Shown here one piece after another: positions 1 through 64,000 of a DNA stretch of 64,000 bases. Below the pieces are notes generated by a model. That model ran no database searches. It was given only the letters and a program-made list of their open reading frames with translations, and was not told where the DNA came from. The translations under genes were made by a program, and so were the position numbers. This DNA comes from an uncultured bacterium (GTDB lineage: Bacteria > Hydrogenedentota > CAZGCA01 > CBFDCQ01): assembly GCA_965603355.1 (NCBI GenBank), contig CBFDCQ010000003.1, positions 20,802 to 84,801 on the forward strand. The letters are read 5' to 3'. The first letter of the stretch is position 1. Each line of letters opens with the position of its first letter.

Positions 1-1153
1 GACGAGCGGTTGCCGGTACAGCGGCTAACCTGACGGACTTGTCTTCATCTCTCAATGCCTCCAGAAGTGCCGGCAGTGCCGACTTGTCGCCGCGGCGAGC
101 CAGCATGGTCGCAATCTCGGCTCGTATTCCCGGCGGCGTCTGCTTCATCTTCTCAACCCATTGCGCCGTTGCCTCGCTACCCGTGATATCGGCGGCCAGT
201 TCCAGGACGGCCGCACGGATCTCGGCGTCATCAATATCCGCGGCCGTCAGCAGGTCATCGAGGGCGTCGCTCCCGAGGGCGGTCACGAGCGTACTCAGCG
301 CCGCGCACCGCACGTTTTTCTCGAGAGGATCAGTGCGGGTGTTGAACAGGTAGCGGCAGATCGCCTCACACTGCTGTGTCTCACCCTCCTCCCCGAGCCG
401 CGCGGCGAACAGGAGGTAGAACGAGGTCGCTTTTGCCCGGTCGTAGGCTGAAGTCGTCTCAGCTGCTTGAGCCAACACCGGTGTGGCTGCCGGATCCCCG
501 ATGTTGGCAAGCGCGAACAGCGCCGCGTGGCGGACATCCGCGTCCTTGCTGGATGTGTACTTGAGAAGCCTTTTCACCGCATCCTTGCTGCGAACTGCGC
601 CCAGGGCGTTGATGACCGTGACCCGATTGGCCTCCTCCACTCTCGGTAAAGCCTTCAATAGAGCGGTCTCCGCGCCCGGTGCGCGAACTGCGAGCAACGC
701 CTGAGTTGCCGGCTCGCATAACGTATCATCCATGAGCCGTCTCGCCAGCGGGGCGACCGATTCATCCCCGCCAATCCGTTGAAGCTGCCGGATCAAGAAG
801 GCCTGTACCTCCTTGTCGGACGATCTCCTCAGGGCCTTTGCCAGTGCCCGCGCGACCATTTCTCGCTCCGTCCCGGCACCGGGACGATTAGCATACGTTG
901 CCAGACCGCTCAGGATGTATCGAGCCTTGCTGTCATCACCGACACCGGTCGGAGTAAGCGTCTCACAGACCTGCATTATTGCTCTCGGGCCGAGTTCCAC
1001 GAACCGGGCATTGATTTCGTTTTCCTCGGTCCGATTATGGGCGGGTACGCTGGCAAGTATCTCCAAATCAAGATCAACCTTCATAGAGACGCAGGAGGCA
1101 AGACAGATCAGCCCGAGAACCATGATTGCCTTTAACGGTTTGCGTCCTGCCAT
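1..1153 (-). CDS. HEAT/PBS-lyase-type helical-repeat lipoprotein; C-terminus runs off the window
   Basis: Absent from the ORF track because there is no stop inside the window. Manual reverse translation from ATG (1153-1151) gives MAGRKPLKAIMVLGLICLASC (signal peptide plus LASC lipobox). Repeats such as INALGAVRSKDAVKRLLKYTSSKDADVRHAALFALANIGDPAATPVL follow. The frame is open to nt 1, with GAGGAA about 9 nt upstream. Confidence 0.6.
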   Translation of the reverse strand, partial: MAGRKPLKAIMVLGLICLASCVSMKVDLDLEILASVPAHNRTEENEINARFVELGPRAIMQVCETLTPTGVGDDSKARYILSGLATYANRPGAGTEREMVARALAKALRRSSDKEVQAFLIRQLQRIGGDESVAPLARRLMDDTLCEPATQALLAVRAPGAETALLKALPRVEEANRVTVINALGAVRSKDAVKRLLKYTSSKDADVRHAALFALANIGDPAATPVLAQAAETTSAYDRAKATSFYLLFAARLGEEGETQQCEAICRYLFNTRTDPLEKNVRCAALSTLVTALGSDALDDLLTAADIDDAEIRAAVLELAADITGSEATAQWVEKMKQTPPGIRAEIATMLARRGDKSALPALLEALRDEDKSVRLAAVPATAR

Positions 1154-1182
1154 CCCAGCGTTCCTCAAATGCATTAATGTCC

Positions 1183-2460
1183 TCACAGATGCCACGGTGC
1201 GCGCATCGGTTGGTCCACAAGCCGGTTGGCCTCATCGTCATCTATAAACTGCTGTCGGTCCGGATCAAAATGAAGGGGTCTTCTCAAGCGCAAGGCGATC
1301 TTGCTCAGGTTGATCAGCGTACAGGACCGGTGCCCGTTCTCCTCGTTCACGGCGAACTTGCTGCGGGTTCTGACCGTGTGCAGAAAATCGGTAAGTTGAG
1401 GCTGCGGGTCGGGAAAAGCGGCAAGTTTCTCCTTCAGATTGGGAATATCTGACTCGAATCCCGGATAAAGCTTTCCTTCAGGGCCTTCGATGAACGCGTC
1501 GTTGGCTTCCCTGTTCTCTCCGTCAAGAACGATCTGGCACCCATCGGCATATTTCATGCGAATTCGCCGCCATGATCCGACGGCATCGGGATGCTGCTGT
1601 GGTGTGTCCGCCTCGATCTCAACCGGGCTGGTGCCGTCTTTGCCCAGAATGTACTGAACGGGGTCCAGGTAGTGCTGGCCCATATCGCCCAGGCCGCCGC
1701 CGTCATAATCCCAGTATCCGCGAAACGTCTGATGCACGCGATGCGGATGATAGGGTTTGTATGGAGCCGGTCCGAGCCACATATCGTAATCCAGCCGGCC
1801 GGGTACCGGCTCTACGGTCAGGTCGGTCCTCCCGTTCCAGCCGAACTTCCAGTCGAATCCTGTTGCGGTACCGATGGTGACTTTCAGTGGCCAGCCGAGC
1901 AGCCGGCTGTCAGCCAGCTTCCTAATCGGTTCGATGGTGGTTCCGAACTCGTAGAAAACGTCGGCGAAGCGAAACCAGATGTTGAGTCGGAAGACCCTGC
2001 CGTTGCTCTGCACGGCCTCAATGACTCTTTTCCCCTCACCGATGGTGCGCGTCATCGGTTTTTCGCAGAAGACATCCTTACCTGCCTGTGCGGCGGCGAT
2101 AGATATCAATGCATGCCAGTGGGGCGGAGTAACAATATGCACAATATCAATGTCGGGTCGAGCGAGGACTTCACGAAAATCCCTGTACCCGAGGACGCCT
2201 TCGCCGCCGATATCGAGCGCTTCCTGCAGGTGTCTCTCATCCACATCGCAGACCGCGAGGAGCTTGGTCCCATCGTCTCTCAGGTGCCCTTTTCCCATAC
2301 CGCCGACGCCGATCACGGCTTTGGTCAGCCGCTCGCTCGGGGCCGTGTAGCCCGGTCCTCCCAGTACGCGACGCGGTACTATCGAAAACAGTGTTGTCGC
2401 GGCAGCAGCTCTGGCCGCTTTGCCAAACACCTGTCTCCGGGTAATTCTTTTCGGTTTCAC
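1183..2460 (-). CDS. Gfo/Idh/MocA-family oxidoreductase with twin-arginine (Tat) signal
   Basis: 425-aa ORF. N-terminus KRITRRQVFGKAARAAAATTLF is Tat-like. Rossmann motif VIGVGGMGKGH and family motif FCEKPM are present. Confidence 0.85.
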   Translation of the reverse strand: MKPKRITRRQVFGKAARAAAATTLFSIVPRRVLGGPGYTAPSERLTKAVIGVGGMGKGHLRDDGTKLLAVCDVDERHLQEALDIGGEGVLGYRDFREVLARPDIDIVHIVTPPHWHALISIAAAQAGKDVFCEKPMTRTIGEGKRVIEAVQSNGRVFRLNIWFRFADVFYEFGTTIEPIRKLADSRLLGWPLKVTIGTATGFDWKFGWNGRTDLTVEPVPGRLDYDMWLGPAPYKPYHPHRVHQTFRGYWDYDGGGLGDMGQHYLDPVQYILGKDGTSPVEIEADTPQQHPDAVGSWRRIRMKYADGCQIVLDGENREANDAFIEGPEGKLYPGFESDIPNLKEKLAAFPDPQPQLTDFLHTVRTRSKFAVNEENGHRSCTLINLSKIALRLRRPLHFDPDRQQFIDDDEANRLVDQPMRAPWHL

Positions 2461-2488
2461 GTAAGTTCCTCGGTGAACAATCCGTCAA

Positions 2489-3310
2489 TCACGGTTGAAA
2501 AGCGCTCAGCCTCTCAACGGCCAGCGCGATGTCCCCAACCCGGTTGTCTCCGCCTTCGCGTTCGATTGCCAACACCCCGCCATACCCGATTTCTTTCAGA
2601 ACATTCAGGAACGTATCTCCTCCCACCTCGCCATCTCCCCAGGGCACTTCCGTACCCCAGGTACCCGGCGTTGGAGTGCGAACAGCGTCTTTAATGTGAA
2701 CGTGCTTTATCCACGGTCCTAACGTGCGCAGCGCTTCCTTCGGGTGCCCCTTGTCGTACAGGATCATGTTTGCCGGATCGAAGTTCACGCCTACAGCCGG
2801 GTGATTCAGACCTTCCAGGAAATGGAGCAATTCCTCGGCCGTTTCCTGGCCGGTTTCCAGCAGGAGCATAATGCCTTTCTCCGCGGCCATATCAACCAGG
2901 GATCGAATCCGGTCGCTGAACTTCCGGGCCTGTTCCGCCCGGGCAGCGTCGAGGAAACCTGCGTGCATGGACAGGTACTCGACGCCAAGATTCGCAGTCG
3001 CATCCGCCGCAGCGCGGAACAGCTCGCGATTTTGCGGCCACTGCTCGTCCGGCATGACGCCGCCGGTCACCTTAATGCTCTCGAGGGTCGAGTAGTCCTC
3101 CTGCGGGAAGTCAATCATCGTGCTGCTTATCGTCCAATTCTGGTTGTTAACCTCCGAGAGGTAGCTGTCGCCGTCGGCTTCCACCGCCGGCCTCACCGCG
3201 AGGTGTATATGCTCCACGCCCAGTCCGCGCATCACCTCCGCAACAGCAGGCACATCCTGTCTCAGCGACCAACTGCACACGCCTACCGGCCAACCGCCAC
3301 TCTTAATCAT
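2489..3310 (-). CDS. sugar phosphate isomerase/epimerase (xylose-isomerase-like TIM barrel)
   Basis: 273-aa ORF with LLLETGQET, VNFDPANMILY and HVHIKD motifs typical of the family. It lies between two Gfo/Idh/MocA genes. Confidence 0.8.
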   Translation of the reverse strand: MIKSGGWPVGVCSWSLRQDVPAVAEVMRGLGVEHIHLAVRPAVEADGDSYLSEVNNQNWTISSTMIDFPQEDYSTLESIKVTGGVMPDEQWPQNRELFRAAADATANLGVEYLSMHAGFLDAARAEQARKFSDRIRSLVDMAAEKGIMLLLETGQETAEELLHFLEGLNHPAVGVNFDPANMILYDKGHPKEALRTLGPWIKHVHIKDAVRTPTPGTWGTEVPWGDGEVGGDTFLNVLKEIGYGGVLAIEREGGDNRVGDIALAVERLSAFQP

Positions 3311-3340
3311 AACTCAACTCCCGAAATCTGTTCTCAGTTC

Positions 3341-4360
3341 CTATGCCAGTGAGATCTTTTTCCCGGTCCGTGCAGATTCCTTTTCTGCCTCAACGATCCT
3401 GACCGAGTTCCGCGATTGCTCCAGCGTCGTGACTTCCTTGACCTTTTCGCCACGTATAGCTTTCGCGAAGTGCGCGATTTCGAAGGAATAGCCATCCCCT
3501 TCTTCGATCGCCGGCGCGAACGCGTTGCCAACAGGTGGACAAACCTTGAACGCGGGTACACGTGTGTTGTCGTAAACGAGCGTCGCCTTCTCCATCTCAA
3601 TATTGAAGCTCATCTCAAACCCGAAGGATGGCATCATCTGCCAACTGCCCTCCGCGGTAATCATTCTATCGTCGCCATAAAGATACTGCGTTACGACATG
3701 CGTCAACCCCAAGCCGAGGCTTTTTGCTCCAAAACTCCGCACCGCACGCGGCATCCCGAGAAGGTACTGGACATAATCGGTATCGTGGATGTGCAGGTCA
3801 AGTGCCATGCCGCCGCTACGGCCCTCGTCCGTGAACCAGTTGCTGCGAGACCAGGTCGGGATCGAACCCAGCCGCCGAAACGTTGCCGCGACGACCTTTC
3901 CGTATTCGCCGCTATCGACCATGCCCTTCGCCTTGGCGTATTCCGGCCAGAACCGAATGCAATGGCCGATCAGGAGGATATTTCCGCTGCGTTTGGCAGC
4001 GGCAATCATATCGTCGCACTGAGCCACATTGAGCGCCATCGGCTTCTCACACAGGACGTGCAGGCCGGCCTCGAGCGCCTTTATCGAGAACTCCGCATGC
4101 AGGTCCGTCGGCAGCGTTATTGAAACTGCGTCCAAGTTGCTCTCCGCCAGCATTTCGTCGAAGTCGCTGTACAGACTGAGCTTATTGAACTCAATTCCTG
4201 CGTTGGTACCCTCAATATTGCCGGAGGCCCCGTTTTCCGTCTCCAACCGATCGGGGTCCGTATCGCAGATTGCTGTGACCTCGACTCCATCTGTAGCGCG
4301 CCAGCGGGCATAATGCATCCGCCCCATGAACCCGCATCCAACTAATGCAACTCTGACCAT
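3341..4360 (-). CDS. Gfo/Idh/MocA-family oxidoreductase (no signal peptide)
   Basis: 339-aa ORF with MVRVALVGCGFMGRMH Rossmann N-terminus and LCEKPMA motif. Confidence 0.85.
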   Translation of the reverse strand: MVRVALVGCGFMGRMHYARWRATDGVEVTAICDTDPDRLETENGASGNIEGTNAGIEFNKLSLYSDFDEMLAESNLDAVSITLPTDLHAEFSIKALEAGLHVLCEKPMALNVAQCDDMIAAAKRSGNILLIGHCIRFWPEYAKAKGMVDSGEYGKVVAATFRRLGSIPTWSRSNWFTDEGRSGGMALDLHIHDTDYVQYLLGMPRAVRSFGAKSLGLGLTHVVTQYLYGDDRMITAEGSWQMMPSFGFEMSFNIEMEKATLVYDNTRVPAFKVCPPVGNAFAPAIEEGDGYSFEIAHFAKAIRGEKVKEVTTLEQSRNSVRIVEAEKESARTGKKISLA

Positions 4361-4510
4361 GTCGTTACTCCCATACAGTATCTACCCAAGGACCACACCC
4401 TCAAGACAGTGATGTCCGCCCTCAACGTGACCTTGCCGCCCGTGAAGACAGCAGTGATTATAATCTACTTGCCAAAGTTCTACAAGATATTCCTCTTCAC
4501 GGAAGCCAGG

Positions 4511-4540
4511 TGGACATTGAGAGGCGGTCTGTTGTATAAT
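4511..4540 (+). promoter_or_regulatory. candidate sigma70-type promoter for secG (TGGACA-N18-TATAAT)
   Basis: TGGACA at 4511-4516 and TATAAT at 4535-4540, about 70 nt upstream of the secG ATG. Confidence 0.4.
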
Positions 4541-4611
4541 CAAGGGCCGAGGCACTGAGCCTTCGGTGGAATCGATTATTTTGAAGGAGTACTAACCGGA
4601 GAATTGGAACA

Positions 4612-4992
4612 ATGTACACGGTATTGCTCATATTGTTCATACCAGTCTGTTTGGCCCTCGTAGCGATAGTTCTGTTGCAGGTGGGAAAAGGGGCAGGTTT
4701 CGCGGGAGCGTTCGGCGCCGGTGGGGGCAGCCAGACAGTATTCGGGGCACGAGCGGGCACTTTCCTTACCAAGTTTACCGCGTGGTTGGCGGCGATGTTC
4801 ATGATCCTGGCATTGGCGATGGCTGTGCTTTCGTCAAAGACAGGGCCTGGCGGTGGTCCGAGACCCGCGCCGGTTGAGGGATCGGGGCAACCCGAACAGG
4901 CCGTGCTGCCGGAGGAAACGGCGGAACCGGAACCACTGACGTCACCGGATCAGCCGGAAGCACCGGAACAGGCGCCCGCAGAAACCGAATAA
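4612..4992 (+). CDS. secG: preprotein translocase subunit SecG with Pro/Glu-rich C-terminal tail
   Basis: 126 aa. Two TM helices flank the Gly-rich loop LLQVGKGAGFAGAFGAGGGSQTVFGARAG, typical of SecG. Confidence 0.8.
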   Translation: MYTVLLILFIPVCLALVAIVLLQVGKGAGFAGAFGAGGGSQTVFGARAGTFLTKFTAWLAAMFMILALAMAVLSSKTGPGGGPRPAPVEGSGQPEQAVLPEETAEPEPLTSPDQPEAPEQAPAETE

Positions 4993-5072
4993 CCTCAAAT
5001 CGTTTTTCCGTCTGGATAGCGTGGTTCGCGCACGAGGGTGTACTGTTGCATTTACCTCGGAAGGAGTCATAA

Positions 5073-6329
5073 GTGGACAAGTTTGTCGTCCGAGGCGGTA
5101 AGCCGGTGACCGGTGAGCTGGCGGCGCGCGGGTCAAAGAACGCCGCCCTGCCCATAATGGCCGCGTCCATCCTGTCCAGCGGCGAGTGCGTTATCGAGAA
5201 CATCCCGCGTCTCAGGGACACGGCGACGATGTGTGCGATGCTCCGTAAATTCGGGGCGACGGTCGATGAGGACGGCAACGGCAAGGCAACGATAGACGGC
5301 TCGACGTTCAAAGATGCGTTCGCATCGTACGATCTCGTCAGGACGATGCGCGCATCCTTCTTCGTGCTGGGGCCGCTGCTTGCGCGGTTCGGCTGGGCGA
5401 AGGTATCTCTTCCGGGCGGCTGCGCTATCGGGGCGAGGCCGGTTAACCTGCATATCGACGGGCTCGTCAAGATGGGTGCGGACATACGGCTCGTGTCCGG
5501 ATACGTTGAGGCGAAGGTTCAGAAACTGCACGGTGCGGACATAAACCTTGATTTCCCCAGCGTCGGCGCGACCGAGAACTTGATGATGGCCGCCTGTCTC
5601 GCCGACGGCCGGACCGTTATCAAAAACGCGGCGCGCGAACCGGAGATAGTCGACCTGCAGCAATTCCTGCAGACGACAGGCGCCGGAGTGGAGGGCGCGG
5701 GCACGAGTGAGATACGTGTTGAAGGGAAACGCGAGCTGGGTGCTGCAAGGCACTCGGTTGTCCCGGATAGAATGGAGACAGCGACCTTGCTGCTGGCAGG
5801 TCTGATCACGGGCGGCAGGGTCACGGTCACGCGTGCGGTGCCCCAACACCAGGACGCTTTTCTGGCAAGAGTTGGGGAGATGGGCGCCGAAGTCGAGTTG
5901 TCCGAGAACTCCATCACCGCGCACGCGAGCGGACGACTCAAAGGCTGCGACATAACGAGCCTGCCCTATCCGGGTTTTCCGACGGATCTGCAGCCGCACG
6001 CGATGGCGGCGCTGAGCATCGCAGATGGTACGAGCGCGATAACTGAGACCATATTCGAAAGGAGATTCATGCAGGTGCCGGAGCTGGTCCGAATGGGCGC
6101 CAACATCGAGGTCGAATCCAACGTTGCGGTGGTCCGCGGTGTGCCGAACCTTAAAGGTGCAGGAGTCATGGCGCCGGACTTGAGAGGTGGAGCGGCACTG
6201 GTGCTGGCCGCGTTGGCCGCACGAGGAGAGACGCATATACTGCGGGTCTACCACATTGACCGGGGGTACGACCGGCTTGAGGAGAGGCTGGCGGGATTGG
6301 GCGCGGATATAACGCGTGTTCCGGAGTGA
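5073..6329 (+). CDS. murA: UDP-N-acetylglucosamine 1-carboxyvinyltransferase
   Basis: 418 aa. N-terminus FVVRGGKPVTGELAARGSKNAALPIMAASIL and active-site region PGGCAIGARPVNLH. GTG start preceded by AAGGAG. Confidence 0.95.
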   Translation: MDKFVVRGGKPVTGELAARGSKNAALPIMAASILSSGECVIENIPRLRDTATMCAMLRKFGATVDEDGNGKATIDGSTFKDAFASYDLVRTMRASFFVLGPLLARFGWAKVSLPGGCAIGARPVNLHIDGLVKMGADIRLVSGYVEAKVQKLHGADINLDFPSVGATENLMMAACLADGRTVIKNAAREPEIVDLQQFLQTTGAGVEGAGTSEIRVEGKRELGAARHSVVPDRMETATLLLAGLITGGRVTVTRAVPQHQDAFLARVGEMGAEVELSENSITAHASGRLKGCDITSLPYPGFPTDLQPHAMAALSIADGTSAITETIFERRFMQVPELVRMGANIEVESNVAVVRGVPNLKGAGVMAPDLRGGAALVLAALAARGETHILRVYHIDRGYDRLEERLAGLGADITRVPE

Positions 6330-7654
6330 TCGCTGTGTCTGAACTCATCAAACAGTACGATCTGAGGGGAAAAGGGGCTCGGATTCCGCCTGTTCTGGCG
6401 GAGCCGCGTTCTGGAGCCACGTCCGGAAAAGGTCGACGCGTTGCGGTTGAGGCGCAGGTCAGGAAGATCGTTGAGACTGTCGCCAAGAAAGGTGATGCCG
6501 CTGTTGCTGCGTTCACCAAAGAGTTCGACGGTGTGGCGCTGAGTCCTCGCCGGTTCAAGGTAGGACCGGGCGAGATCACCGGCGCGCTCAAGAAGATCGA
6601 CAGGGACTTGCGCAGTTCTATGGAGAAAGCGCTCGAGAATGTCAGAGACTACCATGAAGCGGCCGTGCCTCGCGCGTTGGAATACAGGTCGGGGGACGGT
6701 GTGGTCCTGGAGGAACGGCTCACGCCGATAGAGCGCGTTGGAGTGTACGTGCCGGGCGGTAAGGCTTTCTACCCGTCCACCGTGCTCATGACGGTGGTAC
6801 CGGCGAAGGTCGCGGGATGCAAGGAGATTGTGGTAGTGTCGCCACCATCGTACAACGGGACGATACACCCGGCGATACTTGCCGCAGCTTCCCTTGCGGG
6901 TGCGACCAGCGTGTTCAGGATAGGCGGCGCGCAGGCTGTCGCCGCGTTGGCGTACGGCACGAAGACCGTTCCCGCGGTGGACAAGATTGTGGGGCCGGGA
7001 AATATCTACGTGACCGTTGCGAAGCGACTCGTGTCGAGCATGGTCGAGATAGACAAGGAGGCCGGCCCGAGCGAGATAGTGATCATCGCGGATAAGAGCG
7101 CCGACGGCGCCTGGGTGGCGGCGGATATGCTGGCGCAGGCGGAACATGAAAAGGATGCCGTGGCGATCCTGCTCACGAATTCGGTGCAGCTGGCGCGCAA
7201 GGTCGCCGGCGAGTTGGAGAACCAGCTCGAAAAGCTGCCACGGAAGCGGTCCGCTGGACAGGCGCTGAGGAAGAACGGCGCGATCGTCGTGACGTCTACG
7301 CTTGCTCGTGCAGCTGAACTCGCTAATATGCGCGCTCCGGAACATCTGGCGCTGATGGTCCAGAAGCCCAGGGCGATGCTTAAACTGATAAAGAACGCGG
7401 GAGCGATATTCCTCGGTCAGTACAGTCCCGTGGCGGTCGGGGACTATATCGCGGGACCCAGCCACGTCCTGCCGACAGGCGGTTCTGCACGCTATGCGTC
7501 GGCGCTCACGGTCGAGGACTTCATCAAGCGCAGCAGCGTGATAGCGTACACTAAGAAACGGCTCGCGAAGGATGCGGACGATATCGTGCGGCTCGCCGAG
7601 GCGGAAGGTTTCGACGCGCACGCGGAATCTGTCAAGTTGAGGTTGAGAAAATGA
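6326..7654 (+). CDS. hisD: histidinol dehydrogenase
   Basis: 442 aa with VGVYVPGGKAFYPSTVLM, QAEHEKDA and GDYIAGPSHVLPTGGSARY motifs. The start overlaps the murA stop (GTGA). Confidence 0.95.
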   Translation: MIAVSELIKQYDLRGKGARIPPVLAEPRSGATSGKGRRVAVEAQVRKIVETVAKKGDAAVAAFTKEFDGVALSPRRFKVGPGEITGALKKIDRDLRSSMEKALENVRDYHEAAVPRALEYRSGDGVVLEERLTPIERVGVYVPGGKAFYPSTVLMTVVPAKVAGCKEIVVVSPPSYNGTIHPAILAAASLAGATSVFRIGGAQAVAALAYGTKTVPAVDKIVGPGNIYVTVAKRLVSSMVEIDKEAGPSEIVIIADKSADGAWVAADMLAQAEHEKDAVAILLTNSVQLARKVAGELENQLEKLPRKRSAGQALRKNGAIVVTSTLARAAELANMRAPEHLALMVQKPRAMLKLIKNAGAIFLGQYSPVAVGDYIAGPSHVLPTGGSARYASALTVEDFIKRSSVIAYTKKRLAKDADDIVRLAEAEGFDAHAESVKLRLRK

Positions 7655-8700
7655 GTTACTTGCGAAAATGCGTGTCTGATGTCGGAGGGTACGTTCCTGG
7701 GGAACAGCCCGTCGGCGGCGGATACGTCAGGCTGAACACGAACGAGAACCCGTACCCGCCGTCACCGCGCGTGATTGAGGCGCTGCAGACGGCGGTCGGA
7801 CCGGCCATCACGCGGTACCCGCAGCCGACCGCGGACCGGCTCAGGGACAAGATCGCGCAGGTGTACGGTTTCGCGCAGGAGCAGATTATCGTCACAAACG
7901 GTATGGACGAGCTGCTCGGTCTTCTTGTGCGGACGTTCGTTGAGCCGGACGGCACCGTCCTGCTGACGAACCCAACCTACGTGCTGTACGAGACGATTGT
8001 GCGGCTGTACGGTGCGAGTACGGTATCGCACGAGCTGGAGGCGGATCTTTCGCTGCCGGAGAGCATCTTCAATACCGCTGACGGGCGACTCATGTTTCTC
8101 TCGAGACCCAACTCGCCCACCGGCAACATGTTCGACAAGGAGCGCTTAGCTAAGCTCGCGAGCGGGTTCGATGGGGTGGTCGCTGTCGACGAGGCGTACG
8201 TCGATTTTGCGGAGGACAACTGTCTCGATCTGGCCCGCGAGAACGAGAACGTAATCGTTATGCGCACGTTCTCGAAATCGTTCTCGCTGGCGGGACTCAG
8301 GATCGGGTTCGGCGTAGCGAACCGCGAGATCGTTGCCGGGTTGATGAAGGTCAAGGACTCGTACAACGTTAACGTGTTGAGCCAGGCGGCGGCCATCGCG
8401 GCGCTGGACGATTACGAGTACATGGTGGAATGCGCCGGGAAGGTCAAGCGGACGCGCGACAGGCTAACGGCGGAGCTCGTGTCACTGGGGTTCGACGTGC
8501 CTCCGTCCCAGGCGAACTTCGTGCTCGCGACACCGGACAAGTACCCTCTTGCCGCGCGTGACGTCTATCTGCGGCTGAAGGAGCGTAAGATACTAGTCCG
8601 CTTCCTGGATGTGAGAGGGCTGGACAATTCCGTGCGTATAACGGTGGGTACGGATGAGGAAACCGACCAGCTTCTGGCCGCGTTGAAAGATCTTTCCTAA
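7651..8700 (+). CDS. hisC: histidinol-phosphate aminotransferase
   Basis: 349 aa. RLNTNENPYPPSP N-terminal motif and PLP lysine context RTFSKSFSLAGLRIGF. ATGA overlap with hisD. Confidence 0.9.
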   Translation: MSYLRKCVSDVGGYVPGEQPVGGGYVRLNTNENPYPPSPRVIEALQTAVGPAITRYPQPTADRLRDKIAQVYGFAQEQIIVTNGMDELLGLLVRTFVEPDGTVLLTNPTYVLYETIVRLYGASTVSHELEADLSLPESIFNTADGRLMFLSRPNSPTGNMFDKERLAKLASGFDGVVAVDEAYVDFAEDNCLDLARENENVIVMRTFSKSFSLAGLRIGFGVANREIVAGLMKVKDSYNVNVLSQAAAIAALDDYEYMVECAGKVKRTRDRLTAELVSLGFDVPPSQANFVLATPDKYPLAARDVYLRLKERKILVRFLDVRGLDNSVRITVGTDEETDQLLAALKDLS

Positions 8701-9245
8701 CTATTGCGGTCGATCTCGTCGCGAAGCTCCCGGTTTTCCTTCCTGAGCCTGAGCAACTCGTCGGTCTGGTTCGCCAATTCCTTCTTGGCCGCGTCGAGTT
8801 CCTCGCGGTTTTCGTGTATCTCCTCGATCTTGGCGCGCAGGCCCTGTATCAAGGCCTGCTGTTCGCTCATCAGGGTACGTTCACGCAGCACACGCATGAT
8901 CTTCGCGCGCAGCTCGGCCAGCTCGAACGGTTTGAGGAGAAAATCGCTCGCGCCGGCTTCAACCATATCCACGAAGGTGTAGTCGTCGCCGAACGCGGTA
9001 ACGATAATCACGCACTGGTCCGGTTTGATCTTCTTGACGCGTTTAAGCAGCTCGACGCCGTCCATCTCCGGCATGCGCACGTCGGACAGTATGATGGCAA
9101 AACTGTACCGCTCGACGAGGTCCAGCGCCTGGATACCGTTCCCGGCGGTCTCGCAGTCGTACCCGAACTCGCTCTCGATAAACTCGCGCAGCATATCCCG
9201 CGCGGCTTCCAGATCGTCAACTATGAGTATCTTTTCATCGGCCAT
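8697..9245 (-). CDS. response regulator: REC domain plus C-terminal coiled coil, no DNA-binding domain
   Basis: 182 aa. ILIVDD...ILSDVRMPEMDG...VTAFGD...LLKPF receiver motifs, then heptad-like LRAKIEEIHENREELDAAKKELANQTDELLRLRKENRELRDE. Confidence 0.8.
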   Translation of the reverse strand: MADEKILIVDDLEAARDMLREFIESEFGYDCETAGNGIQALDLVERYSFAIILSDVRMPEMDGVELLKRVKKIKPDQCVIIVTAFGDDYTFVDMVEAGASDFLLKPFELAELRAKIMRVLRERTLMSEQQALIQGLRAKIEEIHENREELDAAKKELANQTDELLRLRKENRELRDEIDRNS

Positions 9246-9416
9246 GTGCAGTCCCCAATGAGTGCCCCGTCACGAAAGTAGCGTTATTATAGACATGTAG
9301 TTACATCAGAGTCAAGGAGAAAACGTGGGACGTGACGTTGCGGCGAACGCCGGGCGAGTGGTATAGTGAGGATGCGGGCTACGTCATGATGTTTGGCGAA
9401 AAGGAGGGAAGTAGTC

Positions 9417-10553
9417 ATGTCGGCGGCGATAACACGAGGGAGTAAAGGCAGCTCAGGCGGAAAAAAGGCAGCCTTATTAGTCCTGGTTCTCTTGTTAGTA
9501 GCGACTTATCACTTTTTTGCTTATAGAAACCGACAGTCTTCTTTAGAGAAGAGATTATACAAGGGGACTAAGATAGCTTTTGAGTCTGTCAGGGACGAAA
9601 ATCAAGAGATCTATGTTATGTATCCTGATGGCACCGAGTTAAAGAGGTTGACAAATAATCCTGCTGCTGATGGGGCTCCCTGCTGGTCTCCTGATAGAAA
9701 ACGGATAGCCTTCATCTCGTATAGAGATAAGAATTCGGAAATTTACGTTATGAACGCGGATGGGAGCGGGCGGAAGAGGTTAACCAGTAATCGCGTTCAG
9801 GATCACAAGCCTTGCTGGTCTCCTGATGGTAAGAAAATAGCTTTTGTCTCTTACAGAGATAAGAATTGGGAGATCTATGTTATGGGCGCGGATGGTGGTG
9901 AGCCAAAGAACTTGACGGACGATCCCGGTGATGATGGCGGTCCTGTGTGGTCTCCTGACGGTAAGAAGATAGCCTTTGTCTCACGCAGGGATGGAAATGA
10001 TGAAGTTTACGTTATGAATGCTGACGGAAGTGGGCAGAAGAACTTGACTGACAATCTCGATTGGGATTCGAGCCCTTCCTGGTCGCCTGATGGGGAGAGA
10101 ATCGCTTTTGCATCAAATAGAGACGGGAATCATGAGATCTATGTTATGAATGCCGATGGTACTGACCAGAAGAACCTTTCAGATAACTCCGCCATGGATA
10201 TGAACCCTTCATGGTCTCCTGATGGAAAGCGGATAGCTTTTGAGTCAAATAGAGATGGAAGTAAGCATGAGATTTATGTCATGAATGCAGATGGCAGCGA
10301 GCAGAAGAACTTGACAAATGACCCTGCTCAGGACCAGGGGCTTTTGTGGTCCCCCGACGCAAGGAAATTAGTTTTTGTCAGGTCTGTTGGCAATAATTCT
10401 GATATCTACATTATGAATCTCGATGGCAGCGGACAGAAGAAACTGACGAGCAACCCCGCTCATGACGGGGCGCCGTCCTGGTCAGCATTACCGCCTCGTG
10501 AGACTAAAGAGGAAGATAAGAGCAGCCTGGAAGACAGCGAACCCTCCTCCTGA
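9417..10553 (+). CDS. TolB-like periplasmic protein with seven PD40/WD40-like beta-propeller repeats
   Basis: Seven 44-aa repeats of the form EIYVMNADGSxQKNLTxxxxxDxxPSWSPDGKRIAFxSNRDG, with an N-terminal TM/signal segment. I prefer ATG 9417 (AAGGAGG 8 nt upstream) over the TTG at 9393 in the track. GC is markedly lower than in the neighbours. Confidence 0.8.
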   Translation: MSAAITRGSKGSSGGKKAALLVLVLLLVATYHFFAYRNRQSSLEKRLYKGTKIAFESVRDENQEIYVMYPDGTELKRLTNNPAADGAPCWSPDRKRIAFISYRDKNSEIYVMNADGSGRKRLTSNRVQDHKPCWSPDGKKIAFVSYRDKNWEIYVMGADGGEPKNLTDDPGDDGGPVWSPDGKKIAFVSRRDGNDEVYVMNADGSGQKNLTDNLDWDSSPSWSPDGERIAFASNRDGNHEIYVMNADGTDQKNLSDNSAMDMNPSWSPDGKRIAFESNRDGSKHEIYVMNADGSEQKNLTNDPAQDQGLLWSPDARKLVFVRSVGNNSDIYIMNLDGSGQKKLTSNPAHDGAPSWSALPPRETKEEDKSSLEDSEPSS

Positions 10554-10639
10554 ACCTCGCGGAACGCGCTATTCGCCGCTTGTCAAGGCGCTCTCGCCCA
10601 CCGACCAACGTATCCTTCGTAGCTCAGCCGGAGCAGTCG

Positions 10640-11038
10640 TCACAGCCCGAGCACTTTGGATACGGTTTTCTTGAGCTGTTCGGGATCGACCGGTTTCTCG
10701 ATGTACGCGTCGGGCTCTTCGCCTATGAAATCGCCCATCTCTTCTGCGGAGAAGCCTATTCCCACCTTATCCGCGACGCCGGTCAGCATGATGACCGGGA
10801 TGCTCTTGGTCGACTCATCCTTCTTCAGGTCCGCAAACACGTCAAACCCGTTCTTCTCCGGCATCTGTACGTCGAGAATGATAAGGTCCGGCGTTGCCTC
10901 CTTCGCTTTTTCGAGTCCGCTCACGCCGTCGTTTGCCGAGATCGGCGCGATATCGCCGACTTCCGATAGAACGGCCTCCACAAACTCGACAGCGTCTTGT
11001 TCATCATCCACGATCAGAACCGTCTTAACGTCAGCCAT
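10640..11038 (-). CDS. single-domain CheY-like response regulator
   Basis: 132 aa with VLIVDDEQD, LIILDVQMPEKNG, VIMLTG and YIEKP motifs. It lies immediately downstream of the GAF histidine kinase. Confidence 0.85.
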   Translation of the reverse strand: MADVKTVLIVDDEQDAVEFVEAVLSEVGDIAPISANDGVSGLEKAKEATPDLIILDVQMPEKNGFDVFADLKKDESTKSIPVIMLTGVADKVGIGFSAEEMGDFIGEEPDAYIEKPVDPEQLKKTVSKVLGL

Positions 11039-11092
11039 GTAACACCTCCTCTTTCTTCTTCATGCCTTCCTTCCTGATGTCCAATGTCAAGA

Positions 11093-12307
11093 CTAACCGG
11101 TCTCACCTCTCAAAGGCAAGGTTACGGTAAAGGTGGTTCCCTCGCCGAGCTTGGAATCCACCGCGATCTCGCCGTTGTGTTCCGTTATTATCTTGTGTGT
11201 AACGGGCAGACCGAGTCCGGTTCCCTGCGACCCTTTCGTGCTGAAGAACATCTGGAACAGTTGTTCCTTATCCTCGGCTGCAATGCCGCACCCGTTGTCT
11301 GAAATCTTGATGCAGAACACATCTCCATCCGGTATTTCAGTGCAGACCTCAACGCATCCCTCGTTAGCGTCGTCGCACGCGTCCACGGCATTAGAGACGA
11401 GGTTGAGCAGGCACCTGCGGATGCCTTTCGGGTCGAGCGCGACCTTGTTGAGCCGGGCATTCGGCGTCCAGGTGACGGTCACGCCCTTGTCGGCGGCTTT
11501 CTGCTCCATCAGATCGCATACCGCCTGGATGATCTCGTTGACGTCGGCCACATCGTACTCCGGTTTGCGCTCCTTGGAGTACGTGAGCATATCCAGCACG
11601 AGGTCCTTCATGAACCCGTTGTTCTTCTTGAGTATTTCCCATCCTCTCGAGAGCGTTTTGGAGTCATCCTTACGAAGTCCCAGATCCACCATGTACGCTC
11701 CACCCTGGATGCCGTTGAGCACGTTCTTTATGCAGTGTGCCAACCCCGCGACGGTCTGTCCAACAGCCGCCAGCCGTTCCTTTTCCAATATCTCTTCATG
11801 CAGCACGGCATTTTCGATAGCGATGGCCGCCTGTGCCGCGACGGCCTCGCATAGCGCCAGATCATGTTCGTCGAAATCGGTTCCGTCGAGCTTGTTAATG
11901 ATCTCGATAGCGCCCCACAGCCGATTCTTCGTTGCCATGGGCACACACGCGATCGCTCTTGTACTGAACCCGCTGTCCTCGTCCACTTTGCTGAAGAACC
12001 GATCGTCGCTGGCGACATCGTTGACGATGGCCGGCTTGCCGGACTGGACAACCCATCCGACGATCCCTTCACCCTGTTTCATCCTCATGGGCTTGACCGC
12101 TTCCGCCTTATGACCTCGAGCGACGTGGAAGAGCAGATCGCCGGTCTCATCGTCTATTAGGACCAGGGAGGAAGCCTCGACACTCATGACGTCCGTCGTG
12201 ACGGACATCACGGACTCAAGCACCGTGTCCAGGTCCAGATGCGCATTGACCGTCTTGCTCACTTGGATGAGTGCGTTTAGTTCGCCGGTTTTCAACGAAG
12301 CAGCCAT
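11093..12307 (-). CDS. GAF-domain sensor histidine kinase
   Basis: 404 aa with an N-terminal GAF domain. H-box AGLAHCIKNVLNGI, N-box LLNLVSNAVDA, G-boxes SDNGCGI and GTGLGLPV. Confidence 0.9.
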   Translation of the reverse strand: MAASLKTGELNALIQVSKTVNAHLDLDTVLESVMSVTTDVMSVEASSLVLIDDETGDLLFHVARGHKAEAVKPMRMKQGEGIVGWVVQSGKPAIVNDVASDDRFFSKVDEDSGFSTRAIACVPMATKNRLWGAIEIINKLDGTDFDEHDLALCEAVAAQAAIAIENAVLHEEILEKERLAAVGQTVAGLAHCIKNVLNGIQGGAYMVDLGLRKDDSKTLSRGWEILKKNNGFMKDLVLDMLTYSKERKPEYDVADVNEIIQAVCDLMEQKAADKGVTVTWTPNARLNKVALDPKGIRRCLLNLVSNAVDACDDANEGCVEVCTEIPDGDVFCIKISDNGCGIAAEDKEQLFQMFFSTKGSQGTGLGLPVTHKIITEHNGEIAVDSKLGEGTTFTVTLPLRGETG

Positions 12308-12613
12308 AATGAGTACCTCACGCGCCTTAACGCGTGCATCTGGAATTGTCCCCGGTCACCCGTGCGCAGTAATATAGCACAAAGCACTTCCGCGCGCAAG
12401 GCTGCGAGTTGCGGAGCATGTTGGGTCTATCCTGTCCTGTCTGCGTGAGGGCTTATCTCAATGTGCAGCGGTGGCCTGTCGAGGCGGAGCCTGCTCTTGG
12501 GAGAGCGCGGCGAGATCGTCGTTTACCATCACGACAGCGGTCTCCCCGCTCTTAGCGTAGTAACCCTTTCTGATGGCGACCTGACGGAACTTGAATCTCC
12601 TATAGATGCTGAG
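11835..12613. repeat. segmental duplication, copy A (kinase 5' part + intergenic region + rimI 3' remnant; ybjQ deleted)
   Basis: Aligns to 15567-16676. The offset is 3732 nt for 11835-~12440 (428 nt perfect, then roughly 88% by eye) and 4062 nt for 12468-12613 (rimI-like). Copy A therefore lacks 330 nt present in copy B. Confidence 0.85.
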
Positions 12614-13807
12614 GGTCTTCTTTGCTTCATCGTTGACTAACGATTCCATTGAGATCACTTTGAAGTACATTATCTCATCACTATCACCCCCATCGCCGAT
12701 GCCGGCCTCGTAGAAGCAGCCGAGATTGCCATCGGGCAGAACCGCAATAGACGAATAACCGGCGGGGCCTGCATGGACTTGTTGTGCGATTGGCCATGTC
12801 TTGCCGTCATCCTTGCTGACTTGAACGGTCAGGTTAAAGCGATCCGTCTGGGTGGCAGGATTTGAAAATATCAGCAGGTTATTGTCATCGGGATTATGAC
12901 TTATCAGGCTTGCCTGGCACACTGGTTCGATAAGCGTCTGGTCATGTTCTATCGGTGACCAGGTAGCTCCACCATCGCTACTGAAAGAAAGTGCACGACA
13001 TTTCTTGCCGTTATAGCTTCGCATATTCATCATCAGTCTCGAGTCGCTCAATTCTACGACGGTGCTTTCGTTACAGCCGGGCGTCATGGATTCGCTGAGT
13101 TTCCAGCTCTTGCCGTGATCGTCACTGTAAATCACGTGGGCTCCATAGCCATGCTTGCCGAACATGCGAAAGACGTCATCGCGTGTTTCGGTGTAGCTGT
13201 GGTTGGCGGGAATTACGAGCCTTCCTTTGTATCGGCCGTTTAGAATTTGAATCCCGTTGCCGGGACCGGTCGCATACCATCGCCAGTCATCTTTGCGGGC
13301 CGTTTCGGAGAGATCGACAGGAGTTGACCATGTCTTGCCGTCGTCATCGGAGCAGCAAACATAAGGCCTTCGGACATCCTTGCTTTCTCCGCGGACTATA
13401 TCGGGTCCATGATCGCCGCCAAAATTCCATGTTGCTAGAAGCCAGATGCGCCCTGTATCCTGATCGACAACAGGACAGGGATTGCCGCAGGTATTTCGGC
13501 CGTCGGACCATACCACCAATCGTTCGCCCCAGGTCTTTCCAGAATCTTCGGACCTGCGTACCAGCAGATCAATATCACCTGTGTCGCGGTCCTCCCGGCC
13601 TTCACAGAAGGCTAGCACGGTCCCTTTCTTGGTGACTATCAACGAGGGAATGCGGCAGTTGTTATATCCGTATTTGTCCTGCTCAAAGAGCACTAGCTTG
13701 TCTGGACGTTTGTCACTAAAGGCGCTCTTGCCTTCGGCAGTCCTAAAGTCGTCTCCAAACGCGAGCAAGGTTGGTATGAGATACATAATGCAAAACATAT
13801 ATTTCAT
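12458..13807 (-). CDS. secreted exo-alpha-sialidase (GH33, BNR/Asp-box) with a C-terminal tail derived from a rimI fragment
   Basis: RIP motif (NNCRIPSL) and five Asp boxes (SEDSGKTW, SDDDGKTW, SDDHGKSW, SSDGGATW, SKDDGKTW). Signal-like N-terminus MKYMFCIMYLIPTLLAFG (start moved to 13807). The last ~40 aa, LSIYRRFKFRQVAIRKGYYAKSGETAVVMVNDDLAALSQE, match the RimI C-terminus encoded at 16553-16676. Confidence 0.8.
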   Translation of the reverse strand: MKYMFCIMYLIPTLLAFGDDFRTAEGKSAFSDKRPDKLVLFEQDKYGYNNCRIPSLIVTKKGTVLAFCEGREDRDTGDIDLLVRRSEDSGKTWGERLVVWSDGRNTCGNPCPVVDQDTGRIWLLATWNFGGDHGPDIVRGESKDVRRPYVCCSDDDGKTWSTPVDLSETARKDDWRWYATGPGNGIQILNGRYKGRLVIPANHSYTETRDDVFRMFGKHGYGAHVIYSDDHGKSWKLSESMTPGCNESTVVELSDSRLMMNMRSYNGKKCRALSFSSDGGATWSPIEHDQTLIEPVCQASLISHNPDDNNLLIFSNPATQTDRFNLTVQVSKDDGKTWPIAQQVHAGPAGYSSIAVLPDGNLGCFYEAGIGDGGDSDEIMYFKVISMESLVNDEAKKTLSIYRRFKFRQVAIRKGYYAKSGETAVVMVNDDLAALSQEQAPPRQATAAH

Positions 13808-15566
13808 TGTAATACCTCTCTTTTGCCACCAAAGAGGGCCATGTACCTTAGATGCCATAGATCATTGCCACAAGCATGGTTAAGGAGGGCACTCGACCGA
13901 TTTAGTGAACCACAAGCTTTATCATGAATACAATTCTCCAGGCGCCTTCCTACTGAATCTGAAACGCATAGAGTTTTGCGTTTCGCAAGCGAAAGCGAAT
14001 TTGCACCACCTTGCCCACTAGAGATGACAAGTCTCTGCCATTCTTCCAGACCGGTGTGAGTCGCAAGCTGTCCACCGCCCTGTACTCCGGTGCCTCTTTA
14101 CCGGAAAAGCCCGGGACCATCTCCCCATGTTCATCAAGTATTTCAGTCTGTATAATACCAGCACTTGCTTGCACATTGACTTCCAGACGATTCCCCTCGA
14201 TCCTGAATCGTTTCGTGAGGACCGTTCCTGGCGTGTCTTTCGCCTCCAAACAGATGAAACCGTCCAGTCTCAGTTTTGCCAGTCCGATATTCAAGTGCCG
14301 GCCGCGGCTGTAGTGACGTTCGTCCATGCCGGCATAGTAGATCCAGTGTTCGTCGTTATGCGTAATGATTTGGGAAGGCGGTTTGATGCCGTCTTTATCA
14401 AAACTTCCAGCGGGACCACGCGGGACAAGGGGTTTGCGCGCGTGTATCCAGCTCTTGTCAAAGTTGACGCCGTCGCGGCTGGTCCCGATATAGAAGTCCA
14501 TAAAGTCTTCTTCGTGGCGAGTGTGATAGTCGTAGCCGTCAAACAACCCTGAACGATCCATGGTGTACACATCCATAAGCGCGAAGTAGACCCCCTCGTA
14601 TATCCAATTGGTCATCCCGTTAAATTGCAGGCGGGGACTGCCCCAGCGATTCTTTTCCTTCCTGGGATCGTCCGCGCAGATTTTGTCGGCTACCGTCTTC
14701 CACGCTGTCGGATGGTTCTGCAAGTCGTTGCCCGCCGTGTGGACCATTATGCGCACTGAACGGATCTCACTGGTCCCACCTATGCCACCCAGGTCTGTGC
14801 GGGTTAACAAACGGTAGGTTTTGGTGATCGGGTCCCACAGGAGCTGGTTATGCGTGTCGGCAGCCCGATAGGACACAGCTTTTCCGTCGTTGTAGTAATT
14901 CCAGTGGATACCGTCAGCCGAATAGGAGATACCAACCTTACAGCCTTCTTCCTTAACGTCGCCTGCACCCTTGTATTTCTCAGAATGTCCCCAGGGCAGG
15001 CTGGGATCAAGGTTGCAACTGAACCCCATGTCACTGAGGACAATGTTGCTCTTGCCGTCTTTTCCCACCATCGGTTTGGTCCAATGGATGCCATCTTTCG
15101 ACTCGGCATAGCCGACGCCGATGCGGCCCGCGTACCACATCTGGAACTTATCGTCCTTATTGTTACGCACCACGCTTGTGTAGTAGCCGAAAGCCAGGGC
15201 CACCGGCGAGCCAGCAGGTTTTTTAAAGTCAGGATGGAAATCAGACTCGAGAGAAGGCTCACATACAACCCCAACCTTCTTAACCACACCCATCTCACGG
15301 GTAATGTTCTGTTTCTCGGCGATGACGTAGTCATCCACGAGCAACTGCTTCTGGGTTCCCACGGCAACGAAATCGTCGGCAGCCATCGCCGGCACAAAGC
15401 ATCCGGCGACAACCGTTAGAATAGCGAGAAATGTGATTAGAAAACGTGGACAAAGGTACATGGTTAAATCCTCGCATCTGTTTCTAGCCGACAATTCCTA
15501 TATAGATCTGCTCTGGCCAATGCCGAGCAAGTTCTCGTCCATTATTGAGAGAACCGCGGCCGCTTC
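12614..15566. other. low-GC two-gene glycan-degradation cassette located at the duplication junction
   Basis: Bounded by the end of rimI-like homology (~12613) and the start of kinase homology (15567). Hand-counted 60-nt lines give about 40-52% GC versus about 57-65% in flanking core genes. Confidence 0.6.
13950..15461 (-). CDS. putative secreted glycoside hydrolase (beta-propeller GH32/43/130-like fold plus C-terminal beta-sandwich); family not resolved
   Basis: Signal/lipobox MYLCPRFLITFLAILTVVAGC. Motifs WYAGR..GYAESKDGIHWTKP, YSADGIHWNYY and GTSRDGVNFDK resemble propeller hydrolases. The C-terminal LRLDGF...VQIRFRLRNAKLYAFQ resembles their beta-sandwich. Start taken at ATG 15461. Confidence 0.5.
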   Translation of the reverse strand: MYLCPRFLITFLAILTVVAGCFVPAMAADDFVAVGTQKQLLVDDYVIAEKQNITREMGVVKKVGVVCEPSLESDFHPDFKKPAGSPVALAFGYYTSVVRNNKDDKFQMWYAGRIGVGYAESKDGIHWTKPMVGKDGKSNIVLSDMGFSCNLDPSLPWGHSEKYKGAGDVKEEGCKVGISYSADGIHWNYYNDGKAVSYRAADTHNQLLWDPITKTYRLLTRTDLGGIGGTSEIRSVRIMVHTAGNDLQNHPTAWKTVADKICADDPRKEKNRWGSPRLQFNGMTNWIYEGVYFALMDVYTMDRSGLFDGYDYHTRHEEDFMDFYIGTSRDGVNFDKSWIHARKPLVPRGPAGSFDKDGIKPPSQIITHNDEHWIYYAGMDERHYSRGRHLNIGLAKLRLDGFICLEAKDTPGTVLTKRFRIEGNRLEVNVQASAGIIQTEILDEHGEMVPGFSGKEAPEYRAVDSLRLTPVWKNGRDLSSLVGKVVQIRFRLRNAKLYAFQIQ

Positions 15567-16039
15567 GCCGCGACGGCCTCGCATAGCGCCAGATCATGTT
15601 CGTCGAAATCGGTTCCGTCGAGCTTGTTAATGATCTCGATAGCGCCCCACAGCCGATTCTTCGTTGCCATGGGCACACACGCGATCGCTCTTGTACTGAA
15701 CCCGCTGTCCTCGTCCACTTTGCTGAAGAACCGATCGTCGCTGGCGACATCGTTGACGATGGCCGGCTTGCCGGACTGGACAACCCATCCGACGATCCCT
15801 TCACCCTGTTTCATCCTCATGGGCTTGACCGCTTCCGCCTTATGACCTCGAGCGACGTGGAAGAGCAGATCGCCGGTCTCATCGTCTATTAGGACCAGGG
15901 AGGAAGCCTCGACACTCATGACGTCCGTCGTGACGGACATCACGGACTCAAGCACCGTGTCCAGGTCCAGATGCGCATTGACCGTCTTGCTCACCTGTAT
16001 GAGAGCGTTTAGTTCGCCGGTTTTCAACGAAGCAGGCAT
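15542..16039 (-). pseudogene. truncated duplicate of the GAF histidine-kinase 5' end (GAF domain only, 165 aa ORF)
   Basis: Protein matches kinase residues ~1-157 apart from one substitution at residue 2 (P for A), then diverges (..CEAVAAKRPRFSQ*). The DNA is 100% identical to 11835-12262 over 428 nt. No HisKA or ATPase part is present. Confidence 0.8.
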
Positions 16040-16676
16040 AATGTATACCTCACGCGCCGTAACGCGTGCATCTGGAATTGCCCCCGGTCACCCGTTCCGA
16101 GTAATATAGCACAAAGCAAGTCTGCGCGCAAGGCTGCGGGTTGCGGGGCATGTGGGGCCTATGCTAGCCTATGTATGTAAGATCGTATCGCAATGTCCGG
16201 CGGAGAGGAGGTAAATGGCTATGCTAGTTGTTACGACACCGACTATTGAGGGGAAGAAGATTGAGACTTATCTGGGGATAGTAACCGGCGAGGCGATTCT
16301 CGGCGCGAATATATTCAAGGACTTCTTCGCTGGTGTACGCAACATCGTTGGCGGTAGGTCCGCTGCATACGAGAAGGAGTTGCGCAAGGCCAAGGATATC
16401 GCTATCCAGGAAATGGTCGAGCAGGCGGAAGGGCTCGGCGGCAACGCTGTGATAGGCGTTGACCTCGATTACGAGACGATCGGCATAGGTCAGGGCGGCA
16501 ATATGCTCTTGGTGAGCGCTTCGGGTACGGCGGTGGTCTGTCGAGGCTGAGCCTACTCTCTCGAGAGCGCGCCGAGGTCGTCGTTCACCATCACAGTAGC
16601 GTTCTCGCCGGTGTGAGCGTAGTAACCCTTGCGTGTCGCGACATGCCGGAATCCGAATTTCCTATACATACTGAGC
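15567..16676. repeat. segmental duplication, copy B (kinase 5' fragment + intergenic region + intact ybjQ + rimI 3' part)
   Basis: See copy A. Copy B carries the intact ybjQ and continues into the functional rimI. Confidence 0.85.
16215..16550 (+). CDS. YbjQ/UPF0145-family protein
   Basis: 111 aa. Pattern [52 protein letters not shown]...[11 protein letters not shown] is characteristic of the family. GGAGAGGAGG lies upstream. Confidence 0.85.
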
Positions 16677-17035
16677 GCGGCAAAATTGTTTTCTCTTACC
16701 TCAAGAGTTGCCATTGTGACCTTTCTGGATACCGCGGCGTCCAGCAGGTGTTGCAGGATCATCGAGCCGTATCCTTGCCGGCGGTAGAGTGGATGGACCG
16801 CTATGTTTGTGATATGGACCTCATCCGCGATCAGCCAGAACCCACCGTACCCGATCAGCTCAGGACCCAGCCGGAACACCATGAAATACGAGCTCGGCTG
16901 GTCCATCTCCTTGAGGAAAAGGAACTGCGACCAGGGTTCGGGAAAGGAGACAGTCTCTATGGCGAGAACCTCCGGGAGATTCTTCCGCGAAAGAGGTTCG
17001 CAACTTATCTCAGTGGTGGTCACTCTGTGTAACAC
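16553..17035 (-). CDS. rimI: ribosomal-protein-alanine N-acetyltransferase (GNAT)
   Basis: 160 aa with GNAT core ITNIAVHPLYRRQGYGSMILQHLL and tail LSMYRKFGFRHVATRKGYY. It sits in a tsaB-containing operon, the usual rimI context. Confidence 0.8.
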   Translation of the reverse strand: MLHRVTTTEISCEPLSRKNLPEVLAIETVSFPEPWSQFLFLKEMDQPSSYFMVFRLGPELIGYGGFWLIADEVHITNIAVHPLYRRQGYGSMILQHLLDAAVSRKVTMATLEVRENNFAALSMYRKFGFRHVATRKGYYAHTGENATVMVNDDLGALSRE

Positions 17036-17913
17036 TCCTGTTCCACGAGTTCGCGATAGGCTCTGTGCAACTCCAGCGTAACCTTGCCGGGCGTTCCGTC
17101 GCCGATACTCTCGTTTTCCACCGCAACGACGGGCATGATCTCGGCTGTCGAGTTGGTGATGAACACCTCGTCGGCCTGAAACATATCTTCAGGCCGTAAC
17201 ATCGCCTCTGCAGTCTTGATTCCGAGTTCCGGCGCCATCTCGAGCACGGTTGCTCTCGTAATGCCGGGCAGGACGCCGCATTCGAGGGACGGTGTCAGAA
17301 GCTCGTTTCCTCGGACCGTGAACAGGTTTGTCGTGCTGCCTTCCGTCAGGAAACCGTCCGCGTTCAGCATGACCGCCTCGAACGCTCCCGCATCTTCCGC
17401 CTCGGCCCTTGCGAGTACGCTGTTGAGGTAATTGGCGGACTTGGCTGCCGGGTCGACTGCATCCGGGCTGTTCCTCCGTGTCGCCGCGATGACGATCTTT
17501 ACGCCATCACGGTACAGCTCCTCCGGATGGCCATCGAACGGTCTCGCCCAGAATAGTGTCGTCGGGCGCTGCTCGTAGTTCAGAGTGAACCGGCGCGGCC
17601 CGACTCCTCGGCTAACCGTAACGCGCGCGACGGCTTCCGTCAACCCGTTAGCCGAAATGACCCGTTCGAGCCGGTCGATGTACTCCTTTTCCGTGAAAGA
17701 AATATCGAGCCGTATGAGCGATGCGGATTGGCGCAGCCTGTCCCAGTGTGCCTGGCTGCGGAACGCACTGCCGTTGTACACCCGGAGCGTCTCGAACACG
17801 CCGTCACCGTACAGGAATCCCCTGTCGAAGATCGAAATCCGCGCTTGCTCTTCGGGAACGAGCTCGCCGTTCAGATCGATCTTGAGCGGCATCGTGTGCT
17901 CAGACCGTGTCAC
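17020..17913 (-). CDS. pabC: class IV aminotransferase-fold protein, probably aminodeoxychorismate lyase
   Basis: 297 aa with FLYGDGVFETLRVYNG, NYLNSVLA and LPGITR motifs of fold-type IV PLP enzymes. Adjacent to the pabB-like gene. Confidence 0.7.
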   Translation of the reverse strand: MTRSEHTMPLKIDLNGELVPEEQARISIFDRGFLYGDGVFETLRVYNGSAFRSQAHWDRLRQSASLIRLDISFTEKEYIDRLERVISANGLTEAVARVTVSRGVGPRRFTLNYEQRPTTLFWARPFDGHPEELYRDGVKIVIAATRRNSPDAVDPAAKSANYLNSVLARAEAEDAGAFEAVMLNADGFLTEGSTTNLFTVRGNELLTPSLECGVLPGITRATVLEMAPELGIKTAEAMLRPEDMFQADEVFITNSTAEIMPVVAVENESIGDGTPGKVTLELHRAYRELVEQECYTE

Positions 17914-17968
17914 AGCTTGATATCCTCAACCATATCCGTTTGGCGTGCGCTCAATCACTCATAACTAA

Positions 17969-18044
17969 GGTAGGGCGGGCATCCTGCCCGCCGCTCATAA
18001 GCGTCCGCCGCGCGCTGTCCTGTCGGGCAAGATGCCCGACCTAC
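17969..18044. repeat. REPIN-like doublet: two inverted GTAGG-headed REP hairpins
   Basis: GGTAGGGCGGGCATCCTGCCCGCC (17969-17992) and GTCGGGCAAGATGCCCGACCTAC (18022-18044) face each other across a 29-nt spacer in the pabB-pabC gap. Confidence 0.75.
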
Positions 18045-18078
18045 CTGACTGTCGAGCGCAGCGCCCGCAAGCGTGTTC

Positions 18079-19569
18079 CTACCCGGACCTGGCTCTCAGG
18101 GCTTCGACAAGCGCGCGCGCTTTGTGCCAGGTCTCCAGATATTCCTCTTCCGGGTTGGAATCCGCCACGACACCTCCGCCAACCTGTATGAAAGCGTGCC
18201 CTTTGGCTATCACGAACGTCCTGATGATAATGTTGAGGTCGGTGTCACCGGAAAAACTTATCCATCCTGCCGAGCCGGTGTACGGTCCGCGGCGGACCGT
18301 CTCCAGCTCGTCTATGATCTCCATGCACCTGACCTTCGGCACGCCGGTAATGCTTGCGCCGGGGAACGCCGCCTTCAGCAGATCGATCGCGTCGCGGTCA
18401 TCGCGCATCTTGCCGACGACGTTCGACACGATATGAATCACGTGACTGTACTTCTCGGTGACCTTAAGCTCGTCCGGCAGGACGGTACCGTACTCGCATA
18501 CCCTGCCGATATCGTTGCGCGACATATCGACGATCATAATATGTTCAGCGGTCTCCTTTTGGCTGAGCAAGAGTTCCTCGGTCATTGCGATATCGCCTTC
18601 CGGGCTCGTGCCTCGCGGCCGGGTACCAGCAATCGGCCGGGTATCGACGCATCTACCGGTGAGCTTAATCAACCTTTCCGGTGAACAGCTGACGAGCTGG
18701 AACTCGCCTAAATCGAGGTAGAATGCGAAGGGTGACGGGTTGATTCTTCTCAAAGCCCTGTACAGTGCGAGCGTATCGCCGTGGAATTCCGCGTGGATTC
18801 GCTGCGAGAGGTTTGCCTGGAAGATATCACCCGCGGCGATGTACTCCTTGGTTGCTCCGACCATCTCGGCGTACGATTTGACGTCGTGCGTGCTGCCGAG
18901 GGTGCCGAACTCGTAGGTTGACTCGAGCGGCGCACGTCGGCCCTTGTCAATCTCGATGGTGCGTTTCAGGGACTCCAGCTTGGCGCGTGCTTTCTCGTAC
19001 GCGACGTCGGGGTCGGTCTCTCCGGGGGCGGTGGCACACACCTTTATGCTGTCGTCCGAGCGGTCAAGAAGGACGACCGAGTCAACGAAAAGCATGCATA
19101 TTTCCGGCAGGTCGAGGTCGTCATCTACCGTGTCCGGCAACGATTCGATAAGGTTCTTCACGTCGTACGAGAAGAAGCCGACAGCGCCTGCGCTGAAATC
19201 GGGCAGGTAATCGACTCTGGGCGCACGGTAGCGGTGCAGGATCTCTCGCAGGGCGTCGAGCGGGTTACCGTCAACCGTCTCGGTCCCTCCGCTGCAGCGG
19301 AATTCCGAGCGGAAGCCTTTACTGGTGAATATCCCGAACGGGTTGCCGCCGAGTATGCAGTAGCGTGCCACCTTGAGCGGGCCGTCGGCGCTGTCGAGAA
19401 GGAACGGGTGCTCAACGCGCCTGCGCAGGCGCTCGAAAAGCGCTACGGGATCGAACGGGACGTTCACCGCATCGCAGTATACGGGCGGTGCGGCGCCATG
19501 TTGGTCAAACAGGTTGCGAAAGGTCTTTCTGTCCGGCGCCACCTTCGTGGTGATCAGTCCCACACTCAT
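18079..19569 (-). CDS. pabB: aminodeoxychorismate/anthranilate synthase component I
   Basis: Chorismate-binding family motifs (IAAGDIFQANLSQR, GTRPRG, PGASITGVPKVRCMEIIDELE, RGPYTGSAGW). Start set at ATG 19569, which makes an ATGA overlap with the tsaB stop. The pabB-versus-trpE assignment rests on the adjacent lyase-like gene. Confidence 0.75.
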   Translation of the reverse strand: MSVGLITTKVAPDRKTFRNLFDQHGAAPPVYCDAVNVPFDPVALFERLRRRVEHPFLLDSADGPLKVARYCILGGNPFGIFTSKGFRSEFRCSGGTETVDGNPLDALREILHRYRAPRVDYLPDFSAGAVGFFSYDVKNLIESLPDTVDDDLDLPEICMLFVDSVVLLDRSDDSIKVCATAPGETDPDVAYEKARAKLESLKRTIEIDKGRRAPLESTYEFGTLGSTHDVKSYAEMVGATKEYIAAGDIFQANLSQRIHAEFHGDTLALYRALRRINPSPFAFYLDLGEFQLVSCSPERLIKLTGRCVDTRPIAGTRPRGTSPEGDIAMTEELLLSQKETAEHIMIVDMSRNDIGRVCEYGTVLPDELKVTEKYSHVIHIVSNVVGKMRDDRDAIDLLKAAFPGASITGVPKVRCMEIIDELETVRRGPYTGSAGWISFSGDTDLNIIIRTFVIAKGHAFIQVGGGVVADSNPEEEYLETWHKARALVEALRARSG

Positions 19570-20261
19570 TTCTTCTTGCTCTTGCCCCACTTTCGTTCCG
19601 CTTCAGATTTGCGGAGGTATATCGGCTCCAGCGTATCAATATCGTCCGACTCGCCTTTGTCAAGGCGCGACTTCGCGATCGCGGCGACGTTCACGGCTCT
19701 TGGTATCCACAACCGCTGCGGGGCGAATACGGCCCGTTCCCCGAGCGTTGCCACGATCCTGTCGCGGTAGAGAGGTATGCCGTCTCCAAGAATCACGACC
19801 GCCTCATCAGTTTTGCCAAATAGCTCTTCGACGGGGGCCACCATGTCCTCGGAGAGCTTCTCGCACAGTCCGTCATTGAACCTGTAGAATGCGGCGTACA
19901 CTTCGTCCATTCGCGCGTCGAGTATCGGACAGATCATATGCCGCGAGAACGCGACCGAGGCGGCGAGCGCATCGAGCGTCGGCACGGCGACGAGCCTTTT
20001 GTCCGCCGCGAGCGCAAGACCCTTGAACGTTGCCAGTCCTATACGCAGTCCGGTGAAGGAGCCGGGACCTATAGCTACGGCGAGAGCGTCAACGTCGGCG
20101 ATCTCCATCCCGCAGTCCGTCAGAACGCGGTCAATCGTCGGCATGAGTCGCGCGGAATGGGTCTCCGACACGTTGAGGGTGTACTCCGCGACGGGAGTCT
20201 CGTCCTCGACGAGTGCGACACCGCCTGTCTTCGTGGATGTATCAGCTGCGAGTATTATCAT
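19566..20261 (-). CDS. tsaB: tRNA t6A37 biosynthesis protein TsaB
   Basis: MIILAADTSTKTGGVAL N-terminus and IAIGPGSFTGLRIGLATFKGLA motif. Start moved to ATG 20261. Confidence 0.85.
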   Translation of the reverse strand: MIILAADTSTKTGGVALVEDETPVAEYTLNVSETHSARLMPTIDRVLTDCGMEIADVDALAVAIGPGSFTGLRIGLATFKGLALAADKRLVAVPTLDALAASVAFSRHMICPILDARMDEVYAAFYRFNDGLCEKLSEDMVAPVEELFGKTDEAVVILGDGIPLYRDRIVATLGERAVFAPQRLWIPRAVNVAAIAKSRLDKGESDDIDTLEPIYLRKSEAERKWGKSKKK

Positions 20262-20289
20262 ACGAGTTTGGTCAGCGTGAACCGCACCT

Positions 20290-20361
20290 GTCATTCTGAG
20301 TCCGCTTCGGCGGACGAAGAATCTCGGCGTAAATGAGACCCTTCACTTCGCTCAGGGTGAC
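20290..20361. repeat. 72-nt imperfect inverted repeat in the tsaB leader
   Basis: GTCATTCTGAG...CGAAGAATCTC (20290-20325) faces GAGACCCTTCACTTCGCTCAGGGTGAC (20335-20361). The arms pair with two G-U pairs when read as minus-strand RNA. Confidence 0.6.
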
Positions 20362-20431
20362 GCCGGATCACGTTGTACTTCAATACCTTCTTGAATTCCC
20401 CGGCGATTCTTACCATATCCGACGTGCAAGG

Positions 20432-20460
20432 ATTATCGCACGAAGAGCCGATTGGGTCAA
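20432..20460 (-). promoter_or_regulatory. candidate promoter of the tsaB operon (TTGACC-N17-GATAAT on minus strand)
   Basis: Reverse strand reads TTGACC (20460-20455) and GATAAT (20437-20432). Confidence 0.4.
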
Positions 20461-20491
20461 GATAAACCGTGCGGGGCGGTCGGTTCGGGAA

Positions 20492-20656
20492 TAGGGTTTG
20501 ATGAATCAAACCCCTACGCGCGGTACAGGGCACCAAAGGTAGGCCGGGCATCCTGCCCGGCTATGCGCAGGATTCGAGACGGGACCAAGGCGGGCAAGAT
20601 GCCCGCCCTACAGCCGGTTGGAGATTGCGTGTGTAGGGGCACGATTCATCGTGCCC
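20492..20656. repeat. cluster of four REP-type hairpins (three different stems)
   Basis: TAGGGTTTGATGAATCAAACCCCTA (20492-20516); GGTAGGCCGGGCATCCTGCCCGGCTA (20538-20563); GGCGGGCAAGATGCCCGCCCTAC (20589-20611); GTAGGGGCACGATTCATCGTGCCC (20633-20656). Confidence 0.75.
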
Positions 20657-20672
20657 GAAGGTCTCGGTGGCC

Positions 20673-22070
20673 TTACTCTTCAGCCTTCCTGGCTTGCCGG
20701 ACTGCGCGGCGGATCAGGAAGATGGCGACAGCCACCAGCGGTACCCACACCACCGCCCAGATGCCGAGCCAAATTATGCGCGCCGTGAGGTTCTGGAAGA
20801 AACCTACAAGCCTGCGGGTAGCCTCGCTTGCGACCTTACCGACACTGAACGTCTCGGGTGGCACAACCGGCCCCGCCTTTGGCTTCTCATGCAGAACTAT
20901 GTTGAATGTCGAGAAGTCCACACGGTTGCTCAGGTACCGCAACCGGCCCTGCAACCGTTCGATCTGCTCACGTATGCGGTTGAGCTCCCGCTCGATTTCC
21001 ACAATTCCCTCGAGGTCGCCGGTGCGTTCGAAGTGCTTGAGCAAGCGGTCCTCGGTGGCTTTGAGGTTACGCACTCTGGCGTCGGTATCCACGAACTCCT
21101 CGGTCACATCCGCAGTTGAGATTTTGCGGTTAAGCACTTTACCGAGCGGTTCGAGCTGGTGCATGGTGTCATCGAACCGGTCCGCGGGTACGCGTATCTG
21201 AACTTGTATGGAGCGGCGTCCGAGCGAGTCCACCGACTCGCGCAAGTCGGAGACGTATCCGCCGAGCCCTTGCAGCGCCGCGACGAGGGTTTCGCTTGCT
21301 TTACGCGCATCTTCCGTCTCTATCAGGATGCTGGCGTTCTTGATGAGATAGCGGCCCGGCTGGGTGGGCTCGATCAGTGCAAGACTCTGGTCCCCGGCGC
21401 TGGCTGCTTTCCGATCAAATTGTTGTACGGGACGGTTTGCCACCTGCTCTGTAAGTTCTCCATAGCGGTATCTGCCCGCGCCCATGCCGCCCATGCCGCC
21501 GCCACCGAATCCGCCTCTTCCGAAGCCGCCGCCATCGAACACGACCGGAACGCCCTTGCTTACGTCCTCTCCACGGCTCCGTTGGGCTACTGTGCCGAAT
21601 CTCCTCCCCATCTGTGGCGCCTCTGCGAGCTCGACCTCGTATCTGCCGTTGCTGACAGGAACCCTGGCGCGCTCCCCCGGTGGGCGGGTGCGGTAGGCGA
21701 CTCTAGGCGGTATCATGACCGACACCACTGCCAGAATGAGCACAGCGGCAACCGCAAACTGCCAGCTTACGAGCGGATGTCGCCCCACACGTGCTGCCTT
21801 GATCCAGCGGACCAAGCCGGCTATGCGAGCACGTACTGAAGCCTTCTCCGCCCTCTTGCTGATAGCAGCACGCTGAGCTCTTGTCAGCTCGTGGGCGGGT
21901 TCCGCCTGGAGCGCTTTGACGGCGAGGTTCGCCGTCGCGCGGAGTTCCGCGACGGTCGCTCGCAACGATTCATCCTCTTCGACCGCCTTCTCAACGGCTT
22001 CGCGTTCAGTTTCGTCCAGTTCACCGAGCACGTACGCTACAAGTTTCTCTTTATCGATGTCGAAAGTCAT
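20673..22070 (-). CDS. putative membrane anti-sigma factor with DUF4349-like periplasmic coiled-coil domain
   Basis: 465 aa, 4 nt downstream of the ECF sigma gene. Anti-sigma-like N-terminus (LVAYVLGELDETEREAVE), one TM helix, and a Gly-rich tract GGGFGRGGFGGGGMGGMGAG. The C-terminal region has the DUF4349 layout (coiled coil then terminal TM helix). Confidence 0.65.
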   Translation of the reverse strand: MTFDIDKEKLVAYVLGELDETEREAVEKAVEEDESLRATVAELRATANLAVKALQAEPAHELTRAQRAAISKRAEKASVRARIAGLVRWIKAARVGRHPLVSWQFAVAAVLILAVVSVMIPPRVAYRTRPPGERARVPVSNGRYEVELAEAPQMGRRFGTVAQRSRGEDVSKGVPVVFDGGGFGRGGFGGGGMGGMGAGRYRYGELTEQVANRPVQQFDRKAASAGDQSLALIEPTQPGRYLIKNASILIETEDARKASETLVAALQGLGGYVSDLRESVDSLGRRSIQVQIRVPADRFDDTMHQLEPLGKVLNRKISTADVTEEFVDTDARVRNLKATEDRLLKHFERTGDLEGIVEIERELNRIREQIERLQGRLRYLSNRVDFSTFNIVLHEKPKAGPVVPPETFSVGKVASEATRRLVGFFQNLTARIIWLGIWAVVWVPLVAVAIFLIRRAVRQARKAEE

Positions 22071-22074
22071 GATT

Positions 22075-22608
22075 CTACACCTCCTGGGCGAGGTTGATCT
22101 TGCCCCGAAGTCGTTCCCGTAATGAATCCAGCGCTGCTCCGACCAGGTGACTTACCGTACCGAGGGATATGCCCATGACCTCGCCGATCTCCCGGTACGT
22201 CATCTCGCCCTGGAACTTCAGGCGGAACGCCTCCTGCTGGTTCTCCGGCAGCGTATCGAGCGCGTCGAGTACGAAGCCATACTCCTCATGGGTTTGGGCG
22301 ACAGCGCCCGGCCCGGGAGCGTTGCTCCGGATCGACTCTGCCTGGCCTTCCTGTAAAGACCCCATGCGCCCCTCCTTCCTGCGGACATCCAGCGCGCGGT
22401 TCCTGCAGACCGTGTAGAGCCAGGCCGCCAGGTGCCCGTCAACCTTGGCGCGGTCCGCCTTGCACAGGCGCAGGAACGTGTCCTGCACGACGTCGCGCGC
22501 CAGTTCGATGTCTCCGGTAATGCGGGTGGCGTAACGAATTAAGGGTCGCTCGTATCGGGCCAGCGCCGCCAGCACGAACTCGGCTCTTGTCAGTGGTTCA
22601 TCGGCCAT
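22075..22608 (-). CDS. ECF-type RNA polymerase sigma-70 factor
   Basis: 177 aa. Region 2 (ARDVVQDTFLRL..WLYTVCRNRALDVRR) and region 4 HTH (MTYREIGEVMGISLGTVSHLV). Confidence 0.9.
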   Translation of the reverse strand: MADEPLTRAEFVLAALARYERPLIRYATRITGDIELARDVVQDTFLRLCKADRAKVDGHLAAWLYTVCRNRALDVRRKEGRMGSLQEGQAESIRSNAPGPGAVAQTHEEYGFVLDALDTLPENQQEAFRLKFQGEMTYREIGEVMGISLGTVSHLVGAALDSLRERLRGKINLAQEV

Positions 22609-22646
22609 TCTTGTGTCCTTGGACTGTCTTCACTCTATATAACGAT

Positions 22647-23969
22647 TCACGGGCGGATCTGTTCAGTCCCGCCGGCTGTTGACGTCTTGGACGAGAAAAG
22701 CTCGACGGCCTCGCCGGCGAGATAAAGCGAGCCGGCGATCAGTATCAGTGAATCGGCGGATGCTTCCGAGTCGGCGCGAGCGACTGCAGCCTGCAAATTG
22801 GGCTCCAGTACGCACTTATCGGAGTACTGCTTGGCAACTTCGAAGAGCGTCTCGGCGGGCATGGACCGGTGGAGACTGTACCGTGTGACGATGATGTTCG
22901 CGGCTATGGGTGAGAGGGCGGAAACGATTCCCGCGGCGTTCTTGTCGCCCGACACGGCGACGATCAACGTGACACGCTTGTCGGGGAACGCCTTCTGCAT
23001 CTCGTCACGGAGGCTGGCGGCCGCCGAAGGATTGTGCGCACCGTCTACTATGGTAAGAGGGCTCGTCCTTACAGGTTCAAAGCGGCACGGCCATTCTGTC
23101 GAGGCGAAACCGTTCCGGATGGATTCGCCGGTGATACTCGGAAACCGCTTCTTCAGTATCAGGCTTGCCATGGTCGCCAACGCAGCGTTCTCTCCCTGAT
23201 AGGCGCCCGCGAGCGGAACAACGAGGTCATGCAGCTCGCCAAGTGTGCTTGAAAAACGCATCCGTTGCATCGGGAATTGGTCCGGCTCTATGTCGTAGTT
23301 GAAATCCACGCCGTCAACGAACAGGGTCGATCCCGTATCGCGGCACTTCTCTCTGACGACTCTTAACGCCTCGTCGTGGCGTGCCGCAGTGACGACGGGA
23401 ACGCCGGGCTTGATGATCTCGGCCTTCTCGAACGCGATCTGCTGTATGGAGTCGCCGAGATACTGCGCGTGGTCAACGTCGACATTCGTTATTACGACAA
23501 CCTCGGGCTCGAGCACGTTGGTTGAGTCGAGCCGTCCGCCGAGACCCGTCTCTATCACCGCAAAATCCACCTTCTTGCGGCGGAAATGTTCAAACGCGAG
23601 AGCTGTTCCAAACTCAAAGTATGTGGGTTTTTCAAGACCCTCGATCTCCGGCATCTGTTCCGCGATCGGCATGAAGAGGAGTATGAGTTCATCCAGCTCG
23701 GGGTCCGATACAGGCGTATCGTCGACAACGATTCGCTCGGAGAAATTAACAAGATGCGGCGAGGTGTAGCGACCGACGCTGAATCCCGCCTCTTCGAGCA
23801 CGCTGGTGAGAAACGCCACCGTGGAGCCTTTTCCGTTGGTACCTCCCACGTGTACGGTGCGGTACTCGATCTGGGGATTGCCGACGGCACCGAGCATGTG
23901 GCGGATATTGCTCAGACCGAACTTGATACCGCGCTCTTCGAGTCCAAAGAGGTATTCTTGGGGTGTCAT
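22647..23969 (-). CDS. folC: bifunctional folylpolyglutamate synthase/dihydrofolate synthase
   Basis: P-loop HVGGTNGKGST and Mur-ligase-like middle and C-terminal domains. ATG 23969 forms an ATGA overlap with the accD stop. accD-folC adjacency is a classical arrangement. Confidence 0.9.
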   Translation of the reverse strand: MTPQEYLFGLEERGIKFGLSNIRHMLGAVGNPQIEYRTVHVGGTNGKGSTVAFLTSVLEEAGFSVGRYTSPHLVNFSERIVVDDTPVSDPELDELILLFMPIAEQMPEIEGLEKPTYFEFGTALAFEHFRRKKVDFAVIETGLGGRLDSTNVLEPEVVVITNVDVDHAQYLGDSIQQIAFEKAEIIKPGVPVVTAARHDEALRVVREKCRDTGSTLFVDGVDFNYDIEPDQFPMQRMRFSSTLGELHDLVVPLAGAYQGENAALATMASLILKKRFPSITGESIRNGFASTEWPCRFEPVRTSPLTIVDGAHNPSAAASLRDEMQKAFPDKRVTLIVAVSGDKNAAGIVSALSPIAANIIVTRYSLHRSMPAETLFEVAKQYSDKCVLEPNLQAAVARADSEASADSLILIAGSLYLAGEAVELFSSKTSTAGGTEQIRP

Positions 23970-24808
23970 TGAGACAGGTATCTCAGTACGCAGGCAACTG
24001 TGGCCTTGAGCTGGCATCTTGGCACGATCATGTCAACGAAGCCGTGTTCGCGCTGAAACTCGGCTCGCTGGAAACCTTCGGGGAGTTCCTCCCGTATGGT
24101 TCCCTCGATCACGCGTTGACCCGCAAAACCGATCAGAGCGCCGGGTTCTGCAATCACGACGTCGCCCTGTGAGGCGAAGCTGGCCAGCACGCCGCCGGTC
24201 GTCGGGTCGGTAAGTATTGATATGAACGGGACGCGCGCTTCGTCCAATCTTGCTAGCGCGGCGTTTGCCTTAGCCATCTGCATCAGGGAGATCATTCCCT
24301 CGTGCATGCGGGCTCCGCCCGAGGCTGAAACGCTTATGAAGGGGATGCCCATCTCGGTGGACAGCTCGATGGCGCGAGTGGTCTTCTCACCAACCACGGA
24401 GCCCATACTGCCCATCATGAAGAAGGGATCCATAACCAGCACCGCGACGTCGGCACCGTCTATCGTTCCGGTACCCCAAATCGCGGCAGCTTTGAGACCG
24501 GTCGCTTGCTGGTTTTCGGCGATCTTATCCTTGTACGATTTGCCGTCAACGGAGAAGTCCAGCGGGTTGACTGATTCCAGAGAGGCGTCATGCTCTTCGA
24601 ATGTTCCTTCATCCACAAGGATCTCTAACCTCCGCAGTGCGCTGATTCTGAAGTGGTGCTGGCACTTAGGACAGACGTGCAGGTTCTTCTCAATGTCCTC
24701 GCGGTATACGATCTCGTTGCACTTCGGACACTTATCCCATACGGCAGGCATGTCTTTGCGGGTGGCGGGTTTGACCGACGCGTATCTCTGTTTCTTGAAC
24801 CACGGCAT
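23966..24808 (-). CDS. accD: acetyl-CoA carboxylase carboxyltransferase beta subunit
   Basis: 280 aa with N-terminal zinc ribbon CPKCNEIVY...CPKCQHH and carboxyltransferase core GGARMHEG. Confidence 0.95.
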   Translation of the reverse strand: MPWFKKQRYASVKPATRKDMPAVWDKCPKCNEIVYREDIEKNLHVCPKCQHHFRISALRRLEILVDEGTFEEHDASLESVNPLDFSVDGKSYKDKIAENQQATGLKAAAIWGTGTIDGADVAVLVMDPFFMMGSMGSVVGEKTTRAIELSTEMGIPFISVSASGGARMHEGMISLMQMAKANAALARLDEARVPFISILTDPTTGGVLASFASQGDVVIAEPGALIGFAGQRVIEGTIREELPEGFQRAEFQREHGFVDMIVPRCQLKATVACVLRYLSQ

Positions 24809-24878
24809 GGTGACTGTCTCGCTTTGATATTAAGGAGAAGTGGTTCCTCTATCTACGCCTCTCCATGCGGCTTGCCAA

Positions 24879-24902
24879 GGGCGAGGCATGCCTCGCCCCT
24901 AC
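24879..24902. repeat. REP-type hairpin with CCCTAC tail
   Basis: GGGCGAGGCATGCCTCGCCCCTAC, a perfect 9-bp stem overlapping the stop codon of the zinc-ribbon gene. Confidence 0.65.
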
Positions 24903-25615
24903 GCCTCCCGGACGTTTTCCTGCCAATACAGAATTCGGGAACAGCTCTGACAGGTGATGATGCGGTCGCCGGCTATCAGCTCGTTAACGACCTGCGCCGG
25001 AATTTGCATGAAACACCCTCCGCACGAATCGTTCACGACCGGTACAGCTCCGGGACCGTCCTTTTTGGCCATGCGGATCTTCTCGTACAGTTGGTACAGA
25101 TCCTCGTCCACGCCCGGTATCAGCTCTAGTCTCATCTGCCGGCGTTTGTCCAGTTCTTGCTTGACTTCTTGCAGCTCCTTTTCGAGCCGGATCTTATTAT
25201 CGCGAACCGCATCCTCTTCTTCCCGGACAGTCTTCTCAGCGGAGGCGATCTCCTCCGTAGCGTAGTCAATGTCGGTGAGAATCTCGAGGATCCTTTCCTC
25301 GATTGAGGAAATGTCCGCCTTAACAGCGTCCATCTCCGCCAGCATCGCTTTATATTCCTTGTTAGTTTTCACCGCAAACAGTTGCGTGTCGTACTTTTTG
25401 AGGAGGTTGTTCTTGTCTTCGAGAATCAGCTCTTCGTGGCGCTGCTGTTTGTCGAGTTCCTTGTGACGTGCCTTGGCCCCGTCAAGAAAGTCCTTAGCCT
25501 CGGCGAGCTCAGCATCGAGTGCCGCGGACTCGCGCGGTATGGAGTCCGCACGCGCCTTCAGGTCATCCACCTGGAGGTCGGACTCCTGAATCCTGACAAG
25601 AAGTTGCATATTCAT
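24899..25615 (-). CDS. coiled-coil protein with C-terminal C4 zinc ribbon (COG1579-like)
   Basis: 238 aa. Long heptad-rich region, then CGGC...CQSC ribbon (NDSCGGCFMQIP...IITCQSCSRILY). Confidence 0.75.
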   Translation of the reverse strand: MNMQLLVRIQESDLQVDDLKARADSIPRESAALDAELAEAKDFLDGAKARHKELDKQQRHEELILEDKNNLLKKYDTQLFAVKTNKEYKAMLAEMDAVKADISSIEERILEILTDIDYATEEIASAEKTVREEEDAVRDNKIRLEKELQEVKQELDKRRQMRLELIPGVDEDLYQLYEKIRMAKKDGPGAVPVVNDSCGGCFMQIPAQVVNELIAGDRIITCQSCSRILYWQENVREA

Positions 25616-25638
25616 ATCTCAAACCACGGCCTGGAAGC

Positions 25639-26922
25639 CTATTCTCCCACGACCTCTTGAGGCGATACTATGCGACCCGCGACAGCGCTGGCCGCAGCGA
25701 CAGCGGGGCCCGCAAGATACACCTTGCTCTCCAGATGTCCCATACGTCCCTTGAAATTGCGATTGGTCGTCGCTACAGCAACCTCACCGGCGGCAAGCAC
25801 ACCCATGTGCCCTCCGAGACACGGTCCGCATGTCGGCGTGCTGAAAACGCCGCCCGCCTCGACAAAGACCTCCGCCAGACCTTCCCTGACACAGTCAAGG
25901 TAGACCTGCTGTGTCGCCGGAATTACTATGAGCCGCACGTTACGCGCGACCTTCCTCCCTTTGAGTATGCCTGCGGCGACCCGCATATCCTCGAGTCGGC
26001 CGTTTGTGCACGAGCCGATGAAGGCCTGGTCTACCGGTACGTCTCCGACCTCATCGACGGCGACGGCGTTTCCGGGCAAATCCGGAACCGCTACCTGCAG
26101 CTCAATCGTCGACGAATCGAACTCCAGTACCTCCGCGTACTCGGCTTCGGGATCACTCCGGTAGAGAGTGTACTCCGTTTTCGCGCGCCCGTCAACGTAT
26201 CGCTTCGTTTCGTCGTCGGGAGCTATTATACCACTTTTGCCGCCCGCCTCAATAGCCATGTTGCATATCGTGAGCCTGTCGGCCATGGGGAGCGCCGCGA
26301 TGGTGTCGCCGGTGAACTCCATCGCGCGGTACAAAGCGCCGTCCACGCCTATTTGACCGATAGTATAGAGTACAATATCTTTTCCGCCGACCCACTTTTT
26401 CAGCGGACCGTTGAACACAAACTTCATACTCTCCGGCACTTTCAACCAGACCGTGCCGGTCACCATGGCCGCGGCGAGATCGGTGCTGCCCACGCCCGTG
26501 GCGAACGCGCCGAGCGCGCCGTACGTGCATGTATGGGAATCAGCACCTATGACGAGGTTCCCGGGCACGACCAGCCCTTGCTCGGGCAGCAGCGCGTGTT
26601 CTATCCCCATCTGTCCCGCGTCGTAGAAATGTGTTATGCCGTGTTCCTGGGAGAACGTCCTGAGCCGCTTCGCCTGTTCGGCCGACTTCACGTCCTTGTT
26701 AGGCACGAAATGGTCCGCGACGAGACAGACCTTCTCGGTGTCGAACACGCTCTGAGCGCCTGTTGCCTCGAACTGTTCGATAGCTATCGGCGCAGTGATG
26801 TCGTTTCCGAGCGCAAAGTCCACACGGGCCAATATGAACTGGCCCGGCGCTACCTCACCGCTCGCCGCGTGCGCCGCGAGGATTTTTTCGGTAATCGTCA
26901 TGCCCATGGCTAATCCTGCCAA
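25639..26922 (-). CDS. leuC: aconitase-family dehydratase large subunit (3-isopropylmalate dehydratase / homoaconitase type, ~420 aa form)
   Basis: MTITEKILAAHA N-terminus, GADSHTCTYGALGAF, and Fe-S ligand region IGSCTNGRLEDM...TPTCGPCLGGHMG. No small-subunit gene is adjacent. Confidence 0.75.
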   Translation of the reverse strand: MAGLAMGMTITEKILAAHAASGEVAPGQFILARVDFALGNDITAPIAIEQFEATGAQSVFDTEKVCLVADHFVPNKDVKSAEQAKRLRTFSQEHGITHFYDAGQMGIEHALLPEQGLVVPGNLVIGADSHTCTYGALGAFATGVGSTDLAAAMVTGTVWLKVPESMKFVFNGPLKKWVGGKDIVLYTIGQIGVDGALYRAMEFTGDTIAALPMADRLTICNMAIEAGGKSGIIAPDDETKRYVDGRAKTEYTLYRSDPEAEYAEVLEFDSSTIELQVAVPDLPGNAVAVDEVGDVPVDQAFIGSCTNGRLEDMRVAAGILKGRKVARNVRLIVIPATQQVYLDCVREGLAEVFVEAGGVFSTPTCGPCLGGHMGVLAAGEVAVATTNRNFKGRMGHLESKVYLAGPAVAAASAVAGRIVSPQEVVGE

Positions 26923-26928
26923 GCTGAC

Positions 26929-28794
26929 CTACGAAAGCTTATCCGGCGTTATATAGTCCCCGTGTTCTTCTCTTGCCTTGAGCAGGCGCTTTCTTTGTTC
27001 CTCGATCACCCGGAACACCGTCTTGGGTGTGTCAGCCACTTCATTCTCGTAGATATTCTTTATCCGGTCGATCTTTGCCAGGTTTTCGGGTACCCTTATG
27101 CTGAATTGGCAATTGTAGTCATCGAGCGAGTAGTCTCGTTCCAGCACTTCTTTGAAGAGCCTCGCGAGGTCCTCGTACTTTGGCATCCGGCCGGTCGGCG
27201 TGGTTATGCTCTCGACCTCGCCGTGGACGCGAAGCTCCATCCACTTGTACCAGACCCTCTTATCGGCTTTATTGTTCAGAAAGCTGCCGTCGCTGTCTCT
27301 CAGGAAGTAATTCACCGAGAAGATCAGCGGCGGCTTTTTCAGATTCTTGCCGAAATCGAGGTTGTTCTGGATATACTGCCCTATCGGTATGGGCAGGAAG
27401 TCTATATTGGACATAGGGTTGAACACGCGAACACCCTCTTTGCCCAGCGTGGCCGCGGTGGTCTCGGATTCGAGCGAAGCTCCTTTAGCCACGATGCCGT
27501 GTTCCCAGTCGAACGATTCCTCCACCGGCACGCACGTATCTGAGTCTCTGCCTCCGTAGACTATAGCGCCCACGGGGACGCCGGCGGGGTCATCGAGTTT
27601 GTCATCCTTATTGTCCAACGCGTACAGGCTGAGCGTGAACCGCGCGTTCGGATGCGAGCAGGTTATCCCGTTACCGTTAGCGTCCTTCTTCCCGATGAAC
27701 CACTCGCCCGAATGGTTGTACCCCTTGGGCGGCGTTTCTCCACCCTTGCCAAGCCAGTGCAGGTGTCCGTCCTCAGTGACCAGCACGTTGGAGAATATCA
27801 ACTCGCCGGGGCTCCCGAGCACCTTCCCGAGTATCGGCTCATCCTCGGGATTCACGTCCCGAATTATCCCGAATATGCCCTTCTCGACGTTGACGGCTCT
27901 TATTTCGCCATCGATGTTTCTGATGTAGCATATGTCATCTCCGACGATCGTTTCTCCGCGCAACATCGCGGTGGAAGTCTTCCCGCACAGCGATGGAAAC
28001 GCTCCCGTGAAATACGTCTGTCTACCCTTCGGTCCGTGCACGCACAGGACAAACATATGCTCGACGAGCCAGCCTTCCCCCGAAGCCCTCTTTATCGCCA
28101 GACGCATAGCCAACTTTTTGAGCCCGAGGGTATTACCGCCGTACTGTGTGTTGGTGCTGTACACGGTTCCGTCGGCGATATCGATATATACTTTCCGCTT
28201 GTCGAGATTCTTGGACGTGTTCCTCTCGTCGAGTTCGCCCTGTGAATGGACGAACTTGAAGAAGCGCGCCGAACCGCCAAGCCTCACGAATTCCTCATAC
28301 CCCGTCCGGTAGAGCAGATCCTCGCTGTGGGCAACGTAGCTTGAGTCGGTAAGCTGGACACAGGGTACGGAAAACTCGGAGCCCAGCGGGCCCAGACAGA
28401 AGAACCGAACGTACAGTTCCCTGCCTTTCATAATGTCCTTGAGAATCTCGTGGATTTCGGCCAGCCCCTCATCCCTGTCCTTGGTGTTAATGGTTGAACC
28501 GAGCGCGACACGTTCGGGAAGGAGTATGACGGTATTCTGCTTGTCCCGGGCCTGGTCGCCATAGTTGTCAAAGTGGATGGTGTGACCTTCGATAGCGAGC
28601 TTGCTCTCCTCGCCGTTTCTTATCGCGGACTCCCTGATGTAACTGATATCTTCGGGCGAATCGGTGCAGACGAACACGCTGTCCGGATTGCAGATCTCAA
28701 CGTACCTGGCGATAAACTCGTGAACGTCGCCGTTATCTATTCTCGTAAGTTTCTGGTAGTTTTCCTCACCCAACTGCTCTTTCAAAGATGCCAT
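26929..28794 (-). CDS. pckG: phosphoenolpyruvate carboxykinase (GTP)
   Basis: 621 aa with kinase-1a loop FPSLCGKTSTAML and length and layout typical of GTP-PEPCK. Confidence 0.9.
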   Translation of the reverse strand: MASLKEQLGEENYQKLTRIDNGDVHEFIARYVEICNPDSVFVCTDSPEDISYIRESAIRNGEESKLAIEGHTIHFDNYGDQARDKQNTVILLPERVALGSTINTKDRDEGLAEIHEILKDIMKGRELYVRFFCLGPLGSEFSVPCVQLTDSSYVAHSEDLLYRTGYEEFVRLGGSARFFKFVHSQGELDERNTSKNLDKRKVYIDIADGTVYSTNTQYGGNTLGLKKLAMRLAIKRASGEGWLVEHMFVLCVHGPKGRQTYFTGAFPSLCGKTSTAMLRGETIVGDDICYIRNIDGEIRAVNVEKGIFGIIRDVNPEDEPILGKVLGSPGELIFSNVLVTEDGHLHWLGKGGETPPKGYNHSGEWFIGKKDANGNGITCSHPNARFTLSLYALDNKDDKLDDPAGVPVGAIVYGGRDSDTCVPVEESFDWEHGIVAKGASLESETTAATLGKEGVRVFNPMSNIDFLPIPIGQYIQNNLDFGKNLKKPPLIFSVNYFLRDSDGSFLNNKADKRVWYKWMELRVHGEVESITTPTGRMPKYEDLARLFKEVLERDYSLDDYNCQFSIRVPENLAKIDRIKNIYENEVADTPKTVFRVIEEQRKRLLKAREEHGDYITPDKLS

Positions 28795-28889
28795 TGTGTT
28801 CTGATCCTCACTTGTTGTCCCGACTTCGGATGCTATTCTACACCACTACAGAGTATTGGAACTGCACTGAGCAAAATGTCGTCCCGACC

Positions 28890-29375
28890 TTACTTCGTAG
28901 CGCGTGTCAGGGCGACGCAGCCGGTCCGGGCCATTTCGCGTATGCCGAACGGTCTAAGCATGTTGACAAGCGCCTGGACCTTGTCCTCCGTACCGGTCGC
29001 CTCGATCGTGACGGTTTTGGGAGCGACGTCAACGATCCTTGCGCGAAAGATGTCGACGATCTGCAGTATCTCCGAGCGCGATTTACCCTCCGTGTGGACC
29101 TTGATGAGGACGAGTTCCCGCTCGATGAACTTTTCTTTGGTGATGTCGCTCACCTTGATGACGTCAACAATCTTGTTCAGCTGTTTGGTAATCTGTTCCA
29201 GGATGACATCGTCGCCTCGCACGACCACGGTCATTCTCGAGGCGGTCGGATCCTCCGTCTCACCGACGGACAGACTCTCGATATTGAATCCGCGGCCGCT
29301 GAACAGTCCGGCAATACGTGCCAACACACCGGGGTGGTTCTCCACAAGAACTGAGATCGTGTGACGTTTCATCAT
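28890..29375 (-). CDS. ilvN: acetolactate synthase small (regulatory) subunit
   Basis: 161 aa with ACT domain [34 protein letters not shown]. Overlaps the ilvB stop by 4 nt. Confidence 0.9.
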
Positions 29376-31045
29376 GCCTCCATAATCATCTGGTTTATCG
29401 CAGCGCCTGCAGGCACCATTGGCATAACATTTTCCTCACGGTCAACCATAAAGTCAAGGACGACCGGTCCGGGTGTCTTTATCGCCTCGTCAATGGCCGG
29501 TCTCACATCGCGCTTTTTCGTGACCTTGATACCCTTGGCGCCGAACGCCTCAGCCACCTTCGCGAAGTCCGGATTGTCGGCCAGGCACGAGCTTGAATAC
29601 CGTCCGTTGTAGAACATTTTCTGCCACTGTCTCACCATTCCGAGGAACCGGTTGTTGAGGATGGCGATTTTGACCGGCAGATTGAGCCTGACGACGGTGG
29701 CCAGCTCCTGAATATTCATCTGGATGCTGCCGTCCCCGGCGATGTCGAAGACGAGCTTGTCCGGACAGGCAACCTGGGCACCTATGGCCGCCGGGAATCC
29801 GTACCCCATGGTTCCGAGCCCGCCGGAGGAGAGGAACCTTCTCGGATCGTCGAGCTTGTAGAACTGTGCAGCCCACATCTGGTTTTGACCGACCTCTGTG
29901 GCGATTATCGCCTTCCCCTTGCTCGCATCGTGAATCTGCTCGATGACGTACTGCGGTTTGATCGTCTTGGCCTTCTTATCGTACGATGTGGGAAACTCCT
30001 TCTTCCACGCGTCGATCTGTTTCAGCCACTTGCTCGTCTTACACTTTTTCACGAGCGGCGTAAGCTTCGAGAGAATGTTTTTCACGTCGCCGACGATCGG
30101 TATGTCCACGGCAACGTTCTTGCTTATCGCTGACGGGTCGATATCGATATGGATTATGCCGGCGCCCGGGGCAAACTTATCCACTTTTCCCGTGATCCTA
30201 TCGTCGAACCTTGCACCGATCGCGATAAGCAGATCGCAATCTGAAACGGCCGAGTTGGCACACTTGGTGCCGTGCATCCCCAGCATTCCCATGAAAAGCG
30301 GGTCGCTGGCCGGGAAACCGCCAAGACCCAGCAGCGTCAGCGTGACCGGTACTTGCGTCTTGCGGGCGAACTCACGCAGCTCGCGGGCCGCATCCGAGCT
30401 GATCACGCCGCCACCCGCATATATCACGGGGCGCTCAGCTTTTGCGATCCGCTCAGCGGCGCGCTTGATCTGCCCTGGATGACCCTCGTACTTCGGCTTG
30501 TACCCGCGCAGCTCGACCGTTCTCGGGTACTTGAACTCGGTCTCCTCCACGGTCACGTCCTTCGGCAAGTCCACGACGACCGGTCCCGGCCTTCCCGTGG
30601 AGGCAATGTGGAACGCCTCCTTTATGACGCGGGCGAGGTTGCGCACATCTTTCACCAGGTAGTTGTGCTTGGTGATCGGGCGCGTAATTCCCGTAATGTC
30701 GGCTTCCTGAAATGCGTCGCTGCCGATCGCAGGGGTGCCGACCTGTCCCGTCAAGGCGACGATCGGGATGCTGTCCATGTATGCGGTCGCTATGCCGGTC
30801 ACGAGGTTGGTCGCACCGGGTCCGGACGTACTCATGCATACGCCGACTCTGCCGGAAGCTCGCGCGTAGCCGTCGGCGGCATGGGCGGCGGCCTGTTCGT
30901 GGCGCGTGAGTACGACCCTGATCGGGGAATCAAACAGCGCGTCGAAAATCCCCAGCACCACACCGCCGGGTATACCGAAGATCGTGTCAACACCTTCCTT
31001 ACACAGCGACTCAACCAGGATTTCTGCTCCCGACATCCGCTTCAC
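29372..31045 (-). CDS. ilvB: acetolactate synthase large subunit (ThDP-dependent)
   Basis: 557 aa with [26 protein letters not shown]-terminus and ThDP motif [16 protein letters not shown]. Confidence 0.95.
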
Positions 31046-31058
31046 TGTAATTACCTCC

Positions 31059-32717
31059 TCAACTCAGTATCGCGCCCGCGCTCGCCGAGGAAACGCGCTG
31101 CGCATAACGTGCCAGACAACCGGTGGCGATTTTCGGCGCAGGCGGTTGCCACGAATCGCGGCGTTTGCGCAACGTCTCTTCAGGCAACAACACGTCGAGC
31201 GTTCTTGCTGGAATATCTATCCGTATCGTGTCTTCGTTTTCGAGCAGCCCAATGGGGCCACCCTCCATCGCTTCGGGGGAAACGTGACCTATGGAGGCGC
31301 CGCTTGTCGCGCCGGAAAATCTTCCGTCGGTTATGAGCGCGACCTCCTTGTCCATTCCGATACCTTTTATGGCGGCGGTGGGACTCAGCATCTCCTGCAT
31401 TCCGGGTCCGCCCTTAGGTCCCTCGTACCGGATCACTATAACATCGCCTTTCTCGATACTGCGATTGAGAATAGCCTCGTTCGCTTCCGGTTCGGAGTCA
31501 AATATGCGGGCCGGTCCTTCGTGCTTGAGCATTTCCGGAGCGACCGCCGACTCCTTCACCACCGCACCGTCCGGCGCGAGATTCCCGAAAAGTATCGCAA
31601 GACCGCCCGTGGGGTGGTACGGATCGGACAAAGACCGGATCACCGTGGCATCTTCGACCTCGGCGTCGGCACAGTTTTCCGCTATTGTAGCCCCGGCGAC
31701 AGTCTTCGCTTCACCGTGTAGCAACCCGGCATCAGCCAGCCGCTTGAGTATCGCCTGCACACCTCCGGCCGCGTAGAGGTCCTGCATCCTGTGCTCGCCC
31801 GCCGGCGACAGGCTGCAGATGTGCGGCACTCGTTCGGCTAAATCGTTAAGTCCTGCTAGGTCAAACTTGACTCCCGCATCGTGCGCTATCGCCGCGAGGT
31901 GCAGCACGGTGTTCGTGGAACCGCCGAACGCCATATCCAGCATCAAGGCGTTCTCAAACGCCTCCGACGTCATTATCGAACGCGGCAGGAGCTGCTCCTT
32001 GACCAGTTCCACGATGCGGTAGCCGCCCTCTTTGGCGAGCCTGATCCTGCCTGCATGCACTGCCGGTATCGTTCCGTTGCCGGGCAGTGCCATCCCCAGA
32101 GCTTCGCTCAAGCAGTTCATGGAGTTGGCGGTAAAGAGTCCCGCACACGAGCCGGGCCCCGGACATGCGGCATCCTCCAACGCCGCGCACTCCTGCGGCG
32201 TGATCTCGCCGGAAACGGCTTTCGGCACAGCGCCGAACAGGCTCAGGAGGTCCAGCTGTCGTCCCTTCCGCATCCCTGTCAGCATAGGTCCGCCGCTGAC
32301 CATTATCGCGGGAATGTTCAGGCGTGCGGCCGCCATGAGCATACCGGGTACAATCTTATCGCAGTTGGTTACTAGTGCAAGCCCGTCAAACGCGTGCGCT
32401 TTCGCCATGATTTCGACGGAATCCGCGACGACCTCCCGGCTGATGAGGGAGTATTTCATTCCTTCGTGGTTCATCGCGATACCGTCGCACACGCCTATCA
32501 CTCCGAACCTGATCGGCGTTCCGCCGGCGTATCGCACGCCCGCCTCAACCGCGTCGGCAACCCGGTCAAGATGAACGTGACCGGGGATCACCTTGTTGGA
32601 GGAATCGGCAACGCCTATCAAGGGCTGTGTGAGCTCACGATCCGTGTACCCCATCGCTTTGAAAAGCGACCTATGGGGAGCCCTTTCAGCGCCTTTTGTA
32701 ACCGTGTCGCTTATCAA
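31059..32717 (-). CDS. ilvD: dihydroxy-acid dehydratase
   Basis: 552 aa with [18 protein letters not shown], Fe-S Cys context and [11 protein letters not shown] motif. Confidence 0.95.
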
Positions 32718-32765
32718 TTGTCACCTCCTGTACTTCTGCGGCTATCAGTATTGCCGGACTTCACT

Positions 32766-33323
32766 TCAGTTGAACTCGTTCATTGCCCGCTCGATACCTT
32801 TGAGCACGACGGTATCCACCGCCCGGCAACACCTTTCGAGCAAATCCGGCAGTTCGTTCTTCTCATGTGAGGAGAACCCGCCCAGGACATGGTCCGCCAG
32901 GTCCTCCGGCATATCTTCCGAGCCTACGCCCACGCGAAGTCTCGGGAACTCCTCAGTGCCGACGTTCGAGATTATCGACCGGAGCCCTTTATGGCCTCCG
33001 TACCCTCCTCGGGCTCTGATGCGCAGCTTTCCGAAAGACAGATTAACGTCGTCGGCTATCACGAGAAGCTCGCGCGGTTCCGCTCCGGTCCGACGAAGGA
33101 TACATGCGACCGCCTCGCCGGAGAGGTTGACGAACGTAGTCGGTTTCGCCAATATCACCCTGCATCCGGCCATGTCGGTTCTGGCTATCAGAGATCTACA
33201 CCGTCTCCTCGAGAACCGGCACTTGCGCGCCCGGGCGAGCGCGTCAACGACGGCGAAACCCATATTGTGGCGCGTATGTCTGTACCGTTTGCCCGGATTT
33301 CCGAGACCGACTATTATCTTCAA
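32766..33323 (-). CDS. pth: peptidyl-tRNA hydrolase
   Basis: Core LKIIVGLGNPGKRYRHTRHNMGF. I place the start at TTG 33323, one nt after the rplY stop. The 228-aa track ORF adds a Lys/Arg-rich extension that overlaps rplY in another frame. Confidence 0.8.
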   Translation of the reverse strand: MKIIVGLGNPGKRYRHTRHNMGFAVVDALARARKCRFSRRRCRSLIARTDMAGCRVILAKPTTFVNLSGEAVACILRRTGAEPRELLVIADDVNLSFGKLRIRARGGYGGHKGLRSIISNVGTEEFPRLRVGVGSEDMPEDLADHVLGGFSSHEKNELPDLLERCCRAVDTVVLKGIERAMNEFN

Positions 33324-33324
33324 T

Positions 33325-34029
33325 TCAAGGCTCTCGCCGCTTACGCTGTGTTCCTTCCTCTTCCTCCTTCGTCTGCTCTTCTTCTCCTTCCTTGCCGACG
33401 ACCTCCGGTTCGGCCCCTTCTTCTGCCAGAGCGGCCTCTTCTTCCGCTTCAACCTCTTCGTGCAGCTTAGGCGGCACGATCGTCACGACCCCCCTGTTCG
33501 GGTCCGTGTGAATGATGATTTCTTCGTCCAGCTGGAAATCGCGCACGTGGTAGGAGTGTCCCATTTCCAGGGTGGTCACATCCAACTCGAGGGCGGCGGG
33601 CATCTTCTTGGCCACGCACTCGAGTTCCACCTCACGAAGGAGATGCTCGAGTATACCGCCTTTCTTCACGCCTTCTGCATGTCCGACGAGAACTACCGGC
33701 ACGCTGGTCACTATCTTCTGGTCCATGTCGATATTGTAGAAGTCAACGTGCAGAATATCTCCCGTAACCGCGTGATGTTGGACCTCTCTGAGCAGCACGG
33801 TCTGCTTTTTATTACTTTGGCCGCGCTTCACTTTGAGATCGAGCATTCCGTGTTCGCCGAGCCCGTGATGCAGCATTCGTTCAAACTCCTTGGCGTCCAC
33901 TTCGACCGTGAAAGGCTCATCGCCTCGCCCGTAAACAATACCGGGGATCTTGCCGTCGCGCCTTGCCTTTCGGACTGCAGATCTACCCTTTTGCTCTCTA
34001 ATCTTGGCTTCAAGTACATGGTGTTCCAT
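33325..34029 (-). CDS. rplY: 50S ribosomal protein L25/general stress protein Ctc, long form with acidic tail
   Basis: 234 aa with RKARRDGKIPGIVYGRG N-terminal motif. Conserved glmU-prs-ctc-pth order. Confidence 0.85.
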   Translation of the reverse strand: MEHHVLEAKIREQKGRSAVRKARRDGKIPGIVYGRGDEPFTVEVDAKEFERMLHHGLGEHGMLDLKVKRGQSNKKQTVLLREVQHHAVTGDILHVDFYNIDMDQKIVTSVPVVLVGHAEGVKKGGILEHLLREVELECVAKKMPAALELDVTTLEMGHSYHVRDFQLDEEIIIHTDPNRGVVTIVPPKLHEEVEAEEEAALAEEGAEPEVVGKEGEEEQTKEEEEGTQRKRREP

Positions 34030-34147
34030 AGCAGCGAGTTCCTCTCTTCCTCCATACTACACACAACTGCGGCGGTCTGCCGCGACAGGCCTCTACAGGC
34101 ATGTTACCCATCTGTCCGTACGATATTCCTGCTCCAGTCTCAGCCGG

Positions 34148-35089
34148 TCATACGAAGAGTGAGCTGACTGAGTCCTCGTTATGTATCCGCCGAATAGCCT
34201 CTCCCAACAGGGGAGCTACAGAAAGCACCTTGATCTTCTTCCTTTTCTTGGTGTCGTCGAGCGGGATCGTGTTGCACACGACCAGTTCCTCCAGCCGCGA
34301 CGCTTCCACTTCCTGCGGCCCTGACCCGGACAACACAGGGTGCGTGCACGAGGCGCTGACCGCACTTGCGCCTTGGGCCAGGAGCGCCTCGGCAGCCTTA
34401 GCAAGCGTTCCGCCGGTATCTACAATGTCGTCAACGATCAACGTGTACCGCCCGTTCACATCGCCGATCACGTTCATTATCTCCGCCTCGTTTGGCGATG
34501 GCCGCCTCTTGTCAAGTATCGCCAGATCGGCGTTGAGCCTTTTGGCGAATGCGCGTGCACGCGTCACGCCGCCCGTGTCCGGCGCCACAACCGTCAGGTT
34601 GTCCAAATGCTGTTTCCCGAAGTAGTCCACGAGCACCGGCGCTGCGAAAAGGTGGTCAACAGGTATATCAAAAAAGGCCTGGAGCTGTCCAGCATGTAGA
34701 TCCACCGCAAGGATCCTGTCAGCACCGGCTGCCGTGATAAGGTTCGCCACAAGCTTCGCCGTCACAGGGACTCGAGGTCTATCTTTCATGTCCTGGCGAG
34801 CGTAACCGTAGTACGGGATAACAGCCGTTATGCGTTGTGCCGAGGCTCGTCGCGCCGCGTCTATCAATATCAGGAGCTCCATCAAGTTACGGTTCACCGG
34901 CGGCGCGGTGGAATTTATCAAGAACACGTCCGCTCCGCGCACGTTCTCGTTCAGCTGGATCTTGATCTCGTCGTCGCTAAACGTCGAAACGGTCGCGTTG
35001 CCAGGCGGTACCTCAAGATAATCGCAGATCTCCTTGCTCAGCTCCGGCACAGCATTTCCGCAGAATATCTTGGTCTTCTCTCCAGGCAT
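34148..35089 (-). CDS. prs: ribose-phosphate pyrophosphokinase
   Basis: KIFCGNAVPELSKEI N-terminus, PYYGYARQD, and PRPP loop IVDDIVDTGGTL. Start moved to ATG 35089. Confidence 0.95.
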   Translation of the reverse strand: MPGEKTKIFCGNAVPELSKEICDYLEVPPGNATVSTFSDDEIKIQLNENVRGADVFLINSTAPPVNRNLMELLILIDAARRASAQRITAVIPYYGYARQDMKDRPRVPVTAKLVANLITAAGADRILAVDLHAGQLQAFFDIPVDHLFAAPVLVDYFGKQHLDNLTVVAPDTGGVTRARAFAKRLNADLAILDKRRPSPNEAEIMNVIGDVNGRYTLIVDDIVDTGGTLAKAAEALLAQGASAVSASCTHPVLSGSGPQEVEASRLEELVVCNTIPLDDTKKRKKIKVLSVAPLLGEAIRRIHNEDSVSSLFV

Positions 35090-35099
35090 GGTTTCCCCT

Positions 35100-36455
35100 T
35101 TACTCCTTTCGTTTCCTCTTACCCATCGACCGCGCCGGTACGCCCACGACGACATCGCCCGGCGCCACATCCTTGCCGCTCGCAACAATGGCTCCTGCTC
35201 CGGTCTTGGCGTCCTTACCGACCCTGACCGGCGCCACAAGCACCGTATCGCTGCCTATGCTCGCACCGTCCTCAATAACCGTCTTATGCTTGCGCACGCC
35301 GTCGTAGTTCGCCGTTATTGTCCCGGCACCGACATTGACATGGGAGCCGACCACGGCGTCGCCCAGATAGGTGAGATGAGACACCGATGTATCCGCGCCC
35401 ACCTCCGTCTTCTTGAGCTCGACGAAGTTGCCGATACGGTCTCTGTCGCCCACTCGCGTTTCCGGTCGGATCCTTGAGAACGGTCCCACTCTTGTATCGT
35501 TTCCTATGACGGCGCCCACGCAATGGCTGAGCACCACGCTGGTGCCGTCGCCGATAGTGCAGTCAACGATGACCGAGTGGGGGCCGATTGTGCACCTCTC
35601 ACCGATCACGGTCTTCCCCTCAATCCAACACCCGGGGTAAACGGCGGTATCCTTACCTATCTTCACGTCGTCCGCGACGTAACACGAGTCCGGATCGACT
35701 ATCGTCACGCCGTCACGCATCAACCGAGCGAGGTTCCTGTCGCGGCACAGTCTTGTTGCCTCAGCGAGGTGCATGCGCGAGTTGATTCCGATCGTCTCAT
35801 CAGGATTGTCGGTTTGAACAGATTCCACCTTGTTGCCCTCACGAGCGAGTACTTCAATGACGTCCGTCAAGTAGTATTCGTTTTGATCGTTGTCACGGCT
35901 GACGCTTTCGAGCGCATCGAAGAGTGACCCTGCGTCGAAGCAGTACGTTCCCACATTGATCTCAGCGACCCCTTTCTGGTTATCGCTTGCGTCGCTTTCC
36001 TCGACTATGCGCGTAATACTGCCCTCGTCGTCCCGCAAGATCCTGCCGCGCGCCATCGCGTCAGCCGGACACGTGGTCAGAATCGTGGCTGAAGCCCCTG
36101 ACGTCGTGTGCCGCTCGATCAGATTACGCAGTGTCCCAACAGTCAGGAGCGGTGAATCGCCGGACAGAACCAACATGCCGCCTTTATACCCCGCAAACGA
36201 ATCCTTCGCCTGCATCAGTGCGTGTCCCGTGCCCAACCGTTCGCTCTGCACGACATAACCGACTCGCGAGCCTAGAATGTCGCGCACGCCGTCGTCCAGG
36301 GCGCTCACTACCACTTCAATTTTGTCCAGTTTCAGCTGTTCGACAGTATCAGCAACGCGTTCGATCAGCGTTTTCCCAAGTATCTTATGGAGGACCTTGG
36401 GACGCGACGATCGCATTCGCGTACCCTCACCCGCCGCTAAAACCAAAGCTGCCAT
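35100..36455 (-). CDS. glmU: bifunctional UDP-GlcNAc pyrophosphorylase / GlcN-1-P N-acetyltransferase
   Basis: LVLAAGEGTRMRSSRPKVLH nucleotidyltransferase motif plus C-terminal hexapeptide repeats. Start moved to ATG 36455 because the longer ORF runs through the tRNA gene. Confidence 0.9.
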   Translation of the reverse strand: MAALVLAAGEGTRMRSSRPKVLHKILGKTLIERVADTVEQLKLDKIEVVVSALDDGVRDILGSRVGYVVQSERLGTGHALMQAKDSFAGYKGGMLVLSGDSPLLTVGTLRNLIERHTTSGASATILTTCPADAMARGRILRDDEGSITRIVEESDASDNQKGVAEINVGTYCFDAGSLFDALESVSRDNDQNEYYLTDVIEVLAREGNKVESVQTDNPDETIGINSRMHLAEATRLCRDRNLARLMRDGVTIVDPDSCYVADDVKIGKDTAVYPGCWIEGKTVIGERCTIGPHSVIVDCTIGDGTSVVLSHCVGAVIGNDTRVGPFSRIRPETRVGDRDRIGNFVELKKTEVGADTSVSHLTYLGDAVVGSHVNVGAGTITANYDGVRKHKTVIEDGASIGSDTVLVAPVRVGKDAKTGAGAIVASGKDVAPGDVVVGVPARSMGKRKRKE

Positions 36456-36502
36456 GACTTTCAAAGGAACCGTCTCCCAAGTTTTCCATTGACAGGGACG
36501 AT

Positions 36503-36576
36503 TGGCTGGGGCGGGAGGACTCGAACCTCCAGTGCAGGATCCAAAGTCCTGTGTCTTGCCATTTGACGACGCCCCA
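36503..36576 (-). tRNA. tRNA-Gln (anticodon UUG), CCA encoded
   Basis: The reverse strand folds by hand into a 74-nt cloverleaf: acceptor TGGGGCG/CGCCCCA (U1:A72), anticodon arm CAGGA-CTTTGGA-TCCTG, T arm GGAGG-TTCGAGT-CCTCC, discriminator G, CCA. Confidence 0.9.
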
Positions 36577-36609
36577 CCACCCCGACAGAGCCCTTCCAAA
36601 TCAGGCAAA

Positions 36610-36639
36610 ATTATACAGAATGGCGGGTACCGTTGTCAA
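36610..36639 (-). promoter_or_regulatory. consensus promoter upstream of tRNA-Gln (TTGACA-N18-TATAAT on minus strand)
   Basis: Reverse strand TTGACA (36639-36634) and TATAAT (36615-36610), about 34 nt upstream of the tRNA 5' end. Confidence 0.6.
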
Positions 36640-36819
36640 ACGAGGCGCCACACGTACCTGCAAATCGCCGGTTTCTTGGTGATGCCGTTTTTCTTGCGCG
36701 GTACACGCCATGCTCAGTATTGGGAGGGTCAGAATACAAACAGGCAGTGCGGTCCAACGCGGTCGTCGACGCATTCGGAGAACTGATGTGGCGGTGTGCG
36801 AGCGCAGGACGTATCCGTC

Positions 36820-37041
36820 CTATTTTCGCTTGTGCTCCTTGAGGAACCGGCTCACTTCATGTCTCGACGAAAGGCGCAGCATTTGCCCAGTCTTGACGTC
36901 CCGGACGCCGATGGCGTAGCGGGTTCCTCGCTCATCCTGAGGTTTCCTGAACAGAGCTAGAGAGTCAAACCTCTTGCTACTGTCTTCGTCCTTGAGCTCA
37001 AGGATCAACTTACCATATCGAATTGCCTGCCGCCTTGTCAT
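36820..37041 (-). CDS. hypothetical small basic protein (73 aa)
   Basis: ORF with GGAGG 7 nt upstream of its ATG and its own promoter-like element about 190 nt upstream. I recognise no family. Confidence 0.4.
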   Translation of the reverse strand: MTRRQAIRYGKLILELKDEDSSKRFDSLALFRKPQDERGTRYAIGVRDVKTGQMLRLSSRHEVSRFLKEHKRK

Positions 37042-37232
37042 GGGTCAGCCTCCCCCCGGGCGCAAACATGCCCTTTCCGGGTCGCACCATGGCGCGTCAG
37101 TCCCCTGCAAATCGTCCTGCTGACGCTGGCCGTTGTCTATCCCCCTGTCCTCCCCGGCAGCGGGAATAGATGGCTACTGTGGCACGAACAACCACCTCAG
37201 TTGCCCCAATTCTACCGAAACCTCTCCGGCAT

Positions 37233-37262
37233 ATTATGACATAAACCCCTGCATTTTGTCAA
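37233..37262 (-). promoter_or_regulatory. candidate promoter for the 73-aa gene (TTGACA-N18-CATAAT, minus strand)
   Basis: Reverse strand TTGACA (37262-37257) and CATAAT (37238-37233). This implies a 5' leader of about 185 nt. Confidence 0.4.
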
Positions 37263-37324
37263 GTGTTTTCTGGGCGGATGTTGCTATCGCGCACGTTCGG
37301 ATCGCGGTCCAAACGCCCCTTATG

Positions 37325-37354
37325 TTGACAAACATGAGGGGCTGCGACTATAAT
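37325..37354 (+). promoter_or_regulatory. consensus promoter of the argCJB operon (TTGACA-N18-TATAAT)
   Basis: TTGACA 37325-37330 and TATAAT 37349-37354, about 53 nt upstream of the argC GTG. Confidence 0.6.
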
Positions 37355-37407
37355 TGTGGCCGGTTCTACTGGGGCGAAACATCAATCTCATAAGGAGAAG
37401 TAGGCAG

Positions 37408-38451
37408 GTGATCAAGGCTGGTATAGTGGGGCCGACCGGATATGGCGGCCGGGAACTCGTGCGCATTCTGTCCGGTCATCCCGAAGTTGAGATAGAGGCG
37501 CTGGTGTCGCACAGCATTGCCGGTGAACCTCTTTCGTCAGTCGTGCGGGCGTTCAGCGCCGTGGCGGATAAGGTGTGCGAGAAGTTCGACGCGGGTTCGC
37601 TTGCCGAGAGGTGCGACGCGGTATTCGTTGCCGTGCCCGCGACCGAGTCCGGTCGTCTCGTAAAAGCACTGCATGAGGCGGGGACGAAGTTCATACTCGA
37701 CACCGGTCCGGATTTCAGGTTGAAAGATGCGCGTACATTCGCAGAGCATTACGGAGCGGAACATCCGGCAACGGAACTGTTGGCGGACAGCGTTTACGGT
37801 CTTGCGGAGATCAACAGGGATGCCATCAAGACAGCGAAGATAGTCGCGGTGCCCGGATGCTACCCTATCGGGCTGATACTCGCCGTTGCCCCGCTGCTGC
37901 AAGAGACCGGTTTGGCTGGTTCGCCGCTGATCGTTAACTCGCTTTCCGGGATTTCGGGTGCCGGAAGAACGCTCCGCGAAGATTATCACTTCCCGGAGGC
38001 CGGCGAGAACGCCCGGGCATACAGGGTTGGGACTCACCAGCACGTCCCGGAGATGGAACAGGAGCTTGAGCGCATCGCCGGGCACGACGTACAGGTTATG
38101 TTTGTCCCGCACACTGTCCCGATGACCCGCGGTATAGTCACCACGGCAGTCGTTCCTATGGAGAAGGCGGCGGACACGGAGGCTCTGGACGCGTTGTATC
38201 GGGATTACTACTCGGACGAACCCTTCGTGCGAGTCCTCGCCCGGGGCCAGTGCCCCGAGGCAAAGAACGTGCGGGGTTCGAACTTCTGTGACGTGGGGGT
38301 GACGTACGACGAGCGGACGAACCTAGCGATAGCGCTATCCGCGATCGACAACCTGACGAAAGGTACGGCCGGTCAGGCTGTGCAGGACATGAACATACTG
38401 TTCGGGCTCGACGAGACATGCGGGTTGTGGTGTCCTCCCTTGAGCCCGTAG
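37408..38451 (+). CDS. argC: N-acetyl-gamma-glutamyl-phosphate reductase
   Basis: IKAGIVGPTGYGGRELVRIL N-terminus and active-site VAVPGCYP. GTG 37408 has AAGGAG 9 nt upstream. Confidence 0.9.
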   Translation: MIKAGIVGPTGYGGRELVRILSGHPEVEIEALVSHSIAGEPLSSVVRAFSAVADKVCEKFDAGSLAERCDAVFVAVPATESGRLVKALHEAGTKFILDTGPDFRLKDARTFAEHYGAEHPATELLADSVYGLAEINRDAIKTAKIVAVPGCYPIGLILAVAPLLQETGLAGSPLIVNSLSGISGAGRTLREDYHFPEAGENARAYRVGTHQHVPEMEQELERIAGHDVQVMFVPHTVPMTRGIVTTAVVPMEKAADTEALDALYRDYYSDEPFVRVLARGQCPEAKNVRGSNFCDVGVTYDERTNLAIALSAIDNLTKGTAGQAVQDMNILFGLDETCGLWCPPLSP

Positions 38452-38514
38452 CGTATGGTGCGACGAGCATTCTACCCGCGTGCGTAGGTGGTCGGCGGGG
38501 GATGGGTGAACAGG

Positions 38515-39720
38515 ATGAAGTTAGTCGAAGGAGGAGTGACAGCACCGAAAGGGTACGTTGCGGCAGGCTGTCACTGCGGCATCAGGAGCAATCCCAAAGC
38601 GAAGGATCTCGCGCTGATCGTTTCCGAACGCCCGGCGGTTATGGCAGGCGTGTTCACGGCGAACGCGATGGCTTCCGCGTGCGTGACAGTTTCCAGAAGG
38701 GTCGCTGAGAAGGGAACTGCGCGAGCCATCATAGTCAACAGCGGTTTTGCGAACACCTGTACCGGAGCGAAGGGGTTGCGTGATGCCGAGGAGATGGCCA
38801 GGTTTACTGCGGAGCAACTCGAAATATCGCCCGAGGAGGTCGTGGTTGCCTCCACTGGTGTCATCGGTGCGCGGTTGCCCATCGTTAAGGTGTGCGAGGG
38901 AATTGAGACGCTCGCCGAGAAACTCTGCAGGGAAGGTGCCGCGGACGCCGCGGAGGCAATACTGACTACCGACACGCGAGCCAAGCAGGTCGCGGTGCGC
39001 TTCAAATCGAGCAGCGGGCCCGTTACGATAGGAGGCATGGCAAAAGGCGCGGGCATGATCATGCCGAACATGGCTACGATGCTTGCGTTCATAACTACCG
39101 ATGCCTCAATTCGAAAAAAGGCGATGCGGATCGTATTGAAGGAGGCAGTGGATCGGACGTTCAACCGCATTTCCGTCGACGGAGACACGAGCACGAACGA
39201 CATGGTCATCCTGTTGGCAAACGGCGGTCCGGGCTCGCACGTGATAACGCAGCGCAGCACCGATTTCAAGCCTTTCGGCGCGGCGCTTACGGAAGTGTGC
39301 CGCAGACTGGCCCACATGATCGTCGCGGATGGCGAAGGGGCGACCAAGTTCGTTGAGATCAGGGTCAAAGGAGCGCGAAACGATCAGGAAGCGGACCGCG
39401 TGGCGCGGACTGTCGGCACGTCGCTCCTGGTCAAGACGGCTCTGTTTGGCGAGGACCCGAACTGGGGACGAATGATGATGGCAATAGGCAAGTCGGGCGT
39501 GGAAATCGAACCGGCCCGCATAAGAATATCTCTTGGAAGCCTCCGGCTGGTTACAAAAGGAGTGGGGATCGACTTCTCTGAGGAGCGAGCGCGGGAGTTG
39601 CTTGCACAGAAGGACATCGTGATCACCGTGGAACTCGGCGTTGGCGAGGCGGAAACGAGGTTCTGGACTACCGATCTCAGCTACGAGTACGTGAAGATAA
39701 ACGCGGAGTACCACACGTAA
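38515..39720 (+). CDS. argJ: bifunctional ornithine acetyltransferase / N-acetylglutamate synthase
   Basis: GVTAPKGYVAAGCHCGI N-terminus and autoproteolytic site region PNMATMLAFITTD. Start at ATG 38515. Confidence 0.9.
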   Translation: MKLVEGGVTAPKGYVAAGCHCGIRSNPKAKDLALIVSERPAVMAGVFTANAMASACVTVSRRVAEKGTARAIIVNSGFANTCTGAKGLRDAEEMARFTAEQLEISPEEVVVASTGVIGARLPIVKVCEGIETLAEKLCREGAADAAEAILTTDTRAKQVAVRFKSSSGPVTIGGMAKGAGMIMPNMATMLAFITTDASIRKKAMRIVLKEAVDRTFNRISVDGDTSTNDMVILLANGGPGSHVITQRSTDFKPFGAALTEVCRRLAHMIVADGEGATKFVEIRVKGARNDQEADRVARTVGTSLLVKTALFGEDPNWGRMMMAIGKSGVEIEPARIRISLGSLRLVTKGVGIDFSEERARELLAQKDIVITVELGVGEAETRFWTTDLSYEYVKINAEYHT

Positions 39721-39744
39721 ACCGCTGTCACAAGGGAACGCCCA

Positions 39745-40623
39745 ATGGAACGAATAATTGAAAAGGCGCGGACGCTCGTTGAATCGCTGCCATATATCAG
39801 GGAGTTCTTCGAGAAGACCGTCGTGATAAAGTTCGGTGGGAGCGTCCTGTACGACCCGGCGGTTCGCCAGAGAACCGCGAAAGACATAGTACTCATGAAA
39901 TATGTGGGGATGAACCCCGTATTGGTTCATGGCGGGGGTCGCGCGATCAGCGAGGCTCTCGACAGTATGGGGATCAAGTCCGAGTTTCGACATGGGATGC
40001 GGGTCACGGACGAACGCATGGTTAAGATCGTGGAGATGGTGCTTGTCGGAAGTGAGAACAAGGAACTTGTGGCGTCGATCAACCGAGCGGGCGGTTGTTC
40101 TGTCGGCGTGTCCGGCAAGGATTCCGATATGATATTCGCCGAGAAGATGATGGTGCCCGGTGATACAGGCGACGAGATGGTTGACATAGGCTATGTCGGC
40201 AGCATAACGCGCGTTGATCCCACCGTGCTTAACAATCTGGAGAAAGCCGGTTACATTTCGGTGGTAGCGCCGGTAGCCACTGACAGGGACGGAGAAACGT
40301 GGAACGTTAACGCTGACGTAGCGGCGGGCGAGGTCGCGGGAGCACTTGAGGCCGAAAAGCTTGTTTTCCTCACTGATACGCCTGGCATACTCGGCGACAT
40401 GGCGGACGAGGAATCGTTGATCTCCGCGATAACTCTGGATGAGGTTGAGAGGCTCATCTCGCGCGGCGCGGTGAGTGGCGGCATGATACCCAAAGTCAAA
40501 GCTTGCTGTTCGGCCTTGCGCGCCGGCGTGCGCAAGACTCACATCGTAGACGGGCGTGTGCCTCACGCTCTGTTGCTGGAGTTTTTTACTGATACGGGAG
40601 TCGGCACACAGGTGACATTGTAG
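39745..40623 (+). CDS. argB: acetylglutamate kinase
   Basis: 292 aa with VVIKFGGSVL, VLVHGGG and NVNADVAAGEVA motifs. Confidence 0.9.
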   Translation: MERIIEKARTLVESLPYIREFFEKTVVIKFGGSVLYDPAVRQRTAKDIVLMKYVGMNPVLVHGGGRAISEALDSMGIKSEFRHGMRVTDERMVKIVEMVLVGSENKELVASINRAGGCSVGVSGKDSDMIFAEKMMVPGDTGDEMVDIGYVGSITRVDPTVLNNLEKAGYISVVAPVATDRDGETWNVNADVAAGEVAGALEAEKLVFLTDTPGILGDMADEESLISAITLDEVERLISRGAVSGGMIPKVKACCSALRAGVRKTHIVDGRVPHALLLEFFTDTGVGTQVTL

Positions 40624-40650
40624 TGCCGCGCAAACACGGGATACAAGGAT

Positions 40651-41289
40651 ATGGGCGAACATTTCTTAGTGCGAATTGTGGTTCAAGGCGGGTGGGTCAT
40701 GTGGCCCATCATCGCGTGCTCGATTATCGCATTTGCGGTGGCGGTGGAGCGGTTTCTTACGCTGCGTAGAGCCAGGATAAATACACGGGAGTTCATGGGG
40801 ACGATCAGGACCGTACTGCGGCAAAACAACATTGCGGAGGCGATAAAGCTGTGCGAGAAAACGCCGGGTCCCATCGCTCGAATACTCAAGGCCGGTATGC
40901 TGAAACACGGACGCAGAAGACGGGACATCCGCGAGGCGATAGAGGACGCCGGTCAGCTGGAGATTCCGCGCTTGGAGCGGTATCTCGGCGTACTTGCGAC
41001 GGTCGCGAGCGTCTCGCCATTGCTCGGCCTTCTTGGCACGGTGGCCGGGATGATCAAAGCGTTCAACCAGATTCAGGCGAAGATGGGCATCGTCAACCCG
41101 TCGGACCTCGCGGAAGGAATAGGAAACGCTCTTGTGACGACCGCTACCGGTCTGGTCGTAGCGATCCCCACGCTGGTGCTTTACAACTACTTTGTGGCCA
41201 AAGTCGACAATATGATACTTGACATGGAGATCAGCTCGTCTGAGCTCGTGGAACTGCTGACGGAGGGCGAGAAGAACTATGAAGTTTGA
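40651..41289 (+). CDS. MotA/TolQ/ExbB-family proton channel subunit
   Basis: 212 aa, three TM helices, conserved LLGLLGTVAGMIKAF and ALVTTATGLVVAIP. Confidence 0.85.
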   Translation: MGEHFLVRIVVQGGWVMWPIIACSIIAFAVAVERFLTLRRARINTREFMGTIRTVLRQNNIAEAIKLCEKTPGPIARILKAGMLKHGRRRRDIREAIEDAGQLEIPRLERYLGVLATVASVSPLLGLLGTVAGMIKAFNQIQAKMGIVNPSDLAEGIGNALVTTATGLVVAIPTLVLYNYFVAKVDNMILDMEISSSELVELLTEGEKNYEV

Positions 41290-41695
41290 ACGGCGCGCTT
41301 CCGGTCGTACAAAGTTCAGAGGCAGTCTCGAGCTGACGCCGCTCGTGGACGTCGTGCTTCAGCTCATCATATTCTTCATGCTTTCTTCCACCTTCATAGT
41401 GCAGCCCGGGATCAGGGTGGAACTTCCGGACTCGAAAACGACAAGAGAGCAGGAGAAGCACAAGCTGACCGTCACCATAGCGGCAGACAACTCGTTGTTT
41501 GTGAATGAACTTCCGGTAACCTTCGAGGAGCTTCCCACCGTTCTCGCGAACAAGGTCAAGGAGGTCGGTAAGGACGAACTCCTGCTGATCAAGGGCGACA
41601 AGGTCGTGGAATACGGTCGGGTTATCCGGGTCCTGGACGCAGCGCACGGCGCCGGGATAACCAGTTACGGCCTGGCAACCAAACCCACCCGTTGA
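41279..41695 (+). CDS. ExbD/TolR-family biopolymer transport protein
   Basis: 138 aa with LELTPLVDVVLQLIIFFM TM motif. Overlaps the preceding gene by 11 nt. Confidence 0.85.
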   Translation: MKFERRASGRTKFRGSLELTPLVDVVLQLIIFFMLSSTFIVQPGIRVELPDSKTTREQEKHKLTVTIAADNSLFVNELPVTFEELPTVLANKVKEVGKDELLLIKGDKVVEYGRVIRVLDAAHGAGITSYGLATKPTR

Positions 41696-41825
41696 GGTTC
41701 CTGATGAGCCAACCGGTCACCGTTCGGATGCAATCTGCACCACACCGACCACATTCGAAAGAGGTTTTACTGACAAGATCGTTCTACGAGGGAGTCGCGC
41801 GGTACAGAGGACAGGCAGACCAGAG

Positions 41826-41850
41826 GCCTGAGCCGCACTCCGGCTCAGGC
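41826..41850. terminator. perfect 10-bp GC-rich hairpin between convergent genes (possible bidirectional terminator, no U-tract)
   Basis: GCCTGAGCCG-CACTC-CGGCTCAGGC. Confidence 0.35.
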
Positions 41851-41858
41851 GGGGACCA

Positions 41859-42074
41859 TCATTGTACAGTCTCGTCCTCCTTGTTTTCCCCTTGGGCCTC
41901 GTGTGCGTCGTCCGCAGGGTCCGGATCCGGCTCGTCCAAGCCGAACTCGCCCAGCGACGCTTCCGTTTCCTTGTTGCGTTGAGCAAGGTTGTCGAGCGCT
42001 TTAGACAACTCCTCGTCCAGCTGTTCGAACTGCTCGGGATGACGCGTCGTGATCCGTTTCTTGCGCTTCGCCAT
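41859..42074 (-). CDS. hypothetical small protein, basic N-terminus and acidic tail (71 aa)
   Basis: GGAGG 5 nt upstream of the ATG and 11 nt downstream of the hisH stop. No family recognised. Confidence 0.4.
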   Translation of the reverse strand: MAKRKKRITTRHPEQFEQLDEELSKALDNLAQRNKETEASLGEFGLDEPDPDPADDAHEAQGENKEDETVQ

Positions 42075-42085
42075 GGTGCCTCCTA

Positions 42086-42721
42086 TTATGCCGAGCTGTG
42101 CGTTGCGTTACGGACGATTCGGGCAAAATTAGCCAGTATTCTCAGTCCAAGGTGTTGGCTTTTTTCAGGATGGAACTGAACCCCGAACAGGTTTCTTCTC
42201 CAAACGGCGGAACAGAACTTGACCCCATAATCCGTAACGGCAGCGATGACGTCTTCTTCAGACGGTATGACGTAGTATGAGTGGACGAAGTAAACGAAAT
42301 CGCCCGATTCCACGCCTTCGAACAAGGGGCAATCCCGGCGCAGGATCTCGATCTGATTCCACCCCATGTGGGGAACTTTTCTCTCCTCGCTGGCCGAAAA
42401 ACGCCGTACTGAGCCCTTTATTATGTTGAACCCCGGGTGCAGGCCTCCCTCCTCGCTTTCCGTGAACAGGAGTTGCAGGCCGACGCAGATTCCGAGAAAC
42501 GGTTTGTCCGTATGTATAGTCTCGCGAACGACGTCGGTGAGCCCCCGCGAAGCGATGCCGTCGTAGCAATCTCGAAACGCTCCAACGCCGGGCAGCACCA
42601 CACCGGCCGCCTGTCTTATGGTTTCGGGGTCGTCCGTGACAAGTGCTTCAACGCCGTTTCGTTCGAAGGCTTTCTGGGCGCTGCGAAGGTTGCCGGCGCC
42701 GTAATCGACTATCGCGATCAT
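42086..42721 (-). CDS. hisH: imidazole glycerol phosphate synthase, glutamine amidotransferase subunit
   Basis: MIAIVDYGAGNLRS N-terminus, catalytic GICVGLQLL, and HSYY near the C-terminus. Confidence 0.9.
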   Translation of the reverse strand: MIAIVDYGAGNLRSAQKAFERNGVEALVTDDPETIRQAAGVVLPGVGAFRDCYDGIASRGLTDVVRETIHTDKPFLGICVGLQLLFTESEEGGLHPGFNIIKGSVRRFSASEERKVPHMGWNQIEILRRDCPLFEGVESGDFVYFVHSYYVIPSEEDVIAAVTDYGVKFCSAVWRRNLFGVQFHPEKSQHLGLRILANFARIVRNATHSSA

Positions 42722-42728
42722 TGTCTAG

Positions 42729-43355
42729 CTATTTCAAAGTCCCTTTGGTGGAGAGCACTCCCTTTACGCGCTCATCAAGAGACGCAGCGGCGTCCAGTGC
42801 TCTTCCGAACGCCTTAAAGATCGCCTCTATGCTGTGATGGACGTTGGTGCCGTAGCGAAGCGTTATGTGCAAGGTAGCGGCGCTCGACGTCGCGAACGCC
42901 CTGAAAAACTCCTGTACGAGTTCCACGTCGAACTCGCCGACCTTGTCGCGCGGCAGGTCAACGCTGTAAACGAGGTGAGCTCGTCCGCAAAGATCGATGC
43001 ACACCTCAGCGAGCGACTCGTTCATCGGCACCAGACCGGTTCCGTACCGCGCAACGTTCTTCTTCTCGCCGAGCGCTTTGTTCAACGATTCGCCCAAGGT
43101 AATGCCGACATCCTCCACAGTGTGGTGAGCGTCGACCTGAGTGTCCCCGCGCGCATGCGCTTTCAGGTCGAAGAATCCGTGTTTTGCCGCGAGCTGGAGC
43201 ATGTGATCGAGAAAAGGCACCGAGGTGTCAACATCGGCGTTTCCCTCGCCGTCAATGCGCAACTCGACCGAGATTTGCGTCTCCTTCGTCTTGCGAGTCG
43301 TGGACGCGCTTCTTGCTTGTGTCATGGAGCCACCCTCTTCCGTGGTAACCGTCAC
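42729..43355 (-). CDS. hisB: imidazoleglycerol-phosphate dehydratase
   Basis: RKTKETQISVEL, PFLDHML, and DAHHTVEDVGITLG motifs. Confidence 0.9.
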   Translation of the reverse strand: MTVTTEEGGSMTQARSASTTRKTKETQISVELRIDGEGNADVDTSVPFLDHMLQLAAKHGFFDLKAHARGDTQVDAHHTVEDVGITLGESLNKALGEKKNVARYGTGLVPMNESLAEVCIDLCGRAHLVYSVDLPRDKVGEFDVELVQEFFRAFATSSAATLHITLRYGTNVHHSIEAIFKAFGRALDAAASLDERVKGVLSTKGTLK

Positions 43356-44080
43356 CGTCCTTCCATCAACCGTTCCGCCAAAAACCGCGGCAAGCCGGCT
43401 TGCCTGACCTTGTCCGCCGTCCTTTTCCAGTCGTACTCGACCCTGAGCAGCTCGACGTCACGACTCTCTCCATCGTAGATGGCAAACGCGGCCCGTGCGT
43501 CGCCGTCGCGCGGCTGCCCCACCGAGCCCGGGTTCACGAAGAAAAGTCTGCCCTCTTCCAGTCTGAAATGGCCGTCGTCATCCGGCACACAAGGTCCGTC
43601 CTCCGAGAAGATGCCCTGACAATGAGTGTGACCGAAGAAACACAGGGACACCCCTTGCTGTCTCAAATAGTCGAACTCCGGTCGGATATCCTCGATGGAG
43701 AACAAGTACCTATCTCTATTGGACGGCGCGCCGTGCACGGCAAGAAACTCCGCGTCCACAACTTGCTCGGGACAGAGGTCGCGAAGGAAGATTCTATTGT
43801 CGTCCGTCAACTGATTGCTCGTCCAGTCAGCCACCTCACGCGCCAGCACGTTGAATCCCAACGCCTCCTCGAGCCCGCATGCCACGGCATCGTGGTTGCC
43901 CAGCAACGACGGTATGCTTGACTGTTTTACGACATCCACACATGCGTTAGGGTCAGCGTTGTACCCCACAATGTCGCCAAGACATATTATGGCATCCACC
44001 GTTCGCTCCACGATCTCGAGCAGCACCCTGTCAAGAGCCTCGGAGTTAGCATGAATATCTGAAATCAGCGCTATCTTCAC
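43352..44080 (-). CDS. metallophosphoesterase (YfcE/MJ0936-like)
   Basis: KIALISDIHAN, CLGDIVGY, LLGNHD and GHTH motifs. GTG 44080 has GGAGG 8 nt upstream. Confidence 0.75.
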   Translation of the reverse strand: MKIALISDIHANSEALDRVLLEIVERTVDAIICLGDIVGYNADPNACVDVVKQSSIPSLLGNHDAVACGLEEALGFNVLAREVADWTSNQLTDDNRIFLRDLCPEQVVDAEFLAVHGAPSNRDRYLFSIEDIRPEFDYLRQQGVSLCFFGHTHCQGIFSEDGPCVPDDDGHFRLEEGRLFFVNPGSVGQPRDGDARAAFAIYDGESRDVELLRVEYDWKRTADKVRQAGLPRFLAERLMEGR

Positions 44081-44205
44081 CTCAAAACCTCCAGTAAGAC
44101 GCGACGCACGGCGGCGTCTTTCGCTTCCCGCTATCGCAGTCTTTCCACTGTTAGCGTGTCCGTGCTGCTGCAAGCCTGCGCCAGCATAGTCGGCCCGGGT
44201 ACGAG

Positions 44206-45540
44206 TCAGTTCATCATGGCTGAGGCAAGTCCGAGCACGAACACAAAGCCAAGCAAGTCAGTCAGAAACGTCACAAATAAACCGGAGGCAACCGCAGGGT
44301 CCACCTTCAGTTTGGTCAACATGAGCGGAACAAGGGTACCGGCCGCAGCGGCGATGAGGAAATTCAGCATCAACGCAGCCGCGAGGACAGCGCCCAACCT
44401 TGAATCCCTCCCCAGAACCGTTCCCAGCGCGAACACTGCGCCGCCCGCCACAACTGCCACGAGCACACCTAGCTGCATCGCTACAAGTAACTGTTTAAGC
44501 AACATCCTGCGCGTGTCACTCAGATTGACTGTACCGAGCGCAAGATTGCGAATGATCATCGTAAAGGTCTGCGTACCCGCATCACCGCCCATGCCGCCGA
44601 CTATCGGCAGGAAAGCGGCGAGAACTGGAAACCCTTCTATCGTCTTTTTGTGTGCGAGCACGACCGCCGACGCACATGATACGGCTGCGAGCTTCAGCAA
44701 CAGCCACGGGATTCTCTTACGGACCGAGGCGAACGCAGGTTCGAAAACCTTCTCGTCCTCATCCAGACCGACCATCCTGTAAATGTCCTCGGATGCCTCC
44801 TCGTCGATCACGTCAACGATGTCGTCCACCACGATGCGCCCGACAAGTTTGCTGTCACCTTCAACAACCGGCAGAGAGATCAGGTCGTACCGCTTGAACA
44901 ATTTCGCGACCTCCTCCTGATCGAGGTTTACGTTCACGGTGGGAACGTCCTTATCCACGAGCGACTCTATCGGCGCGTCGGGATCGGCCGTGACCAACTC
45001 ATACAGATGTATCGTACCGGCGTAATGTCCGTTCGAGGTCACTGCAAACACGTTATGGACGTGCTGGACGTAATCTGCGTTCTGACGCAGTTTCTCGATA
45101 GCTCCGGCAGCGGTCAGACACGTTTCGACCGCGACGTATTCCGACTGCATCAACCCGCCGGCGGTCTCCTCGCCGTACCTGAGAAGCTCCTCGACCTCCT
45201 CCTTATCCTCGGGGCTGATCTTTTCCAGTACGTCACGAGCGAGCTCGGTCGGCAGCTCCGCGATGAGGTCGGTCGCATCGTCCGACTCCATCTCCTTCAC
45301 CACCTCTGCGAGCCGCTTCTCGCTCAGCTTCTCGACGAGCTCCTGCTTGGCCTGGTCTTCGAGCTCCAGCAGTACCGCTGAAGCGGTCTCCGCGTCGAGA
45401 AGGTCGAACACCTGACGCACTTCTTCAGCATCCATGTGTTCCAGAACGTCGGCAATATCTCCCGGATGGAGGTCCGCGAGAGAGCGGGTCTTCTCTTCAA
45501 CGTGCTTGCTGTCCAGAGCTGGTTTTTCTCTTGGGTTCAT
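44206..45540 (-). CDS. mgtE: magnesium transporter MgtE
   Basis: 444 aa with MgtE N-domain, CBS pair and TM domain containing GGMGGDAGTQ. Confidence 0.9.
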   Translation of the reverse strand: MNPREKPALDSKHVEEKTRSLADLHPGDIADVLEHMDAEEVRQVFDLLDAETASAVLLELEDQAKQELVEKLSEKRLAEVVKEMESDDATDLIAELPTELARDVLEKISPEDKEEVEELLRYGEETAGGLMQSEYVAVETCLTAAGAIEKLRQNADYVQHVHNVFAVTSNGHYAGTIHLYELVTADPDAPIESLVDKDVPTVNVNLDQEEVAKLFKRYDLISLPVVEGDSKLVGRIVVDDIVDVIDEEASEDIYRMVGLDEDEKVFEPAFASVRKRIPWLLLKLAAVSCASAVVLAHKKTIEGFPVLAAFLPIVGGMGGDAGTQTFTMIIRNLALGTVNLSDTRRMLLKQLLVAMQLGVLVAVVAGGAVFALGTVLGRDSRLGAVLAAALMLNFLIAAAAGTLVPLMLTKLKVDPAVASGLFVTFLTDLLGFVFVLGLASAMMN

Positions 45541-45595
45541 CTGCCTTAACCGAGATAGAGATGGGCGAAACTAGTTAGCCGGTGCAAACCTAGGT

Positions 45596-45625
45596 ATTCT
45601 ATCACGTAGTGCGTGCGGCTGTCAA
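45596..45625 (-). promoter_or_regulatory. candidate mgtE promoter (TTGACA-N18-TAGAAT, minus strand)
   Basis: Reverse strand TTGACA (45625-45620) and TAGAAT (45601-45596). The implied leader is only about 50 nt. Confidence 0.45.
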
Positions 45626-45767
45626 AGCGTACACCGGAGCTTGCCCATTCTCCCTAAAGTGAATTCCGCCGATTTTCTGAGGTGTCAGGCGTGGAGCTTG
45701 TGTCGCCGGCACGTTCTTCCTAGAGCCGCACGGGTGTGCGGAATTGGGAGATGCAACCGGCTTGGAC

Positions 45768-46343
45768 TCAACCGCGCCGGGCGTCCGGTTCAACGATAGG
45801 AATGTCGCTTCGGCACAGAGGACAGTCTGTTGGGTCGTAGGTGTCGATCGCGAGCTCAGCCAGCGCGTGGAACGGCACATCAAACTCAGCCGCTCCGCCG
45901 CTTCTGTCCACAAGAGCGCCGATGCCACACACTTGCGCACCTCTTTCGCGCAGGTGTTCAACGGTCTTTCTCACCGACCCGCCCGTCGTAACGACATCCT
46001 CAACGACAACAACCCCCGTGCCGGGCGGGACGGTAAACCCGCGCCGAATAACCATACTATCGCGCTCCTTTTCTGAGTAACATCCGCTCACGCCAAGAGC
46101 CCGAGCAACCTCGTGGGCCAGGATGATGCCCCCGACTGCAGGTCCCACAACGAGATCAATGCGTTCCGAAACGAACCTGGCAGCCAACTCTTCCGCGAGC
46201 AGCTTCGCGTTGTCGGGATGCTGCAGCACCAGCGCCGCCTGGAGGAATTTGGGGCTGTGCCTGCCGCTGGTGAGCACGAAATGACCTCTCAGCAGCGCGC
46301 CGCAATCCTCAAAAACGTTGAGTATCTCTTCTCCGCTCAGCAT
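45768..46343 (-). CDS. pyrE: orotate phosphoribosyltransferase
   Basis: 191 aa with GHFVLTSGRHS and PRPP loop VVVEDVVTTGGS. Confidence 0.9.
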   Translation of the reverse strand: MLSGEEILNVFEDCGALLRGHFVLTSGRHSPKFLQAALVLQHPDNAKLLAEELAARFVSERIDLVVGPAVGGIILAHEVARALGVSGCYSEKERDSMVIRRGFTVPPGTGVVVVEDVVTTGGSVRKTVEHLRERGAQVCGIGALVDRSGGAAEFDVPFHALAELAIDTYDPTDCPLCRSDIPIVEPDARRG

Positions 46344-46403
46344 AGGACACCTCGCACGACGTACGACAATCCAGCGGGCCGTGTCCGGCCTGAGAACCCG
46401 GTC

Positions 46404-47357
46404 TCAGGACGGCAGCTCCAGGCTGCCCGTGAGTTCGGCCACGGTCTTGATGCCGTTTCGCTCCATGTACTTCGTAATTCCATCAACGATATCGATGCTT
46501 GCTCTCGGGTCGGCGAAACTTGCGCTGCCGACGGCGACCGCTGCAGCGCCCGCGATGAGAAATTCGAGCGCGTCACTCTCGTAACGTATGCCGCCCATAC
46601 CTATAACAGGTATGCTGACAGCCCGCGCGACTTCCCAAACCATGCGAACGGCAATCGGGCGGATGGCGGGCCCGCTCAGGCCGCCCGTCACACCACCCAG
46701 AAACGGTTGTCGCCTCTCCACATCCACGACCAACCCGGGTATCGTGTTAATCAGCGAAACCGCGTCGGCACCCGCGTTTTCCGCCGCGACCGCTATCTCC
46801 GCAATCGATGTTACCGCCGGGGACAGTTTCACAACGAGCGGTAGTCCGGTGACTTTGCGCACGGCCTCAGTGTACCGGCTCGTTGCCTGAGCGTCTTGAG
46901 CCACCAGGTCGGTTACGGATTTGCCTCGTCCTGATACGTTCGGGCAAGAAAGATTCATCTCTATCCCCGAAATCTGCGGATGTCCGGAAAGCCTGCCTGC
47001 CAGCTCCACGAACTCTTCAGCAGTTTCCCCATGGATATTGGCGATTATCGGTGAATCGTATTGGGCCAGAAGCGGCAGCCTTTCCTTGAGCAGCGCGTCA
47101 ACGCCCACGTTCTGCAATCCGATCGAGTTCAACATGCCTGACGGCGTCTCTGCTATGCGCGGCGGCGGGTTTCCCGCGCGCGGTTCAAGGGTGATAGTCT
47201 TGAGCACTATGCCGCCGAGACGTTGCAGGTCGAGCACTTGTGCGAACTCGATTCCGTATCCAAACGTGCCGGATGCGACAAGAACGGGATTCTTCAACTG
47301 CATTCCGGCGATTGAAACCGTCGTGTCGGGCACGAGCGACTTCTCCCTTTCCGTCAC
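46404..47357 (-). CDS. pyrD: dihydroorotate dehydrogenase, class 1B catalytic subunit
   Basis: 317 aa with NPVLVASGTFGYG, EMNLSCPN and GMGGI motifs. Overlaps the pyrK stop by 4 nt. Confidence 0.9.
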   Translation of the reverse strand: MTEREKSLVPDTTVSIAGMQLKNPVLVASGTFGYGIEFAQVLDLQRLGGIVLKTITLEPRAGNPPPRIAETPSGMLNSIGLQNVGVDALLKERLPLLAQYDSPIIANIHGETAEEFVELAGRLSGHPQISGIEMNLSCPNVSGRGKSVTDLVAQDAQATSRYTEAVRKVTGLPLVVKLSPAVTSIAEIAVAAENAGADAVSLINTIPGLVVDVERRQPFLGGVTGGLSGPAIRPIAVRMVWEVARAVSIPVIGMGGIRYESDALEFLIAGAAAVAVGSASFADPRASIDIVDGITKYMERNGIKTVAELTGSLELPS

Positions 47358-48196
47358 GAATCGTCCCCCCAGGATACGCGTCGACTGTCAATGACAGGGC
47401 CCTGCATGCATACTCGGAAGTAATGCGGTTCCTTCCCTGTCTCCGCGCTCGCTCCACGCACCGCGCACGCCATGCACGCACCGAGCCCACACCCCATTCT
47501 TGCCTCTAGCGACAGCTGGCAAGGGGCGTTCGCCCGTTCCGCCAGACGGGCCACCGCAGCAAGCATTTGGTGCGGGCCACAGGCGTAAACCGCCGCTCTA
47601 TGTTCGCTGACTTCCGTCTTCACGGCGGCGGAAAGCGATTCTCCAAGTCCCAGGGTCACAAATCCTTTCGCCCCAAGCGAGCCATCTTCCGTGAACACTG
47701 CGAGATCCACATTGCGTGTATCAAAATCCTGCATACAAGGGAGTTCCGTGGAGCTCTTTGCGCCATAAAACACTTTCGGTCTGATTCCGGACAGCACGAA
47801 CGCATCCGCCAGAGCGACCATGGGGGCCACTCCGGTGCCCCCGGCCACTATGAGGTGCTCCGTCGCACCTTCCGCTATCTTGAACCCTCGTCCCAGCGGT
47901 CCGAGAACACCCAGAGTATCGCCGGCGCATACTCTGCTCAACAACGCGGTTCCCCGGCCCACCACCTTGTAGAGCAGCTCGAAGCCGGTTGGATTTCCCT
48001 CCGCATCGCGGATTAACCGATACAGGCTCATTGGGCGACGCAGAAGCGGATCGGTTCCCTCGCCGCCCACCTCCAGCATGAAGAACTGGCCCGCGACGCT
48101 TTCCGCGGCAAAGTGAGGCGCTTCGAAACCGATCTGATACCACGACGGCGCACACTGGGCGTGTTTGATAACCCTAAGCTTTTCGGAGAACATCAT
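47354..48196 (-). CDS. pyrK: dihydroorotate dehydrogenase electron-transfer subunit (FAD / 2Fe-2S)
   Basis: RRPMSL FAD motif and C-terminal cluster CGLGACMACAV. Start moved to ATG 48196. Confidence 0.85.
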   Translation of the reverse strand: MMFSEKLRVIKHAQCAPSWYQIGFEAPHFAAESVAGQFFMLEVGGEGTDPLLRRPMSLYRLIRDAEGNPTGFELLYKVVGRGTALLSRVCAGDTLGVLGPLGRGFKIAEGATEHLIVAGGTGVAPMVALADAFVLSGIRPKVFYGAKSSTELPCMQDFDTRNVDLAVFTEDGSLGAKGFVTLGLGESLSAAVKTEVSEHRAAVYACGPHQMLAAVARLAERANAPCQLSLEARMGCGLGACMACAVRGASAETGKEPHYFRVCMQGPVIDSRRVSWGDDS

Positions 48197-48567
48197 GTGA
48201 ATCGACCCCCTGCCGGTTCCAAATCTGAAGACGGCGTCATCGCCACACGTCCTCCAACCGTCATTGGAACCGTCCACACATTAATACATTACCGTTACAA
48301 GAGTCAATAGGCAAGCTCGCGCGATGTCGGACTCTCAGTACATACCTGTTACGTTTGCGCCATGGCAGCTTCTTGCGGCCTCACCACGAGCCTGATATAC
48401 TCAGCGTCGAGCGAGAGGTGGGCGTTGATGATAGCCCAAGGCTTCCTGACAGCGAGGCTGATGTCAAGGACTATAAGATCCTCCTACACCGTTGATACTC
48501 CAGCCGTACGCGCTTCACTATCTGTTCTGTTCTCTCGTTCCGGAGCAGGTTGGAAGGGCGGTTACCC

Positions 48568-48597
48568 TTGACAATAAGGAGGAGATTCTGGTACACT
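48568..48597 (+). promoter_or_regulatory. candidate promoter of the wzm-wzt locus (TTGACA-N18-TACACT)
   Basis: Located in the 473-nt pyrK/wzm divergent gap, about 70 nt upstream of the wzm ATG. Confidence 0.45.
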
Positions 48598-48669
48598 GAA
48601 CGGCAATGCGTTTATTCGTAAAATCAGGTACTTAATGAAGTTACAAGCGTACTTGAGGGTTCTGATCGA

Positions 48670-49494
48670 ATGGCTTTAGGTGGAATTCGCGGTTTTGTGA
48701 CCGATATGGTTCAGCATCGCGAGCTGTTAGTGAGCCTCGCCTCAAAGGAGTTCAAGATCAGGTACAAGGTGGCTGCGCTGGGCTTCCTGTGGACGGTTCT
48801 GAACCCGTTGTTACTAATGTTGGTTCTGAGCTTCGTACTGAAGAAAATTGGCCTTCGCTGGGAGGAATCCGTCGATAAGGACTTGATTCCGGTGTGGCTG
48901 CTTTGTGCGCTAATCCCGTGGAACTTCATGGCGCACTCCTTGTCGCGGAGCCCGGGCGTGCTTGTGGACAATGCAGGGTTGATTCAAAAGGTTTACTTTC
49001 CGCGCGAGATCATCCCTCTGGCAAGGGTGATGGCGAACTCTCTAAACTTTCTCATAGCACTTGTGGTGTTACTATGTTTCCTACTCGCATTTGGGGTGAA
49101 ACCAAGCATATGGTGGATAATCGGTGCGCCCTTGATAATCATCGGCGAAATCCTGTTCGTTGTAGGTATGTGTCTTGCCGTCTCCAGTCTCAACGTGTTT
49201 TATCGGGACGTGGCGTTCGTTGTGGAAGTGCTCCTGCTGGTTTGGTGGTGGGGAACGCCGATCTTTTACCCTCACGATCAGGTGATCCAACCCGAGGTAT
49301 CGGAGCTTGTCTACCGCATATATATGGCGAACCCGATGGCGGCCACCGTCGTTTCGATGCGGCAGATCTTCCTCGAGAGACGGTTCCCGGATGCCTCTCT
49401 TGTGCTCACGTTGTTCGCGGCAGCGTTCCTATCGCTCATTATCGGCACGGTGATTTTCCGTCGTCGACGGGGCGTATTGGCGGATTTTGTATAG
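48670..49494 (+). CDS. wzm: ABC-2-type polysaccharide/polyol-phosphate export permease (Wzm/TagG-like)
   Basis: 274 aa, six predicted TM helices, N-terminal ELLVSLASKEFKIRYKVAALGFLWTVLNP motif typical of ABC-2 exporters. Confidence 0.85.
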   Translation: MALGGIRGFVTDMVQHRELLVSLASKEFKIRYKVAALGFLWTVLNPLLLMLVLSFVLKKIGLRWEESVDKDLIPVWLLCALIPWNFMAHSLSRSPGVLVDNAGLIQKVYFPREIIPLARVMANSLNFLIALVVLLCFLLAFGVKPSIWWIIGAPLIIIGEILFVVGMCLAVSSLNVFYRDVAFVVEVLLLVWWWGTPIFYPHDQVIQPEVSELVYRIYMANPMAATVVSMRQIFLERRFPDASLVLTLFAAAFLSLIIGTVIFRRRRGVLADFV

Positions 49495-49496
49495 AG

Positions 49497-52283
49497 ATGA
49501 GTGTGCTTTCCATAAGAGACGTTGGCAAAAAGTACAGGCTGCGGCGAGAGACACGCATGTTCACTAACGAGCTTGTGCGTCGCCTGCTGAGAAGACGTCA
49601 AACCGAGGAGTTCTGGGCGCTAAGGGACATAACATTCGACGTCGAAGCCGGAGAATCGTTGGGCATTATAGGGCCAAACGGTTCGGGCAAGAGCACTTTA
49701 CTGAGGATCATCGCAGGAGTCACGGAATGTACAGAAGGGGAGGTGTCGGTACAGGGTCGAGTCGCCTCGCTGCTGGAACTTGGCACCGGATTTCATCCGT
49801 ATCTGACGGGCCGCGAGAACGTTTACCTGAACGGCGCGATATTGGGGATAGAGAAGGAAGAGATAGAACGTAATTTCGGCAAAATCGAGGAGTTCGCTGG
49901 AATTGGACGATTCATAGACGTTCCTGTAAAAGACTACTCTTCGGGAATGTACGTGCGGCTGGCATTCGCCGTGGCAATTAATTCCGACCCGGACATCTTC
50001 CTCGTTGACGAGGTTCTCGCGGTGGGGGATGAGGAGTTCCAGCAGAGGTGTCGCGCAAAGATACGCGAGTTGCAGGGCTCCGGCAAGACCATCGTGTTCG
50101 TGTCGCACGACCTTAACATAGTGAACGAGCTGTGCGACAGAGTCATCCTCCTGCGTGAAGGAAGGATAATGGAGAAGGGGTCGGCTGAAAGAACGATAAA
50201 CTTCTACCTGCATACCATCGGCAAGCAAGAGGGAATTGCGTTCCTGAAAGCAGGTTCGCTCGAACTCATTTTCAATAACGGCAAGATCGCGCTTTTCAGT
50301 GACGGCCAGATGTTAACCAGAGCACACGGAGGGCACACCTCGGTCTTGTCGCGCGGGATTTGGTACGAATCCACGGGGGCAAACTGGCACGTCGAGACGT
50401 GCACCGACACGGAACTGGTAGCCACCGGCACGTACACGAGAATACCGGTCAGCCAGACGTGGCGGATCAAGCTTGAGGCACCGTCGACGGTGCTGTGGAA
50501 TGTGGAAATAGAGGCTGAGGCCGGTGCAGAAGTCAATGGGCGGCATGCGTCTCTGGTACTATCGACCTCGTATACGAAGTGGTTCACCGAGCTCAGAGAA
50601 AGCGAGTTTCCCAGAATAGATCCCGGCGATACGCGGTGGACACCGGTGTTTCAGCGTGACGAACACGTTAAGATCATAGGAGCGACGGCCGGCGAGGACG
50701 AAGCTGGACTTCCGTCTGTGTGCTGGGAGACGGATGACCGCGCACCGCTGAGTTCGCTCTTGGTGCTGAACAGCGACTACACCCTCAACTCCAGGGTGCT
50801 GCAGACCGTTGAATTACGTCCCGGCGACGTGCGTGAACTCTCGGCCGGCAAGGAACTCTTTGTCTCGGCCAGGATCGACCTCGGACAACCGTTGGAGCTC
50901 ATCCGAAAGCGCCTCAAGGAAGCCCGTCGCGAACGAAGGGCTATCCTGAAAAACGGCAACCTCAGTTTGGCGTTCGAAGAAGGCAGTTTCCGCCTGTTCC
51001 TGGACGACAGGGAAATAACAGGAGGGCATGGGGCGTACAGTTCCATCTTGTCTCGGGGAATGTGGATCGATTCGTCGACAGCGCAATGGCGTCTTGAGTC
51101 ACATTCGGACACTGAGCTGGTCGCAATAGGAATATCCAGAAGGATACCGATCTGCCAGATATGGCGGATCAAGTTGGAAAGCCCTACAGCCATTCGCTGG
51201 TCCGTCGAGATGGAGGTCCAAGATGATACCGTCGTGTCGCGGCGACATATCTCACTGATACTGCCCACCGAGTACACGAGATGGTTCACGGAAAAGGAGT
51301 CGGGCAAGTTCCCGACAATTCATCCTGATGAGACCGAATGGATACATTTGTCGCACCGGGACGAGCAGGTCAAGTTCATGGTGGCAGCACCTGAAGAGGT
51401 GGGGCCCGATTCGCCGGTGGTCTCGGTTGAGGCGGAGATGTTGGCGCCGAAGGTGGCTTTTCACGTGATAAACAGCAGCTATGCGCTCAATTCGAGAGTG
51501 TTACAGGTGCTGGAGCTGCACCCGGGAGATCACGAAGAACTTCTTCCCGGGAGGCAGTCGTTCGCTTCGGTAATGATACACCTGGACAGGTCCGAGGAGC
51601 TTGTCCAAGAACGGCTCACGGAAGTGTACCGAGGCACAATGGTGCGGGCAGGCAACCTCAATGCCGTGCTTGACAGGGGGAAGATCCGCCTTCTGTGGCG
51701 AGACAACGAGGTAACCCGAGACCGTTGCGTTTTCTTTTCAATCCGCAGCGGCGATCTGTGGGACGAGTCAGTGCAGGGGCGCTGGCGTGTTGAGCAAGTT
51801 TCTCCGAACGAATTGAGGGCGGCAGGAACGATGTTGAGGCTGCCCGTGGTCCAGGAATGGACGCTGAGAACGTGTGAGGACGGTACGCTCGAGTGGAAAA
51901 TCTGTCTCGACGTCAGAGAGAGGTTGCATGTTGAGGAGCTGGTCGTTAACGCGATGCTCTCGCCGGAATATGACGCTTGGGCAACCGCCCACGAATCAGG
52001 GGCTTTCCCGCCGTTCGCGCCGAGGATTGGTGAGTGGACGCACTTGGCCAAGGTGCTCAAGCCGGGCGCCTTTGCAGAGGCCGGATGCACAGATGTCGCC
52101 GGGAACCGCCCGCGCACGGTTCGCATCTCGTTCGAGGCGCCGTGGATAGCCATGGCAGCCAATGCCGGCAGCCTGGAAACGGCACGTGTGATACAGGGTG
52201 TGAAACAGTATCCGGAAGGCGCCGGTGTACTGGAGCCGGGACGGCATGAGGTCTTTTCTGCTAAGATACTATGTAATGAGTAG
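49497..52283 (+). CDS. wzt: Wzt/TagH-like ABC exporter ATPase with three tandem C-terminal modules (928 aa)
   Basis: Walker A GPNGSGKST, signature YSSGM, Walker B IFLVDE, then three collinear ~215-235-aa repeats. ATG 49497 lies 2 nt after the wzm stop. The upstream part of the 1129-aa track ORF overlaps wzm in another frame and is rejected. Confidence 0.85.
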   Translation: MSVLSIRDVGKKYRLRRETRMFTNELVRRLLRRRQTEEFWALRDITFDVEAGESLGIIGPNGSGKSTLLRIIAGVTECTEGEVSVQGRVASLLELGTGFHPYLTGRENVYLNGAILGIEKEEIERNFGKIEEFAGIGRFIDVPVKDYSSGMYVRLAFAVAINSDPDIFLVDEVLAVGDEEFQQRCRAKIRELQGSGKTIVFVSHDLNIVNELCDRVILLREGRIMEKGSAERTINFYLHTIGKQEGIAFLKAGSLELIFNNGKIALFSDGQMLTRAHGGHTSVLSRGIWYESTGANWHVETCTDTELVATGTYTRIPVSQTWRIKLEAPSTVLWNVEIEAEAGAEVNGRHASLVLSTSYTKWFTELRESEFPRIDPGDTRWTPVFQRDEHVKIIGATAGEDEAGLPSVCWETDDRAPLSSLLVLNSDYTLNSRVLQTVELRPGDVRELSAGKELFVSARIDLGQPLELIRKRLKEARRERRAILKNGNLSLAFEEGSFRLFLDDREITGGHGAYSSILSRGMWIDSSTAQWRLESHSDTELVAIGISRRIPICQIWRIKLESPTAIRWSVEMEVQDDTVVSRRHISLILPTEYTRWFTEKESGKFPTIHPDETEWIHLSHRDEQVKFMVAAPEEVGPDSPVVSVEAEMLAPKVAFHVINSSYALNSRVLQVLELHPGDHEELLPGRQSFASVMIHLDRSEELVQERLTEVYRGTMVRAGNLNAVLDRGKIRLLWRDNEVTRDRCVFFSIRSGDLWDESVQGRWRVEQVSPNELRAAGTMLRLPVVQEWTLRTCEDGTLEWKICLDVRERLHVEELVVNAMLSPEYDAWATAHESGAFPPFAPRIGEWTHLAKVLKPGAFAEAGCTDVAGNRPRTVRISFEAPWIAMAANAGSLETARVIQGVKQYPEGAGVLEPGRHEVFSAKILCNE

Positions 52284-52355
52284 GACTGTTGTTGTGACGG
52301 AGCATGATAGGCTTCCGAATCGGGGGAATAGGAATTGAACATAACATCGGAAAGA

Positions 52356-54263
52356 ATGAAGTCGGGTTTTCTGCGCTCTATTCGTAAGTGGGCAATCAGG
52401 AGTGGGCTGTCTTCGCTGATAGGCGAGAGCCGAATTGCCCACAAGCTGCGTCGAATGTACTACAGGAAGTTCCCGCTGCCGCGAGTGCGGCTGCCGGGCG
52501 ACCCGATCGTGCTCAAGACGCAGTACCCGGACGATAAGGAGCGATTCAGCGTGCTGCTCGTTCAGGTGCCGCTTCCCGGCAACGAACGGCACAAGAGGAT
52601 CATACCGCTGGGAATCTCCTACCTTGCATCGTACCTGATCGATAAGATGCCCGACGTGAACGTCGGCATTCTCGATGCTCAGGTGCAGAGCTTGAACTAT
52701 TGGGAGACGGTCACGAAGATCGCCGAGCGCAAGTGGGACGTCGTCGGGATAGGCTACTGGGCGGTGCAGGCACAGTTTGCGCGCAACGTGAGTCTGGCGA
52801 TCAAATCGCGGTGCCCGGACACCGTCGTCGTGCATGGCGGAGTACAGCCGACAGCGGTTCCGGAGGAGGCGCTGGAGTCGGCCGACTATCTCGTGTTGCA
52901 CGAGGGAGAGATCACGTTTCACGAGCTCATCAAGGCACTCAGAGAAGGAACGGATCCCTCTTCGATACGCGGTCTGGCATACAAGAGAGACGAACAGGTT
53001 GTAAGAACGGAGCCCAGGGAGTTCATTCAAGATCTGGACGTCCTGCCGTTTCCGGCGTGGCACCTCCTGCCGATCGAACAGTACAAGATGCCGCTGCACG
53101 TCGTCGGCGGCGATAGGATGCCTATTGTCGGGTCGCGCGGCTGTCCGTACGAATGTTCGTTCTGTGCGTCGCCTCTCATGTGGAAACGCCGCGTGAGGTG
53201 GCGCTCACCCGAGAACGTTGTGGCCGAGATGAAGGCGATGATCGAGCAGTACGGTATCAACTACTTCCACTTCTGGGACGACAACCTTACGCTCAAGCCG
53301 GATTACATCAGAGGTGTGTGCGATCGCATCATCGAGGGGGAGCTTGATGTCAAATGGATCGGCCTCGACCGATCCGAACATCTCAACAAACATCCTGAGC
53401 TGCTCGAGCTCATGAAAAGGGCCGGATGTGTCGGTATAGAGATAGGGATCGAGAGCGCCAATCCCGACACGCTGCTCCATATTCGAAAGAATCAGGGAGT
53501 CAACGAGAACCACATCGCACTGATGAACCAGAGAAAAGCGGGACTGTACCCGCTGTACACGTGCATGGCGTTCAATCCGGGCGAGTCGATCACGGGGTAC
53601 TATCTGCAAAGAGAGTTTCTCGACGAGGCTCAGGAGGGCTACCACTGGTACGAGCATTTTCACCCGTTCCCGTTTCCGCTGTACATGGGCCAGTTCTCCA
53701 CCCCGTACCCGGGCACGCGACTTCACGAGGAAGCACCCGATCTCGGTGTGGTGCTCCTCGACGATCCGGAAGAGCGGTTTCATCACAAGATCAATTTCGT
53801 GCCTGACTCGCTTCTGGAGGACGTGCCGACACGCACAATCCATCAGCTCGAAGCGCACCACTACTACCTGTATCTGCTTGCAACGTGGAGCGCGCTTTAT
53901 ACCGAGTTCAACATGCGCAACACCCGCGACGAACTTGCGCACAGACTCCATGATAGCTGGCGTTTTCTGAACGCGTACTTCGGCAGGTGCGAAGGCAGGT
54001 TTAGCGTCCGGCAGTTGGCCATACAGCTTGCCGAGTATCTGAATTTCAACTTCAACAAGAGCGTGCGGCTGGCGGCGTTCACTACGTATGTTTTTGGTCA
54101 GCTCGGCATAGTGCGGTCGGCTCTTTATCACACTGACCTGAAGATCGAGCCGAGATGCTTTGATATCCCCGGGGACCGTAAATGGCAGATCGTTGAGCTC
54201 CTGAACGATATGGGCGTCACGCCCAAGAGCATGGTGGTGGACTTCAGCCTGTATCCGGGCTGA
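52356..54263 (+). CDS. cobalamin(B12)-binding-domain radical SAM enzyme (class B) with ~250-aa C-terminal extension
   Basis: N-terminal B12-binding-like Rossmann (VLLVQVPLP..PLGISYLASYL..VVVHGG) followed by VGSRGCPYECSFCASP (CxxxCxxC). The start is uncertain (TTG 52335, ATG 52356 or a later ATG). Confidence 0.8.
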   Translation: MKSGFLRSIRKWAIRSGLSSLIGESRIAHKLRRMYYRKFPLPRVRLPGDPIVLKTQYPDDKERFSVLLVQVPLPGNERHKRIIPLGISYLASYLIDKMPDVNVGILDAQVQSLNYWETVTKIAERKWDVVGIGYWAVQAQFARNVSLAIKSRCPDTVVVHGGVQPTAVPEEALESADYLVLHEGEITFHELIKALREGTDPSSIRGLAYKRDEQVVRTEPREFIQDLDVLPFPAWHLLPIEQYKMPLHVVGGDRMPIVGSRGCPYECSFCASPLMWKRRVRWRSPENVVAEMKAMIEQYGINYFHFWDDNLTLKPDYIRGVCDRIIEGELDVKWIGLDRSEHLNKHPELLELMKRAGCVGIEIGIESANPDTLLHIRKNQGVNENHIALMNQRKAGLYPLYTCMAFNPGESITGYYLQREFLDEAQEGYHWYEHFHPFPFPLYMGQFSTPYPGTRLHEEAPDLGVVLLDDPEERFHHKINFVPDSLLEDVPTRTIHQLEAHHYYLYLLATWSALYTEFNMRNTRDELAHRLHDSWRFLNAYFGRCEGRFSVRQLAIQLAEYLNFNFNKSVRLAAFTTYVFGQLGIVRSALYHTDLKIEPRCFDIPGDRKWQIVELLNDMGVTPKSMVVDFSLYPG

Positions 54264-54333
54264 TGTGCACGCCCGACCCGCCGTCGAAGGTTTTCGCCGA
54301 AGTCCTTGCCGTTACCCCTGAGGTCGGAATGCG

Positions 54334-55599
54334 ATGACGAAGATAGCGATAGTTGACCTGATGTTCTCCTGGCCGCCTCACGGCGGCGGTTGTCTGGACC
54401 TGAAGGAGACAGCCACGGGGCTGACACGGCTGGGGTACGACGTGCGGCTCTTTTCGGCAAACTGCTCGTGGGCGTGGCAGCGCGGTACGGTCGACGAAGA
54501 ACTGCTCGAGTTCCCGGTGGAGAAAGTGGAGCTTACCTACCGAACCTTCAACAGGTTTTCGGTTCCAAAACGTTTCCGCAAAGCGGTCGACAGTTACTCG
54601 CCTGATATCGTGTTTTTCGGCGACAGCTACTTTCTCAAACCTTTTCTCATTCGCGCCTTCGCGGACTACCCCGTCATCGCGCGGTTCTACACGTACGAGA
54701 TGTTCTGCCCGCGGTACTACATGCTGTTTCGTGACGGGAGAATATGTGACACGCATTATCTCAAGACTCCTGTGTACTGTATGCGGTGCGCGATGGAGGC
54801 TATGCGCGATCCAATACTGCGATGGCGCCACGACGTGTGGAGTCACGAGTTTGTCGCGGCCCTGGCCTTCCTTCCGGGATACTACAAGCTCGTTCGGTCC
54901 GCCATAGACGCGTGCGATTCTCTGATCGTGTACAACAGGATGACGCGCGACCTGTTCACGCCTTATCACGACAGCGTACATGTCGTTCCGGGCGGCGTCG
55001 ACGTCGAGCGGTTCCGCTACTCAGAACCGCCTCGGAAAGGCGGTCAGGACACGAAGTACATATTCATGAGCGGGAGGGTCGCGGACGAGAGAAAGGGGCT
55101 TCACGTCTTGCGCCAAGCGGCGAACATACTTCGCCAAGAGCGCCACGATTTCAAGGTTTGGGTGACTCACGACGACGTCACGATGAACGACGAGACAGTC
55201 GAGGCGATCGGGTGGCACGCGCACGACGAGCTTGCAGATCTTAACTCCCGTGCCGACATATGTGTGGCGCCGTCGCTCTGGGCGGAACCGTTCGGGATGG
55301 TTGCCGTTGAGGCGATGGCTTGCGGCAGACCTATTGTGGCATCCAGGGTCGGTGGCTTAGCGGATAGTGTTGTGGACGGTGAAACGGGATTCCTCGTTCC
55401 GCCGGACGATCCTGTAGCCCTGGCGGACAAGTTACGCGTGCTGCTCAACGACTACGAGCTGAGGCTCCAGATGGGAAAACGTGGCAGAGCGCGTGTGGAG
55501 CAGAATTTTCACTGGCCGAAGATCGTCGGGAAACATATTCCGCCAGTACTGGACGAGGTTCTCGCGAAGCGCAGACAGGTTAGGGGTGGTTCCTCATGA
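54334..55599 (+). CDS. GT-B glycosyltransferase, family 4-like
   Basis: 421 aa with C-terminal EX7E region EPFGMVAVEAMACGRPIVASRVGGLADSVVDGETGFLV. Confidence 0.85.
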   Translation: MTKIAIVDLMFSWPPHGGGCLDLKETATGLTRLGYDVRLFSANCSWAWQRGTVDEELLEFPVEKVELTYRTFNRFSVPKRFRKAVDSYSPDIVFFGDSYFLKPFLIRAFADYPVIARFYTYEMFCPRYYMLFRDGRICDTHYLKTPVYCMRCAMEAMRDPILRWRHDVWSHEFVAALAFLPGYYKLVRSAIDACDSLIVYNRMTRDLFTPYHDSVHVVPGGVDVERFRYSEPPRKGGQDTKYIFMSGRVADERKGLHVLRQAANILRQERHDFKVWVTHDDVTMNDETVEAIGWHAHDELADLNSRADICVAPSLWAEPFGMVAVEAMACGRPIVASRVGGLADSVVDGETGFLVPPDDPVALADKLRVLLNDYELRLQMGKRGRARVEQNFHWPKIVGKHIPPVLDEVLAKRRQVRGGSS

Positions 55600-56108
55600 G
55601 ACAGCCGCCGAGAAGAATGCAGGACATAGACGCGGAGCGCGTGACGCTGTTCTGCTCGATAGGGACACATTTCGAGGCTGCTGTGCACGAGCTCAAACAG
55701 CAGTTTCCCCGGGCAAAGCTCACCGCTGTGGCGCCGCCGTCCATTGCGGAACCGTTGGCCGAACCGGGGCTTCTCGATAATGTGATTGAAATGACGAAAA
55801 ACAAGCTTCGCGTTGTGAAGGACTTCCCGGAGTGTGTGCGGCTTCTCAGAGCGATTCGCGAAAAAAAAAGCGACCTTATCGTAACGATGTACGACAGCAG
55901 GGCGCTGAATCTGCTCCAATCGTTGAGCGGGGCCCGCAACCATGCGGTATTCGACACTCGGCACGTTTTATGCCCAGTCAGAGTTGGCAGATTATACCTC
56001 TTGACGCTGGTGTTCGGGGGCGCCGGCAGACTCCTCCTGGGAGGTATAATGTACGCCCTAATCCAGGGTACGCTTACGGCGTGGACGGTTTTTCAAAAGC
56101 GGCGATGA
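55596..56108 (+). CDS. hypothetical protein resembling the N-terminal half of a GT9-type glycosyltransferase, with C-terminal TM helix
   Basis: ATGA overlap with the GT4 stop. The pattern VTLFCSIGTHFEAAVHELKQQFPRAKLTAV...LRAIREKKSDLIVTMYDSRALNLLQSLSGAR is reminiscent of heptosyltransferase-family N-domains. Weak, by eye only. Confidence 0.4.
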   Translation: MRQPPRRMQDIDAERVTLFCSIGTHFEAAVHELKQQFPRAKLTAVAPPSIAEPLAEPGLLDNVIEMTKNKLRVVKDFPECVRLLRAIREKKSDLIVTMYDSRALNLLQSLSGARNHAVFDTRHVLCPVRVGRLYLLTLVFGGAGRLLLGGIMYALIQGTLTAWTVFQKRR

Positions 56109-56882
56109 CCGCAACCCCTCGATCAAAACGCTCGGTGGCGAGCCCCCCTCGCCTCCAATTTGCGTCAGAGGAACAGGCAGGTCGTCTAGCCCCGGAGGGG
56201 CCTGCTGCTCGGGCGGCGTGGCCGGTGGCGGCGCTTCAACTGGCGCTGCGGCGACGGACTCGGGTGCCGGAGACAGCGCTACCCCTGTCAGAAGCCTTAT
56301 GCCTGGTTCGCGGTTCCAGTCCAGATCGGGATTGAATCTGTAAAGGAACCGTAGAGAACCCTTCTGTTCGGTCCTCTGGAAGTCAGTGTCCCTTCTCACC
56401 AGGTTCCCGGACGCTGGATCTCCCGACGACCGCCTCCGCGTTTCCCACACGTCGTAATTGTATTTGACAATCACCTCATAAGGGTCTTTGAGCAACGACC
56501 CAGTATCTCTCACGTCTACTATCTCGTAAGATCTAAAGTCACGCCTAGACTTAAAGAAAAAGCCCAACTTCATAGGGTTGGGGTCCGGGAGACCCTTGAA
56601 ACGTATCGGTTTCCCGTATACTCGCTCAGCCGCGTTGAGCTGCTTCATCCGAGCAACAGCCAACGCGTCAACGCCGCCTTTCACCTTCCCGATGATTTCA
56701 GTCTTGTGGCGGACCATTGACCGTTTCATGGCCGTTTCCACCGCGTCGGGCAGCCCTTCAAGGCTGACCCGAATACATCCGTGCAACACCACACCCGCCA
56801 ACAGTACCAGAACTACGCGTGGGAACAACACCGTAGTCATCGCCTTGTAACGTACCAGATTCAGCCTTAGTTTTGCCCACAT
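56058..56882 (-). CDS. hypothetical lipoprotein with Pro-rich C-terminal region
   Basis: ATG 56882 with GGAGGG about 10 nt upstream. Signal plus LHGC lipobox-like site. The 3' end overlaps the convergent gene by 51 nt. Confidence 0.45.
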   Translation of the reverse strand: MWAKLRLNLVRYKAMTTVLFPRVVLVLLAGVVLHGCIRVSLEGLPDAVETAMKRSMVRHKTEIIGKVKGGVDALAVARMKQLNAAERVYGKPIRFKGLPDPNPMKLGFFFKSRRDFRSYEIVDVRDTGSLLKDPYEVIVKYNYDVWETRRRSSGDPASGNLVRRDTDFQRTEQKGSLRFLYRFNPDLDWNREPGIRLLTGVALSPAPESVAAAPVEAPPPATPPEQQAPPGLDDLPVPLTQIGGEGGSPPSVLIEGLRSSPLLKNRPRRKRTLD

Positions 56883-57203
56883 TTCTATCAGTCCCTCCAA
56901 CAACTCTCCTCCAATTCGCTACATCTCAACAGAACTCACACGGATAATTATAATTCCGGTTTGCAGCCCTGTCAACTGATTCGTCGACTCACCTCTTAGA
57001 ACGCATATTCGCGGCAAACGGGTTACACCGTGCGGTTGACACCGCGCGCCGCTTCTGATATCGTTTGATCCGGGCAATTTGCAGGACTTTGAATATGAAA
57101 GGTGCGGATCACGCCGTAATCACTCCTTGAGGTCTGTCGTGAAGAAACGTAAACTCGCTGTCCAGCCCGCACATCCGACTTTCTGAGGGAACCGAGGTGG
57201 GAG

Positions 57204-57773
57204 ATGGTGCAAAAGAAAACGCCAACGTCGCCCGAAACGCGCCCGACGAAACGTACGGTCGGGTACGTCGTTTTGCTCGTAGTGTGCTATTTTCTCCTCT
57301 ACCTGTTTGCGTGGCGGGGCATGCGGTTCTTCCTCATTCCATCGACCTCGATGGAGCGGACATTGATGCAATATGATTACATCGTCACACTGAACTACGG
57401 TCATCCGGCGCGCGCGCCGAGGAGGCTTGATATTATCGTATTCATGGATCCCGAGGATCCCGAACAGTACGATGTCAAACGCGTCATAGGGTTGCCGGGT
57501 GACGAGGTCGCAATACTACCCGGGGCGGTTTTCGTCAACCGCGAGGTTCTGTACGAACCTTACGTCAAAGAGCCTCCCGTGTACAAGTACGACCCGGAGG
57601 TTGTCCCGGAGGACCATTATTTCGTGCTGGGAGACAACAGGAATTTCTCGAGCGACAGCAGTCTATGGCGCCGTTCCGTGCCAAGGTCCGACATAGTGGG
57701 TCGCGCGGTGTTCATTTACGGTCCGATAAGCAGGATGGGACGCATACGCAGGCCTCCGGAGCAGGTTGAATGA
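57204..57773 (+). CDS. lepB: signal peptidase I
   Basis: 189 aa with catalytic Ser box PSTSMERTL, KRVIGLPGD and GDNRNFSSDS. Confidence 0.85.
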   Translation: MVQKKTPTSPETRPTKRTVGYVVLLVVCYFLLYLFAWRGMRFFLIPSTSMERTLMQYDYIVTLNYGHPARAPRRLDIIVFMDPEDPEQYDVKRVIGLPGDEVAILPGAVFVNREVLYEPYVKEPPVYKYDPEVVPEDHYFVLGDNRNFSSDSSLWRRSVPRSDIVGRAVFIYGPISRMGRIRRPPEQVE

Positions 57774-58636
57774 CAAGACCTCATTACTATCAGGAAGATC
57801 ACCGTTCGGGCTGGCAGTTCCGGGTCGGGATAACCCCTGGAGTGCGGCTGCTCCTGCTTGCGAACGCGATCGCCTTTGTGGCCGTGCTGTTGCTGCAGAG
57901 CATCCTGATGGTGGCCGCCAAAGGGTCCGGAATCTCGCTTGATTTCATACTGGGATTGAGTCGGCCGGGCGTTTTCCAGAAGTTCATGATTTGGCAGCCG
58001 CTCACATACCTGTTCGTTCACGGCGGCCTACTGCATCTCGTCTGGAACATGTTCGTTCTATGGATGTTCGGCGGCGATGTGGAGCGGACGTGGGGAACGC
58101 GGCGGTTCCTCTTCTTCTACTTTCTTACCGGGGTAGGTGCAGGTCTGTTCATCCTGCTGCTCAGCGGACCTCAAACGGTTACCATCGGCGCGTCCGGTGC
58201 AGTCCTTGGCGTGCTCGTGGCGTTCGCGATGCTTTTCCCGAACAGGCCCATCACGTTGCTGCTGTTCTTCGTGTTTCCTGTAACTCTCAAAGCGAAACAT
58301 CTCGCAATCGGCATTGCCGCGATCACGTTTCTTTCGCTGATTAGCCGCTCAGAGGGCGGTAATATATCGCATCTGGGGCATTTCGGCGGTATGGTCCTAG
58401 GATATCTGTACGTGAGGTACAGCGATACGACGCGGTCGCGATTCGACAATTTCGCGGGGAATATGGGCAGCGCTTCACGCGTCAGGACGCCGCGTGGCCA
58501 GAAACGGCAACCAGCGGACCGTTATTCACCCGAAAAAGTGGACGCCATACTGGACAAGATCGCCGCGCAAGGCATCGACTCGCTTACCGAGGAGGAAAGA
58601 GAGGTGCTCAAAAATGCCTCTTCCAGGATGCGATGA
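57770..58636 (+). CDS. rhomboid-family intramembrane serine protease with cytoplasmic C-terminal tail
   Basis: HLVWNMFVLWMFG, catalytic GASGAVLGVL and HFGGMVLGYL motifs. ATGA overlap with lepB. Confidence 0.85.
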   Translation: MTRPHYYQEDHRSGWQFRVGITPGVRLLLLANAIAFVAVLLLQSILMVAAKGSGISLDFILGLSRPGVFQKFMIWQPLTYLFVHGGLLHLVWNMFVLWMFGGDVERTWGTRRFLFFYFLTGVGAGLFILLLSGPQTVTIGASGAVLGVLVAFAMLFPNRPITLLLFFVFPVTLKAKHLAIGIAAITFLSLISRSEGGNISHLGHFGGMVLGYLYVRYSDTTRSRFDNFAGNMGSASRVRTPRGQKRQPADRYSPEKVDAILDKIAAQGIDSLTEEEREVLKNASSRMR

Positions 58637-58651
58637 GAAGGAGACAGGATA

Positions 58652-59239
58652 GTGAGCGAGGAGAGGTACTTCGTTCATCCATCGTCGCACGTCGACAGTG
58701 GCGCTTCGATCGGCGACGACACGCACGTGTGGCACTTCTGTCACGTGATGTCGGGCGCCAGGATCGGCCGCAACTGCGAGATCGGACAGAACGTATTCGT
58801 GGACCGGAACGTTGTCATAGGGGATAACGTCAAGATCCAGAATAACGTTTCTCTGTACGAAGGGGTGACGCTGGAGGACAGCGTTTTCGTCGCGACATCG
58901 ACCGTGTTCACAAACGAGTTGTCACCGCGCGCCGCGTTTCCTCGTCACAGAGAGGGCGGTTTCCAAAAGACGCTGGTGAAACGTGGCGCCACAATCGGCG
59001 CTAACGCGACAGTATTGTGCGGGACAACCGTCGGCGTGTACGCGTTCATAGGCGCCGGCGCCGTCCTTACACGCGACGCACCCGATCATGGTCTGATGAT
59101 GGGTGTGCCGGCGCGCGTCTCAGGGTGGGCGTGCGCGTGCGGCAGAAAGATTGTGTTCAACGAGCTGAATAAGGCGCGATGCGGCGCTTGCCGCAGAGAC
59201 TACGCCCGCGTCGCGGGCGAGGTCCGGGAGAAGAAGTAG
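58652..59239 (+). CDS. left-handed beta-helix (hexapeptide) sugar N-acetyltransferase, WbpD/WlbB-like
   Basis: 195 aa. FVHPSSHVDSGASIGDDTHVWHFCHVMSGARIG hexapeptide repeats and a Cys-rich C-terminus. GTG start with AAGGAG upstream. Confidence 0.8.
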   Translation: MSEERYFVHPSSHVDSGASIGDDTHVWHFCHVMSGARIGRNCEIGQNVFVDRNVVIGDNVKIQNNVSLYEGVTLEDSVFVATSTVFTNELSPRAAFPRHREGGFQKTLVKRGATIGANATVLCGTTVGVYAFIGAGAVLTRDAPDHGLMMGVPARVSGWACACGRKIVFNELNKARCGACRRDYARVAGEVREKK

Positions 59240-59301
59240 CCTTTCACCAGCCCGCTGCCTGACCTGGAGGGGCACGGGTAGACAGAAATGTCTGCCCCAC
59301 C
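59216..59301 (+). repeat. direct repeat, left copy (last 24 nt of the acetyltransferase CDS + 37 nt + REP hairpin)
   Basis: 51 nt are identical to 60739-60789, followed by a diverged REP hairpin (GGGTAGACAGAAATGTCTGCCCCACC, 59276-59301). Confidence 0.85.
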
Positions 59302-59317
59302 ATGAGACCGACCATTG

Positions 59318-60124
59318 CTACGGCTGCCCTTTCTGTGCAATTGTCCAGCAACCAGAGGATCGGTCGAATTCCAGAACGCGGTCACGCATGTACTGAAAAA
59401 GGAAAGCCTTATCGTACAACGATTCGTTCAATGGAGTAGTGACGTCTTCCCAACCGTTCAATTCCTCAGGGGATATTGTTCTTGAGGCTTGTGAGAGCAG
59501 TTCTCCGCTCACGATTAGCAGCCACAGCTCGTCCACATGCTCTGTCTTATAGTTTTTCGTCTTACGCACCTTCTCCTGGACGCGGGCTGGAAGGTCGCGC
59601 TCGGATGGACCAGCGAAGGCTACTCCAAGATTGTGGTTCCAAGTGGCGTCAAAACCCTTGTTCACAAGCTTGAGGGTCGTAAGATAGCGTGCTGATACAG
59701 GGTAGGCTGCTGAGTGCTCCGCGAGAGAGAGCACCCTCTTGTCTCCTCGTTCAGGACGCTGTGCCACGGAGAGGTTGACCAAGTCGTGGACGAATATCGC
59801 TCGCTCTTGAGGTCGGGGAAGTCGGAAATCCCTGAATTTCAGGTAGCCGTGCACGCCGCAAAGCCCTCTGTGCCCCCGCACCGCCTTCATCAGTTTCTCT
59901 AGGAGCCTGTTCAAGTCCTCTTCCATCGCGCGACGGGGGCGGCCGTTAGCGTCTGTGGCGTCCGAGTGGAACATGGTCGCTTCCAAGCCGATGCGACGCC
60001 CCTCCAGTGTCACGATAAAATCCGGACACTCGTCCTGCTCGATGGCCTCCGCACTCCACATCATTGCGTTCAAGAACTTATCTAGATAGAACCTCTCCTC
60101 TCTCTTTTGTCTCTCCCTTCCCAT
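59318..60124 (-). CDS. hypothetical protein (268 aa), possible PD-(D/E)xK-like nuclease fold
   Basis: Only evidence is an N-terminal pattern E..ECPDFIVTLEGRRIGLEATMF and a later hydrophobic strand DELWLLIVSG. Lies 15 nt downstream of the RAYT gene on the same strand. Confidence 0.5.
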   Translation of the reverse strand: MGRERQKREERFYLDKFLNAMMWSAEAIEQDECPDFIVTLEGRRIGLEATMFHSDATDANGRPRRAMEEDLNRLLEKLMKAVRGHRGLCGVHGYLKFRDFRLPRPQERAIFVHDLVNLSVAQRPERGDKRVLSLAEHSAAYPVSARYLTTLKLVNKGFDATWNHNLGVAFAGPSERDLPARVQEKVRKTKNYKTEHVDELWLLIVSGELLSQASRTISPEELNGWEDVTTPLNESLYDKAFLFQYMRDRVLEFDRSSGCWTIAQKGQP

Positions 60125-60139
60125 AGCTATGGCCCCCCG

Positions 60140-60694
60140 CTACTCTCCCCGGTTGGTGGGGCAGACATTCCTGTCTGCCACCTCTTTCATATACCAACCG
60201 TCGTACTGTAATGGGTCGTCAATCAACCCATACTTAAGTGGATTGTGCAACATGTATTGGAGTTTCTCCACGAACTCATCATTGTCGCGCATGATCCTGT
60301 CGTAGTACTCATCCTGCCAGACATGACCTTTAGTCCCTCTCTTCTCATTGAGCTTCCTGGCTGTGACACCCTTAATACCTTTCATAACCTGCGTCAGCGA
60401 TCTTGCAGGACCCGGGTACAGCAACATGTGAACATGGTCCGGCATGACCTGAACCGCGCGCAGCTCGTAGAACCGAGGGTCCCCGGAGCGAATGTGCTGC
60501 AGTACTAGTCGTCGCTCCTCCGCTGAGAGCTTGCCTGACTGCAGCCTGAAAGTCACAAAATAGGTCGCTCCAGGAAAGCGCCAGTGTGGGAGCCTGCGGC
60601 GCGTGATTCTTAGTCGGGGATCAGGCAAGGTTCTCTCGCTCCTCGTAGTCCTGACCTTGCGGTCAGGGACAGACAGGAATGTCTGCCCCACCAT
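60140..60694 (-). CDS. REP-associated tyrosine transposase (RAYT, IS200/IS605 Y1 HUH family)
   Basis: RRRLPHWRFPGATYFVTFRL, HUH motif PDHVHMLL, and catalytic Tyr region VWQDEYYDRIMRD..HNPLKYGL. Flanked by inverted REPs. Confidence 0.85.
   Translation of the reverse strand: MVGQTFLSVPDRKVRTTRSERTLPDPRLRITRRRLPHWRFPGATYFVTFRLQSGKLSAEERRLVLQHIRSGDPRFYELRAVQVMPDHVHMLLYPGPARSLTQVMKGIKGVTARKLNEKRGTKGHVWQDEYYDRIMRDNDEFVEKLQYMLHNPLKYGLIDDPLQYDGWYMKEVADRNVCPTNRGE
60155..60182. repeat. REP hairpin at the RAYT 3' end
   Basis: GGTGGGGCAGACATTCCTGTCTGCCACC. It is the reverse complement of the copy at 60666-60692. Confidence 0.8.
60666..60692. repeat. REP hairpin at the RAYT 5' end
   Basis: GGGACAGACAGGAATGTCTGCCCCACC. 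The first codons of the RAYT ORF (MVGQTFLSV) are encoded by it. Confidence 0.8.
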
Positions 60695-60738
60695 CAGATA
60701 TTATCATCTTAGTGCGTGATGATCCAACTTGCGTGGCC

Positions 60739-60824
60739 GGCGAGGTCCGGGAGAAGAAGTAGCCTTTCACCAGCCCGCTGCCTGACCTGAAGCGGCACGG
60801 GCAGACAGGAATGTCCACCCCACT
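60739..60824 (+). repeat. direct repeat, right copy (relic acetyltransferase 3' end + degenerate REP)
   Basis: Retains codons for AGEVREKK-stop plus downstream sequence. The REP is degraded (GGGCAGACAGGAATGTCCACCCCAC). Confidence 0.85.
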
Positions 60825-60972
60825 GTCTAATCTCCTCGGATATGATACCAGGAGCAAAACTGATGGGACAGACCTTCCCTCGTGAGCGAGGTCCGGGAAA
60901 AAGAGTGATTGTCTTTCCCCGCGCCCGTTTCAAAGACCTTGTCGTTCTCAAGCTGCAGTAGTTGGGGACGCC

Positions 60973-61479
60973 TTACTTGCGCTGGCCGCCCCCGCCGAGG
61001 CCTTTTGCCTGTGGTCGTGCCTGCTTGCCTTTGCCGCCCCCGCCGAGGCCTTTTGCCTGTGGTCGCGCCTGCTTGCCTTTGCCGCCGCCTTTCGCCGGTG
61101 CTCCCAGTTGCTTGCCCTTACCGCGACCGGGTTGTTGTCTCGCGAGCTGTTTGGGCGGGAATTTCTTCATGTAGCGCGTATGGTTGCGCCAGGGTCTGTT
61201 GTTGCCAGGCCTTATGACCACGTGTCTGTGTCCGGAGGTCAATCTAGCAGGACGCCTGTTGACGACAACCCACTGGCCGCCCCGGAAAACAGTGTATGTG
61301 CCGAGATCGCGGCACCAGTAGATCTCGACGTCCGGGTAGTAGTGGTAAACGTGTTGCACGCGGCGGCCGCGAGCCCGCGCGTGCGGTGGCGGACCCGGCC
61401 GGGGGTAGTGGTGATGTACCGTCTCGCATCCCGTAAGAACCGCGATAAGCAGCACTGAAATCAGGTATCTCATTGTCAT
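60973..61479 (-). CDS. hypothetical lipoprotein with His/Tyr/Pro-rich core and Gly/Lys-rich repeat tail
   Basis: MTMRYLISVLLIAVLTGC lipobox. The C-terminus has GGGKGKQARPQAKGLG x2 plus a degenerate copy. Confidence 0.5.
   Translation of the reverse strand: MTMRYLISVLLIAVLTGCETVHHHYPRPGPPPHARARGRRVQHVYHYYPDVEIYWCRDLGTYTVFRGGQWVVVNRRPARLTSGHRHVVIRPGNNRPWRNHTRYMKKFPPKQLARQQPGRGKGKQLGAPAKGGGKGKQARPQAKGLGGGGKGKQARPQAKGLGGGGQRK
60985..61128. repeat. 48-bp tandem repeat (2 near-perfect copies + 1 degenerate) inside the lipoprotein gene
   Basis: GCCGCCCCCGCCGAGGCCTTTTGCCTGTGGTCGyGCCTGCTTGCCTTT occurs at 60985 and 61033. The third unit is diverged. Confidence 0.8.
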
Positions 61480-61601
61480 CCTCCTTATGGACTTACGCGC
61501 TGCACCACCAAAGTCGATCCTTCAACCACACACCTAAATTATACCACCACTATATAGATCATGCAAAATGCAGGATAGGTTCCCTGCCGGCATATGTGTT
61601 A

Positions 61602-62003
61602 TCAGACGACAGCCGGCTCTTCCGATGGGGGCGGGCTGGAAGGGCGAAACAAGCGGAATACGGCCTTTGGAGCGTCCCAGAGGACCGCTTTCAGAGCCCG
61701 GAAAGGTGTTCCGAGGACCATCCCGCCCCAGTACCAGCCGCGTCTGGGCGCTGTCAGCCAACTCTCGGCCACCCGCGCCGGATTATCGCGGAAAAGAATC
61801 AGGCTGGCGGTTCCGTAGACCAGGCTGATGGGAGTGAGCGCCACCGCACCCACCGCGGCGCCCAAGTAGGTCGGGACCGCTACGAGCGGGCCGTGCGCCT
61901 CGGCAAGAGCCTCACGGTACTCGCTCATTGCCGTGTCCGCGCGGGCCGTGTACGCCGTCGTTGCCAGCAACACAAAGATGGCCACACAGGTTCTTTTCCT
62001 CAT
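61602..62003 (-). CDS. hypothetical secreted/membrane protein (133 aa)
   Basis: Signal peptide MRKRTCVAIFVLLATTAYTARA and one or two hydrophobic segments. ATGA overlap with the lpxK stop. Confidence 0.4.
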   Translation of the reverse strand: MRKRTCVAIFVLLATTAYTARADTAMSEYREALAEAHGPLVAVPTYLGAAVGAVALTPISLVYGTASLILFRDNPARVAESWLTAPRRGWYWGGMVLGTPFRALKAVLWDAPKAVFRLFRPSSPPPSEEPAVV

Positions 62004-63154
62004 GCTTTCTCCTCCGTGTGATCGTCGCCAACGATTCTGATCTCCACCGCTACCGCGTATATCGGGCGCCGCGTGGAGATGTTATGAGGCATTCGCGCTA
62101 CATCCTTTTCCGTCGTTACGATCGCGTCAGCATCGCAGTCGGCGGCATATTCGTCTATCGTGGCCAGATCGGCCGGCGTGTAACGATAATGGTCCGGGAA
62201 CCCTTTGAACCGCACGGTGGACACGCCGAGAGAGCTCAAAGTCCGCTCGAAAAAGCCCGGATCGGCTATGCCGCAGAAGGCCACGACCTTCTTCTCCTTG
62301 AGATACGACACGGGTGTCATCTCGCCAGTTGGAAAGGATTTAAGATGAATCGCGACGTAATTCGTCCGCGCAATGGCCGCGTGCGGCGATAGCGCTCGCA
62401 GCCTACTCTCAAGCGCCGCAAGCCCGGCATCGCTATCCCCGGCGACCCCTTCCGGCAGAATTTTAGTAAGAAGTATTCGGCTGGCGCGTCTGAGCGACGT
62501 CGGAGGTTCGCGCAGCATCCCCCGAGGCAGTAAGTGTCCGTTGCCAAACGGGTTAGTAGCGTCAATGGCGACAATGTCCTCGTCCCGATGCAGTCGCAGG
62601 TGCTGAAACGCGTCGTCGAGAACTATCGCCTCGGCGCCGAACTGTTTCACGGCAAACGCGCACGCGGCAAACCGATCCTTTGAGACGATCACGGCGGCAT
62701 CGGGTACCCTTTTCGCCAGCACGTAAGGCTCATCTCCCGCCTCCTCCGCGCTAAGAAAGATCTGCCCGGAACCATCGCTCACAACCCGCACGTCTGCTGG
62801 AGGGCGAATCGCCTCCGGCAGATTCGACTGCGTGACGGCGCCCCGGACCTTTCCATACCCTCTGCTGACTATGGCGACCTTTTTGCCTTTTTGCAGCCAG
62901 GATCTGGCGTACATCTCGGCCAACGGTGTCTTGCCGGAGCCGCCGACCGTGATGTTGCCGACGCTGACGACATGGGCCGCGACACGTTTTCTCAAGCCCG
63001 GGACGCGCAAGTACAGAAAACGCCTCAGGCTGACTGCGAGGCCATACGCCCACGAGCACAGAAGCAGAAAGAGGCGGGCCGGCGCCCAGATCGCGCCGCC
63101 CGTATCAGCTTTCTCCATCATTTCGCGCGCATCGTGGATAACGGTGAGGTTCAT
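62000..63154 (-). CDS. lpxK: tetraacyldisaccharide 4'-kinase
   Basis: 384 aa with N-terminal TM helix and P-loop VGNITVGGSGKTP. Confidence 0.9.
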   Translation of the reverse strand: MNLTVIHDAREMMEKADTGGAIWAPARLFLLLCSWAYGLAVSLRRFLYLRVPGLRKRVAAHVVSVGNITVGGSGKTPLAEMYARSWLQKGKKVAIVSRGYGKVRGAVTQSNLPEAIRPPADVRVVSDGSGQIFLSAEEAGDEPYVLAKRVPDAAVIVSKDRFAACAFAVKQFGAEAIVLDDAFQHLRLHRDEDIVAIDATNPFGNGHLLPRGMLREPPTSLRRASRILLTKILPEGVAGDSDAGLAALESRLRALSPHAAIARTNYVAIHLKSFPTGEMTPVSYLKEKKVVAFCGIADPGFFERTLSSLGVSTVRFKGFPDHYRYTPADLATIDEYAADCDADAIVTTEKDVARMPHNISTRRPIYAVAVEIRIVGDDHTEEKA

Positions 63155-63159
63155 GTAGG

Positions 63160-64000
63160 CTATTTTCTGACAAACACCTTGCCGGGCAACTGTCGCGCAA
63201 GACCCTTAAGCTCGAGCATCGTGAGAGCGCTCATGGTGTCCGCCGCGGACACCGCGCAGCCATCCGCAATTCTGTCAATGTGAAGAGGTTCCTCGCTCAG
63301 CGACCCGAGTATCCTCCCCTCAACGTCTGATAACTTAATATCCGGGTGGCCGGAGGGAGTGGGTGTGGAGGCTGCCGCCATCGCCACCTCACGTTCGATC
63401 TCGAGATGCCCCTCAATTTCCTCGATTATGTCGTTGGCGGTCTCCGTCAGTTTCGCCCCGTCTTTTATGAGCGAATGAGGCCCGTTTGTTCTGAAAGAGT
63501 TGACATTTCCGGGCACCGCGAACACCTCACGCCCCTGTTCCGAGGCGTACCTGGCGGTAATGAGCGCGCCGCTGCGGCTGTCGCCCTCAACCACGACGGT
63601 CCCCAAAGTCAGGCCGCTTATGATCCTGTTTCTTCTCGGGAAATTGCCTCCGCGCGCCGGACAACCCATCGGGAACTCCGAGATCACGCCGCCGCCGGAG
63701 ATGATCTGTTCCATAAGTTTTCGGTTCCCGGAAGGATAAACGACGTCAACACCGCCGCCAAGCACGGCTATCGTCCTTCCTCCCGCGTTCAGAGCGCCTC
63801 GGTGCGCCGCGGTGTCTATACCCTCCGCCATACCGCTGACGACCGTTACACCCTGCTGTGCCAGCTCGCCTGCGAGACGCTCGGCAACCTCCTTGCCGTA
63901 CATTGACGCCCGGCGCGTGCCGACTATGGCCACGCTGTTCTTGTCCCGTTCGAGCAGCTCCCCGCGCACATAGAGCAGGATAGGCGGTTCATAGATCTCC
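63160..64000 (-). CDS. dprA: DNA-processing protein DprA/Smf; N-terminus lies beyond the window end
   Basis: AIVGTRRASMYGKEVAERLAGELAQQGVTVVSGMAEGIDTAAHRGAL Rossmann core and C-terminal winged-helix-like part. The frame stays open through 64000 (..EIYEPPILLYVRGELL). Confidence 0.85.
   Translation of the reverse strand, partial: EIYEPPILLYVRGELLERDKNSVAIVGTRRASMYGKEVAERLAGELAQQGVTVVSGMAEGIDTAAHRGALNAGGRTIAVLGGGVDVVYPSGNRKLMEQIISGGGVISEFPMGCPARGGNFPRRNRIISGLTLGTVVVEGDSRSGALITARYASEQGREVFAVPGNVNSFRTNGPHSLIKDGAKLTETANDIIEEIEGHLEIEREVAMAAASTPTPSGHPDIKLSDVEGRILGSLSEEPLHIDRIADGCAVSAADTMSALTMLELKGLARQLPGKVFVRK

Follow-up and report, generated by a model that had tools for sequence, protein, structure and literature searches.

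Foreign DNA lies between two partial copies of a host segment in the 64-kb stretch of DNA from an uncultured bacterium analysed here (the window), and the question raised by this locus is how such DNA came to occupy the novel joint of a duplication. The original prediction, made from the sequence, had suggested a tandem duplication with capture at the joint, or insertion by two illegitimate crossovers, without a standard mobile element. The topology was recovered by self-BLASTN and by the partial host genes that flank the insert; the history behind it appears to have had more than one step.

Organization of the duplicated locus

About 0.75 kb of host DNA is duplicated around the foreign insert (Table 1). 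The long blocks of copies A and B are 96.5% identical at an offset of 3732 when the region is compared with itself. Self-BLASTN returned this match as 11825-12430 versus 15558-16162 (606 nt, 96.5%, E=0), in which the final 9-10 nt represent chance GC-rich similarity, and the true end of the block is at 11835/15567, as had been proposed. The short block (12468-12613 versus 16530-16675; 147 nt, 80.3%, E=4e-27) follows at an offset of 4062, and in copy B comprises the last 123 nt of rimI and 23 nt beyond. The shift from 3732 to 4062, both of which had been predicted, arises because copy A is devoid of a 330-nt ybjQ segment. BLASTN detected no other repeats of this size in the window.

Table 1. 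Positions of genes, repeats and joints at the locus, numbered along the window.
Feature	Position	Strand	Content	Evidence
Response regulator gene	10640..11038	-	3' of the complete kinase gene, operon partner	Pfam Response_reg 9e-20
GAF + HATPase_c histidine kinase, complete	11093..12307	-	404 aa	Pfam GAF 3e-21, HATPase_c 5e-27
Repeat copy A, long block	11835..12440		kinase nt 1-473 and ~133 nt of upstream intergenic DNA	BLASTN, list of differing sites
TTGTGCTATATTAC motif upstream of kinase, copy A	12369..12382	-	second copy at 16101-16114	
Chimeric sialidase-like ORF	12458..13807	-	449 aa	Pfam BNR_2 1e-42
Point of missing ybjQ segment in copy A	12462..12463		330 nt missing	alignments A1, A3
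rimI 3' remnant	12468..12613	-	last 40 codons, and last ybjQ codons on the opposite strand	80% to 16530-16675
Joint J1	12606..12613	-	8-nt microhomology CTCAGCAT; in-frame fusion	7/8 match to rimI CTCAGTAT
Foreign cassette	12614..15566		2,953 nt	missing in relatives L009-L013; composition; outside homologues
503-aa protein (p503), secreted, unnamed family	13950..15461	-	predicted five-bladed beta-propeller and beta-sandwich	
GAF-only ORF	15542..16039	-	165 aa: kinase codons 1-158 and 7 junction codons	Pfam GAF 3e-18
Repeat copy B, long block	15567..16172			BLASTN, list of sites differing from copy A
Joint J2	15567..15571	-	5-nt microhomology GCGGC; kinase nt 473 meets cassette-side DNA	
ybjQ (YbjQ_1 family), copy B only	16215..16550	+		Pfam YbjQ_1 3e-39
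rimI, complete	16553..17035	-		TIGR01575 126.7 bits, above cut-off 86.4

The gene content agreed with the original description when ORFs were compared with Pfam and NCBIfam. The complete kinase gene uses copy A, in which its first 473 nt lie, and the complete rimI gene uses copy B, again as predicted. Kinase orthologues in the relatives share 72-99% amino acid identity, and the neighbouring response regulator is kept in all of them. The GAF-only ORF, on the other side of the insert, encodes a protein that is called in exactly the same form in at least 15 contigs. Sister lineage Z (contigs L015/L016), in which kinase nt 28-524 are deleted, does not conserve it.

The TTGTGCTATATTAC motif, present upstream of the kinase reading frame in both copies, was invariant across the window lineage (W), L009, L099 and L064 (alignments A1 and A3). 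It resembles an extended -10 element and may act as a promoter, whereas a generic scan for promoters and terminators returned nothing above shuffled sequence.

The foreign cassette

The 2,953 nt between the two copies consist of two ORFs, a 142-nt spacer and ∼100 nt of upstream DNA. The lower GC content reported for this segment was confirmed (51.8% versus 57.5% for the window), and GC3 was 57-63%, compared with 69-75% for the neighbouring genes. The best outside homologues share 72-85% amino acid identity and adjoin sulfatases; those with names come from Planctomycetota/Phycisphaerae, and the closest occur in sulfatase/sialidase loci of Planctomycetota type. Composition, absence from the relatives and closest homologues thus bear out the foreign origin originally proposed, and together they mark the cassette as two putative sugar-degrading genes acquired from a distant phylum. 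No donor contig with the exact order of the 503-aa gene followed by a sialidase-Kelch gene was found.

The sialidase-like ORF is a chimera of a signal-peptide-like N-terminus, a complete BNR_2 domain, ∼10 residues of the linker to a lost Kelch/NanM half and ∼50 residues of the rimI remnant. When the C-terminus was aligned with homologues of one and of two domains, the BNR_2 domain proved complete relative to the single-domain ones. The remnant now forms the C-terminal tail of the protein, and TIGR01575 matches residues 397-427 of the ORF; the rimI stop codon TAG reads CAG in the remnant, and the ORF therefore extends for 11 further codons.

As for the second gene, the "hydrolase" of the original prediction held at the level of fold, whereas no match for p503 was obtained in Pfam, NCBIfam or PDB sequence searches. 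Its AlphaFold2 model (pLDDT 89, pTM 0.88) was matched by Foldseek to GH43, GH32, GH130 and GalNAc deacetylase structures (E 1e-10 to 1e-7, TM 0.35-0.6), and homologues of p503 are fused to BNR_2, DUF1080 or GDSL domains. The protein is predicted to fold as a five-bladed beta-propeller glycosidase.

The two joints

On the rimI side, the predicted breakpoint inside rimI was located at joint J1. The donor-like contig L023 encodes an 822-aa homologue composed of BNR_2 and Kelch/NANM, and is 86% identical at the nucleotide level up to 12606; homology to rimI begins at 12613, leaving an overlap of CTCAG(C/T)AT. The joint cuts the two-domain sialidase-Kelch/NanM gene within the linker between its domains. 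J1 is common to lineages W, Z and V (the last represented by L064), and appears to be the original capture joint, preserved.

On the kinase side, copies A and B of the window were compared with each other and with L015/L016. The breakpoint at 15567 had been taken as a capture joint; however, lineage Z keeps kinase nt 525-770, and its sequence meets that of the window at 15574 only after ∼70 nt of extra DNA. On this comparison, J2 is a later, secondary microhomology deletion joint and not the original one. The extra ∼70 nt contained nothing element-like and matched none of the other loci examined. The end at nt 770 in lineage Z could itself be secondary, which leaves the position of the original kinase-side joint uncertain.

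Copy A, copy B and the cassette-free relatives

The order kinase-ybjQ-rimI, expected in the absence of the cassette, was found in relatives L011-L013 (rimI-ybjQ-kinase), while in L009/L010, also cassette-free, rimI is followed by the kinase. No relative was found with the duplication but without the cassette. In all, ybjQ is present in L011-L013 and L015, and missing in L009, L010, L099 and L100. The ybjQ-less end points of copy A are those of cassette-free L009, L010 and L099 (alignments A1 and A3). In copy B, CCGCCGGAC (16195-16203) and CCGCCGTAC (16525-16533) flank the ybjQ segment; they form a 9-nt direct repeat through which identical deletion end points could have recurred. The rimI remnant differs by ∼20% from every functional rimI sampled, the ybjQ-less ones included, so that its source lineage is either unsampled or the remnant has decayed for a long time. 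It shares residues K, Q and I with the rimI of L009 and not with the resident rimI. Taken together, the alignments point to copy A as a ybjQ-less allele type, and not a plain paralogue of copy B.

Spread between lineages

In terms of synonymous divergence between W and Z, the flanking genes (dS of 0.31 for pabB, 0.37 for the class IV aminotransferase ATIV, 0.38 for rimI and 0.23 for ybjQ) contrasted with the cassette (0.07 for p503 and 0.12 for the sialidase), where dS was 3-5 times lower; identity returned to ∼90% beyond 12575. The cassette was therefore shared long after the flanks had diverged, which suggests that homologous recombination moved the module between lineages. From lineage Z, the kinase of copy A was not recovered. 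Relative to the W kinase, the kinase fragment of lineage Z differs by codon position as [6, 4, 23], a third-position bias indicating that it was still functional while it diverged and that its truncation is recent.

Proposed history

We consider it probable that the locus arose by illegitimate recombination guided by microhomology, with no mobile element, and was subsequently shaped by homologous recombination and by decay of the redundant fragment. As reconstructed from the joints, a foreign glycan-degradation fragment would first have been joined at two points in a relative lacking ybjQ, with the order rimI-intergenic-kinase: one end would have met rimI 123-146 nt before its stop codon, and the other would have entered the kinase gene at nt 770 or further along. 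The host segment would lie on both sides of the insert because these joints "crossed", the likely route being a bridge linking two sister chromosomes, or unequal exchange to the same effect. In this event, the last 40 rimI codons would have come to follow the intact sialidase domain in frame at J1.

The module (kinase fragment, cassette, rimI remnant, intergenic region and kinase) would then have been moved by homologous recombination, with the repeats as anchors, into lineages ∼10% diverged that still carried ybjQ. Such a transfer would account for the presence of ybjQ in copy B and its absence in copy A, and for the lower divergence of the cassette relative to its flanks. Finally, the redundant kinase fragment would have decayed independently by microhomology deletions: lineage W would have lost kinase nt 474-770 and ∼55 nt, and lineage Z kinase nt 28-524.

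Alternative explanations

The layout could in principle be a product of assembly, in which the assembly graph linked two strains, one with ybjQ and one lacking it, or else a chromosome and a small circular molecule, by way of a repeat common to both. In the window and the SPAdes contigs, copies A and B share an identical block of 428 nt (12262-11835 in the window), longer than any k-mer, and five sites that vary among the SPAdes contigs are always alike in both copies; the assembler thus collapsed the repeat, and the 428-nt identity is probably a collapsed consensus. Against this, MEGAHIT contig L004 traverses both copies with a longest exact shared run of 107 nt, below k = 141, and one MEGAHIT contig retains distinct haplotypes for the two. 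At least 15 contigs, drawn from different samples and several studies and including SPAdes and MEGAHIT assemblies as well as JGI and Logan contigs, show the same layout, and it is common to lineages W, Z and V. Moreover, in lineage Z the cassette sits behind a differently deleted kinase fragment, which means that a different graph led to these joints as well, and J1 and J2 are unique joints between non-homologous sequences, such as a graph error cannot make. This reading is largely refuted and has very little probability; the layout is real and stably inherited, not a mis-assembly. Delivery by an IS, transposon or integrative island whose recombinase has since been lost is more improbable still. 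Nothing positive speaks for it beyond the argument that decay could erase the signs. As originally noted, no IS, integrase or terminal inverted repeats were found at the cassette; nor was a transposase or a tRNA site: none of the ORFs in 9-20 kb is left unexplained, and the only tRNA lies 20 kb away. The insert, filled by its two ORFs and their short flanking DNA, shows no short target duplication, and one of its ends falls within foreign coding sequence, interrupted where it shares a microhomology with rimI, quite unlike the ends of an element; nor does the extra DNA of lineage Z offer any sign of one.

Two other histories accept the layout. A single tandem duplication in the direct ancestor might have captured the foreign DNA, with vertical descent since and later deletion of ybjQ from copy A, decay of the remnant and gene conversion of the kinase block. 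The topology fits; the direct repeat around ybjQ could promote recurrent deletion; substitutions in the remnant clade are evenly spread over codon positions (in small numbers), hence neutral decay; and the kinase block is far more alike between the copies than the remnant, as conversion would give. We nevertheless regard this simple history as unlikely. The ybjQ end points are those of three cassette-free relatives, the remnant shares residues with the L009 rimI, and the perfect kinase-block identity is probably an assembly consensus. The low cassette dS between W and Z and the third-position bias of the Z fragment, a gene functional until recently, also argue against it. Less likely again is Campbell-type integration of a circle that bore the cassette and one rimI-3'/intergenic/kinase-5' segment, through a single crossover in the upstream region or 5' end of the kinase gene that duplicates the homologous segment. 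Such a crossover predicts exactly this arrangement, in which the insert is flanked by a donor copy lacking ybjQ and by the resident copy that bears it, and the dS pattern shows that the module moved between lineages. At ∼600 nt, the direct repeats have the length needed for RecA-dependent excision and re-integration, and the circle could arise by such excision where a cell possessed the module beforehand. On the other hand, the first capture is not accounted for, since the microhomology joints have to be present in the circle from the start; double crossover with linear DNA gives the same sequence outcome; no circular-junction contig occurred among the loci examined; and no replication or transfer function is encoded in the cassette.

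Comparison with known systems

Promoter capture through microhomology deletion or tandem amplification has been described in laboratory selections with E. coli and B. subtilis (Li & Bock 2019, PMC6614815; Zhang et al. 2024, PMC11111574). There, as here, joints form at 5-9-nt microhomologies without a recombinase or repeat element, later deletions likewise use microhomology, and the foreign gene ends up behind a host promoter, as would be the case here. In those selections, however, the marker was already integrated, whereas in this wild population the foreign DNA itself lies at the duplication joint; the duplicated unit is also single-copy, unlike an amplification.

In pneumococcal merodiploidy, transforming DNA integrates between chromatids to give a tandem duplication (Johnston et al. 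2013, PMC3784515). The proposed pairing with two sister chromosomes, the incoming sequence at the novel joint and the retention of both copies of the disrupted target are similar, but the pneumococcal process involves homologous pairing (IS861 repeats) and duplications of 100-900 kb, in contrast to microhomology joints and a duplication of ∼1.1-1.5 kb. Homology-facilitated illegitimate recombination in Acinetobacter, Pseudomonas stutzeri and S. pneumoniae (summarised in PMC3240628) also integrates foreign DNA at a microhomology joint without a mobile element, and homologous flanks can carry such DNA between relatives. Classically, it replaces recipient DNA beside a single homologous anchor, with no duplication, whereas here both original joints appear illegitimate and homology seems relevant only for later spread. 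Campbell-type (insertion-duplication) integration shares an insert between direct repeats and loss that is reversible by repeat recombination; it differs in that no plasmid or circular form is evident here and in leaving the first capture unexplained.

The locus thus illustrates in nature, and at good resolution, a process already known, and is not a new kind of system. Both rimI and the kinase-regulator operon would remain intact. No terminator is predicted between the cassette and the second kinase upstream region directly ahead of it, and the two predicted secreted glycan-degrading enzymes may therefore be transcribed from a captured host promoter.

Organization of the duplicated region

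Comparison of the region against itself revealed two repeats, 11825-12430 versus 15558-16162 (606 nt, 96.5% identity, E=0) and 12468-12613 versus 16530-16675 (147 nt, 80.3% identity, E=4e-27), and no other large repeats were detected in the window. Inspection of the block ends showed that the true homology of the long block ends at 11835/15567, and both repeats and this end point are as originally predicted. The offset shifts from 3732 to 4062 between the long and the short block, because the kinase-proximal copy (copy A) lacks a 330-nt segment that holds ybjQ. The two copies have the same orientation: copy B ends at nucleotide 473 of the kinase gene (15567), and the start of copy A lies 146 nt ahead of the rimI stop codon (12613). 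The flanking duplication amounts to ~0.75 kb, and only the insert of 2,953 nt (12614-15566), hereafter the cassette, separates the end of one copy from the start of the next. Thus, the proposed topology of a tandem duplication with an insert at its novel joint holds.

Predicted genes in and around the duplicated region
Feature	Position	Strand
Response regulator	10640-11038	minus
GAF/HATPase histidine kinase	11093-12307	minus
BNR_2 sialidase-like ORF	12458-13807	minus
503-aa ORF, no family match	13950-15461	minus
GAF-only ORF, 165 aa	15542-16039	minus
ybjQ	16215-16550	plus
rimI	16553-17035	minus
Class IV aminotransferase	17020-17913	minus
PabB-like enzyme	18079-19590	minus

The rimI gene in copy B gave a full-length match to TIGR01575 above threshold (126.7 bits, cut-off 86.4). 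The remnant in copy A, which lies inside the sialidase ORF, covers only positions 102-132 of the same profile (23 bits). Both rimI and the kinase-regulator pair are intact despite the insertion, which cost nothing because the duplication left them so.

A gene for a PD40/WD40-like beta-propeller (9393-10553), which relatives carry at the same position, has a GC content of 45-48%, markedly below that of its surroundings, and contains diverged internal repeats of ~132 nt (~71% identity). At 59-61 kb, a 93-nt repeat (59208-59300 versus 60731-60823, 91% identity, ~1.5 kb apart) and a tandem pair with a 48-nt period (60976-61038 versus 61024-61086) flank or overlap ORFs of 184-268 aa.

Occurrence in independent assemblies

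At least 15 contigs encode the 165-aa GAF-only protein with identical sequence, and five further contigs encode the 503-aa protein. The contigs that bear the layout derive from several ENA assemblies (SPAdes and MEGAHIT), one JGI metagenome and one Logan assembly. All of them show the order rimI, ybjQ, GAF fragment, 503-aa gene, sialidase, full kinase and regulator, with 99.9% identity to the window; one is 100% identical and is probably the same contig. These contigs were reached through the GAF-only and 503-aa proteins. An exact-protein look-up with the 466-aa ORF returned no match, because gene callers pick a later start that gives 449 aa.

In the window and in the SPAdes contigs, the copies share an identical block of 428 nt (11835-12262/15567-15994 in the window), which is longer than any k-mer. 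In the MEGAHIT contig L004, the longest run shared by the two copies is 107 nt, below k = 141, and L004 therefore represents an unambiguous path. Five sites in the block (12167/15899, 12158/15890, 12101/15833, 12029/15761 and 11921/15653), all of them third codon positions, vary among SPAdes contigs from different samples in differing combinations, the two copies of a contig always agreeing; at these sites, two distinct haplotypes are retained in L004 and in the JGI contig L019. Recent gene conversion, which would also produce an identical block, was set aside in favor of assembly collapse, given this paired-variant pattern. The perfect identity is probably a product of repeat collapse, in which case the true identity of the copies would probably be ~95.6%. 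As a practical warning, perfect repeat identity in the window is most likely the assembler's consensus.

Coding content of the cassette

In terms of base composition, the cassette (51.8% GC) differs from the window (57.5%), and its GC3 of 57-63% lies below that of the neighboring genes (69-75%). The first of its two genes is assigned by its six-bladed BNR propeller domain to the exo-alpha-sialidases of GH33 (Pfam BNR_2; 146.9 bits, cut-off 31.4, profile positions 1-276 of 277) and encodes a putative sialidase; against the NCBIfam neuraminidase equivalog it reached only 64 bits, the cut-off being 900. Its closest outside relatives (77-85% amino acid and 86% nucleotide identity) are two-domain proteins of 786-822 aa, in which BNR_2 is followed by a Kelch/NanM-type propeller. 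Relative to single-domain homologues, which stop 8-10 residues before the breakpoint in the window, the BNR_2 domain is complete. The genes for the 786-822-aa fusions of BNR_2 with the Kelch/NanM-type (sialic acid mutarotase-like) domain (2070-4538 of the donor-like contig L023; L096-L098) adjoin sulfatase genes.

The family of the 503-aa protein is large, with more than 1,000 homologues, the closest named ones from Planctomycetota; some homologues are fused to BNR_2, DUF1080 or GDSL domains. No sequence match to the protein was obtained in PDB, Pfam or NCBIfam, even with E thresholds of 10 or 1, and the only match on record is a faint one to Glyco_hydro_43_rel, for a neighboring homologue. 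The predicted structure (pLDDT 89, pTM 0.88) consists of a five-bladed beta-propeller and a C-terminal beta-sandwich. Its similarity to GH43, GH32 and GH130 enzymes and to a GalNAc deacetylase is confined to the fold; the Foldseek probability to GH43, GH32 and GH130 structures was 1.00, with TM scores of 0.35-0.6. Many columns are invariant in the family, e.g., D152, D183, E289, D355, E371 and H372. Judged by its predicted structure, the protein may represent a glycoside hydrolase family not yet described; neither Pfam nor NCBIfam has a model for its family.

In one 866-aa protein (P0273), the 503-aa family is fused to a BNR_2 domain, and the two cassette genes are therefore linked functionally. 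Moreover, sulfatases adjoin both families in donor-like contigs; the cassette is therefore viewed as a fragment of a locus for the degradation of sulfated or sialylated glycans. No donor contig with the order 503-aa gene followed by sialidase-Kelch was found, nor was any contig that matches the ~190-nt region upstream of the 503-aa gene.

Relatives lacking the cassette

The lineage appears to be unrepresented among the species-representative genomes of the GTDB-based collection, in which no close relative was found and the pattern of the left joint was absent. The best kinase matches that carry a name are from Ca. Latescibacterota (62-66%; 63% in the species-representative genomes), and the best PabB matches (57-59%) are from MAGs, Ca. 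Abyssobacteria and Ca. Poribacteria.

Other contigs supplied closer relatives. In two of them (L009 and L010; kinase homologues with 85% amino acid identity), the order is TsaD-family (TsaB-like) gene, PabB, aminotransferase, rimI, kinase and regulator, with neither ybjQ nor the cassette. Three others (L011-L013; 78%) show the same order plus ybjQ between rimI and the kinase, again without the cassette, as the original prediction had expected of relatives. The cassette is therefore an insertion, and the junction occurs in a ybjQ-bearing and in a ybjQ-less form. Over the kinase, the regulator and the gene after them, another contig (L099) shows 96.7% identity to the window; ybjQ is absent from it, and its rimI tail is of functional type (93.6% identical to the resident rimI).

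The presence or absence of ybjQ is thus polymorphic. The 330-nt segment (16195-16533) is bounded by a 9-nt direct repeat, CCGCCG(T/G)AC, and it is missing with identical end points from copy A (at 12462/12463) and from L009, L010 and L099. In L100, ybjQ is likewise missing, but the intergenic region differs.

Sequence at the joints

At the left joint (J1), L023 reads AAGACCCTCAGCAT followed by TAAATGG, rimI reads CTCAGTATG followed by TATAGGAAATTC, and the window reads AAGACCCTCAGCAT followed by CTATAGGAGATTC. Homology to the donor stops at 12606 and homology to rimI starts at 12613; the crossover therefore lies inside an 8-nt microhomology, CTCAG(C/T)AT, with 7/8 positions matching. This end of the insert is thus inside foreign coding sequence, and the fusion is in frame (KKTLSI joined to YRRFKF). 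The ORF is 11 codons longer in the window's lineage, because the rimI stop codon is now CAG, whereas a sister lineage (Z; L015 and L016) keeps this stop and has a 431-aa product. The rimI-derived tail thus varies between the two lineages and is probably dispensable.

Lineage Z shares the cassette and J1 with the window but differs in its kinase fragment. There, kinase nt 1-27 are followed by nt 525-770 and by ~70 nt that the window lacks, after which the sequence joins that of the window at 15574. At the right joint (J2), copies A and B of the window both read GTCGCGGC, followed by ACAGG and GAAGC, respectively, and lineage Z reads GTTGCGGC followed by GAAGG. From this three-way comparison, J2 is a secondary deletion at GCGGC, by which kinase nt 474-770 were lost together with ~55 nt on the cassette side. 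In lineage Z, kinase nt 28-524 were deleted independently, at a microhomology of 3-4 nt. As nt 525-770 are retained in Z, the ancestral duplicated segment must have begun 146 nt before the rimI stop and reached kinase nt 770 or beyond, a length of ~1.1 kb without ybjQ or ~1.45 kb with it. The microhomologies are short (7/8 at J1; GCGGC at the secondary J2), and the joined partners share no long homology.

An overlapping SacII/NotI site (CCGCGGCCGC) at 15556-15563 directly adjoins J2. An engineered construct, which such a site might suggest, was rejected, as the 64 kb contain five NotI sites and the homologous sequence of lineage Z lacks this one; its position is taken as chance.

History of the module

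Between the window's lineage and Z, dS was 0.31 for pabB, 0.37 for the aminotransferase gene, 0.38 for rimI and 0.23 for ybjQ, versus 0.07 for the 503-aa gene and 0.12 for the foreign part of the sialidase gene (tsaB was left out, since an indel breaks its alignment frame). Nucleotide identity was ~90% in the flanks and 94-99% in the cassette, returning to ~90% beyond 12575. The Z kinase fragment differs from the window's kinase by 6, 4 and 23 changes at the first, second and third codon positions, as expected of a gene that stayed functional for most of the divergence. The rimI remnants of the two lineages are 93.8% identical, with evenly spread changes. The remnant is ~80% identical to every functional rimI (resident, L009 and L099), with an excess of third-position differences, and shares residues K, Q and I with L009.

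Copy A thus lacks ybjQ, as some cassette-free relatives do, and its rimI remnant differs by ~20% from the resident gene, which favors different allelic origins of copies A and B over the less likely case of true paralogy within one genome followed by recurrent deletion and decay. The dS values, the codon positions, the remnant and the shared end points of the ybjQ-less form fit a capture that would have occurred in a ybjQ-less lineage, from which the whole module would have passed into ybjQ-bearing lineages by homologous recombination, anchored in the kinase fragment on one side and in the kinase and regulator on the other. A purely vertical history would have to invoke recurrent deletion of ybjQ together with gene conversion, and is less parsimonious than capture followed by transfer. 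The original prediction of a single duplication-capture event was therefore probably too simple: J2 is secondary, copy A is probably of a different allele type, and the module has probably moved between lineages.

Mechanism of insertion and expression

No transposase, integrase or recombinase was found in or beside the insert, and all ORFs of at least 60 aa in 9-20 kb were assigned otherwise (Pfam and NCBIfam). Similarly, the cassette ends are not paired by an inverted repeat, there is no short target duplication, and no tRNA or att site lies at the cassette, the only tRNA being at 36.5 kb. Together with the low GC and GC3 and the cassette-free relatives, these results uphold the proposal of foreign DNA acquired other than by a standard mobile element.

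The joints are crossed: the upstream end of the foreign DNA meets the host at its downstream point, and the downstream end meets it at the upstream point. Two copies of the host region were therefore required. Unequal exchange between sister chromosomes bridged by the incoming DNA would supply them, a principle shown for transformation-induced merodiploids in pneumococcus (PMC3784515). Homology-facilitated illegitimate recombination combines one homologous anchor with one microhomology joint and replaces recipient DNA; here, a microhomology joint is present, yet host DNA was duplicated rather than replaced, and the first event shows no assignable homologous anchor.

The GAF-only ORF, 80 nt ahead of the cassette, begins at the duplicated kinase start and is preceded by the duplicated upstream region with its conserved TTGTGCTATATTAC motif. 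No terminator-like site was detected between this region and the cassette. A generic scan for sigma-70 promoters and terminators gave counts no higher than those of shuffled sequences, and an Rfam search of 10.5-17.5 kb gave no credible match. Judging from this arrangement, the captured kinase promoter could plausibly drive transcription of the cassette. In E. coli, microhomology-mediated deletion or duplication places transferred genes behind host promoters at high frequency (PMC6614815, PMC11111574).

Implications for gene gain

The locus is a well-resolved natural instance of known processes rather than a system of a new kind. These processes are illegitimate recombination, truncation at a domain boundary that left the fusion in frame, probable capture of a promoter, and spread by homologous recombination. 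In bacteria, documented gene gains are mostly credited to mobile elements or to homologous replacement. To our knowledge, it is uncommon for a natural illegitimate insertion to reveal both of its joints at base resolution, above all in uncultured lineages.

A more far-reaching view would regard the repeats as making the cassette a homology-borne mobile module independent of any recombinase, capable of clean excision through recombination between the two copies, by which an intact locus would be restored, and of re-entry at the rimI-kinase junction of any relative that has one, with re-creation of the duplication. Such a module would have undergone a gene-specific sweep across ~10%-diverged lineages of an uncultured phylum, with the GAF-only ORF and the rimI-tailed sialidase as raw material for new genes. 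We consider this view speculative and rather unlikely as a whole.

The locus records together the cutting of a donor gene at a domain boundary, its in-frame fusion to the remnant of a host gene, a host duplication that spared both interrupted genes, a redundant fragment that decayed separately in two lineages, and evidence that homologous recombination carried the completed module from one diverged lineage to another. The locus thereby provides a natural match to the prediction from laboratory screens that transferred genes are activated by microhomology and promoter capture, and should be of moderate interest for the study of gene gain in uncultured bacteria.

Follow-up and report, generated by a model that had tools for sequence, protein, structure and literature searches.

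A compact locus joining a module-bearing Wzm/Wzt exporter to a B12-domain radical SAM enzyme and a GT4 glycosyltransferase: a candidate system for export of a tailored glycan

Here we describe a locus of five co-oriented genes from an uncultured, probably Hydrogenedentes-like bacterium, encoding the ABC-2 permease Wzm, a 928-aa Wzt ATPase, a radical SAM enzyme with a B12-binding domain (rSAM), a GT4 glycosyltransferase and a 170-aa protein (ORF5), which probably constitutes a compact operon for the ABC-transporter-dependent export of a lipid-linked glycan or glycolipid carrying a radical-SAM-tailored sugar. The Wzt protein carries three tandem modules with a β-supersandwich fold in structural models, and in related genomes these modules are coupled to rSAM and GT4 genes. 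The pairing of exporter, B12-rSAM and GT4, seen again in many other uncultured anaerobes, is undescribed; literature searches gave nothing relevant on radical SAM enzymes with Wzt, O-antigen, polysaccharide or Hydrogenedentes. The evidence base is entirely computational and derives from metagenome-assembled sequence.

We infer a glycan substrate and the following steps, chemistry and module target, all placed on the cytoplasmic face of the inner membrane. GT4 would add a sugar to a membrane-bound acceptor, probably assisted by ORF5, a putative membrane-tethered half-Rossmann protein. The rSAM would then modify this sugar or a neighboring residue at an unactivated carbon, through a reaction that could be methylation, dehydration or rearrangement, and the Wzm/Wzt pump would translocate the product. 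The three supersandwich modules of each Wzt subunit may serve as cytoplasmic glycan-binding domains that take hold of the substrate and link its tailoring with export.

Gene layout and the exporter

Coordinates of the genes, Wzt domains and promoter candidates are given in Table 1, within the window (the whole stretch of 64,000 nucleotides that was analyzed). The genes are tightly packed, as an earlier sequence-only reading had it: the wzm TAG codon ends at 49494 and the wzt ATG lies at 49497, a gap of 2 nt, and the GT4 stop and ORF5 start codons overlap in ATGA. The 473-nt gap reported upstream of wzm is obtained if the pyrK-like gene starts so as to give a 280-aa product, as in the orthologous locus L008, but shrinks to 392 nt when measured to the GTG start of the longest pyrK-like ORF. 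The TTGACA-N18-TACACT motif reported upstream of wzm is present as a candidate promoter (10/12 positions matching, with TG preceding the -10 element); promoter-like sites in the region number 5, compared with 4.1 in shuffles, and since this count does not exceed the shuffled expectation, the motif alone is weak evidence.

Table 1. Genes, protein domains and promoter candidates of the locus (positions in the window)
Feature	Position	Strand	Description
Sigma-70-like promoter candidate TTGACA-N18-TACACT	48568..48597	+	73 nt upstream of wzm
wzm	48670..49494	+	ABC-2 type permease, 274 aa
wzt	49497..52283	+	928 aa; nucleotide-binding domain and three ~225-aa modules
Wzt nucleotide-binding domain	49497..50216	+	Wzt/TagH type; residues 1 to about 240
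Wzt module 1	50226..50897	+	Residues 244-467; predicted β-supersandwich repeat
Wzt module 2	50928..51596	+	Residues 478-700; the module modeled
Wzt module 3 and stop codon	51624..52283	+	Residues 710-928; divergent terminal module
rSAM gene	52335..54263	+	B12-binding-domain radical SAM enzyme, predicted class B architecture, 642 aa, TTG start
GT4 gene	54334..55599	+	Predicted GT-B glycosyltransferase, 421 aa
ORF5	55596..56108	+	170 aa; Rossmann-like N-terminal part, hydrophobic C-terminal segment
Lipoprotein-like ORF	56058..56903	-	Convergent; candidate sixth cassette member
Perfect TTGACA-N17-TATAAT (12/12 positions)	56947..56975	-	Upstream of lipoprotein-like ORF

Wzm matches the Pfam family ABC2_membrane (PF01061, 5e-15) and the NCBIfam galactan Wzm/RfbD model (4.6e-12, well under its equivalog cut-off). 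The nucleotide-binding domain of Wzt matches ABC_tran (PF00005, 2e-20) in Pfam, and TagH (PRK13545, 8e-61) and galactan Wzt (3e-50) in NCBIfam, both under the equivalog cut-offs, and its translation shows the motifs GPNGSGKST, YSSGM, DIFLVDE and VSHD. These profile matches bear out the earlier recognition of an ABC-2 permease with an extended Wzt-type ATPase, and the pair is predicted to form a Wzm/Wzt (ABC-2) glycan or polyol-phosphate exporter, in which a permease is coupled to a Wzt/TagH-type ATPase. TagH models give the nucleotide-binding domain its highest score, but these 206 bits are far under the 538-bit equivalog cut-off, and the locus differs further from TagGH teichoic-acid exporters in its host and gene content: the presence of LpxK in the window indicates a lipid A-making diderm, and polyol-phosphate synthesis genes were not found among the window ORFs scanned.

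Current understanding of ABC-transporter-dependent glycan export comes from a small number of models in proteobacteria and Aquifex, where a methyl, phosphate or Kdo cap is read by one small jelly-roll domain on Wzt. Like the WzmWzt systems of E. coli O9a and Aquifex aeolicus (PMC9445017, PMC6379404), the present locus has a permease translationally coupled to a Wzt/TagH-type ATPase, an extra cytoplasmic C-terminal region of β-sandwich character on the ATPase, and adjoining genes for putative glycan tailoring. The Wzt_C jelly roll (PF14524) of those systems is roughly 150 aa, whereas three tandem supersandwich modules of about 225 aa are predicted here, and the partner is a B12-domain radical SAM enzyme instead of a WbdD-like kinase/methyltransferase terminator. 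No kinase or SAM-methyltransferase domain occurs in the cassette or its neighbors, and the 46 other window ORFs scanned include no WbdD-like gene, initiating phosphoglycosyltransferase or other GT, in agreement with the sequence-only reading, which had found no WbdD-like gene, no initiating phosphoglycosyltransferase and no polymerizing GT set. The lack of a phosphoglycosyltransferase and of polymerizing GTs in these ORFs also counts against the proposed glycan export. With neither Wzt_C nor a dedicated WbdD-like terminator in the locus, it falls outside the O9a-type CBM-Wzt systems.

A special case of the proposed explanation, not an alternative to it, is that a polysaccharide made by genes elsewhere in the genome receives from rSAM a non-canonical cap that terminates the chain, and that the Wzt modules read this cap before export, as the O9a CBM does. 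An extended Wzt in a locus that lacks a WbdD-like terminator agrees with this, and CBM-bearing Wzt proteins that recognize a modified terminus provide a precedent (PMC9445017); no characterized B12-rSAM is known to cap a glycan, though, and polysaccharides, glycans and sugars all go unmentioned in a 2026 review of the class. Together with the properties of the modules and their fusions (below), these points lead us to consider cap reading unlikely.

Tandem modules of Wzt

The sequence-only reading had described the Wzt modules as triplicated and likened them to the cap-reading Wzt C-terminal domain; the triplication stands, the likeness to Wzt_C does not. Modules 1 and 2 are 45% identical (E 1e-70), while module 3 is the divergent one (26% identity to module 1, E 8e-20; 30% to module 2, E 8e-31) and is the one kept in two-module orthologues. 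Wzt_C (PF14524) is matched neither by the whole protein nor by 21 modules searched individually, the modules match no other Pfam family and no NCBIfam model, and the extension has no PDB sequence match at E up to 10. A distinct and always retained terminal module would suit the reading of a cap, but the modules are not Wzt_C domains, and copy numbers of one to eight fit multivalent binding of a polymer better than recognition of a single terminus.

The AlphaFold2 model of module 2 (pLDDT 92, pTM 0.90) is all-β, and its Foldseek matches are glycoside-hydrolase supersandwich domains, OpgG/OpgD, YidC P1 and hexose-6-P mutarotase. Matches in the PDB at E up to 1e-3 number 38, almost all supersandwich (the best at E 3e-6 to 1e-3, TMq 0.5-0.68), and the top 50 do not include a Wzt CBM. 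The modules are accordingly modeled as galactose-mutarotase-like β-supersandwiches, a likeness at the level of fold (6-13% identity); a non-carbohydrate fold had been named earlier as grounds for abandoning the capping-and-export proposal, and the predicted fold is instead a carbohydrate-handling one. The supersandwich fold is typical of sugar-handling proteins. It is no proof of glycan binding by the modules, since YidC P1 has the same fold and is not known to bind sugar. A single Wzt module shares its overall predicted fold with FpGalNase (9ayu), LacZ domain 5, GH97 SusB, OpgG/OpgD and YidC P1, but the modules differ from these domains in sequence and lack Pfam membership; they are also predicted to be cytoplasmic, and occur in tandem, joined in one polypeptide with an ABC ATPase or with radical SAM enzymes.

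A word-indexed protein search returned 12 module clusters, so that the family seemed very rare; an exhaustive HMMER profile search corrected this number to 615 clusters, with one to eight copies per protein across the family. Among the best-scoring 160 module proteins, 107 are Wzt ATPases (nucleotide-binding domain with 2-7 modules). A different and much larger candidate recognition unit, present in no domain database, would replace the jelly roll in these exporters.

The radical SAM enzyme and the glycosyltransferase genes

The rSAM contains a B12-binding domain (PF02310, 1.5e-13, residues 88-198) followed by a Radical_SAM domain (PF04055, 5.5e-17, residues 266-417), and none of the CX3CX2C cysteines (C270, C274 and C277) varies among 88 homologues. 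The AF2 model (pLDDT 90.5) agrees with a class B architecture, in which a CX3CX2C barrel is preceded by a B12-binding Rossmann domain. Orthologues are 640-647 aa in length and align with 100% coverage. The C-terminal part, previously noted as a large extension, is a helical domain conserved throughout the whole rSAM family, and its interpretation as a locus-specific add-on was rejected on this ground.

The top NCBIfam match of rSAM, BchE, scores 176 bits where the cut-off is 481, and all 22 matches to named B12-rSAM equivalogs (BchE, HpnJ, PhpK and others) fall far under their cut-offs. As bch, hopanoid and RiPP precursor genes are likewise absent from the window ORFs scanned, a BchE/tetrapyrrole identity was rejected, and the concern raised earlier, that rSAM might belong with unrelated enzymes and their usual partners, is answered for this locus. 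The same findings weigh on the proposal that rSAM lies by chance beside an ordinary polysaccharide or teichoic-acid exporter while serving an unrelated BchE-like tetrapyrrole, RiPP or lipid pathway; having BchE as top match would suit this proposal, but the low score and missing partner genes do not.

Members of the B12-domain radical SAM group that tailor sugars include GenK/GenD1 and HpnJ, the last of which remodels the sugar of a hopanoid glycolipid. By Foldseek, the structural relatives of rSAM are TsrM, CysS, TokK, OxsB and MgmA (E 1e-19 to 1e-16) and AprD4, which acts on an aminoglycoside sugar. AprD4 (PDB 6fd2), among the closest of these, is the best PDB sequence match (2e-17), matches well in structure (TM 0.71 normalized to AprD4) and has the same order of N-terminal B12-type Rossmann domain, CX3CX2C barrel and C-terminal helical domain. 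The rSAM differs from this group in being only about 20% identical and in reaching no equivalog model; moreover, AprD4, GenK, GenD1 and HpnJ act on small-molecule antibiotics or hopanoids and not in Wzm/Wzt loci. AprD4 has a Rossmann domain yet does not bind cobalamin (PMC12931638).

GT4 matches Glycos_transf_1 (PF00534, 1.4e-30), PF13692 (3.9e-29) and PF13439 (2.7e-11), and is predicted to be a GT4 enzyme of GT-B fold, with a C-terminal Glycos_transf_1 domain and a GT4-type N-terminal domain. The latter contains a four-Cys insertion (C-x12-C-x10-C-x2-C) that is invariant in five orthologues. Relatives in the PDB are Tll1590, MshA, BshA-like proteins and PimA/PimB. A reading of the locus as a defense system was dropped, the PADLOC matches being to generic ATPases only, despite a GT4-conflict Pfam match.

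The half-GT9-like character proposed for ORF5 survives as faint signals: TIGR02201 matches the N-terminal half only (E 1.2e-4, 21 bits against a 170-bit cut-off), the profile match to WaaF (1psw) is weak (E 0.08), and one homologue carries a GT9-like JGI name. A full two-domain GT9 is not what was found, ORF5 being 170 aa, with no Pfam match (PF01075 included) and a TIGR02201 score under the cut-off. The family is small (8 clusters found in 5.8 billion). The convergent lipoprotein-like ORF, which overlaps the 3' end of ORF5 by 51 nt, has an invariant Cys after a hydrophobic leader and a Pro-rich tail, and matches nothing in Pfam or the PDB.

These genes could alternatively form a pathway for a membrane glycolipid and not for a polymer: GT4 and ORF5 would glycosylate a lipid (diacylglycerol, phospholipid or polyprenol, for example), rSAM would remodel its sugar head group, and the glycolipid, once flipped by Wzm/Wzt, would pass to the convergent lipoprotein on the periplasmic side. 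Taken jointly, this series of steps appears doubtful to us. It would explain why the cassette is minimal and self-contained and lies amid housekeeping genes, with neither a further GT nor a phosphoglycosyltransferase in the ORFs scanned, it agrees with the lipid- or small-molecule-directed activities of the GT4 relatives in the PDB and NCBIfam (PimA/PimB, MshA, BshA and GlcN-phosphatidylglycerol synthase), and HpnJ provides a precedent for the chemistry; but a single-sugar head group gives little reason for arrays of two to eight tandem binding modules, and related loci place the same genes in polymer-type clusters, as described next.

Conserved neighborhoods and fusions in relatives

The earlier reading was to fall if rSAM proved not to be syntenic with wzm/wzt in related genomes. 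It is syntenic in divergent relatives (91%, about 82% and about 53% rSAM identity), extending to candidate division B38 and Aminicenantes, and a B12-rSAM gene lies near Wzt(module) genes, those encoding module-bearing Wzt, in 9/9 independent loci inspected. The distance is 1-2 genes in 8/9 (L008, L014, L011, L002/L098-L100, L012, L096, L116 and L117; the L116 enzyme is a 569-aa member of the same rSAM family) and about 4 kb in L103, and the adjacency holds although the flanking genes change. The locus search with an alignment of the rSAM C-terminal part yielded 18 loci, compared with one GTDB locus when a single rSAM protein was used. As a negative control, 80 generic B12-rSAM loci, collected with patterns from the full rSAM alignment, lack the module.

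Modules are also fused to B12-rSAM in three lineages (L012, L096 and L117), where the fused module is closest in sequence to the terminal one of the cognate Wzt. Other fusions are P0202 (B12rSAM-module-SPASM-module), P0172 (NBD-modules-rSAM/SPASM), P0078 and P0079 (rSAM-GT2), and P0145, a GT-C (PMT_2) protein with 3 modules. Module-rSAM fusions are easier to explain if the module recognizes a glycan or lipid-linked substrate common to enzyme and pump. As the enzyme must bind unmodified substrate, a module fused to rSAM counts mildly against cap reading, for which the strict Wzt(module)-rSAM adjacency in multiple lineages speaks. For chance adjacency, the conserved neighborhood amid changing flanks, the fusions of module with rSAM and of rSAM with GT2, and the module-free generic loci all tell against it. 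More distant rSAM paralogues (L004, L104 and L109) do give no match to local profiles of GT4, Wzm, Wzt nucleotide-binding domain or module, and a module protein adjoins cobalamin-salvage genes in L118, as that proposal would have it; it is already disfavored, and we regard it as very improbable.

The tightest conserved unit consists of rSAM-GT4-ORF5 with the convergent lipoprotein-like gene: GT4 always follows rSAM in orthologous loci, ORF5 is kept after GT4 in all of them, and the lipoprotein-like ORF adjoins ORF5 in L008, L014, L011, L001 and L097 while other flanks differ. In L001 and L097, wzm/wzt are absent within 10 kb of rSAM-GT4-ORF5, suggesting that the pump is not obligatory, and a unit that travels even without the pump is consistent with a glycolipid pathway. 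In the B38/Aminicenantes relatives, rSAM-GT4-ORF5 instead lies inside a full O-antigen-type cluster encoding a WecA-like phosphoglycosyltransferase, GT2, GT4, an epimerase and two Wzy_C ligase-like genes. These clusters and L096, which place the unit or the Wzt(module)/rSAM partners in full polymer-type clusters, with Wzy_C ligase-like genes and an initiating enzyme of the WecA kind, argue against that pathway and for the export of a lipid-linked glycan.

In genomes, the module family is locked to radical SAM enzymes, for no member of which has a role in surface-polysaccharide assembly been described. A functional link would imply oxygen-independent C-H chemistry on the cell-surface sugars of uncultured anaerobes and provide glycobiology with a new family of carbohydrate-binding modules; with only five genes to reconstitute, the cassette would also open the question to a direct test. 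More tentatively, and with somewhat less than even confidence in the whole, the locus may be the minimal form of a widespread, unrecognized class of glycan systems, in which a lipid-linked glycan is modified by rSAM and recognized by the tandem module family. This would combine anaerobic, mostly uncultured hosts (Hydrogenedentes-like, Omnitrophota, Aminicenantes, candidate division B38 and others), B12-type rSAM enzymes, often with SPASM partners, modifying sugars at unactivated carbons, and a module common to the Wzt exporter, tailoring enzymes and a GT-C transferase. If true, ABC-transporter-dependent glycan export would gain a recognition domain and a sugar chemistry that are both new.

SPASM radical SAM enzymes, a class whose usual substrates are peptides, occur in many of the related clusters, which counts against the proposed tailoring of a glycan. 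No correlation is evident between the numbers of modules and rSAM domains (3/1 here, 5/at least 4 in L096 and 3/5 in L116). Genes for ATP sulfurylase, APS kinase and Phosphodiest, not found among the window ORFs scanned, lie upstream in L011 and L014, a possible link to sulfation, and a Phosphodiest gene lies inside the L002-type loci.

Proposed pathway and cassette layout

In the best-supported reading of the five-gene cassette wzm-wzt-rSAM-GT4-ORF5, which we consider probable, the glycosyltransferase GT4 and the small protein ORF5 would carry out glycosylation by placing a sugar on a membrane-bound acceptor, the B12-domain radical SAM enzyme (rSAM) would tailor a sugar, and Wzm/Wzt would export the product. 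The ∼225-aa modules of the Wzt C-terminal extension, predicted supersandwich domains, would bind the glycan and thus tie tailoring to export. In its working, the cassette may be likened to the WzmWzt systems bearing a carbohydrate-binding module (PMC9445017), but its Wzt lacks their defining Wzt_C domain and it includes no WbdD-type chain terminator. Literature searches found no paper tying radical SAM enzymes to Wzm/Wzt export, and polysaccharides, glycans and sugars all go unmentioned in a 2026 review of B12-radical SAM enzymes. The genomic evidence for the cassette is strong, and its small size makes it amenable to testing.

The sequence-only reading of the five-gene order is borne out at the place it gave, including the 2-nt spacer that separates wzm from the ATG of wzt and the ATGA in which the end of GT4 overlaps the beginning of ORF5. 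Its promoter candidate, TTGACA-N18-TACACT, is present, but the region holds no more sites of this kind than shuffled sequence does; the 473-nt upstream gap holds provided that the upstream pyrK-like gene starts as its 280-aa orthologue does. Public annotations are generic.

Features of the window and of related loci (L-numbers, from other genomes); assignments of wzm, wzt, rSAM and GT4 are from Pfam/NCBIfam
Feature	Locus	Position	Strand	Description
Promoter-like site	window	48568-48597		TTGACA-N18-TACACT
wzm	window	48670-49494	+	274 aa, ABC-2 permease
wzt	window	49497-52283	+	928 aa, Wzt/TagH-type ATPase
rSAM	window	52335-54263	+	642 aa, TTG start; B12-binding and radical SAM domains
GT4	window	54334-55599	+	421 aa, GT4 enzyme
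ORF5	window	55596-56108	+	170 aa
Lipoprotein-like ORF	window	56058-56903	-	invariant Cys after hydrophobic leader, Pro-rich tail
Its promoter-like site	window	56947-56975	-	perfect sigma-70-type TTGACA-N17-TATAAT
Transposase ORF	window	60140-60694	-	IS200-like (Y1_Tnp)
Beta-propeller protein	window	12458-13858	-	BNR/sialidase-like
514-aa ORF	window	13950-15494	-	
Module-B12-rSAM fusion	L012	10324-12579		751-788 aa (range of the three fusions), single N-terminal module
Module-B12-rSAM fusion	L096	14107-16362		as L012
Module-B12-rSAM fusion	L117	3796-6162		as L012
SPASM-type domains	L096	16349-20692		beside B12-rSAM
SPASM-type domains	L116	7157-10937		beside B12-rSAM
SPASM-type domains	L012	12579-15389		beside B12-rSAM
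GT-C (PMT_2) fusion	L118	1295-5038		membrane glycosyltransferase with three supersandwich modules
Sulfurylase group	L011	3170-7893		ATP sulfurylase, APS kinase, Phosphodiest
Sulfurylase group	L014	1063-3141		as L011
Phosphodiest gene	L002	8148-9959		between wzt and rSAM

A scan of 46 other window ORFs, mostly of at least 150 aa, found mainly housekeeping genes (murA-like, his, trpE, ilv, glmU, prs, arg, pyrD/pyrK, mgtE, signal peptidase and lpxK). The presence of lpxK indicates that the host makes lipid A. None of the 46 encodes a phosphoglycosyltransferase, a second glycosyltransferase or a methyltransferase/kinase terminator. For so minimal a locus, a pathway leading to a glycolipid instead of a polymer competes seriously with the best-supported reading, but we give it clearly less credence. 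Among the closer named rSAM relatives is one from a Candidatus Hydrogenedentes MAG (65% identity). The cassette is followed, 4 kb downstream, by the transposase ORF, which is missing from the equivalent position in L008, a 91%-identity relative. Elsewhere, the BNR/sialidase-like gene adjoins the 514-aa ORF, which has no Pfam match.

Supersandwich modules of Wzt

The triplication of the Wzt extension is confirmed as three modules of ∼225 residues, of which 1 and 2 share 45% identity and 3 is 26-30% identical to either. In module 2 numbering, their invariant residues are W46, W54, W79, W119, W138, Y116, R72, R190 and N182. Pfam scans of the whole protein and of each module gave no match to the modules, nor did a sequence search of the PDB. 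Module 2, modelled with AlphaFold2 on 21 module sequences, gives a confident all-beta structure (pLDDT 92, pTM 0.90), which Foldseek matches to galactose-mutarotase-like supersandwich domains. The glycoside-hydrolase matches are N-terminal or accessory domains, of FpGalNase (E 3e-6, TMq 0.68) and of LacZ, GH97, GH65 and GH63 enzymes; non-hydrolase matches are the glucan-handling OpgG and OpgD, hexose-6-phosphate mutarotases and the YidC P1 domain. In keeping with the sequence-only reading, the modules have a predicted sugar-handling fold, a supersandwich that differs from the jelly roll of Wzt_C (PF14524).

An exhaustive HMMER profile search places 615 clusters in the module family at E ≤1e-3 and 283 at E ≤1e-30, overturning the tiny family (12 clusters) suggested by a word-indexed search. 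Among the best 160 module proteins, 107 carry 2-7 modules behind a Wzt-type ATPase, and the remainder are mostly gene fragments; one-module and eight-module forms also exist.

Linkage of modules to radical SAM enzymes

Every retrievable locus with a module-bearing Wzt was surveyed. The cassette order is unchanged in Hydrogenedentes-like loci whose flanks are the same as those of the window (L008/L009) and in others whose flanks differ (L014/L015, L011), so the linkage of rSAM to wzm/wzt is kept although flanking genes vary. Loci from candidate division B38, Aminicenantes and relatives (L002, L098-L100) have rSAM-GT4-ORF5, together with a wzt of one module and a gene of the Phosphodiest family, within a full polysaccharide cluster. 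The cluster further encodes an epimerase, a WecA-like phosphoglycosyltransferase, additional GT4 and GT2 enzymes, a SPASM rSAM, a second B12-rSAM and two Wzy_C ligase-like proteins. In L116, a three-module wzt precedes a GT4, a 569-aa rSAM of the cassette family (E 3e-246) and a cassette-type GT4, accompanied by three SPASM rSAMs and another B12-rSAM. In L103 (Myxococcales), the module-bearing wzt and a B12-rSAM gene are about 4 kb apart.

Modules also occur on the enzymes themselves. In the Omnitrophica loci L012, L096 and L117, a B12-rSAM of another subfamily directly follows wzt and has as its N-terminus a module closest to the last one of the neighbouring Wzt. Further fusions are B12rSAM-module-SPASM-module (P0202), ATPase-modules-rSAM/SPASM (P0172) and GT-C with modules (P0145), and two proteins of 853-855 aa (P0078, P0079) join the cassette rSAM family to a C-terminal GT2 domain. 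Since the inspected loci and fusions show the linkage and none of 80 generic B12-rSAM loci has a module, we regard it as specific. Two loci (L001, L097) have rSAM-GT4-ORF5 with no wzm/wzt within 10 kb, and remoter rSAM paralogues occur in other contexts. Chance adjacency of wzt and rSAM is highly improbable.

One version of the overall reading, proposed from the sequence, has rSAM install a non-canonical cap that the Wzt modules read before export. We hold this version to be rather doubtful, because a module borne by the tailoring enzyme and a copy number of 1 to 8 better fit a shared substrate or repetitive polymer than a single modified terminus.

Several loci carry additional genes. The B12-rSAM of L096, L116 and L012 is accompanied by SPASM-type radical SAM domains, one to three in number, and one of these proteins (1447 aa) has three rSAM/SPASM units. 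Next to the GT-C fusion gene of L118 are a B12-rSAM gene and genes for cobalamin salvage (CobD, BtuCDF-like). Directly ahead of the cassette, L011 and L014 have genes for ATP sulfurylase, APS kinase and Phosphodiest (PF01663), and in the B38/Aminicenantes type Phosphodiest is internal; such neighbours might hint that the product is decorated with sulfate or phosphodiester groups. The window ORFs scanned include none of the three.

Candidate tailoring and glycosyltransfer proteins

The rSAM model (88 sequences, pLDDT 90.5) has class B architecture, with Foldseek matches to TsrM, CysS, AprD4, TokK, OxsB and MgmA (E 1e-19 to 1e-16), and its CX3CX2C cysteines are invariant. The large C-terminal extension noted from the sequence (residues 490-642) is a helical domain and nothing special to this locus, since its motifs are kept across the rSAM family down to 37% identity. 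No named NCBIfam equivalog is reached (BchE, 176 bits vs a cut-off of 481). AprD4, the best PDB sequence match, dehydrates a sugar diol without binding cobalamin (PMC12931638).

The cassette GT4 family has an invariant C-x12-C-x10-C-x2-C insertion in its N-terminal domain (residues ∼125-153), a pattern that may form a zinc or iron-sulfur site, unusual in GT4 enzymes. The description of ORF5 as half-GT9-like stands insofar as it matches the N-terminal half of a heptosyltransferase model, but weakly (E 1.2e-4) and with no other Pfam/NCBIfam support. ORF5 has only eight homologous clusters, and its gene invariably comes after that of GT4. Convergent with ORF5, and overlapping its 3' end by 51 nt, is the lipoprotein-like ORF, which has no database match and adjoins rSAM-GT4-ORF5 in all Hydrogenedentes-like loci (n=5, other flanks differing), including those lacking the pump.

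Follow-up and report, generated by a model that had tools for sequence, protein, structure and literature searches.

Three tandem modules of predicted beta-supersandwich fold and putative glycan-binding role on a Wzt-type ABC transporter ATPase of an uncultured bacterium

The wzm-wzt cassette and its three repeats

The stretch of DNA that was analyzed (the window, 64 kb) contains a cassette of five genes, in which a permease gene is followed by a gene for an ABC ATPase with a long C-terminal extension. The features are the following:

48670..49494, + strand: wzm, ABC-2 type permease of 274 aa (Pfam ABC2_membrane, E 5e-15), with its stop 2 nt before wzt
49497..52283, + strand: wzt, 928 aa, stop codon counted in the coordinates; translation identical to that of the called gene P0001
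49497..50234, + strand: nucleotide-binding domain (NBD) of wzt, aa 1-246, including the hinge helix (aa 230-242)
50235..50939, + strand: module 1, aa 247-481, NBD-proximal 'first' type
50940..51638, + strand: module 2, aa 482-714, 'middle' type
51639..52280, + strand: module 3, aa 715-928, C-terminal 'last' type, without a trailing helix
52335..54263, + strand: B12-binding radical SAM enzyme of 642 aa (Pfam B12-binding and Radical_SAM), 51 nt downstream of wzt
54334..55599, + strand: GT4 glycosyltransferase of 421 aa (Pfam Glycos_transf_1, E 1e-30), conserved in the related loci L003 and L028
55596..56108, + strand: orf170, 170 aa, the final gene of the cassette, overlapping the GT4 stop

The list of open reading frames has wzt as 48894..52283; its true start is most plausibly the ATG at 49497, two bases past the wzm stop, which yields the 928 aa also found in the gene call of the public assemblies. 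The first-pass annotation, which was made on the letters of the window, had let the ATPase run to about aa 246 with about 680 aa following it, in agreement with the measured 246 and 682 aa; the boundaries it had drawn for three collinear repeats are exactly those listed above, and all the peptide blocks it had aligned were recovered in the translation. Four residues separate the hinge helix from module 1, and in modules 1 and 2 the predicted beta-supersandwich (see below) is followed by a linker helix (aa 466-478, nt 50892-50930, and aa 700-714, nt 51594-51638, respectively). The model of the full-length protein reached a pTM of 0.46 and does not predict the arrangement between the domains.

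The NBD matched Pfam ABC_tran (E 2e-20) and contains the Walker A, signature, Walker B and H-loop motifs (GPNGSGKST, YSSGM, IFLVDE and SHD, respectively). The top sequence match in the PDB was Wzt of Aquifex aeolicus (8DKU/7K2T, E 3e-69 over aa 6-253), with further matches to TarH (8e-54), TagH (3e-51) and a mycobacterial Wzt (2e-41). The best NCBIfam scores were obtained with the TagH and galactan Wzt families, below their equivalog cut-offs, and Foldseek aligned the domain with the Wzt NBD 6M96 at a target-normalised TM-score of 0.87 and 46% identity. The three comparisons agree, and the Wzm permease gene adjoins; by sequence, the protein is a polysaccharide-export ABC ATPase of the Wzt/TagH type, as had been proposed. 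The permease itself showed a weak NCBIfam match to the galactan Wzm/RfbD permease, and wzm was found upstream of wzt in all related loci.

The wzm-wzt pair would form an ABC exporter with a polyprenol- or lipid-linked glycan as its putative substrate, given the adjacent GT4 gene and the WecA-like PF00953 gene in the related locus L025; the module loci also hold GT4, GT2, PMT_2 and fusions of GT2 with radical SAM. In the window cassette there is one GT4 gene and none for an initiating phosphoglycosyltransferase, and two module-bearing loci (L004 and L024) lack a glycosyltransferase within 8 kb; the substrate could thus be a small glycolipid or of another nature. The SPASM enzymes described below brought a RiPP or peptide to mind, but such a substrate is unlikely, because the NBD is of the Wzt/TagH type and the loci are rich in glycosyltransferases, including the GT2-radical SAM fusions. 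As to the remaining genes, the B12-radical SAM enzyme matched no NCBIfam family at cut-off; its gene is kept beside wzt in L003 and L028, and it has GT2-fused homologs (P0246 and P0247). The orf170 product is 54% identical to its counterpart in L003, was called as a 170-aa gene in both L003 and L028, and has as its sole family match a faint one to the N-terminal half of GT9 heptosyltransferases (E 1e-4). For both Wzt and the B12-radical SAM enzyme, the closest named relatives are found in Hydrogenedentota MAGs, and the presence of LpxK in the window indicates a diderm, LPS-making organism.

The similarity between the modules within wzt is far above chance: BLASTP aligned modules 1 and 2 without gaps over 231 aa at 46% identity (E 2e-72), as compared to 26% for modules 1 and 3 (E 9e-20) and 30% for modules 2 and 3 (E 1e-30), and 44 columns are invariant in the alignment of the three. 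The claim that modules 1 and 2 are closer to each other than to module 3 was thus borne out. At the DNA level the three copies have drifted apart, and neither a tandem repeat nor an in-register direct repeat was detected among them. The first-pass annotation had allowed for a single module in independent assemblies, but the identical three-module protein of 928 aa occurs on two other public records (ENA ERZ25073483 NODE_173 and GCA_964519495.1). Three modules are also kept in each of five orthologue clusters from other samples, at 51-80% identity over the module region, and there are two-module orthologues (P0009-P0012) that lack module 2. Given the diverged module DNA, the identical protein in other records and the three-module orthologues, a repeat mis-assembly is excluded within the limits of sequence evidence.

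Predicted fold and family of the modules

None of the Pfam and NCBIfam models matched the modules. The Wzt_C domain (PF14524) gave no match at E<=1 with the full protein, with its three modules or with 17 diverse modules; a PDB profile search with the modules returned a single chance-level match, and no sequence match to enzyme families was found. A word-indexed protein search with the 17-module alignment gave zero matches, and the family described below came from an exhaustive profile search. In contrast to the lack of a family match, the AF2 model of module 2 (m5aea6bdb0040; pLDDT 91.8, pTM 0.90) could be connected to known folds. It is a beta-supersandwich of around 215 aa and around 17 strands, for which Foldseek returned 51 matches at E<=1e-3. 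Among them was the N-domain of a GH36 enzyme (9AWT; query-normalised TM 0.70, E 9e-7), and the predicted model reached query-normalised TM-scores of 0.62-0.70 to 9AWT, 8X1B, 3BS6 and 5WZQ. Other matches included GH94 (5H3Z), domain 5 of GH2/LacZ, GH38, GH63 (YgjK), GH97, OpgG/OpgD and YidC P1. These relatives share the predicted fold, with query-normalised TM-scores of 0.55-0.70 and E-values as low as 7e-7, but are only 6-13% identical in sequence and have no Pfam family in common with the module. The modules are therefore predicted to adopt a galactose-mutarotase-like beta-supersandwich, as in the accessory domains of glycoside hydrolases, from which they differ in being presumably cytoplasmic, in tandem, and attached to an ABC ATPase, a radical SAM enzyme or a GT-C glycosyltransferase instead of a hydrolase. 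The first-pass annotation had raised the possibility that the modules belong to some widespread, unrelated domain whose role is known. This holds at the level of the fold and fails at the level of the family, and the match to glycoside hydrolase accessory domains supports a carbohydrate role rather than refuting it. The supersandwich fold is not always sugar-binding, YidC P1 being among the Foldseek matches.

The view that the modules are three copies of the known Wzt C-terminal domain did not survive, as there is no Wzt_C match and a beta-supersandwich of around 215 residues stands against a jelly roll of around 150. The Wzt carbohydrate-binding domain (CBD) was absent from the top 50 Foldseek matches of the module model, and upon superposition on full-length A. 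aeolicus Wzt (7K2T/8DKU) the NBD alone fitted, with an rmsd of 13-16 Å over longer alignments.

The exhaustive profile search recovered 564 cluster representatives at E<=1e-3 from many uncultured bacteria, with one to eight tandem copies of the module per protein. Among the top matches, one copy was found in 3 proteins, two in 31, three in 46, four in 11, five in 5 and eight in 1, and three was the commonest copy number in the best 150 of the 564 representatives. On sequence grounds the Wzt of the window is a typical member of its family, and the three copies are not the peculiarity they had been taken for. When the nearest neighbor of each module in another protein was determined, first modules paired with first modules in 83 of 92 cases, last with last in 90 of 92, and middle with middle in 70 of 84; module 1 of wzt likewise has the first modules of other proteins as its nearest relatives. 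Judged by these relationships, each of the three positions (first, middle and last) represents an old lineage of its own, which implies that no recent triplication took place in wzt. The last-type modules form the most conserved lineage and are always C-terminal in their protein; they also terminate the GT-C fusion proteins described below.

In an alignment of 270 modules, the conserved residues are Trp, Tyr and Phe together with Thr, Ser, Gln, Asn and Arg, and this set is present in all three wzt modules. No Asp, Glu or His was conserved in at least 60% of the 270 modules, and the catalytic His/Glu of true mutarotases were not encountered. Such an aromatic and polar set without Asp, Glu or His suits a binding site and speaks against catalysis. 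Conservation is markedly lower in the middle modules (Asn 0.54, Arg 0.58), and the capacity to bind may therefore not be common to all modules. Together the modules constitute a large family so far without annotation; a full-text literature search, to which the 2019 census of Wzt CBMs was outside scope, yielded no description of a multi-module Wzt or of a link between Wzt and radical SAM. The public annotation of the module-bearing proteins reads only 'ABC transporter ATP-binding protein'.

Fusions and gene neighborhood

The module was found fused to enzymes of two other kinds. One protein (P0042) combines an NBD, five modules and a radical SAM/SPASM enzyme in a single chain, four more combine modules with radical SAM/SPASM (P0052, P0151, P0153 and P0162), and P0081 has the layout B12-radical SAM, module, SPASM, module. 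In addition, seven proteins consist of a PMT_2 GT-C glycosyltransferase with two to four modules; a crude hydropathy count gave 8-12 TM helices for these and no clear charge bias. In the L001 locus, four modules are located on Wzt and one on the neighboring radical SAM enzyme of 1152 aa. The window itself holds no modules outside wzt, and the radical SAM enzyme and the GT4 of the cassette are devoid of them.

All 7 module-Wzt loci contain a radical SAM gene within 8 kb, as compared to 0 of 19 control loci of the NBD-only kind. The sample is small: three of the seven loci are closely related orthologues, and most of the controls come from Actinomycetota. In each of the seven loci the radical SAM gene lies directly or one gene downstream of wzt. 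The baseline was established with non-fusion queries and a CxxxCxxC filter; a scan of GTDB genomes with a single protein supplied one module-bearing relative (L004) and the NBD-only loci that served as controls.

Possible role of the modules

Characterized extended Wzt proteins carry one jelly-roll CBD, which in A. aeolicus Wzt comes after the hinge helix, and canonical CBDs dimerise by strand swapping (PMC9445017); the earlier statement that these proteins have a single C-terminal carbohydrate-binding domain is in agreement with this. The Wzt of the window resembles those of E. coli O9a, Raoultella/Klebsiella O12 and A. aeolicus (7K2T, 8DKU) in its NBD, which is 46-47% identical to that of A. 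aeolicus, in the adjacent Wzm permease, in the position of the extra domain right after the hinge helix, and in having genes for tailoring enzymes next to those of the transporter, which is also the case in capped O-antigen systems. It differs in having three predicted beta-supersandwich modules of around 220 aa, without a Wzt_C sequence match and from a family that varies between one and eight copies, instead of one jelly roll of around 150 aa. Moreover, the tailoring neighbor is a B12-radical SAM enzyme, where the extended Wzt systems have a class I methyltransferase/kinase or a Kdo transferase.

Considering the above, we lean towards the view that these are non-catalytic glycan-binding modules, linking radical SAM tailoring to export in a Wzt/TagH-type exporter of a lipid-linked glycan. 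The three modules would replace the canonical single CBD straight after the hinge helix and, in the cytoplasm, would most likely serve to bind the glycan substrate. The 'last' and 'first' modules may have fixed roles, for instance in the recognition of the ligand or cap and in the coupling to the NBD, and the middle modules could provide extra binding sites or reach; avidity or multi-site binding by the tandem modules is plausible. Because the module is fused to radical SAM and GT-C enzymes and a radical SAM gene lies near wzt, it probably represents a shared glycan-recognition element that gathers tailoring enzymes and exporter on one polymer. In the window, the neighboring GT4 would make this polymer and the B12-radical SAM enzyme of the cassette would modify it. 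In short, we infer glycan binding, recognition of the radical SAM modification and its coupling to export. Of the options offered by the first-pass annotation (avidity, recognition of several termini, or a different docking domain), the last comes closest.

It is rather unlikely that the modules are protein-protein assembly domains, with the copies on Wzt, radical SAM and GT-C enzymes binding each other or a common partner without contacting glycan. Three kinds of enzyme of one locus carry the same module, as illustrated by L001, and supersandwich domains serve oligomerisation in many glycoside hydrolases, with YidC P1 as another structural match; the invariably C-terminal position of the last-type modules also recalls the strand-swapped dimerisation of canonical CBDs. 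Yet the polar-plus-aromatic signature fits a ligand site better than an interface, and since the window cassette has modules on Wzt alone, heterotypic docking between modules cannot be their role here. Less probable still is a spacer or molecular ruler, in which the number of beads would set the distance from the membrane (and thereby chain length or partner reach) with the terminal module alone being functional. The range of copies in otherwise similar proteins, the helix that ends each internal module, and a constraint that is lowest in middle and highest in last modules would fit such a device, for which the WbdD coiled-coil ruler, reportedly described by Mann et al. in 2019 for capped O-antigen systems, offers a precedent by analogy. 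What argues against it is that the middle lineages are conserved and orthologous (70 of 84 middle-to-middle), that module 2 of wzt keeps every signature residue, and that a folded domain of 215 residues with conserved surface-type residues is needless for a pure spacer. A catalytic role, in which the modules would act on the glycan like a mutarotase, epimerase or hydrolase, was rejected as very improbable: true enzymes do exist in this fold and the top matches are parts of glycoside hydrolases and phosphorylases, but it is their accessory, not their catalytic, domains that were matched, and there is neither conservation of Asp, Glu or His at the 60% level nor a match to an enzyme family. Finally, a triplication of the canonical CBD, or an assembly artefact, is refuted for practical purposes, for in spite of the shared position past the hinge helix 0 of 17 modules match Wzt_C, size and fold differ, only the NBD superposes on A. 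aeolicus Wzt, the module lineages are ancient, the DNA copies have diverged, and the protein recurs in other assembly records and in orthologues.

The glycan-binding reading can be extended, more tentatively, to a new recognition domain, widespread among uncultured diderm phyla such as Hydrogenedentota and Omnitrophota, that in one to eight copies might recruit radical SAM (B12, SPASM) tailoring enzymes, GT-C enzymes and Wzm/Wzt to a lipid-linked glycan, with export possibly gated by radical SAM chemistry. To our knowledge, the export-gating caps described so far are methyl, phosphate or Kdo. ABC-dependent glycan export has been worked out in a few proteobacterial systems and that of Aquifex, in which a single jelly-roll CBD reads the terminal cap; the large unannotated set of Wzt proteins recovered here uses a different domain in one to eight copies, with position-specific types and a tie to radical SAM enzymes. 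At minimum, the module family merits a Pfam/InterPro entry. Should the modules bind glycan, they would form a new carbohydrate-binding family and would point to radical SAM-modified surface polysaccharides in candidate phyla, and the five-gene cassette (wzm, wzt, B12-radical SAM, GT4 and orf170) could be rebuilt in a model host to study how multivalent substrate recognition controls an ABC exporter.

Two other systems bear comparison. RiPP recognition elements are substrate-recruitment domains on radical SAM and other tailoring enzymes of one pathway; by analogy, the module too is a small non-catalytic domain, located on different enzymes (including radical SAM/SPASM) and on the exporter of one locus, but the fold of the RiPP elements is unrelated and they bind a leader peptide instead of the presumed glycan. 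The Wzt proteins of L030 and L031 (ABC_tran with ASD1_dom/Alpha-L-AF_C) differ in that their single composite extension is of another domain family, unmatched by the module HMM and without tandem repeats; like the module-bearing proteins, they belong to a Wzm/Wzt pair encoded beside B12-radical SAM, radical SAM-SPASM and GT4 enzymes, and have an extension otherwise known from glycoside hydrolases.

Three C-terminal modules in Wzt

The open reading frame at 48894..52283 has an ATG in frame at position 49497, just two bases past the stop of the upstream gene, and translation from this ATG gives a Wzt of 928 amino acids that matches the publicly called product (P0001) exactly. An ABC-2 permease is encoded directly upstream. 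The ATPase part is:

Residues 1-246 of Wzt: ABC nucleotide-binding domain (NBD)

Pfam recovered ABC_tran in this protein, and the top NCBIfam families were TagH and galactan Wzt, both under their equivalog cut-offs. The closest solved relatives are the Wzt of A. aeolicus (E 3e-69, aa 6-253), TarH, TagH and the mycobacterial Wzt. The nearest named relatives of both Wzt and the adjoining radical-SAM (rSAM) protein are found in Hydrogenedentota MAGs; the presence of LpxK at 62000-63154 indicates that the organism makes lipid A.

The 682 residues past the NBD divide into three collinear units, at the coordinates proposed in the first-pass annotation, and all peptide blocks quoted there were recovered in the translation. 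The proposed closeness of modules 1 and 2 was borne out as well: they share 46% identity over 231 residues with zero gaps (E 2e-72), versus 26% for modules 1 and 3 (E 9e-20) and 30% for modules 2 and 3 (E 1e-30). When all three are aligned together, 44 columns are invariant.

A repeat mis-assembly, which the same annotation had wished to see excluded, is contradicted by several observations. The DNA of the three modules has diverged between copies, Tandem Repeats Finder reported no array in the module region and no in-register direct repeat between modules was found, so that there is nothing here to confuse an assembler. Moreover, the identical 928-aa protein occurs in the same gene context in ENA ERZ25073483 NODE_173 and GCA_964519495.1 (either of which may be the window's own source), and the orthologues P0002-P0006 from other samples, surveyed for copy number, keep three modules at 51-80% identity across the module region.

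Predicted fold of the modules

Canonical Wzt carbohydrate-binding domains (CBDs) are jelly-rolls that dimerise by strand swapping and bind the glycan's terminal cap (PMC9445017). The modules occupy the equivalent position in the protein but constitute a different domain. Neither Wzt_C nor any other Pfam/NCBIfam model matched the three window modules or 17 diverse family modules, even at E<=1, and the module profile gave a single, chance-level match among PDB sequences. AlphaFold2, supplied with a 17-sequence module alignment, yielded a confident model of module 2 (pLDDT 91.8, pTM 0.90) with about 17 predicted beta-strands followed by a C-terminal helix. In a Foldseek search against the PDB this model matched beta-supersandwich (galactose-mutarotase-like) accessory domains, with 51 matches at E<=1e-3. 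Among these were the GH36 galactosaminidase 9AWT (query-normalised TM 0.70), GH94, LacZ domain 5, GH38, GH63, GH97, OpgG/D and also YidC P1, and a Wzt CBD was absent from the best 50. Given the lack of a sequence match and the different predicted fold, the modules can be ruled out as canonical Wzt_C domains. The likeness to extended Wzt proteins with a substrate-reading domain lies in the mode of working; with the glycoside-hydrolase supersandwich domains the modules have the predicted fold in common, though they fit no described sequence family.

The full-length model (pLDDT 82.7, pTM 0.46), in which the mutual arrangement of the domains is not fixed, contains the NBD, a hinge helix (230-242) and three supersandwich domains with linker helices at 466-478 and 700-714. 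It can be superposed on solved NBDs of Wzt proteins, with 46-47% sequence identity.

Module family and positional types

With a three-module profile, HMMER was run exhaustively against 1.84 billion representatives and recovered 564 proteins at E<=1e-3 (448 at E<=1e-10), with 1 to 8 matched stretches each; the named members belong to Omnitrophota and Hydrogenedentota MAGs. The best 150, ranked by total score, which favours many copies, were re-scanned with an improved HMM, and the NBD-bearing proteins among them had 1 (n=3), 2 (31), 3 (46), 4 (11), 5 (5) or 8 (1) copies. Three modules are thus a common state and the window Wzt is a typical family member. The largest member found, P0065 (2244 aa), has an NBD and about eight modules, and gaps of ~250 aa between some of these may conceal more degenerate copies. 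The JGI label 'uncharacterized protein (DUF952 family)' of P0007, a 428-aa two-module fragment, looks like a mis-annotation, as no module matched any Pfam family.

Module type follows position in the chain: for 83 of 92 first, 90 of 92 last and 70 of 84 middle modules, the closest module of any other protein was of the same type. Compared with P0009-P0012, orthologues that have two modules, the window Wzt has one additional middle module, related to module 1. Last modules show almost no variation (0.95-0.98) in the family signature, which consists of Thr, Trp, Ser, Trp, Gln, Trp, Tyr, Trp, Phe, Pro, Asn and Arg; its conservation is strong in first modules and weaker in middle ones (Asn 0.54, Arg 0.58). 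All three window modules keep it.

Several family members are fusions. Modules lie C-terminal to PMT_2-type GT-C glycosyltransferases in 7 proteins, the final module being of the Wzt 'last' type, and N-terminal to radical-SAM/SPASM enzymes in P0052, P0151, P0153 and P0162. In P0081 they are interleaved with B12-rSAM and SPASM rSAM domains, and P0042 combines an NBD, five modules and rSAM/SPASM in one chain.

Radical-SAM neighbourhood and proposed role

The window wzt is followed after 51 nt by a gene for a B12-binding radical-SAM enzyme, and then by a GT4 gene and a conserved ORF; the same five-gene cassette, starting with wzm, is present in L003 and L028. The cassette end and the more distant module-Wzt loci are as follows:

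55596-56108, + strand: 170-aa ORF, function unassigned, overlaps the GT4 stop; 54% identical in L003
56058-56903, - strand: conserved, convergent 281-aa ORF; 37% identical in L003
L001 (Omnitrophota): PMT_2, wzm, 4-module wzt, module-bearing B12-rSAM/SPASM, B12-rSAM, GT4, GT2, rSAM-SPASM
L004: wzm, 2-module wzt, rSAM
L024: wzm, wzt, methyltransferase, rSAM, rSAM
L025: WecA-like gene, wzm, 3-module wzt, GT2-rSAM fusion, five more rSAM genes

The 170-aa ORF faintly matches a GT9 heptosyltransferase over the N-terminal half of the latter, and the 281-aa ORF matched no family. Using non-fusion rSAM queries, a CxxxCxxC filter and the fetched flanks of each locus, we found rSAM genes near wzt in 7/7 module-Wzt loci versus 0/19 NBD-only control loci. 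Although the loci compared are few and unevenly spread over the phylogeny, the independent fusions make the link to rSAM convincing. We found no description of multi-module Wzt or of a Wzt/radical-SAM association in the literature; a 2019 census of Wzt CBMs may mention them.

Fold, conservation and context best support a reading of the modules as non-catalytic domains that bind glycan. GT4 would build a lipid-linked glycan, B12-rSAM would tailor it and the modules would tether it to the exporter. As rSAM and GT-C enzymes elsewhere bear the same domain, the module would be the common means by which these proteins recognise one polymer. Within Wzt, the first module would contact the NBD hinge region, as the CBD of A. 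aeolicus does, the last one, with its high conservation, would hold the key ligand or dimerisation function, and middle modules would supply extra valency or reach. The rivals are a protein-protein scaffold and a spacer or ruler; a catalytic role is disfavoured, as no conserved Asp, Glu or His was found in the modules. The substrate may instead be a small glycolipid, given that glycosyltransferases are lacking near the wzt of L004 and L024 and that the window cassette has a single GT4.

L025 4613-14268 is an unusually rSAM-dense polysaccharide cluster, with six rSAM genes in a row and, in addition, genes for a TPR protein and a GDSL esterase, beside the WecA-like gene, wzm and three-module wzt. 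GT2 glycosyltransferases are fused to a radical-SAM domain in P0246, P0247 (L030 10001-12568) and L025 4613-6523, which ties this rSAM clade directly to glycan synthesis; the rSAM part is B12-binding in P0246 and P0247, and P0247 is 45% identical to the window rSAM across 83% of its length. In two loci of rSAM relatives (L030 2347-4722, - strand; L031 13030-15357, + strand), Wzt proteins of 775-791 aa carry ASD1_dom/Alpha-L-AF_C, known from GH51 arabinofuranosidases, in place of supersandwich modules, and homologues of the window B12-rSAM adjoin these Wzm/Wzt pairs, as do rSAM-SPASM and GT4 genes. It seems that accessory domains of glycoside hydrolases were taken up by rSAM-linked Wzt systems on more than one occasion.

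In L003 (3170-8837) and L028 (1063-4087), the orthologous loci closest to that of the window, genes for sulfate activation and related enzymes precede the cassette. They encode APS kinase, two enzymes of the Phosphodiest family and a PHP protein, with ATP sulfurylase in L003 as well, and may point to a product that is sulfated or phosphodiester-modified. The corresponding site of the window holds pyrD/pyrK on the opposite strand (46404-48277). Here the cassette is a compact island amid housekeeping genes (1-48300 and 57200-64000: ilvD, ilvB-like, pckG, trpE, folC/Mur-ligase-like, glmU-like, argC/argJ/argB, exbB, hisH/hisB, mgtE, pyrE-like, pyrD/pyrK, lepB, rhomboid and lpxK), and no initiating phosphoglycosyltransferase or further glycan genes were seen near it. 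The GC content is 0.53 in 48001-50000 and about 0.57-0.60 on either side. Elsewhere in the window lies:

12458-13858, - strand: 466-aa BNR/sialidase-like repeat protein

It adjoins a 514-aa ORF (13950-15494; no Pfam match) and a GAF histidine kinase (11093-12307).
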